DNA of 64,000 nt from Balanoglossus misakiensis (Eukaryota > Animalia > Hemichordata): positions 8,941,124-9,005,123 of the forward strand of contig CM082596.2 of the NCBI GenBank assembly GCA_040954595.2, in the 5' to 3' direction. The stretch's first letter is position 1; every line of letters begins with the position of its first letter. Shown piece by piece: positions 1-64,000 of the stretch. Position numbers and translations under genes: made by a program. The notes beneath the pieces are model-generated. The model was not told the origin of the DNA and did no database searches. It saw only the letters and a list, made by a program, of their open reading frames with translations.

Positions 1-645
1 CACATCCACCAACGCCAATGAGCAACTATGAATGTCATTGGACAACCTTGTCGCCAGCCAAGCATTTGAACAATACATGCATGTATCAAGGACAGAATGT
101 GTTATAAGGCATAAGGCCATCAACAGGGGCAATGAACTTACCATTCATTCACAGCGACCATATCTGCAATCATTGGGTGGGGTGGGATATTTTGTAGGCT
201 GGGAACCCGGGTTTGCGTATATACACAACCAAAGTTTAACATGTGTGTAGCTGTCGTGCAGAATAGCAATGTAACTAGAAAGTAGCCGCAGTAATGTAGC
301 ATGGCAGTTGCAACTGACATGTAGCATGGCTGTAGCAGCTATGCTACATTAATGTTCTACATGCCTGTAGCATGTCTGTAGCAGCTATGCTACACTAATG
401 TTCTACATGCCTGTAGCAGCTATGCTACACTAATGTTCTACATGCCTGTAGCATTACTGTCTGATACCTGGTAAATTACTTTCCTTGGGTAATAGTGATT
501 GCTGATTTAGTATGTGTACATAATGTACATGAGAGAACTGTCACGTATAAAGGTAAAGTCTATTACACAACTTAGGTGAATGTTCTGGTGGTTTTATTCC
601 ATAATATGTATAAACATATTACACAAGTTTATAAAAATACACACT

Positions 646-953
646 TTAAAAGTTACTGGCACACTCACCCAATAAAAATCTATTCAGTCTGTAAAAATTA
701 TACAGGCTTTCATGGGTAAATTCATCTTTTCTAACACGACAGGTAGTATATTCACAACAGTGAACAAATGAAACTAAACTATTGACTTGATTCGAGGAAA
801 TTAAATGAGTGTTGTTTGTGAAGCGGAAAATTTCACAATTAAACTTATCATATTGTGCAGGTTGGCAGGGTGACAACCTCTGCAAAATACAGAGGTCCAG
901 TTTCTTCTCACCACCGGTAATTCTGACACATGTGGTTAATCTTCCATAGGACT
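646..953 (-). pseudogene. Terminal exon-like remnant, possibly a transposase C-terminus
   Basis: Acceptor tttttttatctgtttcag then open frame ending ...SFVHCCEYTTC...H...YRLNRF, reminiscent of the H-x-C..C..H..YxLN tail of CACTA-like transposases (from memory, not searched). Confidence 0.3.
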
Positions 954-1492
954 GAAACAGATAAAAAAATATTAAGTAGGTGTTTGTAGGCTTGGTTAAA
1001 GGATCAAACCATTTGTCTTTATGGTACAAATCCTCAAAACAACACAGTGCGGATAAAAAAGATGGGTAGTGTAATGTCCATATTCAAATTACAACCAAAC
1101 TAATAAAAAGTTAATTTCTTCCAAACATGAAGAAAATGGAGAGAGAATAAGCGGTATGGTCATATACAAGGTTCTGTATGCCTTAAACAGAAAATGTACC
1201 GGTCCAAATACTACAAGAACAGTATTTATTATTTTTTATTAATGTATGTCTCCACACATAAAACTCGACACTAAACATAGATCTACACAAAATTTCCAGT
1301 TCCACCACAACAAATAAATCAAAATAACAAAAAATAATGTTACATAATCAACTTGAACTATTTATAATTTCTCAAGATGCCATCAATGATCCATTCCATT
1401 CTTTATGCAAGTTTTCCTTGTATTCATGAAATGAAATAGGTCAAAAACTGATTTTATCACATCAAAAACAAATATATCATGACTATTTACAG

Positions 1493-2489
1493 GAAGAAGT
1501 TCAGAAGAACTTTGAGGGATACAATGGGAATGCTGTCCAAAAAATGATGAAATTTGCTACGTCAAAAATACAAGAATGGAAGCAGGAAGAAGTGAGAAAG
1601 GTACACTTGAAGTAGATGTCAAATTAAGGAAGAGATATTTCTTGTTGTTTTAGCAAACATGTGGTGTCTGTATGTCTGTCTGTCTGTCTGTCTGTATGTA
1701 TGTATGTATGTCTGTCTGTCTGTCTCTATGTATGTATGTCTGTCTGTCTGTCTCTATGTATGTATGTCTGTCTGTCTGTCTCTATGTATGTATGTCTGTA
1801 TATATGTATGTACGTCTGTCTGTCTGTCTGTATGTATGTCTGTCTGTCTGTATGTATGTATGTTTGTATGTCTGTCTGTATGTCTGTCTGTCTGTCTGTC
1901 TGTATGTATGTATGTATGTCTGTATGTCTGTCTGTCTGTCTGTATGTCTGTCTGTATGTATGTACGTCTGTCTGTCTGTATGTATGTATGTATGTCTATC
2001 TGTCTGTCTCTATGTATGTATGTCTGTCTGTCTGTCTCTATGTATGTATGTCTGTCTGTCTGTCTCTATGTATGTATGTCTGTCTGTCTGTCTCTATGTA
2101 TGTATGTCTGTATATATGTATGTACGTCTGTCTGTCTGTCTGTATGTATGTCTGTCTGTCTGTATGTATGTATGTTTGTATGTCTGTCTGTATGTCTGTC
2201 TGTCTGTCTGTCTGTATGTATGTATGTCTGTATGTCTGTCTGTCTGTCTGTATGTCTGTCTGTATGTATGTACGTCTGTCTGTCTGTATGTATGTATGTA
2301 TGTCTATCTGTCTGTCTCTATGTATGTATGTCTGTCTGTCTGTCTCTCTGTCTCTATGTATGTATGTCTGTCTGTCTGTCTCTATGTATGTATGTCTGTA
2401 TGTATGTATGTATGTATGTATGTATGTATGTATGTATGTATGTATGTACGTCTGTCTGTCTGTCTGTCTGTATGTATGTATGTATGTAC

Positions 2490-2523
<34 letters not shown>

Positions 2524-3098
2524 ATGTATGTATGTATGTATGTATGTATGTATGTATGTATGTGTGTGTGTCTGTATGTCTGTATGTATGTTTGTCTGAT
2601 TATTTTATTTCTACACATGTTAGATCATGGCCATTGAAGAAGATAGGCGCCATTACCAAAATATGGACACCCTAACATTGGCGGAATCAATATGCCATAG
2701 AAAACTAACCAATGTTACACCAAAGATCGTTTTCTGTTTGGCGCTGATAGTAAGTGTATTATAATTATCGATTATTTTTAATGTGAGACACACGTAAAAA
2801 GAAAAATCACCAAGTGTACATTGCTGATGGTGAAGTTTCATTATCTCTTCACTATTTTAGTTCAATATAGATGTACATGTACATGTATGTGATTTTTTTT
2901 TCTACTCAATATTCCAAGGTTTATGGCATTCATGTGTTTCAGTTGCATGGAGTAGAACAAGATTTTTACTTTACAACTACAAACAACAATGTAATTCTTT
3001 TCAATTTTCAGCGCAAGTTCAACAGGGACAGAAACCCTGGCAGAAGGGCTTTTGGTCGGCGTACCAAGATTGGTACATTGCCTGTGGCGAGAAGTTAA
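1493..3098 (+). pseudogene. Spliced gene remnant of unknown product (exons 1493-1600, 2624-2749, 3012-3098)
   Basis: AG/GT-bounded phase-0 exons of 108 and 126 nt with open frames (EEVQKNFEG..., IMAIEEDRR...), then a third acceptor ttttcag at 3011. Confidence 0.4.
1664..2597. repeat. Compound (TGTC)n/(TGTA)n tetranucleotide microsatellite with ~300-bp higher-order duplication
   Basis: Directly visible; lies in the intron of the 1493-3098 remnant and explains the spurious CMYV/CLSV ORFs. Confidence 0.97.
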
Positions 3099-3159
3099 AA
3101 CACGACAGTGACTAAACAGTGACTAACATGCAGTAGACAGTGACTAAACCTGTCATATG

Positions 3160-3347
3160 ACAGAACTCCATGACCTCTACGCACAATCTGTGCTGTACGG
3201 AAGTTTTTTTCACAAGTGATGCAGTGCGTATTCTGTTGCAGTACTCTCACTAGCTATGCTCCTGAAAGTACAGCAGAACACCCTGCATCACATGTGAAAA
3301 CAACTTCCGTACAGCACAGATTGTGCGCAGAGGTCATGGAGTTCTGT
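3160..3347. mobile_element. ~190-bp palindromic MITE-like element
   Basis: ACAGAACTCCATGACCTCT...AGAGGTCATGGAGTTCTGT near-perfect long inverted repeat; no TSD recognised. Confidence 0.7.
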
Positions 3348-5172
3348 TTATTGCTGCATATATTTCCTCGTCTTTGATGGAAATTTAAGTTCCATCATTC
3401 AAATAGCCATGTAGTTTTGCAGTTAAATGTTTATTATTATTTAATAGTTCATTTTCTTGGTTTGTTAAATTGTTGTACATTTTATTAAATTTCATGAAAA
3501 TAATAAAATTTTTGAACCTTTTAATGCTAATGCGTCTATGCATATGTCAAAAATTCATGCACACACACGTTCACATTATATATCAGAGTAAGTTATAACA
3601 TTTAGCAAAGACAATATTGACACAAAAGGGGGAAAAGCTGACAATAAAATAAATTATACACACATATTTAGGTGATGTAATGAAGCCCTTGCACTGTTTA
3701 CTCATGACACACTTTGTATCATACAGCAATGTTCCAGGTATAGTACATATAACTTTTACACTTGTGCTACACACAAGCCACACATATGAATTATTAACAG
3801 GACTGTTACACATGCATGGACAGTAGTGTAACAGGTAAGGTTCAACACTGTTACACTAGTGCTACACACATTCTACACAAATGTATTAACAGGACTGTTA
3901 CACATGCATGTACGGTAATGTAACAGGTAAGGTTCAATACTGTTACACTAGTGGTACACACATGTTACACCAATGTATTAACAGGACTGTTACACATGCA
4001 TGTACAGTAATGGAACTGGTTAGGTACACTACAATTACACTAGTGCTACACAAATTCTACACCAATGTACCAGCAGGGCTGTAGCAGGCATGCTGGCACA
4101 GTAATGTAACAGCCTTGCTGCTATAATGTTTCTAGTGTGCTACATGCCTGCAGCATAATTGCTGCAGGCATGTAGCACACATGCTCTGACACGCATGTAG
4201 CAGGACTGCTACATCACATCTGTAACACTACTGAGATTACTGACAAGTAACAGGCATGTTTCATTGCTGCTACTTCAATGAAAAGTGTTTTGTTACTTTA
4301 AAATGTTTGAGCTCAAAACGCATTTTACGTTTTTTTTTCTACCTTAAAATTGAGCATTTCTGGTCTAGTTGTGCTGACAAATTCTCTTCTCCTTTTTATC
4401 TTATCGTATACATATCTTTCTTCTATCCTTCCACACGTGACTTTCTTTTTGACCTTCCCATTCCCAATTTTTTCTAACCGTAGTCGAACTGAGCGTGAGT
4501 GCGTTTTGTTCTAGTTGGATATCTTTTTATCAGATAACATGTCAAGGCAGATTCTTCAGATTTCATATTTGTTTAATTCAGGCAATTATTTTGCTATTTT
4601 GTGTTTTTTTCTTTCTTTTCCACAGCCTTTGATATACACTTTCTGGAGCCAACATTCATCGACACAATGCCAAGTCACTTCCTTCACTGAAGACTGCAAC
4701 ACCATGCATGGCTTGTTCTATGGTGGACATAATTTTGAATTGGCTCACTTTTGAAAAACACTTTTAATATTCTTTACACAAATCCCCACATTTTACTATA
4801 AACCGGACACGACAACACGGAGAGCAGTATCAGAAAGTATTTTGGAATGTTATGACTACGCATACTTCTGAAAAAAAATGAACCCGTTGTACGTGTCGCG
4901 AATGGCAAACAGTCCACGCGTTAACGTTTCCATCAGCACACTTTCTCATCAACTGCAAGTCCAAGTAAAATTGACAGACAACTGGAACACAGTGCGTGAA
5001 TTGATATTTTAATTAAAGACGAAAAGAAAAGTGACAGCAAACATCAAGTAGACCGTCTCAAAAAACATCAGTTGCTGTTCAAGATTAGGTATTAACTTGT
5101 TTGACGGACAGAAACTAAACCGCAAAATGAAAGCAGTTGTGCTAACTCTATGGCATTGAATGCTGCGCATGC

Positions 5173-8100
5173 CTACTGGCAAGCATAGATTTCCACTCTC
5201 ATGGAGATATGACGATTCCAGGTAACTGGATAAAACCGAACAGACTCTGCTGTGAAAGCCTTGTCTCCCAATTCATGGTAGACGATTGTGTTCCGGTCAG
5301 AATTCGCAATGAAAATCTGAAACGTAAAACATGATAGTGTTTTCAGTTGATATAGGAAAGCTGGCCTTTCTGTAGGTTTACGCTACACACTGATGTAAGC
5401 GGCGATAGCCACCCCTTATATTTATTTTGCCAAAATTACTACCAATAATATATCCCAGAAATGTGTTTCCTTATTCTTTTCAGTCATGTGTATGGTGTAC
5501 ACTGTGCGCATCTTTAATATATTATATGTATGAACATTGTCAGGTTCTTCGAATCGGACATTGTGTTCATACCTTTTCAGAGCCATCGTCCCGAGTCACA
5601 TATGTCCATTGTCCGTGTTCCTTGTGGTAGCCGAGTTTGAATGATGTCACCCACTGAGAAGCATCACTTCGCCCCTAAATTTAACAAGAAGCTCACCATA
5701 AAATATGCAACATTCGGTTGAAACCCTTGATACGAGATACTATCTCGTTATAACGAGATAGTTTTTTTCTTGCTTCACAAAATGGCGTTAACAGGCTTTC
5801 TTACTTTACTATTCATTAAATTAGGGTGTGTTTTTTACCAACAATGTAATGTGTTATTCAATATTCAATATTGTAAATATTTCAAAATGCGTTGTGTACT
5901 TACTTGTGTGGCGACCTTGGTGACCTTCCTATCACCACCAAGGTCAACTTGCAACCACTGTGCGGCGTTGTTATTCAAGGCACACCACGAATGGGAATAT
6001 CCAGAAGGGCCATGGTAGTTAAGCCTTCCTTGATGAGACATGTGCTTACTATTCCAATTAGAGCTCGCCGTCATCTGCGAATTTGGAATAACTCGATTCT
6101 CTACACCAACAGGCTCGGAGTTACACGGCCCTGAAATCGGTGGTACATTTTAGTAACGAGGGACGGACGTTACAGTCGACTGATTTTGGGGTATTTTTGT
6201 CAATATTTCTCGATGCATCAACACCTGCAGTTTCGTATTCTATGTTGGATAGCTTTATGAAAATTTCTATTTTTAGCTTCCAACAAAGCCTGCACATGAG
6301 TAAAGGCAAGTGTCATGTTGACAAATACTTAATGTCCGGACTTGGAGTCAATTTTCAACAATAACAATTCTGATTAATACAAAATGTCTAAAACATTGTC
6401 TTCTACAACTAATTGTTTGTAATATTACCCTATATGTAAACATTTCCAGCCGATACATTGCAGCAGAATAATTCAGAAAATGATTTTTACTTGGGTGACA
6501 AGTGTAACCAACGGCCAAAATGTAGTTATTCGCACCTGATTTTTGGCAGATGTAACCCCGTTTCTCTGCACAGTCACTTGTTTTCCAGTAACCGTCATTA
6601 GCTCCCGATATGAAAGCACAGTCCAAACTTCCCGGGCGCCGTGGTTCTGATGTGGCCCAGTTTCTGTATGACAGCTGTTGAATGAAAACAATCACGTAAT
6701 TCACCTGTATTCTTCAATTGAAAGAAGTAAGATAGGCCTACAGAAGCACGAGATTAGTCCGGCCTCGGTGTTATACCTCTTTTTGGTTTCTTCACGTTAC
6801 CATAAAAATATGGGCATCTATTCGTCGAATTCGATATTAATTGGCTTTTCAAGTATACTTTCAACAATGTTTTCCCATTCTCACACTCCTGGCATGCTGA
6901 GAGTGTGGGATCAGATTGGGAGAATATATTATTCCGCACACTGTTATCAAGTGTGGTTCTCATGCAAACTGTAATTAGATATCCTTTCAAGTACACCATC
7001 ATGCACGAAGAAGGCGTAATTACAGAGCAAATCATCGATCGAACACACAAACAATCTTGTTGATCAATAATACTGGAACTAGATTCGCTGCATGCATGCG
7101 ATATTATCAATAGACAAAGAAATGCATAACACCAACCTCAGTGCCATCTTCCCACCTCCAGTCAGCTTCGTTCCCGATGTCACTTAAACCAATCCACAAG
7201 TTTTGTTTACCAGATATCATTGTATAACCTAATTATGTTTTAATATAAAAAATAACGTCATGGGTCTATGCCATATAAACAAAACAACAGCACGGAAAAT
7301 CGCTCATTTGGTCTTGAAGTCGAGTTTTGATGTTGACTCATATGCAAATGTACGCTACCTGGCTTGGAGTATGAATTGTCACACTGGTTGAAATAAAAGG
7401 CGTTTGAGATGACAAAATCCGTATCTGCAGCCACGTATATAAACATTAGAAAGAGTCAAACTGCATTTGAATTTAGAATTTGATACAACTGTTGGGAGAA
7501 ATGATTTTCTAAACATATTTTTCTCGGGTTTCTGAAATGAACTCTACAGCGGGTGTTCAGGATTTTGAAATATATTACGGGCCTTTCTTTCAGTTTTGGA
7601 TATTCTTGCTTGAACTCTGCACCAGCGACGCAAAAAACACTATTTTTCAAGTTTTTAGCCACGAAAAGAGTTCATTTACTATTAGGAGATCCCACACGTG
7701 TGGCCTTATTATGTTTTTGTTACAGGGGCTCCACATTCTACAAATGGTTGATGTATGATAGCCTACTTACCTTTCAGGAACAGGTTTTTATGGGAGTCGT
7801 CGATAGTGACAAGCTCCCCACCTTTGCCTCTACAAATCGACTTGGCCTCGTCGTACGTGTACACTTTCTCGAGGTATGCATAGTACAATTTGTCCGCGAA
7901 GTTGTCCCATTGTGGTTCACAGCCTGGTGGAGAAATTGAAGGTACATTAAAGGGACAAATTCTCTCTCTCGTTGCCCTTTTTCCATTAATTATGTTTGAT
8001 ACAAGACACCGTTTATGTTAATGTACATGTGTATGTAGTGAATGAACGTTCGACCACACACAACTTATAATAATAATAATATTTATTTCTTACACGCACT

Positions 8101-9874
8101 ACACATACGTCTCAGTGCGAGTTACAAAAGACGGTGATAAAAGAATCATAAAAGCAGTAGAAAAATTAAAAAGTCTCAGTTAAAATTCCCAATTAAAAGT
8201 CCGTCTAAAAACCATACAGAAGATGATCCTAAAAATTCGATCACAAATATGATTGAAAAGATGAGTTTTTAAACAGCGTTTAAAACAGTCAACAGATCTG
8301 GCGTTGCGAATCACAGGCGGCAGTGAATTCCACAGAGCAGGTGCACAAACAGAGAATGCTCTCTGCCCATATGCCTTATTAAAGTTTCCAGGAGGTGGCA
8401 CCAACCGCAAAGTGTCAGCTGATCTGAGATCTCTGACAGGGGTGTAAATTTCAAGCAAATTGATTAAATAAAGTGGTGCAAAGCGATGAATGATTTTATA
8501 GGTAGTTAACAAAATTTTGAATTTGATGCGAGCATCAACCGGCAGCCAGTGCAGATCAATGAGAACAGGTGTGATGTGATCGAACTTCCGAGTCCGGGAG
8601 ACGAGATGAGCCGCAGCATTTTGAAGCGATTGTAGGCGATCCAGCTGAGCCTTATTAATACCATACAGGAGACTATTACAATAATCAAGCTGAGTCGTAA
8701 TGAATGCATGGACCATCTTTTCCGTTGTATGTTTGTCCAATAATGGGCGGATCTTGCCAATTCTAGATAGTGCGTAGAAACCTTTCCTGCAGACATGACT
8801 AATATGATCAGAAGCGGAACCGTCGTTGTTGAGCTTAACACCAAGATTGCGAACTGAAGTCGACGGGGCTATATCAAACTCGCCTATCCTAAGGCTGGAA
8901 ATTTTCACCGCATCTGATCTCAGAAGTGACGAAAACTGAATCACATCTGTCTTATTGTCATTAAGAATCAACATATCAACTTCCATCCCAACTTCCATCC
9001 CACTTGTAAGATATGAGAGTAAAAACTTACCCAAAATGAATCAATGGTAGAGACCGATTATTCAATTTGGCGAGTTTTTTTCACTCTCGTCTCTACAAGT
9101 GGGATGGAAGGTGTGTGTGGTTGAACGTTGATTCACTGATTATCCACATGTAAATTAATATAAACAGTGTCTTGTACCAAACATAATTATTGAAAAAAGG
9201 CAGCGGGGAGAGACTTTGTCCCTTTAAGTCTACCAAGCAGGTCGTTATTACGTCGTTGCTTAAACACCATTCGACTGCTTCGTTGTGTGTGGGTGGTGTG
9301 AACTACATTACCTAAACAAAACCACCATTTTAGCCGCTCTGCTGTTGTACAGGTTAAGGGCAATAGCCGAGGATAAAACTACTGCAGGTATTGCCCCATT
9401 AACTAAGACAGATAGAAAGACATGCATACAGATAGAGACAAGCACGTGCATACAGTCACCACAATCAATGCAAGTTGTACCAACACTAGTCATCCAATAA
9501 ATCGAATTAAGCAAAAAAAATGAATAAAAGAAACTAATTCTCTGTGTATATTAATATTCACAAAAACCAGGAACTCTTAGTCACATAGGACTATGTGGTG
9601 ATGAAAAAAAAATCAAAAATCAAATCTAGCATACAAAAAAAGTTATTAAACTTCAAGAGAGTATTTTGTTGTTGGCCGAGCACTGATGAATAAAGAATAT
9701 TAAAAAAAATAAAGAACAGCTGCAGATGTTAACGTGAAATAATGGGCAATTAGAATAAGCAACATCAAAATTAATGAGTAGGTGTATTGTCCTATTCGAA
9801 CATGTTACAGTACCTTTCGCGGATGGCAATGCCTCCGTGACCAACAAACCCAGTAGAGCCAGATACAATTTCAT
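5173..9874 (-). CDS. Secreted C-type lectin + F5/8 type C (discoidin) domain protein, copy 1, ~305 aa; exons 9874-9814, 7923-7771, 7228-7137, 6674-6536, 6130-5904, 5674-5573, 5316-5173
   Basis: GT-AG introns with matching phases give a 918-nt frame: signal peptide MKLYLALLGLLVTEALPS; CTLD (CEPQW, EAKSIC, LWIGLSD, WRWEDG, YRNW, DCA, W..SDC..K.GYIC); FA58C (QMTASS, GRLN, SWCA, QWLQVDLG, VATQGR, QWVTSFKL, VRFYP, SMRVEIYAC). Confidence 0.9.
7951..9223. mobile_element. Kolobok-like palindromic MITE (~360 bp) interrupted by an L2-like LINE fragment
   Basis: TTAA|AGGGACAAA...TTTGTCCCT|TTAA, long internal inverted repeat; TTAA TSD with AG..CT termini. Confidence 0.75.
8067..8977 (-). mobile_element. 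5'-truncated L2-like non-LTR retrotransposon (ORF2 C-terminus, 3' UTR, (TTA)n tail)
   Basis: ORF 8180-9034 with LDYCNSLL, LQNAAA, HITPVL..LHWLPV, GQRAFS..AP.LWNSLP motifs; absent from the equivalent site in copies 2 and 4. Confidence 0.88.
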
Positions 9875-10482
9875 TTTCGTCAATTTCTGGTGTCTGGCAG
9901 CGGTTACCATATGATGAAATTCCAGCAGCCTTCAAAGAGAATAGAATAACTTTGTATCAAAATGACTTCTACGTACATTTTATCACTGGGACTTGGCTTT
10001 TAGTTCACGCATATTGTGAATTGGGAAAGACTTCAATGATTATAAGCCACAAGACATCTTAACTGCGTCTTCGAAAAGATATTCAACGCCAAGTACAACA
10101 GTCTGGCATGCTTATATCCTGGCTAAACCTTCCATTCTTTGTCTGAAAATGTTCGTACCATCATCAAGATCCAAGCTTCAAGCAGATAAACAATATGTTA
10201 GGCCCAAATCAATATTTAACTAAGCCGCAACTTTTATCCGCTATACAGTAAAACCACGCAATCTTCGAATTGGTTGCAAGAAAAAAAACGCCGGTACCAA
10301 CTAACGCATACTAAACCCTAGACTTGCTCCAAGTCTTATATGGGCTTCGTTATGTGTAGGGAACGCGTACGCCCATAATTTAAAAACCGCCAAGCGACTA
10401 GTGGGCTAGTCTAACTAAACCCGTAAATGTACAGTAAATCCGAAGTAATTCTGAATTTGTACATGGAAAACAGTCGACATAC

Positions 10483-10590
10483 CTGATTGACAGGAAAATA
10501 GAAGTCTCTGTGCTGTTCGGCGCTCCAGGTCTAAATGAAAATTACTCTCGGCCTTAGGGCTTATTATAAGCAGTTAACATCGCTTATAAT
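10483..10590 (-). promoter_or_regulatory. Putative core promoter and non-coding first exon of the lectin gene
   Basis: Minus-strand donor CAG|GTATGT at 10482, TATA-like TATAATAA ~10561-10568, acceptor at ~9930 ahead of the ATG exon; retained in units 3 and 4. Confidence 0.35.
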
Positions 10591-13500
10591 TCTATTGATA
10601 AACTTGACATGTTGAAAGAAGCTACCCGCACTTTTTAAATGCCACTAGTGTCCTTAAATGTCATCGGGTATAAAAATGAATGTTTTTGCCGACCTGTCAT
10701 TTGGTAATGGAGTTTGCGGAGGCAGCGTGCAAAACAAGCGGGTTCAGAAATTGTAGATTTCTGACAATAAGCAGATCATTACAACCCCTCCCCCCGAAAA
10801 AATCTGAATGCCCATTGTGCAGGGGTGAACATGGCGGCGATCTCTTGGAAAACTAGTCATGGGGGGGGGGGTAGCTGGATGGAACAGTTAACATATATTG
10901 ACCGTTTTAGAGATAACCACACATAGTGGAAAGAAATAGAGGTAAAGGTGATCTGGCGTGAAATAATAAAAAATGTGTTTAAAAAATCAAATAACAACTA
11001 ATAAAAAATTAAGCTAAGTGCCATCTGATCCCTGTTATACAAAACAGATTTCTAGTTGAAACTTATATGCTTATATGAGCTTTTGTAACAACTTAACCTT
11101 CTAAACCCGCTCAGTTTGTTATACTGTTGAATGTGTACTGTCGAAGATGTTCGACTATGGTGAAATCTCGTTCATAGCGTCATGGAGTCGATAGGAAGGT
11201 CAAAACACACACACACACACACACACGCACACACACACACAAACAAACAAACAAACAAACAAACAAGCGTGCAAATACGCCTTATTTCTGCGCCTTGCAA
11301 AACATTGAACACCAGTAAACATCAAACACCATTTCCGCCTGACCTTTGTGATATTTGTCTTGTGCCTTGCAAAACATTAAATAGAACCAGCAGGATTATC
11401 GCTTTTCAATACAAAAGTAAACGATTCTCTTATATTTAGAAGTTAGAGAATAAATCAATCATAGAATGTTGATATGGTATCACTCTGATGTGTGTATTTT
11501 GTCGCCTCACCACTTGTATGTAAAACAACACAACCTATTTGACTGTATGACTGACAGAAGGGATACATTTTGTTAATACTTTTCGAGTATATTCCATATT
11601 GATATACATGTACATGTATAGCTTTTCGGCGTTAAGATTAGAGAGAAGAGATTCTCCAAAATGCATATGAGATCGTATTACGGTTAAATCCCGGTGAGGG
11701 GTATAAAAGGCCCGAAAATCATCCTTTAGCCTGCACGATATATGTTTGTTATGACACCACAAAGTATTTATTTCTTCATTATATTGGGACACATGGCAAA
11801 ATCGAAACAAGCAATTGTCCCGGGTTCGATTCCCGGCCAACGCATGTATTTTTTTGCAGAAAACATGTATGTTGGGCAAGAATTGGGACACATGGCAAAA
11901 TTAGACTGTCGACAATCCCTCGCGCCTAATGTGTATCGATTCGGCGTTTCGTGCGAGGGCCGTAAGGCCCGTATCTTTTGAGGGCCGAAGGGCCGATCCG
12001 GCGTTTCGTGGTGCGAGGGCCGTAAGGCCCGAGGGACTGTTATAGCTTGTTTCGCCCTCACACGGCATTGTGGGGAAATTCACCTGTAACGCAACTGGCT
12101 TTAGTTCGGGACATGAAAACATTAGTCTCGGTTACCCAGACCCCCCTGCTTCTTCCGGCACTCCAGAAAGAGATAGGGGTACTACGCGCGTCTCGAGCCT
12201 GAATGTCAACTATTTGGAGACCCGTTGACCTGCCATATGAGTTGCAACAATCATGTAACACGTGACTGTAGTCCCTCTCGAGATAGTGGCGTGGAGGGCT
12301 CCCTACTTACTCTCCGACCTGCCATATATGTTGTTCGGAGACTCTCCGAGCTGCCATATTTGTTGGCTCTATTAAATTGGGGGTTATCCTCACGAATTAC
12401 GTGTACGGGCTACTATTTACATTGAATAAAGACTTAGAATACGTCACGGTTTGTCGTAATTAATGAGTGTATTTGAAATAAAAGGACAATTTACGTCCGT
12501 TCTCTGTGCTGTCCGTATTTCGGAGTCAGGCTCTCCGAGCTGCCATATATGTTGTTCGGAGACTCTCTGACCTGCCATATTTGTTGGCTCTATTAAATTA
12601 GGTGTTATCCTCACGAAATACGTGAACGGGAAACTACTTACATTGAATAATGACTTAGAATACGTCATGGTTTGTCGTAATTAATGTATGTTTTTGAAAT
12701 AAAAGGACAATTTACGTCCGTTCACTGTGCAGTCTGTATTTCAGAGTCAGGACGTGACTTGCCATACATGTTGCAGTGAAATAAAATGGTGGTAACTCAT
12801 CTAATACCTGAACGGACTTATATTGAATAACAAGTTAAAATACGTCGAAATTAAGGTGTGCATTTGAAATACAGATAAAATATTTGCGTCTTCTCTGTGC
12901 AGTCCGTGTTTCGGACTCAGGCTCTCCGACCTGCCATACTTGTTGGTCGGAGACTCTCTGACCTGCCATATTTGTTGCATCTATGTCGGAGACTCTCTGA
13001 CCTGCTACATTTTTGTTGCCTTGATTAAATAGAGGGTTTATACTCATGAAATACCAACATCAGTTTTGACTTAGATTTAATAATGAGTTTAAATACGTGC
13101 CACTTTGTTGAAACTAATGTTTGCATTGGATATATACTGACGATTTTCGTCCAATCTCTTAGAAATACCTATTTCGGAGTCAGCTGCGCGGTTTTCAGAC
13201 CTATCGGATATTTATTGCACTCAAACAAAGTAAGGTTTAAATTTGATTATATTACATTGAATAATTAGATCAAATACATTCTGCTGCAGACACGCTTTGT
13301 TGAAATTTATAAGTTTATGTGAAATCATCCGCTTATTTTTGCGTGTCTTTCTCTTTCGAGGACAATATTTCGTAGGACTTTCGCGCTCTCCGTCGTACCA
13401 TTATTGCACTCAAACAAAGTTTTTGGAGTTACTATTCAAAAACATTTCAAAATCGATTTTTCATTGCATTGAATAATATAACTTTAAATAGCACAGGATT

Positions 13501-15630
13501 AAATTCCCCGAAATCAACATTTGTACGTGAGTTAATTGTACCCATCTTTTGCGTCTGTTCTGTCCTTTCAGTCTGTTTTCAAGTTCAACCTGGCATGTTT
13601 ATTGTAAGTAAACAAACGTGGTATTTCATCTTTGTATAACTAGATCCCCATCACAAATGAATATTTCGCTGTGAAATTATCTTTGAATACATCATTTTCC
13701 ATCAAAACTGTGAAAATATCATTGTCGTATTGCTGTTCGATGCAATGTAGAGTCGAACTCTTCTCCAGAAAGTTAGAGTTAACTCTTATATATTTACCTT
13801 CGATTACATATAGTATCTCAATACGCATTCTTCCAGTCTGGACAAATCTTACTCCTCAGAACGGATTTGTTCATGCGTTGCTTCACAATTACAATGTATA
13901 TAGTGTTTCCAACTTTGCGTACTTTACGTTATCGTTCATACGTTTATATTATTTGGTTTTATATCAAGCAAAAGTCTGGGAAATATTAATTTTCTGTGTA
14001 AAACGAATGCAAACAACCAAGGTGGCGTTTAATATTAGTCTGGTTTCAAATATAATAGAAGTATAAATCAGATTATGACCTACGTACTTCTGCACCTCCT
14101 TAATTTTGTAGTGTATAGATAATATTCGTGTAATAAACGTTACCATGGACTTTTTAAAGCGAATTCATTTTCGAGGTTAACGTTCCCGATCTAGGAGGAA
14201 AGAAACTTTTTGTGGAAAGTTTTTTTTGCGTTTCCCTAGTAGAACTGTTCTATTTTGTGTATATCATGTTTTAAATAAGGAAATGTAATACACGTATACG
14301 TTTTATTTCAGTGCAACATATATGGCAGGTCGGAGAGCCTGACTCCGAAATACGGACTGCACAGAGAAGACGCACATATTTGATCTGTATTTCAAATGCA
14401 CACATTAATTTCGACGTATTTTAACTTGTTACTCAATATAAGTCAAAGTCCGTTCATGTATTTGATGAGTAACCACCATTTTATTTCAGTGCAACAAATA
14501 TGGCAGGTCAGAGAGTCTCCGAACAACATATATGGCAGCTCGGAGAGCCAGCTGACTCCGAAATACGGACTGCACAGAGAACGGACGTAAATTGTCCTTT
14601 TATTTCAAATACACACATTAATTACGACAGACCGTGACGTATCCTCATTCTTTATTCAATGTAAATAGTAGCCCGTTCACGTATTTCATGAGTATAACAC
14701 CCAATTTCATAGAAACAACAAATATGGCAGGTCAGAGAGTCTCCGACATATATACAACAAATATCGCAGGTTGGAGTCTCTTACTTTGAAATGCCAGGGC
14801 GCTCCACAGAGAAACGTTCCAAACTGTCTGTTAAATATTTCTATACTTACGGTAATTTCAACCGTGACGTATTCTAACTCATTATTCAATGTAAGTAGTT
14901 GCCCGTTCACGTATTTCATGAGGAAAGCTAGAGGATGTCCCTATCATCACATTATAATACTTGTGTTTGCGTAGCCTCAGCCATGGTATACAATTCCTGG
15001 GCGTGGCCTAAGTGGACCTGCCACCATGGGCAACGTATGTGGGAGGTCTGCAACAAATATGGCAGGTCGGCCATGTTATACATTTCCTGCCATATTTGTT
15101 GCAGACCTGCCATATACGTTGGCTACCAACGTATAAGGCAGGTCTCTTTGACGCGCGTAGTACTCTACTGGAGAAAGAGGGTCTGGCGAAACCCCATAGA
15201 CAAATCTCCGGGCAAAGATGGCCGACTCGGGCCAAAAGCGATGCATGATGGTTGCAGACTCGAACATTAAAAATACATGCTGAGACGTGCTAGACCTGCT
15301 GAAACTGTTTACAAATTGAAAAGAGAAAGATAAGTTTGGTAAATAGTTTTCTAATATCGTCATATCATAATATCGTATGGTTTCCCCAGACCCTCTTTCT
15401 GGATTGCCCAACAGAAGAAGCAGGGGGGTCTGGGTAACCGAGACTAATGTAAACATGTGACAGGAGCATTCATCTATATTCTGGGCTTCCGAACACAAGA
15501 TTAAAGCTCCCCTTCACCAGATTTGCTTGAACTTGATGATCGGACGAGCTAAAAGGTTTACATGTCCCAACTAAAGCCAGTTGCGTTACAGGTGAATTTC
15601 CCCACAATGCCATGTGAGGGCGAAACAAGC

Positions 15631-17239
15631 ATAATCTGCTGGAAAGTGTAAAGAAGCTGAAAAGAAAAGTAAAGTTTCTAAGAAGCAAGATAGTGAAACT
15701 GCAAGCACAGAACCTGAAGAAACAACGATTTTCGATGAGTGACATTAAGTCATGCGACAAGAGTGTTCAATTCTACACAGGGTTTCCTTCTTACCATTGC
15801 CTCGACTTAGTATTTCAGCGTTTGGTGAAACCACTGGCTGTAAAATTGACTACAAATACAAGAGCCAGACACGTGGTCAAACCCTGGCATAAAAGAGGGA
15901 AGAAACCAAGCCGTCCCCGCAAGTTATCCCTTGAAGACGAATTTCTGTTGGTCCTGATGAAAGTGAAACTTGGACTTCTGGATCAGGACCTTGGAGACAG
16001 ATTTGGGATCAGCAGATCACTAACAAGCCTCATAGTATCTCGATGGATTCCAGTTGTGTCGAAGTGTTTGCAGCCATTAATTACATGGCCTTCAAAGGAA
16101 AAGGTAAGATTTGTCTGTTTCTTCACTTACTCCTTTTAATTGAATACATTTCATCAAAAGTAAAACATAGGAAAAACAACCATCCATCATGTTATAAAAC
16201 TCTTAGTTCTACTCGCCAAAAATTGAACAGGTGTCCTTATGTATTGCTGCCTTTGCTTTTGCATTGAGTCATTATATTTACAGTATAGTACACTTTGTTT
16301 TCTTTCAGGTGCGTGCATGTATGCCTGCAGCATTCAGAGCAAAGTATCCTGCCACTAGGGTTATCATAGACTGCACGGAGATATTCATTGAACGTCCAAG
16401 TAATGTGGTCGCCAGACAGAAAACGTATTCGAATTACAAATCGCACAATACCATGAAGATTCTTATCGGCATTTCTCCATCGGGTGCTATCACTACTGTG
16501 TCAAAGCTGTGGGGAGGAAGGGCATCGGACAGGACCATCGTTGTAAATTCTGGTAAGAGCTGTAAAATGGATTTGTTTATTTTACAATTAAATAACCTAT
16601 TTTTGCAGAACTAAAGTTTAGCACTTCTGTGTTGTTTCTTTCTCTTAACGTGTCAGAATTACAGCAGGAAATACATATTTTTTATAATATATGATGTGTT
16701 ATTAAAGCTCTTAGCTACCCTAGCTGCAACTGTTTATTTTCAGTATTAAGAGTACATGTTTGCTGTAAATATTTTTAGTTTTGCATGTCATGTTTCCTTT
16801 CTAGTGGATTCTCCGAGACATACAAAACTATACATTATATTACATGTACTTGTGAGTGCAGAGAAATGACTGTTTCCATGTACACTCTTTGTTTTAATCA
16901 AAAACAGGACTCCTTGACCAGTTGGAATATGGTGATCAAGTGATGGCGGACAGAGGGTTTGCAATTAGCGATGTCCTGGCAGAAAGAGGCTGCACTCTGA
17001 ACATCCCACCATTTACCCGAGGAAAAACACAACTTAGCCAAATTGAAGTGGAGAAAGGGCGCCAAATTTCAACCCTAAGAATTCATGTGGAGCGGGCAAT
17101 TCAACGTATAAAGAAGTTCCGAATTCTTCAAGGCGTGTTCCCACTGAAGAGAGTTTATTTACTGCATGACATTTTCATAATTTGCTCGGCCATCTCAAAT
17201 ATGCAGCCTCCTCTGGTGAAAGACAACAGGCCTGGTTGA
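15631..17239 (+). pseudogene. Harbinger/ISL2EU DDE transposase lacking its N-terminus; exons 15631-16103, 16309-16552, 16908-17239
   Basis: Coiled coil, V.FYTG, HTH (EDEFLLVLMK..LG...DLGDRFGIS), catalytic IIDCTE, MADRGF, RIHVERAI; GT-AG introns in matching phase. Confidence 0.9.
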
Positions 17240-17822
17240 GATCAGATGTGTCATTTACAGGGACTTAACAAACATTCTGAGTTGACCAAAAAGGTAGAAA
17301 GTTGGGATCAAAGGAGAATAATCCTGTTGAAAATTTTCAAAAATGACACATAGCTGGGGAGTGTTTAATATATTATCTATGGCATAGTCCCCCTATCATG
17401 ATGAATTGTTGAAAGGCATTGCTTGCATTTTGAGTGACTGACTGCTGTATTTTTCATGCTATGTATATTAACACTGATTTTTCGAATAGCAAAAATGTAA
17501 TATCAAGAAATCAAGAATGTGCTGTCTGCACTGTTGAGTCTTTAAAAGTTATAGGGTGTACCATCCTTAACTTGATATATGAATAAGACACTCATTTGTC
17601 ACTAATGTTTATGTATAGTGTTGCAATTTTAATATTTTTTCCTCACAATTGTTAATAAACTTAAATGACACTTAAATGACATGAATTGTGAATTGGATTG
17701 TCTTGTTCTACTCCTCATAAAGTGGAGATGTGAACAGGTATGTACTTGTTGCAGAAGATTGTGGTGTTCTCATGTGTGGATACTACCTTTGTGCATGACT
17801 GTACAAGCACATTTTTTATTAA

Positions 17823-18169
17823 AGGGACAAAGCCTCTCTCCAGCTGCCCCTTTTCCATTAACTATGTTTGATACAAGACACTGGTTATGTTAATGTAAAT
17901 CTGGATATATAGTGAATTAATGATCAACCACACAAAACTTCCATCCCACTTGTATGATATGAGAGTAAAAACTCGCTCAAAATGAATAAATGGTAAAGAA
18001 CGATTATTCATTTTGGCGAGTTTTTTCACTCTCCTGTCTATAAGAGGGATGGAAGTTGTGTGTGGTTGAATGTTCATTCACTATATATCCACGTGTAGAA
18101 TAACAAACAGTGTCTTGTATCAAATATAATTAATGGAAAAAAGGGCAGCGAGAGAGAGACTTTGTCCCT
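17823..18169. mobile_element. Kolobok-like palindromic MITE nested between the two ISL2EU genes
   Basis: TTAA|AGGGACAAAG...CTTTGTCCCT|TTAA; same family as the MITE in the lectin gene intron. Confidence 0.78.
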
Positions 18170-18475
18170 TTAATCTCATGGATTTCTCAAAGGGTAACAG
18201 TGAAAAACTTACAGTAACAGGCCAATCGATTGTTCCTCAATATAATATATTTCATTTATTGCACAATAAATTTTTCTTTGAAGTATTAAGAAATTGAAAT
18301 CCAATGTAAGAGTTCATGTCAATGAAATTTCATCAAACTGTTGATGGAAACAATAAATACACTAGTGTAAATGTTTGGCCCCCAAAAAGATTCCAAAAAC
18401 AGGCTGCCCACGAGTCTACTGTTATGTACTGCAGAACCACACTGGGATATAATTTGACAAATAATATGTATCAGG

Positions 18476-21260
18476 CTAGGTGCACTGGTTACAAAACCAG
18501 TCTCCAGACAAACAGCTGTCAGTTCCTGTCACTCCAACGCACGAAAAATGAAACCAAACATCACATCGGTCACAAGCAACGGCATGGTTCTTCACTGCAC
18601 GGCTGCATACACCGCATGGCCATCGGCACTTTCTGCGTTTTGGTGAGCTTGAACAGGCTGGCTGTGGCTGACATCTTCTGGACTTTGGTTTGCTGCGTCT
18701 GCTGGACGAATTCGACTGGTGATTATGTGATGAACTTGCTGATGATGTGGGTAATTGTGCAGTTGTTGATGAATTACGGCGTGGTGATGATTGTGCTGAT
18801 GGTAGTCCAGGTTGTTCTTCAAGTGTTGCTGCTGATGAGCCTGGTTGTGGTGAAGACGGATGCGTTCCGGGTTGTGGGGAAATGGTTGTAATCTGGCTTG
18901 TGACATGGGTTGGTGAGCCGAAGCCATCTGCCATCTGGGTAGACCCTCCATCACTGACTTCATCTACTATCTGGGGAATCACATGTCTTAAATAGAAGGC
19001 ATCGATGTTCTTCTTCAGTCTCTCCCAAAAAAATCTATCAAAGGTGACAGGAATGATAACAAGACCTTTCTTCGTATAAACAATAAAGTCACAGAGATTG
19101 ACATCCGACAAGGCCATCTGCACCTGCACTTGCGTATAGTATTGGTGAGATTTTGACAGCGTGTAGCCTCCTTCACCATCTCTCTTTATGTAAGGAATAA
19201 TACTGTCCGCAGCATCTTGAGGTTTCATGTCCCTTGCTGTGTATGGGCATTTACACTCAAGGACACGGTCAATGCAGCAGTCGCATGAAACCTTCCTATC
19301 AGCTGAGGCACCAATGTGAGAGTCTCCTGGACAAACTGACAAGCCACATCGCTGCACAACTAAATTCTTATGGCATGATGACATGACCTCTACATATCTC
19401 TCGACAGCTATATCTTCATTCTCCCTTCCCCATCGTATTGGTGCTGGTGGATTGTTGTTGTTTATGTTGGAGTGTCCTTTCACTGCATTCATGGTTGTTC
19501 TGCAGGGGGTGTCTCCTCTTCTCTCCATGAAGCGGTGAACAGCGTGTATTTTTGATGCTGTCAATCTGTATTGTCTGTGTTGGTACCAGGCACCACTGCT
19601 ACTCTGTTGGAGGGTGTTGTTGAAGAGCACTGATGCTTGTTCAGAATCAATACTCTGCCGGATTTTCTCAAAAAGTTCGCTGTGTGTCAAGTCATTTTCA
19701 GCCATGCATCTGGCGGCCACTTCAGTAACTGTCTCTGCATTTCTGGTACTGGTTGCCTCTTCATGGAATTCTTCACTCTCAACTGTCTCTACTTCAACCT
19801 CATCTAACACCTCATCAGAAACGGCATCATGGGTTATGCCTGGACTGGGGTCAGCAATTGTATGTAGGGCAGAGTTACCAACAGTAGAAAAGATAGTGTC
19901 CCATACTTCCTGAGGATCAATCTCTGAATCACTCGGTAGGGCTGGTCTGAAGGGTGCTTTGGCTACCTTGCCATATTTAGGATGGTGAAAATCTATTTCA
20001 TCCACAGTAGCAGGCTCAGTCTTCTCGGAGTAAAAGTCATTCCAGACGCATGGGAGGTCTGTACGTGTGTTTGGTCGGTTAACACCTAATTCTGTCGCAC
20101 TTACTATTTTAAATAGCAAGGCACCAATATGGGTACACGCTTCCCCTAACCTGTAACATGAGAAGAAATTCAAAATAAATACAACTCAGAGAAACCAAAA
20201 AAGGTGATGGCAATGAAGTCAAATGCTTGCAAGTATAAATAATTGAAAGTATGATTACATGTCAATTCTTTATAATGTATCACGATAATGACAATAAACC
20301 CCTTTATATTTCAAACACTTTAACTCACCAAGAAAAAATATTCACTTCAAATTATATGACTTATCACACTCTAATTATCTAGACAGTACTCACCCAGCCA
20401 TACACTTGCAACGAGCTCCCTTTATTGACAGGTCTTCTCTGTTGACCATTACCCACACAGCATATGGATCCGTATTTGCCTGGGATCTGCGAACTGTGGT
20501 TTTAATGACTGTGTACGGACTGTTCGGAACTTTGTAAACGTTCAGTTTGTTTACAAAGCCATTCTGCACAAACTGGTATGCATCGAGTGAACGGAATGCT
20601 CTCAGCGAATCCCTTGTGTAAAGTCCTGCAGGGAAATCAATAATCATATCTTAGCATATTTAAATATTTTTGTCAGTGTCAATGACATTTTAACAAAGTC
20701 TCACTGACTGTAACAGTGCAGGAACACTGATGTAGATTGACTCCACAAACTTCCTTTGGTATAGGTACCAATGAAACACTATCACAGTGTATGCTGAATT
20801 TCTCACAAAACATCACATCAATCTGACCAACAAATCCTAAAACGACATTCCCGATTCATTAAGATGTTTAACACCGAACTAAACAAACAAATATAAAAAG
20901 CAATAATATGCACAATATACCTTTGGTATGTATCAGGTAATTAAAAACATCAACATATTCCAGTGGAGGGGTTTGCTGCACATCATCCTTCCAGTGAGAT
21001 GGGTCCAAGCCGTCGGGATCAGGAAGCTGTTGGCCATTCTCTCCTGTCAATATATCTGTCAATCGCTTCTGGCTGTTCAGTTCTGTTTCCAACTGTGATG
21101 GCCGGATTGGTATCTTTAGTTTCCACGCCCAGTATGCTAACGTAGCCAGCTGCTCCTGTTTACCATCTGCTCGCATCCCTCTGTGGCCTAGATATTTCTT
21201 CAGCTCTTTAACTGTGTATTCCAAGAAATGATCAACAGTTAGATTATCAGAATTATCCAT
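18476..21260 (-). CDS. ISL2EU ORF2, ~748 aa: SAP-like N-terminus, SWIM zinc finger, YqaJ/lambda-exonuclease-like domain, C-terminal PHD finger; exons 21260-20921, 20625-20394, 20150-18476
   Basis: TVKELKKYL..RG motif; CKCMAG|LGEACTH (SWIM, split by intron); W...R..RLTAS, WG..NE, GASAD, ECKCP, YY.QVQ.QM; CxxC...CxxC..WFH..C...WFCxxC; phases 1 and 2 match, no stops. Confidence 0.88.
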
Positions 21261-23662
21261 ATCAGGAAAAAAAGCAACACTCTTACTATAGAAAAGCAAA
21301 AAAATAACTATCTTAGATTAGGGTTATGAAAAATAAAAAACAGTTAACACAATCTCTGGTTAGGATTACAAAAAATGTAAAAATGTATTAGTCCCAGCAA
21401 AATTAGGATATTAATATTAATATGCAATTAATAACAGTTAGGCTTAACTTATGTCAATATATCTATAAAGTTACAGATTAAAAGTTAACAATACCACTAT
21501 TACATCAATAAATTAAGAAAACACAATAGGGAGGACTAAAACACTGACAATGTTAATGACTTTTACAACAGTATAATGGGATGTTGAGGAAACAATATAT
21601 GTAGCTCAAATAATTATAAAACAACAATAAACTGACAAATATAAAAATTGCACTGTTATAAATATAAAAGACTAGTCGGCCAAACGTTTCACCAAACCCT
21701 TTCCACTGGAAACTACAGGTCAGGAAATACACTGAAAGGAAGAAAAAATATGACAAAACACTTGATCAGCTACTTTCAATGATTTGAAAATAGTAAACTT
21801 AAGCTGTGAAACTGTAAACTAGACTATCAGAACACAGAAAAAGTCTATGTTACAGATGTATGCGCCACGCCCCCTTTCAGAAACACCACCCTGTGCTTGC
21901 AAAGTTCATAGCTAAGCTATCAAAAGTTGGACTTGGTTTTCTCTTTTTTTTAAAAAAAGAAGGAAAATATCTTACAGACTCTAAATAATTTGAGAGTAGG
22001 TAGGTCAGGTTGAGACACGGGAATACCCCCACCCCAAGTAAACTAGACTATCAGAACACACTGTCAAGCCTATGTTACAGATGTATGTGCCACACCCCCT
22101 TTCATAACAGGATCTTGCCAAAGTCTTGATCATTTTTGTTTCTGAATTGAGAAGACAATTTGAGAGAAAGTACCTGCATTGCATCTGATGATTTTCATAT
22201 ACAACTACAAGTGCAAGTGTTACACATCCTGTTGTTTGTTATGCTAATAAGTGTCACACACAAATGAAAAGAAAGTGTGAACCTGTGCTTTCAAAGTTCA
22301 CAGCCAAGCTTTCAAAAGAGGGGCTTGGTGTTTTCTAAAAACAAACATCTTTCAAAAAAAGAACAAAAAATATCTTACAGACTCTAAATAATTTGAGAGT
22401 AGGTAGGTCAGGTTGAGACACGGGAATACCCCCACCCCAAGTAAACTAGACTATCAGAACACAGTGTCAAGCCTCTGTTACAGATGTATGTGCCACACCC
22501 CCTTTCATAACAGGATCTTGCCAAAGTCTTGATCATTTTTGTTTCTGAATTGAGAAGACAATTTGAGAGAAAGTACCTGCATTGCATCTGATGATTTTCA
22601 TATACAACTACAAGTGCAAGTGTTACACATCCTGTTGTTTGTTATGCTAATAAGTGTCACACACAAATGAAAAGAAAGTGTGAACCTGTGCTTTCAAAGT
22701 TCACAGCCAAGCTTTCAAAAGAGGGACTTGGTGTTGTTTAGCAAACTTAGTTTTTCACGAGAAGGAAAGAACGAAAATGTTGAAAAATCAGCAACTTTGA
22801 GCAATTACAAAAAGGTAAGAGCAATCAGCAAGTTGGTTGGCAAGGGGATTCGGAAGGGGATGTGTTTTCTGAACTTTCAGTCAAGTGATGAGGCTGTGAG
22901 AACTGGACGCTCAAAGTGGAAGACAAGTAACTAGAACGGAAAGAAAACAAAGTTGCTGAATCCACCGTGTTCGGGTGTACTCTGATCTGGTCTCACTATT
23001 CAGAAACTGGCAAATTCAGACATACACGAGAGTAAGAACTGGTTCGCCGGAGCGAAAAGTAAAAAACATAAGTGTACAACTTACCTCCTGCACTGCAGTG
23101 CTCCGATGTCTTTGGCCTTTAAAAAACTCTCAAAAATCTTCTAGAAAAACGATGACAGACGAACGACGACGATAAAAACGGTAGACAAGAACTAAAAGTA
23201 GGTATGCAAGGAATATCTGTTGTAAAAAGCGATCGTAAACGATGGCGAGCGTGAGCGTTTGCATAGCGATGTTGACGTAAGAACGTGAACGGCGCAACTG
23301 ACGTACCCGCGAGATGTCCGATCCCTAGGCCCTCCAATCGGCCCCGAGCTATCCCACAAAACACCGCGTTTTCCAAGATGGCGGTAAAGACAAACCTGGC
23401 CTATAACAGTCCCTCGGGCCTTACGGCCCACGCACCACGAAACGCCGAATCGGGCCTTCGGCCCTCAAAAGATACGGACCTTACGGCCCTCGCACGAAAC
23501 GCCGAATCGATACACATTAGGCGCGAGGGACTGTCGACAGTATAGGCAAAATCGAAACAAGCAATTGTCCCGGGTTCGATTCCCGGCCAACGCATGTATT
23601 TTTTTGCAGTAAACATGTATGTTGGGCAAGAATTGGCGTGCAGACGGCATCTCTCCCAACAG

Positions 23663-23734
23663 GCGTTGGTGGTGTAGTGGTTAACATAGTTGCCTTCCAA
23701 GCAATTGTCCCGGGTTCGATTCCCGGCCAACGCA
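23663..23734 (+). tRNA. tRNA-Gly(TCC)
   Basis: 72 nt GCGTTGG...CCAACGCA cloverleaf, A box TAGTGG, anticodon loop CTTCCAA, B box GGTTCGATTCC, downstream T7 terminator. Confidence 0.88.
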
Positions 23735-23802
23735 TGTATTTTTTTGCAGTAAACATGTATGTTGGGCAAGAATTGGCATGCAGACGACATCTCTCCCAAC
23801 AG

Positions 23803-23874
23803 GCGTTGGTGGTGTAGTGGTTAACATAGTTGCCTTCCAAGCAATTGTCCCGGGTTCGATTCCCGGCCAACGCA
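23803..23874 (+). tRNA. tRNA-Gly(TCC), second copy in a 140-bp tandem repeat
   Basis: Identical to 23663-23734. Confidence 0.88.
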
Positions 23875-23942
23875 TGTATTTTTTTGCAGTAAACATTTAT
23901 GTTGGGCAAGAATTGGCATGCAGACGACATCTCTCCCAACAG

Positions 23943-24001
23943 GCGTTGGTGGTGTAGTGGTTAACAAGCAACTGTCCTGGGTTCGATTCCCGGCCAACGC
24001 A
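23943..24001 (+). pseudogene. tRNA-Gly pseudogene lacking 13 nt of the anticodon arm (also at 39969-40027 and 55400-55458)
   Basis: GGTTAAC joined to AAGCAA; ATAGTTGCCTTCC missing. Confidence 0.85.
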
Positions 24002-25444
24002 GATTTTTTTGCAGTTGGATATTTCTTATCAGATAATATTCACTTACTCACTCACTCACTCAATTCACTCACTCACTCACTCACTGAAGTCTGAAACACC
24101 ATGTATGGCTTGTTCTCTCGTTCATATAATTTTGAAACGGTCCACTTTTGAAAAACACATTTCACATTCTCTGCACAAATCCCCACGTTTTACTTAAAAA
24201 ACGGACACGAAAACACCGAGAGCAGTATCAGAATGTATTTTGCAACGTTATGACTACGCATACTTGCTGAAAAAAAATGAACCCGTTGTACGTGTCGCGA
24301 TTTGCAAATAGTCCACACGTTAACGTTTCCATCAGCACACTTTCTCATCAACTGCAAGTCCAAGTAAAATTGACAGACAACTGGAACACAGTGCGTGAAT
24401 TGATATTTTAATTAAAGACGAAAAGAAAAGTGACAGCAAACATCAAGTAGACCGTCTCAAAAAACATCAGTTGCTGTTCAAGATTAGGTATTAACTTGTT
24501 TGACGGACAGAAACTAAACTGCAAAATGGAAGCAGTTGTGCTAACTCTATGGCATTGAATGCTGCGCATGCCTACTGGCAAGCATAGATTTCCACTCTCA
24601 TGGAGATATGACGATTCCAGGTAACTGGATAAAACCGGACAGACTCTGCTGTGAAAGCCTTGTCTCCCAATTCATGGTAGACAATTGTGTCCCGGTCAGA
24701 AATCGCAACGAAAATCTGAAACGTAAAACATGATAGTGTTTTCAGTTGATATAGGAAAGCTGGCCTTTCTGTAGGTTTACGCAATACACTGATGTAAGCG
24801 GTGATAGCCACCCCTTATATTTATTGTGCCAAAATTACTACCAATAATATATCCCAGAAATGTGTTTCCTTATTCTTTTCAGTCGTGTGTATGGTGTACA
24901 CTGTGCGCATCTTTAATATATCTTTAATATATATGTATGAACATTGTCAGGTTCTTCGAATCGGACATTGTGAAGTTCATACCTTTTCAGAGCCATCGTC
25001 CCGAGTCACATATGTCCATTGACCGTGTTCCTTCTGGTAGCCGAGTTTGAATGATGTCACCCACTGAGAATAATCACTTCACTCCTAAATTTAACAAGAA
25101 GAAAAGCGTGGTCACCATAAAATGTGCAAAATTCGGTTGAAACCGTTGGTACGTTGCGTTACAATGAGATACTATCTCGTTATAACGAGATAATTTTTTA
25201 TTTCTTGCTTTACAAAATGGCGTTTACGGGCTTTCATACTTTTACTATTCAGTCAATTTGGGTGTTTTTTACCGACGATCGACAGTACTGTGTTATTTAA
25301 AACCGCATCACACCGCGATAATTAATCCGCATATGCTAATGAGCTAATGAATATTCATTAGGACCATATATATAGTACGTTCGGTACCTAGAGCACACTT
25401 CCCACACTTCAACCACGAGAGCAGGTGCAGCGGCAGAGGAGAGC

Positions 25445-27403
25445 ATGGCATCCAATGGTACTGATCAGCCCGCCCAGCCAGAAGCCACGATAACTCAGGT
25501 TGCAACCACCGTGACGCCAAATGTAGCTGCGGCAGCGTTTGTTGCAGCGCATCGGCCTTCTACTTCCCAAGGTAACATTGAAGCCCATGGTGAATCGCAG
25601 ACAGCAACCCAGCAAACGCCCACTACCGCAGGTACAGGTGCAAGACCTAGAAGAGGAAACCGCGACGGCCTAGACCGTGTGCAAGGGAATGTAGAAAATG
25701 CTGCAGTAGCCGGAGAAACGGAGGTAAATAGTTTTGTGCTTCTTGTTTTTTCTCTGTCGTCGTGTTGTGAATTCTTGTTTTATATGTGTATCCAGCTGTG
25801 CGTTCGTCATTTTTTATTCATTTCATAGTTTTCCGCTTGTGCACTGAGACGCCGAGTGTCTGTTGCCTTCTCGATTCATTCATTGCGTAACTTTCTGACA
25901 CCTGTTGCACCCGTTTCCATGTGCATTGCTCATTTCATTTGGTCGTGCTATCACTTCATTGTTCATTTCACCGCTTTGTGTTTTCATGTCCATTCAGCCG
26001 TACATTGTTCATTTCACCCGGTTGTGCTATCACTACATTGTTCATTTCATCGCTTTGTGTTTTCATGTCCATTCAGCCGTACATTGTTCATTTCATCCGG
26101 TGGTGCTATCACTACGTTCATCTGTTAGTGGTTTCACGTACATTGCTTATTTCATCTCGTGTTTTACATGCGTTTTTGCGTGCATGTCTTCATTGCCTCC
26201 ATTCATTCCCGTTGTGACGCAAGGTGTGCTTTCATTGCTTCATTTCATCCCCGTGATGTCGGGCGTGTGTTTTTATTGTTACATTTCACCTAGGCCATTG
26301 TTCGCGCTTGTCACCCACGGCATGATGTAGACTGACGTAGCATGAACATCTATGGCCTTCCCCACATTCTGCATGCCTTTCCCGGGGTCTCTACCCATAA
26401 CCATGTATGTATATATGTACGTGTACATTGTCAGTCGCTATATAGTGTATTCTTCATCGTATTGACTATATTGATTATATCGAGGGGCGTGTAGGCCCGA
26501 TTATAGCGTGGGCGTGTAGGCCCGATTATATCGTTGGCGTGTAGGCCCGATTATATCGTGGGGCGTGTAGGCCCGATTATATCGTGGGGCGTGTAGGCCC
26601 GATTATATCGTGGGGCGTGTAGGCCCGATTATATCGTGGGGCGTGTAGGTCCGATTATATCGAGGGGCGTGTAGGTCCGATTATATCGTGGGGCGTGTAG
26701 GTCCGATTATATCGAGGGGCGTGTAGGTCCGATTATACCGAGAAACGTGGAAGCTCGATTATATGGTGGGGCCCGGGGTGGAGCGTGCAGCTCGATTATT
26801 ACGATAACCTGGCTTTGTGTGCTATGGGTAATACCTAGTAGTATAAATAGATGTGAAGGCAGCGCATATTGCATACTGGTTCTAGAGTGTCTTTGGTTAG
26901 ATGATTATGAGAATGTTCTTGCTATATTTCAGGTGAAGCGACAGCTTACTGAGTTACAGAGACAGATGGAACAAATGGTGCAGTCCAGTGGAACGGCATC
27001 GGTAGACGAGGCATTGCAAAAAGTGATGGATTTGGCACATAACCCCTCTGTCACATCTCGCAGCCAGTTGCTGAGTGCGTTGAGGGCATTGGTCGACCGC
27101 GCCACGTCTATTGGCCACTCAAAGTTGCATCGATACAGGGCAGTCCAGCTGTCACAGTTTGAATCCAATGACTTTGGAGATGAGGCTGGGCGACTGATAG
27201 TACTGTTGCTAGGCAACAAAGAGGAAGCAGAAATCGCATCCAAGGTTAACAAATTTATGCAGCATGCAAAGAGCCGTCCTGCGCCCTATAATCGCCCAAG
27301 ATGGAGAGGGGGTGATCAGTACCGTGGAAATAGAGATGGAAAGTGTTATGTTTGTGGATTACCAGGTCACTTCGCTAGAAGTTGTGACAAAAAGAAAGAA
27401 TAA
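25445..27403 (+). CDS. Gag-like protein, spliced (25445-25723 + 26933-27403), ~249 aa, CCHC zinc knuckle
   Basis: ATG-initiated low-complexity leader, donor GAG|GTAAAT, acceptor TATATTTCAG|GTG in frame; C-terminal CYVCGLPGHFARSC. Confidence 0.78.
26470..26737. repeat. ~26-bp minisatellite GATTATATCGTGGGGCGTGTAGGCCC x ~10 inside the retrotransposon intron
   Basis: Directly visible contiguous tandem copies; a second ~75-bp tandem repeat lies at ~25925-26115. Confidence 0.92.
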
Positions 27404-27607
27404 TGTATACAATTTGGCTTGATGCTTGAAATGTAATAAAACGTAATATAATCTATATTGTGTCTGGCCTTTTTTCATTATCCCCTGGGCAGGGGGGCTA
27501 CCTCAAGAAGCCCTTTGCTGTTTCAGCAACCTGCATATGCAGGTCCTGTCTGGGGGCGCCCTCATGTAACCCTACTAGTGTTACATTCCCTTTGTGTTCT
27601 CTTGCAG

Positions 27608-29788
27608 TTTCACACCCCCGAGTGGGAATACCTGTACGAGGTGAATCGGGAGTCCTGTGTACGACAATATCACTCTTGGGTTACATGTGAGGGCGCTCCC
27701 AGGCAGGTGGAATATGTCGAGCTGCCAAGTGTCAAAGATGTTGCTATGGGAAAAGTATATGCTTCGCCAAGTGATTTATTTTACCGAGACCCCAATGAAT
27801 TCCAGGCTGGGGAACTTCATAACCATGTAGAATTCTGGCAAGATATCACCCGGTGTTTACTTGACCGTGATGTGATCATGGACTGGCTAATTAATGGAGT
27901 GTACATTTCACGATTCATGCAACATTTTAAAGGACAATTTAAGACCCGAGATTATGACCATGTCGCACCCCCTTGTCAAGCATTTTACAACAACCCCCAA
28001 TGTAGCCAATTTGGCGAGTTTATTGCCAAGACCTTGGGGGACAGATTACAGTCTGGGGCTATATCTAGATTTGGAAAAGTTGGATGTGATCCACCCCCTC
28101 GCATTGTTATGCCCATAACGATTGAACCCACAAAACCCCGACTGTGCACAGACATGCGCTTTCTCAATCTGTGGATTTCAGACATCCCCTTTTCGCTTGA
28201 TAAATTACTCGAGGTCACAAAATACCTCGATGGTAATGATTACCAGTTTAAGTGTGACGATAAGAGTGGGTATGATCACATCCGAATAGCAGAACCCGAT
28301 AGAGTGTACGTGGGTTTTCAGTGGGCAGGGTATTGGTATATTTGCAATACCCTGCCATTTGGATGGAAATTATCTGCATATATATATCAGACAGTAGGTT
28401 ACTGTATTACTAGTTATGTCAGATCCTTAGGTGTACCATGTATACAATACATAGATGACCGGCATGGGGGCGCACTGCGCCTGCCCAGAGGGAAAAATCA
28501 ACAGAATTGGGGTAAAGCACAATTGGCAGAGGCCGCAGCCTACATTTTGTTAAAAACGTGCATCGATGCTGGATACTTTATATCACTAGACAAAAGCGTG
28601 CTGAAACCAGTCCAACGCTTGGTGATGTTGGGTCTGACTGTAGACACCGTAGATATGGCTTTCTCCATACCAGAGAAGAAAAAATGCTCATTCTTGGAGC
28701 TAGTTAATGGGGTCTTACAAGCAAAAATGACCCACCTATCCCTAATTCAGAAGATCATGGGCAAATGCATTTCGCTATCCTTAGCCATACCATGTGCTAG
28801 GTTGTATATCAGACAAATGGCGACCGTAGTGGCAAAAGCCAATTCTACAGCGAGATCCGTGATAGCTTTAAAGAGCGCCCTCAGAGGGGAGCTAATGGAA
28901 TGGGTTAGAATAGTTGAAAGCGCGCAGAAATTTAAATGGCCTATAGAAGAACACGTTGAGATTTCCATCTCCACCGATGCTAGCTCATATAAATGGGGTG
29001 CGATATTACACCAAAGTCATGAGGTGGATTCTGATATCATAGTCAGCGATATGTGGGAGAACGAATGGGCGGGAAAACCAATAGTGCTAAAGGAGGCCGA
29101 GGCATTGCTGAGAGCTCTGATGGCGTTTCAAGAAGTAACACGGGACAAGCGTGTTGACGCAAATGTGGACTCCATGGTATTGACACAAGTATGGGCAAAG
29201 GGTACCCCGGGAGCCAAATCAGTCGCCCTCAATGAAGTAGTCCGCAAGTTGTTTCATTGGTGCGTGGATAATAACATCAGGCTGACGCTTAGATACGTGA
29301 AGTCATCAGACAATAAAGCAGACGCGCCGTCAAGAGAGATATCGCCGATGGACGCTGCACTAACCCCCAAAGCGTGGGAAAAGGTTCAGAAATTGTTCGG
29401 GCCACACCAGATGGATGCCATGGCAAACAGTTCCAATACAAAATTGCCGAGGTTCGTGTCCCCATTCAAACAGCCTGGCTGTGAAGGTGTGAATATATTT
29501 CACCATAGCTTCTCGAGGGATGACAAGCTGTATATATATCCACCCTTTGTACTGGTACATGCTGTCCTCCGACACGTTATTCAGCGAGGATATAAGGCTA
29601 CAGTGATCGTACCCAGACACAGATTCACTCCACCGTTCTGGCCACTCATACGCCAAAAGGCAGTGGACATTCAGCAGATAGGAGAACACGGAGAAGACGA
29701 TGTGATCCTTATACCAACAAAGTACGGTTATGCACCACGTAGTCTCAAGTGTGACTTGTATGCTGTGTCTCTAGGCGATAGAGTATAA
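27608..29788 (+). CDS. Reverse transcriptase - RNase H - adenine methyltransferase-like polyprotein (DIRS/PAT type)
   Basis: PRLCTDMRFLN, DDKSGYDH, LPFGW, YIDD (RT); TDASSYKWGA, LKEAEA, VDS, N.ADAPSR (RH); DAMA...K.PRF.S and YIYPPF (MT-like); no stop or frameshift; begins at a splice acceptor. Confidence 0.9.
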   Translation, partial: FHTPEWEYLYEVNRESCVRQYHSWVTCEGAPRQVEYVELPSVKDVAMGKVYASPSDLFYRDPNEFQAGELHNHVEFWQDITRCLLDRDVIMDWLINGVYISRFMQHFKGQFKTRDYDHVAPPCQAFYNNPQCSQFGEFIAKTLGDRLQSGAISRFGKVGCDPPPRIVMPITIEPTKPRLCTDMRFLNLWISDIPFSLDKLLEVTKYLDGNDYQFKCDDKSGYDHIRIAEPDRVYVGFQWAGYWYICNTLPFGWKLSAYIYQTVGYCITSYVRSLGVPCIQYIDDRHGGALRLPRGKNQQNWGKAQLAEAAAYILLKTCIDAGYFISLDKSVLKPVQRLVMLGLTVDTVDMAFSIPEKKKCSFLELVNGVLQAKMTHLSLIQKIMGKCISLSLAIPCARLYIRQMATVVAKANSTARSVIALKSALRGELMEWVRIVESAQKFKWPIEEHVEISISTDASSYKWGAILHQSHEVDSDIIVSDMWENEWAGKPIVLKEAEALLRALMAFQEVTRDKRVDANVDSMVLTQVWAKGTPGAKSVALNEVVRKLFHWCVDNNIRLTLRYVKSSDNKADAPSREISPMDAALTPKAWEKVQKLFGPHQMDAMANSSNTKLPRFVSPFKQPGCEGVNIFHHSFSRDDKLYIYPPFVLVHAVLRHVIQRGYKATVIVPRHRFTPPFWPLIRQKAVDIQQIGEHGEDDVILIPTKYGYAPRSLKCDLYAVSLGDRV

Positions 29789-29939
29789 TATACACGTAGA
29801 TATATCATGAGAAGATGTTTTTACACATAATTCTCTCTATCATAGTATGTTCAAACATAAATAAAGTAAACAAATGAATATACGTAATGGAAATAGTTAA
29901 GTTCGTGGTCATTATTTATGCATTATCTCATATCCACAG

Positions 29940-31196
29940 ATTTTGTGCTGGATGTGTGGAGTAAGAAACGATGAGCAACAGACACAGTGTCAGATGTGTT
30001 CAACATTGCTAGCGCCAATTAAGCCTCCACGAAATCATACCAAGATTGTCAATACACCAAATCTACTCGCGATAGACCAACGTATGCACGAGGTGCTGGG
30101 ACACAGGTCTCCATATGAGATACAAAAGGACAGGATTATACAGCAACTTGAATCCTTCATGAGCGCAGTTCCCGGGCAGGTGGGTCTGGCGGGAGTAAAA
30201 CCAGAGCATATCGTGAAATTTCTTATATACAAGGATAAAGACGCAAAGACGCAAGTACATCAGGACATATGTGATTATTATGGGAGGGAAGGCCACATGC
30301 CTTGTCAATGTCCAAAACGCCTGACATCTGGCACATTAAAAAATATGGTATCAAAAATGAGTGCATTTTTTCAACAACTGCCTCGAGATAACCCGACCAA
30401 ATCAATTATGGTAGAAAGATATATTAAAAAAATGTCAGAAGAGCAAGCCAAGGCACACGTTATGCCAAAACAAGCGAAACCCTTGTTTTTGCAGAAGATG
30501 AAGTTGATATTTGGGCACATTCTTAATAAATTAGCCAGAGCCACGACAATTGGTCAGATTTATATACTGGCTCGTGATATAACCTTCTTCAAAGTTCTAA
30601 TGTTCTCCGGAGATAGAGCGGGAGATCTGGGTAATGTCAAAACACAGGAAATTCTCCGTTTCCCAGATAATTCAGGTTTTATATTCAACCATACATACGG
30701 GAAAACATTAAGAGGTGCTACATCAAACATGTTTGCAATCAAGCGATGTATAGATGTAGGGATCTGTCCAGTATACGCCATCGAGCAATACATCACTCTA
30801 GCAGAGAGGATTGGGATAAATTTAAGAAGGGGACACATGTTCCGCCCAACGACACCAAGTGGTGAGGTAGACCAACGCCCTCTGTCGTCACAGGCAGTCT
30901 ATGGTCGCCTTAAAACGTATTTGCAGGAGCTGAATTTAGATCAAGGGGAAACACCCCATGGCTGTAGAAGTGCTTGTGCCATCTCGTTATCATTAGCGGG
31001 GGCACAAGTAGACGACTTGTTACGTCATATTGGATGGAAGTCAAAAGATATGGCACATCATTATACAAAATTGTCACAAGTATCAGCAGCCCAGGGGCCG
31101 GCTGAGAAACTTAGAAAAACAGTTGATATGAACACGGTCTTGACACAAGAGTATGAACAGGCAAATAACTTGACGGGTTTTTCTCAAGCCTTCTGA
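29940..31196 (+). CDS. Tyrosine recombinase with N-terminal CxxC-x10-CxxC zinc ribbon
   Basis: Catalytic pattern GDRAGDL, GKT, HGCRS, HIGW, HHYT; CWMC...CQMC at the N-terminus; begins at acceptor ATATCCACAG. Confidence 0.9.
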   Translation: MLCWMCGVRNDEQQTQCQMCSTLLAPIKPPRNHTKIVNTPNLLAIDQRMHEVLGHRSPYEIQKDRIIQQLESFMSAVPGQVGLAGVKPEHIVKFLIYKDKDAKTQVHQDICDYYGREGHMPCQCPKRLTSGTLKNMVSKMSAFFQQLPRDNPTKSIMVERYIKKMSEEQAKAHVMPKQAKPLFLQKMKLIFGHILNKLARATTIGQIYILARDITFFKVLMFSGDRAGDLGNVKTQEILRFPDNSGFIFNHTYGKTLRGATSNMFAIKRCIDVGICPVYAIEQYITLAERIGINLRRGHMFRPTTPSGEVDQRPLSSQAVYGRLKTYLQELNLDQGETPHGCRSACAISLSLAGAQVDDLLRHIGWKSKDMAHHYTKLSQVSAAQGPAEKLRKTVDMNTVLTQEYEQANNLTGFSQAF

Positions 31197-34088
31197 TGTG
31201 TACATATAGATAAGTAAATAATAATGGATATGGAATGTTTAAGCACATACAGCGTGCTGTTATCCCTGTGTAATGTAAATATTAGTGTCTATCATATTAT
31301 TAGTAGTACTAGCATGTGAAGAGATTGCTTTTCTGCTGTAATTGCCATGGTGACTATTAATCATGTATTTGTAAGTTGTGAAAATAAAGACATGATGGAT
31401 CAAAACATATGATCACATCCAAATAACAGAACCTATAGAATGTATATGGGTTATATTTCAGTGTCAATAGGTTTGGGAAATATAATTGAGTGAGCTGATG
31501 GATATGGGGTATTTAAGGTATGGGAACATGAGTAGGGTTCTTATGGTAATTGCATAGATAATGAAGAGAAGCGAGTTTTGCCGTAGATAACAACGATCTG
31601 ACCCAATCCTTATTACAATAGGCAATATTCTTGAGCGGGGTGGTAAGGCTTTAAATATTATATTATTTAAAACCGCATCACACCGCGATAATTAATCCGC
31701 ATATGCTAATGAGCTAATGAATATTCATTAGGACCATATATATAGTACGTTCGGTACCTAGAGCACACTTCCCACACTTCAACCACGAGAGTAAGCAGTG
31801 CTAGCGGTTGATGAGAAAACTCCATAGGTAAAGGGAGGGGAGGGGAGGGGAGGGGAGGGGGAGATTTGGTAATTCCCCACCCGCCCACCCGATCTTAGTC
31901 ACTCCGCTCCGGAATTCGCCTTCGATAACAACGATCTGACCCAATCCTTATTACAATAGGCAATATTCTTGAGCGGGGTGGTAAGGCTTTAAATATTATA
32001 TTTTTCAATATTCTAAATATTTCGAAATGCGTTGTGTACATACTTGTGTGGCGACCTTGGTGACCTTCCTATCCCCACCAAGGTCAACTTGCAACCACTG
32101 TGCGGCGTTGTTATTCAAGGCACACCACGAATGGGAATATCCAGATGGGCCATGGTAGTTAAGCCTTCCTTGATGAGACATGTGCTTATTATTCCAATTA
32201 GAGCTCGCCGTCATCTGCGAATTTGGAATAACTCGATTCTCTACACCAACAGGCTCGGAGTTACACGGCCCTGAAATCGGTGATACATTTTAGTAACAAG
32301 GGACGGACGTTACAGTCGACTGATTTTGGGGTATTTTTGTCAATATTTCCCGATGCATCAACACCTGCAGTTTCGTATTCTATGTTCGATGGCTTTATGA
32401 AAATTTATATTTTTAGCTTCCAACAAAGCCTGCACATGAGTAAAGGCCAGTGTTATGTTGACAAATACTTAATGTCCGGACTTGGAGTCAATTTTCAACA
32501 ATAACAATTCTGATTAATACAAAATGTCTAAAACATTGTCCTCTACAACTATTTTTTTGTAATATTACCCTATATGTAAACATTTCCAGCCGATACATTG
32601 CAGCAGAATAATTCTGAAAATGATTTTTACTTGGGTGACAAGTGTAACCAACGGCCAAAATGTAGTTATTCGCACCTGATTTTTGTCAGATGAAACCCCG
32701 TTTCTCTGCACAGTCACTTGTTTTCCAGTAACCGTCATTAGCTTCCGATATGACAGCACAGTCCAAACTTCCCGGGCGCCGTGGTTCTGATGTGGCCCAG
32801 TTTCTGTATGACAGCTGTTGAATGAAAAAAATCACGTAATTCACCTGTATTCTTCAATTGAAAGCAGTATGATAGGACTACAGAGGCACGAGATTAGTGT
32901 GTTATACCTCTTTTTGGTTTCTTCACGTTGCCATAAAAATATGGGCATCTATTCGTCGAATTCGATATTAATTGGCTTTTCAAGTATACTTTCAACAATG
33001 TTTTCCCATTCTCACACTCCTGGCACGCTGAGAGTGTGGGATCAGATTGGGAGAATATATTATTCCGCACACTGTTATCAAGTGTGGTTCTCATGCAAAC
33101 TGTAATCATGATTAGATATCCTTTCAAGTAACACCATCATGCACGAAGAAGGCGTAATTACAGAGCAAATCATCGATCGAACACACAAACAATCTTGTTG
33201 ATCAATAATACTGGAACTAGATTCGCTGCATGCATGCGATATTATCAATAGACAAAGAAATGCATAACACCAACCTCAGTGCCATCTTCCCACCTCCAGT
33301 CAGCTTCGTTCTCGATGTCACTTAAACCAATCCACAAGTTTTGTTTACCAGATATCATGGTATAACCTAATTATGTATTAATATAAAAAATAACGTCATG
33401 GGTCTATGCCACATCAAAAACAAAACAACACGGAAAATCGCTCATTTGGTCTTGAAGTCGAGTTTTGATGTTGACTCATATGCAAATGTACACTACCTGG
33501 CTTGGAGTAGGAATTGTCACACTGGTTGAAATAAAAGGCGTTTGAGATGACAAAATCCGTATCTGCAGCCACGTATATAAATATTAGAAAGAGTCAAACT
33601 GCATTTGAATTTAGAATTTGATACAACTGTTGGGAGAAATGATTTTCTAAACATATTTTTCTCGGGTTTCTGAAATGAACTCTACAGCGGGTGTTCAGGA
33701 TTTTGAAATATATTACGGGCCTTTCTTTCAGTTTTGGATATTCTTGCTTGAACTCTGCACCAGCGACGCAAAAAACACTATTTTTCAAGTTTTTAGCCAC
33801 GAAAAGAGTTCATTTACTATTAGGAGATCCCACACGTGTGGCCTTATTATGTTTTTGTTACAGGGGCTCCACATTCTACAAATGGTTGATGTATGATAGC
33901 CTACTTACCTTTCAGAAACAGGTTTTTATGGGAGTCGTCGATAGTGACAAGCTCCCCACCTTTGCCTCTACAAATCGACTTGGCCTCGTCGTACGTGTAC
34001 ACTTTCTCGAGGTATGCATAGTACAATTTGTCCGCGAAGTTGTCCCATTGTGGTTCACAGCCTGGTGGAGAAATTGAAGGTACATTAA

Positions 34089-34418
34089 ACGGACAAATTC
34101 TCTCTCTCGTTGCCCTTTTTCCATTAATTATGTTTGATACAAGACACCGTTTATGTTAATGTACATGTGTATGTAGTGAATGAACGTTCGACCACACACA
34201 ACTTCCATCCCACTTGTAAGATATGAGAGTAAAAACTTACCCAAAATGAATCAATGGTAGAGACCGATTATTCAATTTGGCGAGTTTTTTCACTCTCGTG
34301 GAAGGTGTGTGTGGTTGAACGTTGATTCACTGATTATCCACATGTAAATTAATATAAACAGTGTCTTGTACCAAACATAATTAATGAAAAAAGGCAGCGG
34401 GGGAGAGACTTTGTCCCT
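34089..34418. mobile_element. Kolobok-like MITE in copy 2 intron (no LINE inside); orthologous copies at 44106-45376 (with LINE) and 58815-59161
   Basis: TTAA-flanked palindrome, same sequence as 7951-9223. Confidence 0.75.
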
Positions 34419-35248
34419 TTAAGTCTACCAAGCAGGTCGTTATTACGTCGTTGCTTAAACACCATTCGACTGCTTCGTTGTGTGTGGGTGGTGTGAACTA
34501 CATTACCTAAACAAAACCACCATTTTAGCCGCTCTGCTGTTGTACAGGTAAAGGGCAATAGCCGAGGATAAAACTACTGCAGGTATTGCCCCATTAACTA
34601 AGACAGATAGAAAGACATACATACAGATAGAGACAAGCACGTGCATACAGTCACCACAATCAATGCAAGTTGTACCAACACTAGTCATCCAATAAATAGA
34701 ATTAAGCAAAAAAAAAACGAATAAAAGAAACTAATTCTCTGTGTATAGTAATATTCACAAAAGCCTGGAACTCTTAGTCACATAGGACTATGTGGTGATG
34801 AAAACAAAAATCAAAAATCAAATCTAGCATACAAAAATAAGTTATTAAACTTCAAGAGCGTATTTTGTTGTTGGCCGTGCACTGATGAATCAAGAATATT
34901 AAAAAAAAATAAAGAACAGCTGCAGATGTTAACGTGAAATAATGGGCAATTGGAATAAGCAACATCAAAATTAATGAGTAGGTGTATTGTCCTATTCGAA
35001 CATGTTACAGTACCTTTCGCGGATGGCAATGCCTCCGTGACCAACAAACCCAGTAGAGCCAGATACAATTTCATTTTTGACAATTTCTGGTGTCTGGCAG
35101 CGGTTACCATACGATGAAATTCCAGCAGCCTTCAAAGAGAATAGAATAGCTTTGTATCAAAATGACTTCTACGTACATTTTATCACTGGGACTTGGCTTT
35201 TGGTTCACGCATATTGTGAATTGGGAAAGACTTCAATGATTATAAGCC

Positions 35249-35819
35249 TGTAGTACCGCAACCGAGAAGGCTCATGAAACAAGAATACTTGTGACTTGTG
35301 ACTTTTTTATTTACTTATTGTTCGTTTTTGTGTTTATACTTAAATCTTAGCTTGAATTTTCTTTAACTTTGATTTTAACTTTTAATTTCTGTTTAATTTT
35401 AACTTTAATTTTAACTTTTAACTTTGATTTCGATTTTGATTTTGATTTACGAAATAAAAAACGATCTAGATTTTGATTTTGATTTTGATTTCCATTTCGA
35501 TTTTGATTTACGAAATAAAAAACGATCTAAATTTTGATTTTGATTTCGATTTACGAAATGAAAAACGATCTAAATTTTGATTTTTATTTCGATTTACGAA
35601 ATGAAAAACGATCTAAATTTTGATTTTGATTTTGATTTTGATTTACGAAATGAAAAACGATCTGAATTTCGATTTCGATTTTTATGTACAAAAACATTCT
35701 GAATTTTGATTTTGATTTTGATTTCGTTTTTTCAACCTTTGAACTCTGACCGTTGTAGCTATCACGTGATATCTGTTGACGCCAACCCACCCACATGCAC
35801 AAACCCAGCCAAAACCTCG
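35249..35819. repeat. Unit-2-specific sequence with (TTTTGA/TTTCGA)n tandem repeats replacing ~2.1 kb of the unit
   Basis: Homology to unit 1 stops after TATAAGCC (unit 1 ~10048) and resumes at GATAGGGG (unit 1 ~12171). Confidence 0.7.
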
Positions 35820-38800
35820 ATAGGGGTACTACGCGCGTCTCGAGCCTGAATGTCAACTATTTGCAGTAGAGTACTACGCGCGTCAAAGAGACCTGCCATA
35901 TACGTTGGTAGCCAACGTATATGGTAGCCAACGTATATGGCAGGTCTGCAACAAATATGGCAGGAAGTGTATAACATGGCCGACCTGCCATTTTTGTTGC
36001 AGACCTGCCACATACGTTGCCCTGCATGGTGCCAGGTCCACTCAGGCCACGTCCAGGAATTGTATACCATGGCAGTTCAGAGAGTCTCCGAACAACATAT
36101 ATGGTAGGTCCCAGAGCCGCCTGACTCCCAAACACGGACTGCACAGAGAACGGTCGTAAATTGGCTCTATTAAATTGGGGGTTATCGTCACGAATTACGT
36201 GTACGGGCTACTATTTACATTGAATAAAGACTTAGAATACGTCACGGTTTGTCGTAATTAATGAGTGTATTTGAAATAAAAGGACAATTTACGTCCGTTC
36301 TCTGTGCAGTCCGTATTTCGGAGTCAGGCTCTCCGAGCTGCCATATATGTTGTTCGGAGTCAAGCTCTCCCAGCTGCCATATATGTTGTTCGGAGACTCT
36401 CTGACCTGCCATATTTGTTGCATCTATGTCGGAGACTCTCTGACCTGCTACATTTTTGTTGCCTTGATTAAATAGAGGGTTTATACTCATGAAATACCAA
36501 CATCAGTTTTTACTTAGATTTAATAATGAGTTTAAATACGTGCCACTTTGTTGAAACTAATGTTTGCATTGGATATAAACTGACAATTTTCGTCCAATCT
36601 CTTAGAAATACCTATTTCGGAGTCAGCTGCGCGGTTTTCAGACCTATCGGATATTTATTGCACTCAAACAAAGTAAGGTTTAAATTTGATTATATTACAT
36701 TGAATAATTAGTTCAAATACATTCTGCTGCAGACACGCTTTGTTGAAATTTATAAGTTTATGTGAAATCATCCGCTTATTTTTGCGTGTCTTTCTCTTTC
36801 GAGGACAATATTTCGTAGGACTTTCGCGCTCTCCGTCGTACCATTATTGCACTCAAACAAAGTTTTTGGAGTTACTATTCAAAAACATTTCAAAATCGAT
36901 TTTTCATTGCATTGAATAATATAACTTTAAATAGCACAGGATTAAATTCCCCGAAATCAACATTTGTACGTGAGTTAATTGTACCCATCTTTTGCGTCTG
37001 TTCTGTCCTTTCAGTCCGTTTAGAAGTCCGGCTTTCAAGTTCAACCTGGCATGTTTATTGCAAGTAAACAAACGTGGTATTTCATCTTTGTATAACTAGA
37101 TCCCCATCACAAATGAATATTTCGCTGTGAAATTATCTTTGAATACATCATTTTCCATCAAAACTGTGAAAATATCATTGTCGTATTGCTGTTCGATGCA
37201 ATGTAGAGTCGAACTCTTTTCCAGAAAGTTAGAGTTAACTCTTATATATTTACCTTCGATTACATATAGTATCTCAATACGCATTCTTCCAGTCTGGACA
37301 AATCTTACTCCTCAGAACGGATTTGTTCATGCGTTGCTTTACAATTACAATGTATATAGTGTCGCCAACTTTGCGTACTTTACGTTATCGTTCATACGTT
37401 TATATTATTTGGTTTTATAACAAGCAAAAGTCTGGGAAATATTAATTTTCTGTGTCAAATGAATGCATACAACCAAGTTTTTTTGGCGTTTAATATTAGT
37501 CTGGTTTCAAATATAATAGAAGTATAAATCAGATTATGACCTACGTACTTCAGCACCTCCTTAATTTTGTAGAGTATAGATAATATTCCAGTTGCATTAC
37601 AGGTGAATTTCCCCACAATGCCGTGTGAGGGCGAAACAAGCTATAACAGTCCCTCGGGCCTTACGGCACTCGCACCACGAAACGCCGAATCTATTAAATC
37701 AGATTATGACCTACGTACTTCTGCACCTCCTTAATTTTGTAGAGTATAGATAATATTCGTGTAATAAACGTTACCATGGACTTTTTAAAGCGAATTCATT
37801 TTCGAGGTTAACGTTCCCGATCTAGGAGGAAAGAAACTTTTTGTGGAAAGTTTTTTTTTGCGTTTCCCTAGTTGAACTGTTCCGTTTTGTGTATATCATG
37901 TTTTAAATAAGGAAATGTAGCATGTAGCAGGTCAGAGAGTCTCCGACATAGATGCAACAAATATGGCAGGTCAGAGAGTCTCCGACCAACATATATGGCA
38001 GGTCGGAAAGCCTGACTCTGAAATACGGACAGCACAGAGAAGACGCAAATATTTGATCTGTATTTCAAATGCACACATTAATTTCGACGTATTTTAACTT
38101 GTTACTCAATATAAGTCAAAGTCTGTTCATGTATTTGATGAGTAACCGCCATTTTATTTCAGTGCAACATATGGCAGGTCGGAGAGTCTCCGAACAACAT
38201 ATATGGCAGCTCGGAGAGTCTCCGAACAACATATATGGCAGCTCGGAGAGCCTGACTCCGAAATACGGACTGCACACAGAACGGACGTAAATTGTCCTTT
38301 TATTTCAAATACACTCATTAATAACGACAAACCGTGACATATTCTAAGTCTTTATTCAATGTAAATAGTAGCCCGTACACGTAATTCGTGAGGATAACCC
38401 CCAATTTAATAGAGCCAACAAATATGGCAGGTCAGAGAGTCTCCGAACAACATATATGGCAGGTCGGAGAGCCTGACTCCGAAATACGGACTGCACTGAG
38501 AACGGACGTAAATTGTCCTTTTATTTCAAATACACTCATTAATTACGACAAACCGTGACGTATTCTAAGTCTTTATTCAATGTAAATAGTAGCCCGTACA
38601 CGTAATTCGTGAGGATAACCCCCAATTTAATAGAGCCAACATATATGGCAGCTCGGAGAGTCTCCGAACAACATATATGGCAGGTCGGAGAGTAAGTAGG
38701 GAGCCCTCCACGCCACTCTCTCGAGAGGGACTACAGTCACGTGTTACATGATTGATGCAACTCATATGGCAGGTCAACGGGTCTCCAAATAGTTGACATT

Positions 38801-39710
38801 CAGGCTCGAGACGCGCGTAGTATCCCTATCCCAGAAAGAGGGTCTGGGGAAACCCCACAGACCAATCTCCGGGCAAAGATGGCCGACTCGGGACAAAAGC
38901 GGTGCATGATGGTCAACATTTATGACATACGATATTATGATATGACGATATTAGAAAACTATTTACCAAACTTCTCTTTCTCTTTTCAATTTGTAGACAG
39001 TTTCAGCAGGTCTAGCACGTCTCAGCATGTATTTTTAATGTTCGAGTCTGCAACCATCGTGCATCGCTTTTGTTCCGAGTCGGCCATCTTTGCCCGGAGA
39101 TTTGTCTGTGGGGTTTCCCCAGACCCTCTTTCTGGAGTGCCCAACGGAAGAAGCAGGGGGGTCTGGGTAACCGAGACTAGGGTTTCCCCAGACCCTCTTT
39201 CTGGACTGCCCAACGGAAGAAGCAAGGGGGTCTGGGTAACCGAGACTAATGTAAACATGTGACAGGAGCATTCGTCTATATTTTCCAAGAAAGGCTTCTG
39301 GGCTTCCGAACACAAGATTAAAGCTCCCCTTCACCAGATTTGCTTGACTTGATGATCGGTCGAGCTAACATGTCCCGAACTAAAGCCAGTTGCATTACAG
39401 GTGAATTTCCCCACAATGCCGTGTGAGGGCGAAACAAGCTATAACAGTCCCTCGGGCCTTACGGCACTCGCACCACGAAACGCCAAATCTATTAAATCAG
39501 ATTATGACCTACGTACTTCAGCACCTCCTTAATTTTGTAGAGTATAGATAATATTCGTGTAATACGTTACCATGGACTTTTTAAAGCGACAAAAGACATT
39601 AACATTTGCATAGTAGAGTTCACGTTTCTTGTGCAAAAAATGTTCCTTACGGCCCTCGCACGAAACGCCGAATCGATACACATTAGGCGCGAGGGACTGT
39701 CGACAGTCTA
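35820..39710. mobile_element. Rearranged remnant of the hAT-like foldback element (left end lost, right end intact)
   Basis: Same internal sequence as 12170-15630; ends TGTCGACAGTCTA|GGCAAAAT. Confidence 0.8.
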
Positions 39711-39828
39711 GGCAAAATCGAAACAAGCAATTGTCCCGGGTTCGATTCCCGGCCAACGCATGTATTTTTTTGCAGTAAACATGTACGTTGGGCAAGAATT
39801 GGCGTGCAGACGGCATCTCTCCCAACAG

Positions 39829-39900
39829 GCGTTGGTGGTGTAGTGGTTAACATAGTTGCCTTCCAAGCAATTGTCCCGGGTTCGATTCCCGGCCAATGCA
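39829..39900 (+). tRNA. tRNA-Gly(TCC), variant with a G-U pair in the acceptor stem
   Basis: Same as 23663-23734 except 3' end CCAATGCA. Confidence 0.8.
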
Positions 39901-40584
39901 TGTATTTTTTTGCAGTAAACAAGTATGTTGGGCAAGAATTGGCGTGCAGACGACATCTCTCCCAACAGGCGTTGGTGGTGTAGTGGTTAACAAGCAATTG
40001 TCCCGGGTTCGATTCCCGGCCAACGCAGATTTTTTTGCAGTTGGATATTTCTTATCAGATAATATTCACTCACTCACTCACTCAATTCACTCACTCACTC
40101 ACTGAAGTCTGAAACACCATGTATGGCTTGTTCTCTCGTTCATATAATTTTGAAATGGTCCACTTTTGAAAAACACATTTCACATTCTCTGCACAAATCC
40201 CCACGTTTCACTTAAAAAACGGACACGACAACACCGAGAGCAGTATCAGAAAGTATTTCGCAACGTTATGACTACGCATACTTGCTGAAAAAAATGAACC
40301 CGTTGTACGTGTCGCGATTTGCAAACAGTCCACACGTTAACGTTTCCATCAGCACACTTTCTCATCAATTGCAAGTCCAAGTAAAATTGACAGACACCTG
40401 GAACACAGTGCGTGAATTGATATTTTAATTAAAGACGAAAAGAAAAGTGACAGCAAACATCAAGTAGACCGTCTCAAAAAACATCAGTTGCTGTTCAAGA
40501 TTAGGTACTTGTTTGACGGACAGAAACTAAACCGCAAAATGGAAGCAGTTGTGCTAACTCTATGGCATTGAATGCTGCGCATGC

Positions 40585-43500
40585 CTACTGGCAAGCATAG
40601 ATTTCCACTCTCATGGAGATATGACCATACCAGGTAACTGGATAAAACCGAACAGACTCTGCTGTGAAAGCCTTGTCTCCCAATTCATGGTAGACTATTG
40701 TGTTCCGGTCAGAATTCGCAATGAAAATCTGAAACGTAAAACATGATAGTGTTTTCAGTTGATATAGGAAAGCTGGCCTTTCTGTAGGTTTACGCTACAC
40801 ACTGATGTAAGCGGCGATAGCCACCCCTTAGGCTGCATTCACAAACACCTCTGGAAGGGGGGGGGGGTGGGAGAATTGAGGGGGGGGGATTTGAAAAAAT
40901 TGAGGGTATGTAAGGGGGGATTTGAAATAATTTAGGGACGGAAAGGCGGGGGACTTGAAAACTTTGACGACTAAATATTTATTTTGAGTCCACAAAAATG
41001 CAGTTTCGCGCCCTTTATTTTACAAAATGTTCTCCATTCATCAACACCCTTCAATCATTGACTGGTTTATCTAGTGTCCCAGGTCGGGGGACTTGCCTCC
41101 ACCCCATGATAACTTTGAGCGGTGACGGTTAAATTTGTCCTCCCCAACATACCGGTAGTTGAGTTAATTTGCTTTTGCAGGGTTCATTAAAATGCAGCTT
41201 TGAGCTCTGTATTTTATAAAATTTTCTTACCCACCCCCTTCGATTCTCGGTTTACAATGTCTCCCAACACAAATACAAATACTTAAAAAGTAAAAACAAT
41301 GTTCAGTTTTAATACCCACTGATGAGGGGAAACATCAGTTCCAAATTCTTTTCATGGGAGCGCTGTTTTTTCTTTTTTACAAGATAGATAGGTGATGTGT
41401 TTTGCTCTGTGAAAGAAAATGGGGGGGGGATTTCAAAATTTTGGCAGCTCGGAAGGGGGGATTTGAAAATATTTCGGGTTGTGTAGGGGGGCATGTGAAA
41501 ATTAGCGGTAAAAAAATTGAATTCTCCCGCCCCCCCACTCCAGTTTTGTGAATGCAGCCTTATATTTATTGTGCCCAAAATTACTACCAATAATATATCC
41601 CAGAAATGTGTTTCCTTATTCTTTTCAGTCGTGTGTATGGTGTACACTGTGCGCATCTTTAATATATTATATGTATGAACATTGTCAGGTTCTTCGAATC
41701 GGACATTGTGAAGTTCATACCTTTTCAGAGCCATCGTCCCGAGTCACATATGTCCATTGTCCGTGTTCCTTGTGGTAGCCGAGTTTGAATGATGTCACCC
41801 ACTGAGAATAATCACTTCGCCCCTAAATTTAACAAGAAGCTCACCATAAAATATGCAACATTCGGTTGAAACCCTTGATACGAGATACTATCTCGTTATA
41901 ACGAGATACTATCTCGTTATAACGAGATAGTTTTTTTCTTGCTTCACAAAATGGCGTTAACGGGCTTTCTTACTTTACTATTCATTAAATTAGGGTGTGT
42001 TTTTTACCAACGATGTAATGTGTTATTCATTATTCAATATTGTAAATATTTCAAAATGCGTTGTGTACTTACTTGTGTGGCGACCTTGGTGACCTTCCTA
42101 TCACCACCAAGGTCAACTTGCAACCACTGTGCGGCGTTGTTATGCAATGCACACCACGAATGGGCATATCCAGAAGGGCCATGGTAGTTAAGCCTTCCTT
42201 GATGAGACATGCACCGACTATCATAATTAGAGCTCGCCGTCATCTGCGAATTTGGAATAACTCGATTCTCTACACCGACAGGCTTGGAGTTACACGGCCC
42301 TGAAATCGGTGATACATTTTAGTAACAAGGGACGGACGTTACAGTCGACTGATTTTGGGGTATTTTTGTCAATATTTCCCGATGCATCAACACCTGCAGT
42401 TTCGTATTTTATGTTGGATGGCTTTATGAAAATTTATATTTTTAGCTTCCAACAAAGCCTGCACATGAGTAAAGGCCAGTGTCATGTTGACAAATACTTA
42501 ATGTCCGGACTTGGAGTCAATTTTCAACAATAACAATTCTGATTAATACAAAATGTCTAAAACATTGTCTTCTACAACTAATTGTTTGTAATATTACCCT
42601 ATATGTAAACATTTCCAGCCGATACATTGCAGCAGAATAATTCAGAAAATGATTTTTACTTGGGTGACAAGTGTAACCAACGGCCAAAATGTAGTTATTC
42701 GCACCTGATTTTTGGCAGATGAAACCCCGTTTCTCTGCACAGTCACTTGTTTTCCAGTAACCGTCATTAGCTCCCGATATGACAGCACAGTCCAAACTTC
42801 CGGGGCGCTGTGGTTCTGATGTGGCCCAGTTTCTGTATGACAGCTGTTGAATGAAAAAAATCACGTAATTCACCTGTATTCTTCAATTGAAAGCAGTATG
42901 ATAGGACTACAGAGGCACGACATTAGTGTGTTATACCTCTTTTTGGTTTCTTCACGTTGCCATAAAAATATGGGCATCTATTCGTCGAATTCGATATTAA
43001 TTGGCTTTTCAAGTATACTTTCAACAATGTTTTCCCATTCTCACACTCCTGGCATGCTGAGAGTGTGGGATCAGATTGGGAGAATATATTATTCCGCACA
43101 CTGTTATCAAGTGTGGTTCTCATGCAAACTGTAATTAGATATCCTTTCAAGTACACCATCATGCACGAAGAAGGCGTAATTACAGAGCAAATCATCGATC
43201 GAACACACAAACAATCTTGTTGATCAATAATACTGGAACTAGATTCGCATGCGATATTATCAATAGACAAAGAAATGCATAACACCAACCTCAGTGCCAT
43301 CTTCCCATCTCCAGTCAGCTTCGTTCTCGATGTCACTTAAACCAATCCACAAGTTTTGTTTACCAGATATCATTGTATAACCTAATTATGTTTTAATATA
43401 AAAAATAACGTCATGGGTCTATGCCATATAAACAAAACAACAACACGGAAAATCGCTCATTTGGTCTTGAAGTCGAGTTTTGATGTTGACTCATATGCAA

Positions 43501-46033
43501 ATGTACGCTACCTGGCTTGGGGTATGAATTGTCACACTGGTTGAAATAAAAGGCGTTTGAGATGACAAAATCCATATCTGCAGCCACGTATATAAATATT
43601 AGAAAGAGTCAAACTGCATTTGAATTTAGAATTTGATACAACTGTTGGGAGAAATGATTTTCTAAACATATTTTTCTCGGGTTTCTGAAATGAACTCTAC
43701 AGCGGGTGTTCAGGATTTTGAAATATATTACGGGCCTTTCTTTCAGTTTTGGATATTCTTGCTTGAACTCTGCACCAGCGACGCAAAAAAACACTATTTT
43801 TTCAAGTTTTTAGCCACGAAAAGAGTTCATTTACTATTAGGAGATCCCACACGTGTGGCCTTATTATGTTTTTGTTACAGGGGCTCCACATTCTACAAAT
43901 GGTTGATGTATGATAGCCTACTTGCCTTTCAGAAACAGGTTTTTATGGGAGTCGTCGATAGTGACAAGCTCCCCACCTTTGCCTCTACAAATCGACTTGG
44001 CCTCGTCGTACGTGTACACTTTCTCGAGGTATGCATAGTAGCAGGTGTCCGCGAAGTTGTCCCATTGTGGTTCACAGCCTGGTGGAGAAATTGAAGGTAC
44101 ATTAAACGGACAAATTCTCTCTCTCGTTGCCCTTTTTCCATTAATTATGTTTGATACAAGACACCGTTTATGTTAATGTACATGTGTATGTAGTGAATGA
44201 ACGTTCGACCACACACAACTTATAATAATAATATTTATTTCTTACACGCACTACACATACGTCTCAGTGCGAGTTACAAAAGACGGTGATAAAAGAATCA
44301 TAAAAGCAGTAGAAAAATTAAAAAGTCTCAGTTAAAATTCCCAATTAAAAGTCCGTCTAAAAACCATACAGAAGATGATCCTAAAAAATTCGATCACAAA
44401 TATGATTGAAAAGATGAGTTTTTAAACGGCGTTTAAAACAGTCAACAGATCTGGCGTTGCGAATCACAGGCGGCAGTGAATTCCACAGAGCAGGTGCACA
44501 AACAGAGAATGCTCTCTGCCCATATGCCTTATTAAAGTTTCCACGAGGTGGCACCAACCGCAAAGAGTCAGCTGATCTGAGATCTCTGACAGGGGTGTAA
44601 ATTTCAAGCAAATTGATTAAATAAAGTGGTGCAAAGCGATGAATGATTTTATAGGTAGTTAACAAAATTTTGAATTTGATGCGAGCATCAACCGGCAGCC
44701 AGTGCAGATCAATGAGAACAGGTGTGATGTGATCGAACTTCCGAGTCCGGGAGACGAGACGAGCCGCAGCATTTTGAAGCGATTGTAGGTGATCCAGCTG
44801 AGCCTTATTAATACCATACAGGAGACTATTACAACAATTAAGCTGAGACGTAATGAATGCATGGACCATCTTTTCCGTTGTATGTTTGTCCAATAATGGG
44901 CGGATCTTGCCAATTCTAGATAGTGCGTAGAAACCTTTCCTGCAGACATGACTAATATGATCAGAAGCGGAACCGTCGTTGTTGAGCTTAACACCAAGAT
45001 TGCGAACTGAAGTTGACGGGGCTATATCAAACTCGCCTATCCTAAGGCTGGAAATTTTCACCGCATCTGATCTCAGACGTGACGAAAACTGAATCACATC
45101 TGTCTTATTGTCATTAAGAATCAACATATCAACTTCCATCCCAACTTCCATCCCACTTGTAAGATATGAGAGTAAAAACTTACCCAAAATGAATCAATGG
45201 TAGAGACCGATTATTCAATTTGGCGAGTTTTTTCACTCTCGTGTCTACAAGTGGGATGGAAGGTGTGTGTGGTTGAACGTTGATTCACTGATTATCCACA
45301 TGTAAATTAATATAAACAGAGTCTTGTACCAAACATAGTTAATGAAAAAAGGCAGCAGGGGAGAGACTTTGTCCCTTTAAGTCTACCAAGCAGGTCGTTA
45401 TTACGTCGTTGCTTAAACACCATTCGACTGCTTCGTTGTGTGTGGGTGGTGTGAACTACATTACCTAAACAAAACCACCATTTCAGCCGCTCTGCTGTTG
45501 TACAGGTAAAGGGCAATAGCCGAGGATAAAACTACTGCAGGTATTGCCCCATTAACTAAGACATATAGAAAGACATGCATACAGATAGAGACAAGCACGT
45601 GCATACGTATAGTCACCACAATCAATGCAAGTTGTACCAACACTAGTCATCCAATAAATAGAATTAAGCAAAAAAAATGAATAAAAGAAACTAATTCTCT
45701 GTGTATAGTAATATTCACAAAAACCTGGAACTCTTAGTCACATAGGACTATGTGGTGATGAAAAAAAAAATCAAAAATCAAATTTAGCATACAAAAAAAG
45801 TTATTAAACTTCAAGAGAGTATTTTGTTGTTGGCCGAGCACTGATGAATCAAGAATATTAAAAAAAAATAAAGAACAGCTGCAGATGTTAACGTGAAATA
45901 ATGGGCAATTAGAATAAGCAACATCAAAATTAATGAGTAGGTGTATTGTCCTATTCGAACATGTTACAGTACCTTTCGCGGATGGCAATGCCTCCGTGAC
46001 CAACAAACCCAGTAGAGCCAGATACAATTTCAT
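40585..46033 (-). CDS. CTLD + FA58C protein, copy 3 (apparently intact; one GC-AG intron)
   Basis: All seven exons open; donor AAG|GCAAGT after the first CTLD exon; discoidin loop variant YDSRC. Confidence 0.85.
40831..41559. mobile_element. PIF/Harbinger (Tourist-like) MITE in the last intron of copy 3
   Basis: TIR GGCTGCATTCACAAA...TTTGTGAATGCAGCC, 3-bp TSD TTA; empty site CCACCCC-TTA-TATTT in the other copies. Confidence 0.88.
44221..45130 (-). mobile_element. 5'-truncated L2-like LINE, same insertion as 8067-8977
   Basis: Near-identical sequence and identical insertion point inside the Kolobok-like MITE. Confidence 0.88.
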
Positions 46034-47358
46034 TTTCGTCAATTTCTGGTGTCTGGCAGCGGTTACCATATGATGAAATTCCAGCAGCCTTCAAAGAGAA
46101 TAGAATAGCTTTGTATCAAAATGACTTATACGTACATTTTATCACTGGGACTTGGCTTTTAGTTCACGCATATTGTGAATTGGGAAAGACTTCAATGATT
46201 ATAAGCCACAAGACATCTTAACTGCGTCTTCGAAAAGATATTCAACGTCAAGTACAACAGTCTGGCATGCTTATATCCTGGCTAAACCTTCCATTCTTTG
46301 TCTGAAAATGTTCGTACCATCATCAAGATCCAAGCTTCAAGCAGATAAACGATATGTTAGGCCCAAATCAATATTTAACTAAGCCGCAACTTTTATCCGC
46401 TATACAGTAAAACCACGCAATCTTCGAATTGGTTGCAAGAAAAAAAACGCCGGTACCAACTAACGCATACTAAACCCTAGACTTGCTCCAAGTCTTATAT
46501 GGGCTTCGTTATGTGTAGGGAACGCGTACGCCCATAATTTAAAAACCGCCAAGCGACTAGTGGGCTAGTCTAACTAAACCCGTAAATGTACAGTAAATCC
46601 GAAGTAATTCTGAATTTGTACATGGAAAACAGTCGACATACCTGATTGACAGGAAAAAAGAAGTCTCTGTGCTGTTCGGCGCTCCAGGTCTAAATGAAAA
46701 TTACTCTCGGCCTTAGGGCTTATTATAAGCAGTTAACATCGCTTATAATTCTATTGATAAACTTGACATGTTGAAAGAAGCTACCCGCACTTTTTAAATG
46801 CCACTAGTGTCCTTAAATGTCATCGGGTATAAAAATGAATGTTTTTGCCGACCTGTCATTTGGTTAATGGAGTTTGCGGAGGCGGCGTGCAAAACAAGCG
46901 GGTTCAGAAATTGTAGATTTCTGACAATTAGCAGATCATTACAACCCCTCCCCCCGAATAAATCTGAATGCCCATTGTGCAGGGGTGAACATGGCGGCGA
47001 TCTCTTGGAAAACTAGTCATGGGGGGGGGGGTAGCTGGATGGAACAGTTAACATATATTGACCGTTTTAGAGATAACCACACATAGTGGAAAGAAATAGA
47101 GGTAAAGGTGATCTGGCGTGAAATAATAAAAAATGTGTTTAAAAAATCAAATAACAACTAATAAAAAATTAAGCTAAGTGCCATCTGATCCCTGTTATAC
47201 AAAACAGATTTCTAGTTGAAACTTATATGCTGACAGCTTTTGTAACAACTTAACCTTCAAAACCCGCTCAGTTTGTTATACTGTTGAATGTGTACTGTCG
47301 AAGATGTTCGACTATGGTGAAATCTCGATCATAGCGTCATGGAGTCGATAGGAAGGTC

Positions 47359-47405
<47 letters not shown>

Positions 47406-48210
47406 GCGCACGCACACACACACACACAAACAAACAAACAAGCGTGCAAATACGTTCAGAACATTTTTTACGCAATCAGAATGGACAAAGTAATCGACTT
47501 GTATTGTACAGTTATAGAACCCAGACCTACTGCCCCATTTCATGTGGCAAGCAAGTCACATCCAAAATCCACACTCAACTAAAACGAAAAAAATGCATTT
47601 TGTTTTGTAAATTGGCATATTAGATGTAAAGGTTTGAAAGGCATAGCCATACACCCACTGGAAATCATCAATCATCACTTGAATGTGGCATTTGTGATAT
47701 TATTTCTGCGCCTTGCAAAACATTGAACACCAGTAAACATCAAACACCATTTCCGTCTGACCTTTGTGATATTTGTCTTGTGCCTTGCAAAACATTAAAT
47801 AGAACCAGCAGGATTATCGCTTTTCAATACAAAAGTAAACGATTCTCTTATATTTAGAAGTTAGAGAATAAATCAAACATAGAATGTTGACATGGTATCA
47901 CTCTGATGTGTGTATTTTGTCGCCTCACCACTTGCATGTAAAACAACACAACATATTTGACTGTATGACTGACAGAAGGGATACATTTTGTTAATACTTT
48001 TCGAGTATATTCCATATTGATATACATGTACATGTATAGCTTTTCGGCGATAAGATTAGAGAGAAGAGATTCTCCAAAATGCATATGAGATCGTATTACG
48101 GTTAAATCCCGGTGAGGCCCGAAAATCATCCTTTTAGCCTGCACGATATATGTTTGTTATGACACCACAAAGTATTTATTTCTTCATTATATTGGGACAC
48201 ATGGCAAAAT

Positions 48211-51200
48211 CGTTTCGTGGTGCGAGGGCCGTAAGGCCTGAGGGACTGTTATAGCTTGTTTCGCCCTCACAAGGCATTGTGGGGAAATTCACCTGTAACG
48301 CAACTGGCTTTAGTTCGGGACATGAAAACATTAGTCTCGGTTACCCAGACCCCCCTGCTTCTTCCGTTGGGCACTCCAGAAAGAGATAGGGGTACTGCGC
48401 GCGTCTCGAGCCTGAATGTCAACTATTTGGAGACTCGTTGACCTGCCATATGAGTTGCATCAATCATGTAACATGTGACTGTAGTCCCTCTCGAAATAGT
48501 GGCGTGGAGGGCTCCCTACTTACTCTCCGACCTGCCATATATGTTGTTCGGAGACTCTCTGACCTGCCATATTTGTTGGCTCTATTAAATTGGGGTTATC
48601 GTCACGTAATACGTGTACGGGCTACTATTTACATTGAATAAAGACTTAGAATACGTCACGGTTTGTCGTAATTAATGAGTGTATTTGAAATAAAAGGACA
48701 ATTTACGTCCGTTCTCAGTGCAGTCCGTATTTCGGAGTCAGGCTCTCCGACCTGCCATATGTGTTGTTCGGAGACTCTCTGACCTGTCATATTTGTTGGC
48801 TCTATTAAATTAGGTGTTATCCTCACGAAATACGTGAACGGGCAACTACTTACATTAAATAATGACTTAGAATACGTCACGATTTGTCGTAATTAATGTA
48901 TGTTTTTGAAATAAAAGGACAATTTACGTCCGTTCTCTGTGCAGTCCGTATTTCGGAGTCAGGCTCTCCGACCTGCCATATGTGTTGTTCGGAGACTCTC
49001 TGACCTGTCATATTTGTTGGCTCTATTAAATTAGGTGTTATCCTCACGAAATACGTGAACGGGCAACTACTTACATTAAATAATGACTTAGAATACGTCA
49101 CGATTTGTCGTAATTAATGTATGTTTTTGAAATAAAAGGACAATTTACGTCCGTTCTCTGTGCAGTCTGTATTTCAGAGTCAGGACGTGACTTGCCATAC
49201 ATGTTGCAGTGAAATAAAATGGTGGTTACTCATCTAATACCTGAACGGACTTTTACTTATATTGAATAACAAGTTAAAATACGTCGAAATTAAGGTGTGC
49301 ATTTGAAATACAGATAAAATATTTGCGTCTTCTCTGTGCAGTCCGAGTTTCGGACTCAGGCTCTCCGATCGCGACCTGCCATACTTGTTGGTCGGAGACT
49401 CTCTGACCTGCCATATTTGTTGCATCTATGTCGGAGACTATCTGACCTGCTATATTTTTGTTGCCTTGATTAAATAGAGGGTTTATACTCATGAAATACC
49501 AACATCAGTTTTTACTTAGATTTAATAATGAGTTTAAATACGTGCCACTTTGTTGAAACTAATGTTTGCATTTGATATATACTGACAATTTTCGTCCAAT
49601 CTCTTAGAAATACCTATTTCGGAGTCAGCTGCGCGGTTTTCAGACCTATCGGATATTTATTGCACTCAAACAAAGTAAGGTTTAAATTTGATTATATTAC
49701 ATTGAATAATTAGTTCAAATACATTCTGCTGCAGACACGCTTTGTTGAAATTTATAAGTTTATGTGAAATCATCCGCTTATTTTTGCGTGTCTTTCTCTT
49801 TCGAGGACAATATTTCGTAGGACTTTCGCGCTCTCCGTCGTACCATTATTGCACTCAAACAAAGTTTTTGGAGTTACTATTCAAAAACATTTCAAAATCG
49901 ATTTTTCATTGCATTGAATAATATAACTTTAAATAGCACAGGATTAAATTCCCCGAAATCAACTTTTGTACGTGAGTTAATTGTACCCATCTTTTGCGTC
50001 TGTTCTGTCCTTTCAGTCTGTTTTCAAGTTCAACCTGGCATGTTTATTGCAAGTAAACAAACGTGGTATTTCATCTTCGTATAACTAGATCCCCATCACA
50101 AATGAATATTTCGCTGTGAAATTATCTTTGAATACATCATTTTCCATCAAAACTGTGAAAATATCATTGTCGTATTGCTGTTCGATGCAATGTAGAGTCG
50201 AACTCTTCTCCAGAAAGTTAGAGTTAACTCTTATATATTTACCTTCGATTACATATAGTATCTCAATACGCATTCTTCCAGTCTGGACAAATCTTACTCC
50301 TCAGAACGGATTTGTTCATGCGTTGCTTTACAATTACAATGTATATAGTGTCGCCAACTTTGCGTACTTTACGTTATCGTTCATACGTTTATATTATTTG
50401 GTTTTATATCAAGCAAAAGTCTGGGAAATATTAATTTTTTTGTGTCAAATGAATGCATACAACCAAGGTGGCGTTTAATATTAGTCTGGTTTCAAATATA
50501 ATAGAAGTATAAATCAGATTATGACCTACGTACTTCAGCACCTCCTTAATTTTGTAGAGTATAGATAATATTCGTGTAATAAACGTTACCATGGACTTTT
50601 TAAAGCGAATTCATTTTCGAGGTTAACGTTCCCGATCTAGGAGGAAGGAAACTTTTTGTGGAAAGTTTTTTTTGCGTTTCCCTAGTAGAACTGTTCTATT
50701 TTGTGTATATCATGTTTTAAATAAGGAAATGTAATACACGTATACGTTTTATTTCAGTGCAACATATATGGCAGGCCGGAGAGCCTGACTCCGAAATACG
50801 GACTGCACAGAGAAGACGCACATATTTGATCTGTATTTCAAATGCACACATTAATTTCGACGTATTTTAACTTGTTACTCAATATAAGTCAAAGTCCGTT
50901 CATGTATTTGATGAGTAAACCACCATTTTATTTCAGTGCAACAAATATGGCAGGTCAGAGAGTCTCCGAACAACATATATGGCAGCTCGGAGAGCCAGCT
51001 GACTCCGAAATACGGACTGCACAGAGAACGGACGTAAATTGTCCTTTTATTTCAAATACACACATTAATTACGACAGACCGTGACGTATCCTCATTCTTT
51101 ATTCAATGTAAATAGTAGCCCGTTCACGTATTTCATGAGTATAACACCCAATTTCATAGAAACAACAAATATGGCAGGTCAGAGAGTCTCCGACATATAT

Positions 51201-52225
51201 ACAACAAATATCGCAGGTTGGAGTCTCTTACTTTGAAATGCCAGGGCGCTCCACAGAGAAACGTTCCAAACTGTCTGTTAAATATTTCTATACTTACGGT
51301 AATTTCAACAAACCGTGACGTATTCTAACTCATTATTCAATGTAAGTAGTTGCCCGTTCACGTATTTCATGAGGAAAGCTAGAGGATGTCCCTATCATCA
51401 CATTATAATACTTGTGTTTGCGTAGCCTCAGACATGGTATACAATTCCTGGGCGTGGCCTTAGTGGACCTGCCACCATGGGCAACGTATGTGGGAGGTCT
51501 GCAACAAATATGGCAGGTCGGCCATGTTATACATTTCCTGCCATATTTGTTGCAGACCTGCCATATACGTTGGCTACCATCGTATATGGCAGGTCTCTTT
51601 GACGCGCGTAGTACTCTACTGGAGAAAGAGGGTCTGGGGAAACCCCATAGACAAATCTCCGGGCAAAGATGGCCGACTCGGGCCAAAAGCGATGCATGAT
51701 GGTTGCAGACTCGAACATTAAAAATACATGCTGAGACGTGCTAGACCTGCTGAAACTGTTTACAAATTGAAAAGAGAAAGAGAAGTTTGGTAAATAGTTT
51801 TCTAATATCGTCATATCATAATATCGTATGGTTTCCCCAGACCCTCTTTCTGGATTGCCCAACGGAAGAAGCAGGGGGGTCTGGGTAACCGAGACTAATG
51901 TAAACATGTGACAGGAGCATTCATCTATATTCTGGGCTTCCGAACACAAGATTAAAGCTCACCTTCACCAGATTTGCTTGAACTTGATGATCGGACGAGC
52001 TAAAAGGTTTACATGTCCCGAACTAAAGCCAGTTGCGTTACAGGTGAATTTCCCCAGAATGCCATGTGAGGGCGAAACAAGCTATAACAGTCCCTCGGGC
52101 CTTACGGCCCACGCACCACGAAACGCCGAATCGGGCCTTCGGCCCTCAAAAGATACGGACCTTACGGCCCTCGCACGAAACGCCGAATCGATACACATTA
52201 GGCGCGAGGGACTGTCGACAGTATA
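48211..52225. mobile_element. hAT-like foldback element, unit 3 copy (outer left TIR deleted)
   Basis: Colinear with 12003-15630 plus 23402-23544; extra 221-bp internal repeat. Confidence 0.8.
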
Positions 52226-55137
52226 GGCCAGGTTTGTCTTAACCGCCATCTTGGAAAACGCGGTGTTTTGTGGGATAGCTCGGGGCCGATTGGAGGGATC
52301 GCGGATACGTCACTTGCGCCGTTCACGTTCTTACGTCAACATCGCTACGCAAACGCTCACGCTCGCCATCGTTTACGATCGCTTTTTACAACAGATATTC
52401 CTTGCATACCTACTTTTAGTTCTTGTCTACCGTTTTTATCCTCGTCGTTCGTCTGTCATCGTTTTTCTAGAAGATTTTTGAGAGTTTTTTAAAGGCCAAA
52501 GACATCGGAGCACTGCAGTGCAGGAGGTAAGTTGTACACTATGTTTTTTACTTTTCGCTCCGGCGAACCAGTTCTTACTCTCGTGTATGTCTGAATTTGC
52601 CAGTTTCTGAATAGTGAGACCAGATCAGAGTACACCCGAACACGGTGGATTCAGCAATTTTGTTTTCTTTCCGTTCTAGTTACTTGTCTTCCACTTTGAG
52701 CGTCCAGTTCTCACAGCCTCATCACTTGACTGAAAGTTCAGAAAACACATCCCCTTCCGAATCCCCTTGCCAACCAACTTGCTGATTGCTCTTACCTTTT
52801 TGTAATTGCTCAAAGTTGCTGATTTTTCAACATTTTCGTTCTTTCCTTCTCGTGAAAAACTAAGTTTGCTAAACAACACCAAGTCCCTCTTTTGAAAGCT
52901 TGGCTGTGAACTTTGAAAGCACAGGTTCACACTTTCTTTTCATTTGTGTGTGACACTTATTAGCATAACAAACAACAGGATGTGTAACACTTGCACTTGT
53001 AGTTGTATATGGAAATCATCAGATGCAATGCAGGTACTTTCTCTCAAATTGTCTTCTCAATTCAGAAACAAAAATGATCAAGACTTTGGCAAGATCCTGT
53101 TATGAAAGGGGGTGTGGCACATACATCTGTGACATAGGCTTGACACTGTGTTCTGATAGTCTAGTTTACTTGGGGTGGGGGTATTCCCGTGTCTCAACCT
53201 GACCTACCTACCCTCAAATTATTTAGAGTCTGTAAGATATTTTCCTTCTTTTTTAAAAAAAAAGAGAAAACCAAGTCCAACTTTTGATAGCTTAGCTATG
53301 AACTTTGCAAGCACAGGGTGGTGTTTCTGAAAGGGGGCGTGGCGCATACATCTGTAACATAGACTTTTTCTGTGTTCTGATAGTCTAGTTTACAGTTTCA
53401 CAGCTTAAGTTTACTACTCTCAAATTATTGAAAGTAGCTGATCAAGTGTTTTGTCATATTTTTTCTTCCTTTCAGTGTATTTCCTGACCTGTAGTTTCCA
53501 GTGGAAATGGTTTGGTGAAACGTTTGGCCGACTAGTCTTTTATATTTATAACAGTGCAATTTTTATATTTGTCAGTTTATTGTTGTTTTATAATTATTTG
53601 AGCTACATATATTGTTTCCTCAACATCCCATTATACTGCTGTAAAAGTCATTAACATTGTCAGTGTTTTAGTCCTCCCTATTGTGTTTTCTTAATTTATT
53701 GATGTAATAGTGGTATTGTTAACTTTTAATCTGTAACTTTATAGATATATTGACATAAGTTAAGCCTAACTGTTATTAATTGCATATTAATATTAATATC
53801 CTAATTTTGCTGGGACTAATACATTTTTACATTTTTTGTAATCCTAACCAGAGATTGCGTTAACTGTTTTTTATTTTTCATAACCCTAATCTAAGATAGT
53901 CATTCTTTGTGCTTTTCCATAGTAAGAGTGTTTGTTTTTTTTGTCCTATTTTATATTACATATTTTACAACCATGCCATCAAAAGGGTATCATTGCTGCG
54001 TTATCGACTGTAACAGCAATAGTAAACGCCAATCCCATCACAGATTCTTCAGAGTTCCAGCACCATCGAGAAATCAATTGAGACGGGAGTGGATCCATTT
54101 GATAAGGAGAGCCCCACCATTCAAGGTTACCCAAAACACTCGTGTTTGTGAGCAGCATTTCATTGATGGAAAACCTACCGAGGACAACCCACTACCAGTG
54201 CTAAACATGGGGTATGTCCGTAAAGTAACCAAGGCAAGAAGAAAACTTGTGAGGCGAGATGTTCCACCTCCACCCAAGAAAAGGAAAAGCAACGTAGATC
54301 ATGAAGTGGATGAACCATGTCCAACTCCACTTCCTGATCAAGTGGATGAACCATGTCCAACTCCACTTCCTGATCAAGTGGATGAACCATGTCCAACTCC
54401 ACTTCCTGATCAAGAGGACAATGCTATACAAGGACCAGCCCATACAAACCATCACACCAACGAAGTCACTGACGATCACCCTGAGGTTCTGAATGAGCAC
54501 ACATATCACCGATCTACAGACATTGGAACTCATGACCTTTCAAACGCCAACAACAGCAGCTGTAATATAGATGTTAATCAGCAAGTTGGTTGGCAAGGGG
54601 ATTCGGAAGGGGATGTGTTTTCTGAACTTTCAGTCAAGTGATGAGGCTGTGAGAACTGGACGCTCAAAGTGGAAGACAAGTAACTAGAACGGAAAGAAAA
54701 CAAAATTGCTGAATCCACCGTGTTCGGGTGTACTCTGATCTGGTCTCACTATTCAGAAACTGGCAAATTCAGACATACACGAGAGTAAGAACTGGTTCGC
54801 CGGAGCGAAAAGTAAAAAACATAGTGTACAACTTACCTCCTGCACTGCAGTGCTCCGATGTCTTTGGCCTTTAAAAAACTCTCAAAAATCTTCTAGAAAA
54901 ACGATGACAGACGAACGACGACGATAAAAACGGTAGACAAGAACTAAAAGTAGGTATGCAAGGAATATCTGTTGTAAAAAGCGATCGTAAACGATGGCGA
55001 GCGTGAGCGTTTGCGTAGCGATGTTGACGTAAGAACGTGAACGGCGCAAGTGACGTATCCGCGATCCCTCCAATCGGCCCCGAGCTATCCCACAAAACAC
55101 CGCGTTTTCCAAGATGGCGGTTAAGACAAACCTGGCC
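52226..55137. mobile_element. Internally deleted ISL2EU element with both termini
   Basis: TATA|GGCCAGGTTTGTCTT...AAGACAAACCTGGCC|TATA; empty site CAG-TATA-GGC at 23538-23547; TSD can be read as AT (termini AGGCC/GGCCT) or TATA. Confidence 0.9.
53973..54641 (+). pseudogene. THAP-domain N-terminus of the ISL2EU transposase, truncated and fused to TIR sequence
   Basis: MPSKGYHCCVIDC...FFRVP...W...IRR...RVCEQHF...P (C2CH THAP), basic NLS-like PKKRK, 12-aa repeat x3, EHTY motif; last ~20 codons derive from the right TIR. Confidence 0.85.
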
Positions 55138-55259
55138 TATAGGCAAAATCGAAACAAGCAATTGTCCCGGGTTCGATTCCCGGCCAACGCATGTATTTTT
55201 TTGCAGTAAACATGTATGTTGGGCAAGAATTGGCGTGCAGACGACATCTCTCCCAACAG

Positions 55260-55331
55260 GCGTTGGTGGTGTAGTGGTTAACATAGTTGCCTTCCAAGCA
55301 ATTGTCCCGGGTTCGATTCCCGGCCAACGCA
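55260..55331 (+). tRNA. tRNA-Gly(TCC)
   Basis: Identical to 23663-23734; followed by a T-run terminator. Confidence 0.88.
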
Positions 55332-56026
55332 TCTATTTTTTTGCAGTAAACATTTATGTTGGGCAAGAATTGGCATGCAGACGACATCTCTCCCAACAGG
55401 CGTTGGTGGTGTAGTGGTTAACAAGCAACTGTCCCGGGTTCGATTCCCGGCCAACGCAGATTTTTTTGCAGTTGGATATTTCTTATCAGATAATATTCAC
55501 TTACTCACTCACTCACTCAATTCACTCACTCACTCACTCACTGAAGTCTGAAACACCATGTATGGCTTGTTCTCTCGTTCATATAATTTTGAAACGGTCC
55601 ACTTTTGAAAAAACACATTTCACATTCTCTGCACAAATCCCCACGTTTTACTTAAAAAAACGGACACGACAACACCGAGAGCAGTATCAGAAAGTAATTC
55701 GCAACGATATGACTACGCATACTTGCTGAAAAAAATGAACCCGTTGTACGTGTCGCGATTTGCAAACAGTCCACACGTTAACGTTTCCATCAGCACACTT
55801 TCTCATCAACTGCAAGTCCAAGTAAAATTGACAGACACCTGGAACACAGTGCGTGAATTGATATTTTAATTAAAGACGAAAAGAAAAGTGACAGCAAACA
55901 TCAAGTAGACCGTCTCAAAAAACATCCGTTGCTGTTCAAGATTAGGTAACTTGTTTGACGGACAGAAACTAAACCGCAAAATGGAAGCAGTTGTGCTAAC
56001 TCTATGGCATTGAATGCTGCGCATGC

Positions 56027-59000
56027 CTACTGGCAAGCATAGATTTCCACTCTCATGGAGATATGACCATACCAGGTAACTGGATAAAACCGAACAGACT
56101 CTGCTGTGAAAGCCTTGTCTCCCAATTCATGGTAGACGATTGTGTTCCGGTCAGAATTCGCAATGAAAATCTGAAACGTAAAACATGATAGTGTTTTCAG
56201 TTGATATAGGAAAGCTGGCCTTTCTGTAGGTTTACGCTACACACTGATGTAAGCGGCGATAGCCACCCCTTATATTTATTGTGCCAAAATTACTACCAAT
56301 AATATATACCAGAAATGTGTTTCCTTATTCTTTTTAGTCGTGTGTATGGTGTACACTGTGCGCATCTTTAATATATTATATGTATGAACATTGTCAGGTT
56401 CTTCCAATCGGACATTGTGAAGTTCATACCTTTGCAGAGCCATCGTCCCGAGTCACATATGTCCATTGTCCGTGTTCCTTGTGGTAGCCGAGTTTGAATG
56501 ATGTCACCCACTGAGAATAATCACTTCGCCCCTAAATTTAACAAGAAGAAAAGCGTGGTCACCATAAAATGTGCAAAATTCGGTTGAAACCGTTGGTACG
56601 TTGCGTTACAATGAGATACTATCTCGTTATAACGAGATAATTTTTTATTTCTTGCTTTACAAAATGGCGTTTACGGGCTTTCATACTTTTACTATTCAGT
56701 CAATTTGGGTGTTTTTTACCGAAGATGGACAGTACTGTGTTTTTCAATATTCTAAATATTTCGAAATGCGTTGTGTACATACTTGTGTGGCGACCTTGGT
56801 GACCTTCCTATCCCCACCAAGGTCAACTTGCAACCATTGTGCGGCGTTGTTATTCAAGGCACACCACGAATGGGAATATCCAGATGGGCCATGGTAGTTA
56901 AGCCTTCCTTGATGAGACATGTGCTTACTATTCCAATTAGAGCTCGCCGTCATCTGCGAATTTGGAATAACTCGATTCTCTACACCGACAGGCTCAGAGT
57001 TACACGGCCCTGAAATCGGTGATACATTTTAGTAACGAGGGACGGACGTTACAGTCGACTGAGTTTGGGGTATTTTTGTCAATATTTCCCGATGCATCAA
57101 CACCTGCAGTTTCGTATTCTATGTTGGATAGCTTTATGAAAATTTCTATTTTTAGCTTCCAACAAAGCCTGCACATGAGTAAAGGCCAGTGTCATGTTGA
57201 CAAATACTTAATGTCCGGACTTGGAGTCAATTTTCAACAATAACAATTCTGATTAATACAAAATGTCTAAAACATTGTCTTCTACAACTATTTTTTTGTA
57301 ATATTACCCTATATGTAAACATTTCCAGCCGATACATTGCAGCAGAATAATTCAGAAAATGATTTTTACTTTTAACCAACGGCCAAAATGTAGTTATTCG
57401 CACCTGATTTTTTGCAGATGAAACCCCGTTTCTCTGCACAGTCACTTGTTTTCCAGTAACCGTCATTAGCTCCCGATATGACAGCACAGTCCAAACTCCC
57501 GGGGCGCCGTGGTTCTGATGTGGCCCAGTTTCTGTATGACAGCTGTTGAATGAAAAAAAATCACGTAATTCACCTGTATTCTTCAATTGAAAGCAGTATG
57601 ATAGGACTACAGAGGCACGAGATTAGTGTGTTATACCTCTTTTTGGTTTCTTCACATTGCCATAAAAATATGGGCATCTATTCGTCGAATTCGATATTAA
57701 TTGGTTTTTCAAGTATACTTTCAACAATGTTTTCACATTCTCACACTCCTGGCATGCTGAGAGTGTGGGATCAGATTGGGAGAATATATTATTCCGCACA
57801 CTGTTATCAAGTGTGGTTCTCATGCAAACTGTAATTAGATATCCTTTCAAGTAACACCATCATGCACGAAGAAGGCGTAATTACAGAGCAAATCATCGAT
57901 CGAACACACAAACAATCTTGTTGATCAATAATACTGGAACTAGATTCGCTGCATGCATGCGATATTATCAATAGACAAAGAAATGCATAACACCAACATC
58001 AGTGCCATCTTCCCACCTCCAGTAAGCTTCGTTCTCGATGTCACTTAAACCAATCCACAAGTTTTGTTTACCAGATATCATTGTATAACCTAATTATGTT
58101 TTAATATAAAAAAATAACGTCATGGGTCTATGCCACATCAAAAACAAAACAACACGGAAAATCGCTCATTTGGTCTTGAAGTCGAGTTTTGATGTTGACT
58201 CATATGCAAATGTACGCTACCTGGATTGGAGTATGAATTGTCACACTGGTTGAAATAAAAGGCGTTTGAGATGACAAAATCCGTATCTGCAGCCACGTAT
58301 ATAAACATTAGAAAGAGTCAAACTGCATTTGAATTTAGAATTTGATACAACTGTTGGGAGAAATGATTTTCTAAACATATTTTTCTCGGGTTTCTGAAAT
58401 GAACTCTACAGCGGGTGTTCAGGATTTTGAAATATATTACGGGCCTTTCTTTCAGTTTTGGATATTCTTGCTTGAACTCTGCACCAGCGACGCAAAAAAA
58501 CACTATTTTTTCAAGTTTTTAGCCACGAAAAGAGTTCATTTACTATTAGGAGATCCCACACGTGTGGCCTTATTATGTTTTTGTTACAAGGGCTCCACAT
58601 TCTACAAATGGTTGATGTATGATAGCCTACTTGCCTTTCAGGAACAGGTTTTTATGGGAGTCGTCGATAGTGACAAGCTCCCCACCTTTGCCTCTACAAA
58701 TCGACTTGGCCTCGTCGTACGTGTACACTTTCTCGAGGTATGCATAGTAGCAGGTGTCCGCGAAGTTGTCCCATTGTGGTGCACAGCCTGGTGGAGAAAT
58801 TGAAGGTACATTAAACGGACAAATTCTCTCTCTCGTTGCCCTTTTTCCATTAATTATGTTTGATACAAGACACCGTTTATGTTAATGTACATGTGTATGT
58901 AGTGAATGAACGTTCGACCACACACAACTTCCATCCCACTTGTAAGATATGAGAGTAAAAACTTACCCAAAATGAATCAATGGTAGAGACCGATTATTCA

Positions 59001-59823
59001 ATTTGGCGAGTTTTTTTCACTCTCGTGTCTACAAGTGGGATGGAAGTTGTGTGTGGTTGAACGTTGATTCACTGATTATCCACATGTACATTAGTATAAA
59101 CAGTGTCTTGTACCAAACATAATTAATGAAAAAAAGGCAGCGGGGGAGAGACTTTGTCCCTTTAAGTCTACCAAGCAGTTCGTTATTACGTCGTTGCTTA
59201 AACACCATTCGACTGCTTCGTTGTGTGTGGGTGGTGTGAACTACATTACCTAAACAAAACCACCATTTCAGCCGCTCTGCTGTTGTACAGGTAAAGGGCA
59301 ATAGCCGAGGATCAAACTACTGCAGGTATTGCCCCATTAACTAAGACAGATAGAAAGACATGCATACAGATAGAGACAAGCACGTGCATACAGTCACCAC
59401 AATCAATGCAAGTTGTACCAACACTAGTCATCCAATAAATAGAATTAAGCAAAAAAAAAAAACGAATAAAAGAAACCAATTCTCTGTGTATAGTAATATT
59501 CACAAAAGCCTGGAACTCTTAGTCACATAGGACTATGTGGTGATGAAAAAAAAATCAAAAATCAAATCTGGCATACAAAAATAAGTTATTAAACTTGAAG
59601 AGAGTATTTTGTTGTTGGCCGTGCACTGATGAATCAAGAATATAAAAAAATTAATAAAGAACAGCTGCAGATGTTAACGTGAAATAATGGGCAATTGGAA
59701 TAAGCAACATCAAAATTAATGAGTAGGTGCATGTATTGTCCTATTCGAACATGTTACAGTACCTTTCGCGGATGGCAATGCCTCCGTGACCAACAAACCC
59801 AGTAGAGCCAGATACAATTTCAT
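56027..59823 (-). CDS. CTLD + FA58C protein, copy 4 (apparently intact, shortest locus)
   Basis: All seven exons open; GC donor after first CTLD exon; weaker GAT|GTTGGT donor after the WIGL exon. Confidence 0.82.
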
Positions 59824-61000
59824 TTTCGTCAATTTCTGGTGTCTGGCAGCGGTTACCATATGATGAAATTCCAGCAGCCTTCAAAGAGAATAGAATAGCT
59901 TTGTATCAAAATGACTTCTACGTACATTTTATCACTGGGACTTGGCTTTTAGTTCACCCATATTGTGAATTGGGAAAGACTTCAATGATTATAAGCCACA
60001 AGACATCTTAACTGTGTCTTCGAAAAGATATTCAACGCCAAGTACAACAGTCTGGCATGCTTATATCCTGGCTAAACCTTCCATTCTTTGTCTGAAAATG
60101 TTCGTACCATCATCAAGATCCAAGCTTCAAGCAGATAAACGATATGTTAGGCCCAAATCAATATTTAACTAAGCCGCAACTTTTATCCGCTATACAGTAA
60201 AACCACGCAATCTTCGAATTGGTTGCAAGAAAAAAAACGCCGGTACCAACTAACGCATACTTAAACCCCAGACTTGCTCCAAGTCTTATATGGGCTTCGT
60301 TTTTTAGGGAACGCGTACGCCCATAATTTAAAAACCGCCAAGCGACTAGTGGGCTAGTCTAACTAAACCCGTAAATGTACAGTAAATCCGAAGTAATTCT
60401 GAATTTGTACATGGAAAACAGTCGACATACCTGATTGACAGGAAAATAGAAGTCTCTGTGCTGTTCGGCGCTCCAGGTCTAAATGAAAATTACTCTCGGC
60501 CTTAGGGCTTATTATAAGCAGTTAACATCGCTTATAATTCTATTGATAAACTTGACATGTTGAAAGAAGCTACCCGCACTTTTTAAATGCCACTAATGTC
60601 CTTAAATGTCATCGGGTATAAAAATGAATGTTTTTGCCGACCTGTCATTTGGTTAATGGAGTTTGCGGAGGCGGCGTGCAAAACAAGCGGGTTCAGAAAT
60701 TGTAGATTTCTGACAATTAGCAGATCATTACAACCCCTCCCCCGAAAAAATCTGAATGCCCATTGTGCAGGGGTGAACATGGCGGCGATCTCTTGGAAAA
60801 CTAGTCATGGGGGGGGGGGGTAGCTGGATGGAACAGTTAACATATATTGACCGTTTTAGAGATAACCACACATAGTGGAAAGAAATAGAGGTAAAGGTGA
60901 TCTGGCGTGAAATAATAAAAAGTGTGTTAAAAAAATCAAATAACAACTAATAAAAAATTAAGCTAAGTGCCATCTGATCCCTGTTATACAAAACAGATTT

Positions 61001-62686
61001 ATTATTATTATTATTATTAAGAATTGTTTAAAATGCGCTACACATACGTCTCAGCGCATTGTACATAGCTAAAAGAGTAGATTAAAAAATACAAGGCTGG
61101 TAAAAATAGTTAAAAGGACACAACACGTTACACATAAAACCGAGTAAAAAGGTATGTTTTCAAATTACGCTTAAAAATATTGACACTTCTGGCGGTTTTG
61201 ATATCAAGGGGTAAAATGTTCCATAAAATGGGCGCACAAACTGAAAAAGCTCTCTGTCCGTAGGTTTTGTTAAATTTACCATGAGGATGAGTTAAAAAGA
61301 ATTGAACACTAGAGCGCAGTTCTCGAGCTGGTACATATAAATGTAAAAGATCAGTCAAATAGGCGGGTGCTTTACCACTGATACATTTGAATGTGAGCAA
61401 GAGAATTTTAAAACTGATGCGGGCCTCTACCGGTAGCCAGTGTAAATCTTTGAGTATGGGTGTGATATGATCGGACTTGCGCGTACGAGTAACTAGCCTC
61501 GCCGCAGCATTCTGTAGAGACTGAAGTCGAGCTAGATGTCCCTTCGGGATACCAAACAAAAGACTATTACAGTAATCTAAATGAGACGTTACAAATGCAT
61601 GAACTAGTTTCTCAGTTGTAGATCTGTCAAGAAGATTACGAATTTTAGCTATTCTATGCAAAGAGAAGAAACCATTTTTGCACAGCTTACTAATATGATC
61701 AGACATGCTACCATCCTGACTTAAAATAACGCCGAGATTTTTAACTGAAACTGAAGGAATTATGTCACATTGTCCGATTCTTAGACAGTCCAATGTTGTC
61801 ACATTAGATTTTAAACGTGATGAAAAGTGAATAACTTCAGTTTTATCATCATTCAGTACAAGCATGTTAGATTTCATCCAGCTGCGGATATCATCGACGC
61901 AGAGCTCAATGTTATTGCGAACATCGTTAGGGCTGTTGCAGATGGCATAAATTTGCGTATCGTCCGCGTATATCATGCAATCAATCCCGTGTTTTCCGAA
62001 GATGTCTTCCAGAGGTGCAGTGTAGAGTGTAAACATGAGAGGTCCTAGAACAGATCCTTGTGGAACGCCATATTTCATGCGAGAACTTGGGGATGATGCA
62101 GATCCAACCTTGACGCACTGTTGGCGATTAACGAGGTACGAACGAAACCACGATAAAGTGTTACCAGTTATTCCAAAACGATGATGTAGTCTCTGTAGCA
62201 TTATTTCATGATCGATAGTGTCAAACGCCGCTGATAAATCTAACATGATAAGAATTACATCCTGTTTGTTATTCAAGGCAAGCATGATGTCATTGTGGAC
62301 ACGCAAGAGAGCAGTTTCCGTGCTATGATTAGCACGGTAAGCACTTTGAAACTTTGTGAAAAGACTAAATTTAGTGAGGTGACTGTTCAGTTGCTGAACG
62401 ACTACACGCTCGAGGAGTTTTGACAAGAACGGAAGGTTTGAAACCGGTCTGTAGTTCTTCAGAATGTTCTGATCCAGATCAACTTTCTTTAACAATGGAC
62501 GAATTATCGCTGACTTGAAATGACTCGGCACGATGCCAGCTGTGAGCGAATTGTTGAAAAGATCAGCAAGGAAAGGTGCTAAGATGTGTACGCAATTCTT
62601 CAACACTCCATATGGTAGAATGTCGAGTTCACAAGATTTCGGTGGTGATTGTTTCACTAACGCAATTATATCCCCAGGTGACACTG
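61001..62686 (-). mobile_element. 5'-truncated L2-like LINE (second family) with an intact RT domain, ORF 61128-62684
   Basis: KNYRPVSNL, QSAYR..HSTETAL, LDLSAAFDT, GVPQGSVLGP, YADDTQ; (TAA)n tail; flanking GATTT duplication; empty site in units 1 and 3. Confidence 0.92.
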
Positions 62687-62838
62687 GATTTCTAGTTGAA
62701 ACTTATATGCTGACAGCTTTTGTAACAACTTAACCTTCAAAACCCGCTCAGTTTGTTATACTGTTGAATGTGTACTGTCGAAGATGTTCGACTATGGTGA
62801 AATCTCGATCATAGCGTCATGGAGTCGATAGGAAGGTC

Positions 62839-63057
<219 letters not shown>

Positions 63058-63944
63058 AACAAACAAGCGTGCAAATACGTTCAGAACATTTTTTACGCAA
63101 TCAGAATGGACAAAGTAATCGACTTGTATTGTACAGTTATAGAACCCAGACCTACTGCCCCATTTCATGTGGCAAGCAAGTCACATCCAAAATCCACACT
63201 CAACTAAAACGAAAAAAATGCATTTTGTTTTGTAAATTGGCATATTAGATGTAAAGGTTTGAAAGGCATAGCCATACACCCACTGGACATCATCAATCAT
63301 CACTTGAATGTGGCATTTGTGATATTATTTCTGCGCCTTGCAAAACATTGAACACCAGTAAACATCAAACACCATTTCCGTCTGACCTTTGTGATATTTG
63401 TCTTGTGCCTTGCAAATCATTAAATAGAACCAGCAGGATTATCGCTTTTCAATACAAAAGTAAACGATTCTCTTATATTTAGAAGTTAGAGAATAAATCA
63501 ATCATAGAATGTTGACATGGTATCACTCTGATGTGTGTATGTTGTTGCCTCACCACTTGCATGTAAAACAACACAACATATTTGACTGTATGACTGACAG
63601 AAGGGATACATTTTGTTAATACTTTTCGAGTATATTCCATATTGATATACATGTACATGTATAGCTTTTCGGCGTTAAGATTAGAGAGAAGAGATTCTCC
63701 AAAATGCATATGAGATCGTATTACGGTTAAATCCCGGTGAGGGGTATAAAAGGCCCGAAATCATCCTTTTAGCCTGCACGATATATGTTTGTTATGACAC
63801 CACAAAGTATTTATTTCTTCATTATATTGGGACACATGGCAAAATCGAAACAAGCAATTGTCCCGGGTTCGATTCCCGGCCAACGCATGTATTTTTTTGC
63901 AGAAAACATGTATGTTGGGCAAGAATTGGGACACATGGCAAAAT

Positions 63945-64000
63945 TAGACTGTCGACAGTCCCTCGCGCCTAATGTGTATCGATTCGGCGTTTCGTGCGAG
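63945..64000. mobile_element. Left end of another hAT-like foldback copy (array continues)
   Basis: GGCAAAAT|TAGACTGTCGACAG... as at 11902. Confidence 0.8.

Follow-up and report, generated by a model that had tools for sequence, protein, structure and literature searches.

In 2012, Iyer and Aravind described ALOG-containing DIRS1-type retroposons in marine animals, elements that carry direct terminal repeats and an adenine methylase reported to be inactive (PMC3537659). The main text of that paper mentions neither introns nor splicing, and all of its animal copies were inferred to be inactive. The echinoderm-form Pat1-like elements combine A1-B1-A2-B2 repeats with an MT domain, a Gag zinc finger and a tyrosine recombinase (YR) on the same strand, and the passages of PMC4157794 and PMC3266345 that describe them make no mention of a leader exon, introns or internal poly(A) sites. 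For the DIRS/PAT class, the literature searched gave no account of how RT and recombinase are expressed or how the genomic RNA is chosen.

Here, we analysed a 64,000-nt stretch of the Balanoglossus misakiensis genome (the window, contig CM082596.2), in which a YR retrotransposon with three intact, separate ORFs and identical repeats occupies positions 25293-32002 on the + strand, the strand of every feature given below. Like the ALOG-containing retroposons, it encodes a zinc-knuckle Gag, an RT-RNase H and a YR with an N-terminal zinc ribbon and an ALOG domain, and like the echinoderm-form Pat1-like elements it has the A1-B1-A2-B2 layout, a likely MT-like domain, a Gag zinc finger and a same-strand YR. 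It differs from the animal copies of PMC3537659 in its three intact ORFs and identical repeats.

Repeat A1 (25293-25421, 129 nt) is identical to A2 (31663-31791), and B1 (31586-31664) matches B2 (31924-32002), the right end of the element, over a 79-nt core, with the B1-A2 joint reproducing the circle junction. A TATA-like box lies at 25367-25375 within A1, the repeat in which transcription likely also starts, and visual inspection of several relatives showed TATA-like motifs in their A repeats. Three paralogous units of the host, near 5860, 42025 and 56745, provide empty sites, at which target duplication is not evident, and the insertion is recent. RT, RNase H and YR domains are present, with RT and YR on one strand (Pfam and catalytic motifs), the zf-CCHC match of Gag exceeds its curated cut-off, and the YR joins zinc ribbon, ALOG and catalytic domains. 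By its split direct repeats and ALOG-domain recombinase, as read from the sequence, the element is an intact PAT-like DIRS retrotransposon. A DIRS1-like assignment in the strict sense was rejected, as inverted terminal repeats are absent and self-comparison gives solely direct repeats at the ends; Ngaro, which has split direct repeats without an MT domain, was set aside on the basis of about 150 aa with MT-like motifs after RNase H, an exclusion that is only moderate because the MT match is weak.

The first-pass annotation had proposed that one ATG-initiated leader exon ends at a phase-0 donor and is joined to three phase-0 acceptors opening non-overlapping ORFs, each followed by AATAAA, and all of these coordinates hold. 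The leader coding exon (25445-25723) comprises 93 codons of low complexity with no Pfam family and ends at GAG/GTAAAT. Its ATG at 25445, the first past the TATA-like box, is flanked by A at -3 and G at +4. Across the donor, which scores 4.0 and is outscored by four GT sites further downstream, T content goes up from 13% to 57%. The predicted intron 1 (25724-26932, 1209 nt) is T-rich and contains tandem repeats (25921-26144 and 26473-26772), which relatives likewise carry ahead of gag. Other candidate splice features were examined and rejected, namely a donor-like AGA/GTAAGC after A2 (31791), which falls under the 2.5 cut-off and is missing at that place from most relatives, a recursive donor at the gag acceptor (CAG/GTGAAG), since relatives do not conserve Val as the opening residue of gag, and an internal gag donor of the mollusc-clade type, scoring -0.1 in this element.

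The gag terminal exon (26933-27403, phase 0) encodes 156 aa with a CCHC zinc knuckle (zf-CCHC E 2.9e-5) and its first Met at codon 12, and its acceptor ranks 5th among the 436 AGs of the element by an approximate weight matrix. By the same approximate measure, the acceptor of the RT-RNase H-methyltransferase-like terminal exon (27608-29788, 726 aa, phase 0; RVT_1 E 1.2e-7, RNase H E 6e-4) ranks 1st. This ORF retains YIDD and the RNase H acidic residues, and an MT-like domain likely follows RNase H, as judged from a Dam match over aa 590-651 (E 0.09, under the curated cut-off) with DAMA and YPPF motifs at the expected place. The YR terminal exon (29940-31196, 418 aa, phase 0; ALOG E 1.5e-17, Phage_integrase E 6e-11) encodes a four-cysteine zinc ribbon, CxxC...CxxC, at aa 3-20 and the catalytic R, HxxR, W and Y motifs. 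The YR acceptor of this copy is weak, ranking 12th of 436 on the approximate matrix, and a non-coding AG at 29775 scores slightly above it (2.6 vs 2.2).

Conservation was assessed across relatives comprising 80 loci in 47 clusters; none were found in scans of viral contigs. The best acceptor lies in phase 0 in 20/23 RT, 13/15 YR and 8/13 gag families, against 65/204 in controls, so that the expectation that relatives would keep acceptors and phase is borne out, marginally for gag (p 0.03), although family counts are not independent events because families share ancestry. This conservation places the three-acceptor pattern above chance, and the phase-0 acceptors are kept among proteins just 35-47% identical to this RT. 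Leader-like ORFs of relatives end in phase 0 in 16 of 17 rows, and a phase-0 leader exon is present in ten related families. In the clade of the B. misakiensis element, on a quick tree restricted to relatives found in this analysis, the leader tag is short, of low complexity and not conserved, whereas a mollusc and ribbon-worm clade carries a conserved domain of about 105 aa plus a Gag coiled-coil region; of the two types of shared tag, which in the first-pass annotation could co-target the proteins to a particle, the latter is the better fit to co-assembly. A mussel-type member has at least two further introns within its leader. As for intron-less DNA copies, none of 15 leader-bearing loci, a small sample, shows non-intron sequence after the leader end. 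One locus (L056) was considered as a spliced copy, since it has no donor, intron 1 or gag, but it looks like a deletion.

Database gene models, which are predictions and not reads, include leader+gag, leader+RT and leader+YR products across the relatives. In mussel models, the joins fall precisely on the GT and AG pairs of locus L022, and oyster Gag, RT and YR proteins have one common N-terminus and diverge at the same residue. In amphioxus, five sequences join the leader to RT without gag, and leader+gag occurs in a sister family; a search with the amphioxus leader (127 candidates) gave two hits, with neither gag nor YR products of the amphioxus family among them. In several GenBank models, gag, RT and YR are stitched together differently. 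Together with acceptor conservation, these models make leader-to-gag and leader-to-RT splicing, as predicted from sequence, highly likely, and it is likely that the YR also requires a splice.

The direct splice from leader to YR, the remaining part of the three-way proposal, is less secure, and we favour it only slightly. In 7/8 sequences from Ptychodera, which has the closest YR (51% identical), and in 4/4 of one Lineus cluster, YR models run from the leader through the first part of RT and then to YR, so the YR could be made by two splices, with a donor inside RT joined to the YR acceptor. Such a route could use a phase-0 donor (score 3.6) that this copy carries at 27641, 11 codons into RT. 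On the other hand, 33 related families have no phase-0 donor at a shared position within the first 150 RT codons, this copy has no phase-0 GT at the Ptychodera junction position, oyster models and Lineus P0372 reach the YR without an RT piece, and the models themselves could reflect RT-deleted copies or modelling errors. We therefore regard the two-splice route as unlikely for this element. Overall, a single ATG leader spliced onto each of three ORFs probably yields Gag, RT-RNase H-MT and recombinase.

Readings with less splicing agree with the data less well. The leader might serve gag alone, with RT and YR expressed either from promoters inside the element or through re-initiation at ATGs of their own, and the acceptors surviving as relics; Mets are indeed available at RT codon 47 and YR codon 5, an ATG lies within 12 codons of the acceptor in 5 RT, 2 YR and 4 gag families, and one Ptychodera YR model (P0201) begins at a Met just ahead of the zinc ribbon. 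Starting there in this copy, however, would remove RT residues that are conserved (W24 in 29/30 and G29 in 31/32 non-gap rows of 43) and the first zinc-ribbon Cys, as the YR Met falls inside the first CxxC pair. Moreover, several families lack any early ATG, four YR families having their first ATG 138-313 codons beyond the acceptor, and acceptors persist in phase 0 at the RT divergence given above, which makes internal starts improbable. Still less probable, to the point of being very hard to sustain, is the view that the acceptor-like tracts are chance features of spacers that are T-rich and that one unspliced RNA is read by frameshifting or read-through, even though the ORFs of YR retrotransposons are as a rule portrayed as overlapping, with splicing unmentioned in the descriptions drawn on here. 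Windows of the adjacent upstream T-rich spacer give phase 0 in just 2/21 families, stops and gaps of 150-200 nt separate the ORFs, and the leader ORF and a 1.2-kb intron would have to be passed before gag. In 11/23 RT, 8/15 YR and 5/13 gag families, the acceptor TAG is itself the in-frame stop that opens the ORF, which rules out read-through or frameshifting from upstream in those families. A candidate Gag-Pol fusion, locus L062, was rejected because its open frame from gag into RT stems from a frameshift.

The claim that each ORF has its own poly(A) site stands for gag and falters after RT. AATAAA at 27435-27440 has a counterpart in 18/21 related families (2.3 expected), and the signal after YR (31383-31388) in 9/14 (2.5 expected), while that after RT (29860-29865), of uncertain function, recurs in only 5/16, the RT-YR spacers of the other 11/16 families having no poly(A) signal. 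Shuffled spacers of this copy contain AATAAA or ATTAAA with a chance of 0.06 after gag, 0.53 after RT and 0.62 after YR, so the latter two signals are not above chance in this copy; use of the RT site is an even call.

Downstream of the gag poly(A) signal, and ahead of the RT acceptor, lies a G+C-rich multibranch RNA fold (27482-27556), a candidate packaging or export signal, whose stability (z -3.8) was equalled by none of 200 shuffles and whose multibranch form is conserved in relatives. A consensus was not obtained over all 29 spacer segments, the sequences of which do not align, and a second subset of 11 sequences aligned poorly across subfamilies, with double changes in 5/13 pairs. No credible Rfam match was found for the fold, three hits elsewhere in the element being at chance level, and inspection of the spacer by eye revealed no hammerhead core that is conserved. 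Because the fold is absent from every predicted mRNA, it is a candidate genome-selection signal, a role that we propose tentatively.

In the spliced-leader model, transcription would start in repeat A1, and splicing to the nearest acceptor followed by cleavage after AATAAA 27435 would give the mRNA for gag, which is probably the most abundant of the three. Read-through and use of distal acceptors would give rarer RT and YR mRNAs, and we propose that the Gag-to-enzyme ratio is thereby set without frameshifting. An unspliced fraction extending through B1-A2 into B2 would be the genome RNA, which the fold may help to select. As in the established DIRS/PAT model, the ends would be rebuilt through the split repeats during reverse transcription, and insertion by the YR would take place at a TATT-like site and leave no target duplication, with which the empty sites agree. 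More broadly, and somewhat speculatively, a widespread clade of animal YR retrotransposons may make all its proteins from spliced mRNAs with alternative terminal exons, with a conserved multibranch RNA marking only unspliced RNA for export or packaging.

If this is true, a retrotransposon can run a fully spliced, virus-like expression programme yet retain its introns through reverse transcription, and selection of unspliced RNA would allow up to several introns to persist intact in an element that is copied from RNA. Gene annotations in which these ORFs begin at their first ATG, or in which animal copies are classed as dead, would then need revision. The predictions that follow from the element are exact and concern the three junctions, the early poly(A) site and the RNA fold, the last two being conserved. 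Our literature search found no description of a three-way spliced-leader strategy for the DIRS/PAT class.

In retroviruses, one 5' donor serves downstream acceptors for env and foamy-virus pol mRNAs, and the Psi packaging signal lies inside the intron, so that only unspliced RNA carries it. That RNA is also the one from which retroviruses translate gag, and a single poly(A) site serves all mRNAs, whereas the gag of the present element apparently needs a splice and has a poly(A) signal of its own. The plant Ty1/Copia element EVD uses alternative splicing and early termination to make an mRNA for gag alone and a surplus of structural protein (PMC5580714). As described there, the full-length EVD RNA still encodes the enzymes, while here each protein apparently depends on a splice, and none would be directly encoded by the genome RNA. 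Penelope-like elements, which are also copied from RNA, keep introns after retrotransposition, one of them near the 5' end (PMC8557442), but their enzymes are unrelated, canonical members have a single ORF, and a three-way choice of terminal exons is not mentioned in the relevant parts of that account.

Judged from sequence, the arrangement of one shared leader and three acceptors in this tyrosine-recombinase retrotransposon with split direct repeats (25293 to about 32005; A1 on the left, B1, A2 and B2 on the right) is a real and conserved feature. The first-pass annotation had a single ATG-initiated leader (25445-25723) spliced in phase 0 to gag (26933), RT-RNase H-MT (27608) and tyrosine recombinase (YR; 29940) exons, each with its own AATAAA; the sequence confirms all of these, including the leader's donor and the phase of each junction, at the stated places. 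Among the 436 AGs of the element, an approximate, self-made weight matrix ranks the RT acceptor 1st, the gag acceptor 5th and the YR acceptor 12th. If RT and YR began at internal ATGs, conserved parts would be lost, since the first methionine of RT is codon 47, downstream of W24 and G29 (kept in 29/30 and 31/32 non-gap rows, respectively, among 43 homologues), and that of YR lies inside its first CxxC pair.

The expectation that donor, acceptors and phase would be conserved was borne out in relatives. Of 335 related stretches confirmed by a metagenome scan, the best 80 were retained; they form 47 clusters (80% nucleotide identity). With one locus per cluster, upstream DNA present and the protein match starting by residue 25 (RT), 10 (YR) or 20 (gag), the best acceptor was in phase 0 in 20/23 families for RT, 13/15 for YR and 8/13 for gag (32/36, 25/28 and 12/18 by locus), against control rates of 65/204 windows within RT and 2/21 in the adjoining upstream spacer. 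When broken copies were included, with wider windows and looser filters, phase 0 was found in 41/56 RT loci (counted by hand), 25/34 YR loci and 11/17 gag loci. In 11/23 (RT), 8/15 (YR) and 5/13 (gag) families, the TAG of the acceptor doubles as the stop codon, in the ORF's own frame, after which that ORF begins. In loci outside the window, a composition filter without any constraint on phase yielded 17 ORFs that resemble leaders and end at GT. Of these, 16 are in phase 0; 14 of the 16 (10 families) look genuine, whereas the two from related locus L049 probably are not true leaders. The single phase-2 row comes from L056, a deleted copy (L056:5076-5919) in which A, the gag poly(A) signal, the RNA fold and most of the leader remain and the donor, intron 1 and gag are missing. 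At the level of sequence, these comparisons show that the splice signals persisted through deep divergence, the families sharing ancestry and the counts not being independent events. In six loci (L009, L011, L023, L029, L045, L065), a B repeat, a complete A and another leader come after YR, the order expected of tandem copies or circles, and the contig ends of L029 are identical.

Gene models, which are predictions and not reads, are the nearest stand-in for transcripts. Five amphioxus RefSeq sequences fuse a low-complexity, Glu-ending leader directly to RT, and a sister family has leader plus gag; a search with the amphioxus leader yielded neither a gag nor a YR product for the amphioxus family itself. 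When a profile of an oyster N-terminal domain was searched, some of the matches listed (150 of 158) run into gag, RT or YR, and a common divergence residue is found in oyster proteins P0227 (gag), P0228 (RT), and P0150-P0152 and P0155 (YR). P0227 likely derives from spliced RNA, because this protein, taken from a Logan contig, continues uninterrupted past the points where shorter homologues stop.

Mussel models P0242 and P0377 agree exon by exon, all in phase 0, with locus L022, splicing from a gag-internal donor to the same RT acceptor that the acceptor scan picked. Since this gag-internal donor occurs at the same gag codon in 3/26 families, all in one tree branch, and was found neither in the other 23 nor in the element, the predicted genes follow two designs, namely a short leader with three acceptors, as in the element, and a multi-exon structured leader with gag read through the donor. 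In this sister clade (L022:842-2831, L017, L026; P0242, P0245, P0151, P0168, P0207), a conserved N-terminal domain of ~105 aa, matching no Pfam family when P0245 was searched, extends over several exons, and the gag donor sits after a coiled-coil region, so that RT and YR would bear the front of Gag. YR models detour through the first part of RT in 7/8 Ptychodera sequences and 4/4 of one Lineus cluster, and several GenBank models join the gag, RT and YR ORFs in other ways.

The first-pass annotation also gave each ORF its own poly(A) signal, which holds for gag, followed by AATAAA or ATTAAA in 18/21 families (2.3 expected from shuffles), but not as a general rule after RT (5/16, 1.1 expected); after YR, the signal is present in 9/14 (2.5 expected). 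It occurs in 5/5 RT-YR spacers of at least 117 nt and in 0/11 of those of 85 nt or less, three of which measure 0-3 nt because the scan found no acceptor in them. In most families, the RT and YR mRNAs probably end at one shared site; the element's 154-nt spacer resembles the long-spacer group.

In the spacer that runs from the gag poly(A) signal to the RT acceptor, nt 27482-27556 are predicted to form a four-way junction (z -3.8), which has no match in Rfam. With no preselection for folding, z fell below -2 in the 140 nt 5' of the RT acceptor in 16/35 families vs 1/36 RT control windows. The multibranch shape appears in 25/28 anchored relatives (6.0 expected), a set enriched by requiring the hairpin pattern (32 tried; L018, L020, L030 and L046 dropped) and by leaving out six weak folders of the 140-nt survey. 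In an 11-sequence subset, for which the structure was drawn from the same alignment as tested, both-side changes occur in 8/14 pairs, a count matched by 1/500 shuffles, and the covariation score was matched by 0/500; no consensus fold was obtained over all 29 segments together. Because none of the three predicted mRNAs includes the fold, a role in selecting the unspliced genome RNA is suggested; the fold may equally act in acceptor choice. A search for intron-less copies, proposed in the earlier annotation, found none in the 15 loci examined. In Dictyostelium DIRS-1, an artificial intron inserted close to the 5' end was recovered unspliced in cDNA (PMC7192593), consistent with genomic RNA being shielded from splicing.

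By Pfam, gag carries a zinc knuckle, the second ORF has RT and RNase H domains plus a weak Dam match, and the third has ALOG and integrase domains; catalytic motifs were found in the element's proteins. Among RT proteins, those of the acorn worms Glandiceps and Ptychodera are nearest (52-53%), and a quick tree clusters the element with these and two amphioxus families, a placement that points to a marine deuterostome as the likely host. The element occupies a single unit of a four-copy host tandem array; in the remaining units the site is unoccupied, the flanks mostly share 94-98% identity and comparison shows no sign of a target duplication, so the insertion is recent. The host unit (4684-11245, 23698-35248, 39709-47402, 55140-61000; 95-98% identity) carries minus-strand exons for F5/8 type C and C-type lectin domains and contains tRNA-Gly(TCC) genes in 140-nt tandem units (23663-23874, 39829-39900, 55260-55331). 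HTH_Tnp_4, YqaJ plus PHD, and THAP ORFs (15618-16139, 18476-20185, 53895-54641), together with long inverted copies (21267-23405 and 52222-53942; 566-nt inverted arms at 52222 and 55141), are likely DNA transposon pieces, and minus-strand non-LTR retrotransposon RT fragments lie at 8180-9040, 44381-45193 and 61128-62702. A C-rich tract separates A2 from B2 in the window (31833-31890, preceded by a long G-rich run) and in L001, L017, L043, L057 and L067.

Our literature search, which did not extend to Repbase or to the work of Goodwin, Poulter and Butler, turned up no account of a spliced leader in elements of the DIRS, PAT or Ngaro groups. The portions consulted of PMC3537659, PMC4157794 and PMC7192593 do not describe it, nor do those of PMC3266345, PMC6681497, PMC12477816, PMC9210276, PMC3783388, PMC8557442, PMC2632668, PMC3212892, PMC9940879 and PMC5580714; the supplementary annotations of PMC3537659 could bear on the question. 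Of the proposed three-way programme, splicing of the leader to gag and to RT is likely, and the YR mRNA may be made either directly from the leader or, as in most Ptychodera models and those of one Lineus cluster, via the start of RT. In some fungal DIRS elements, the YR gene is reported to contain introns, an arrangement that differs from that of the element.
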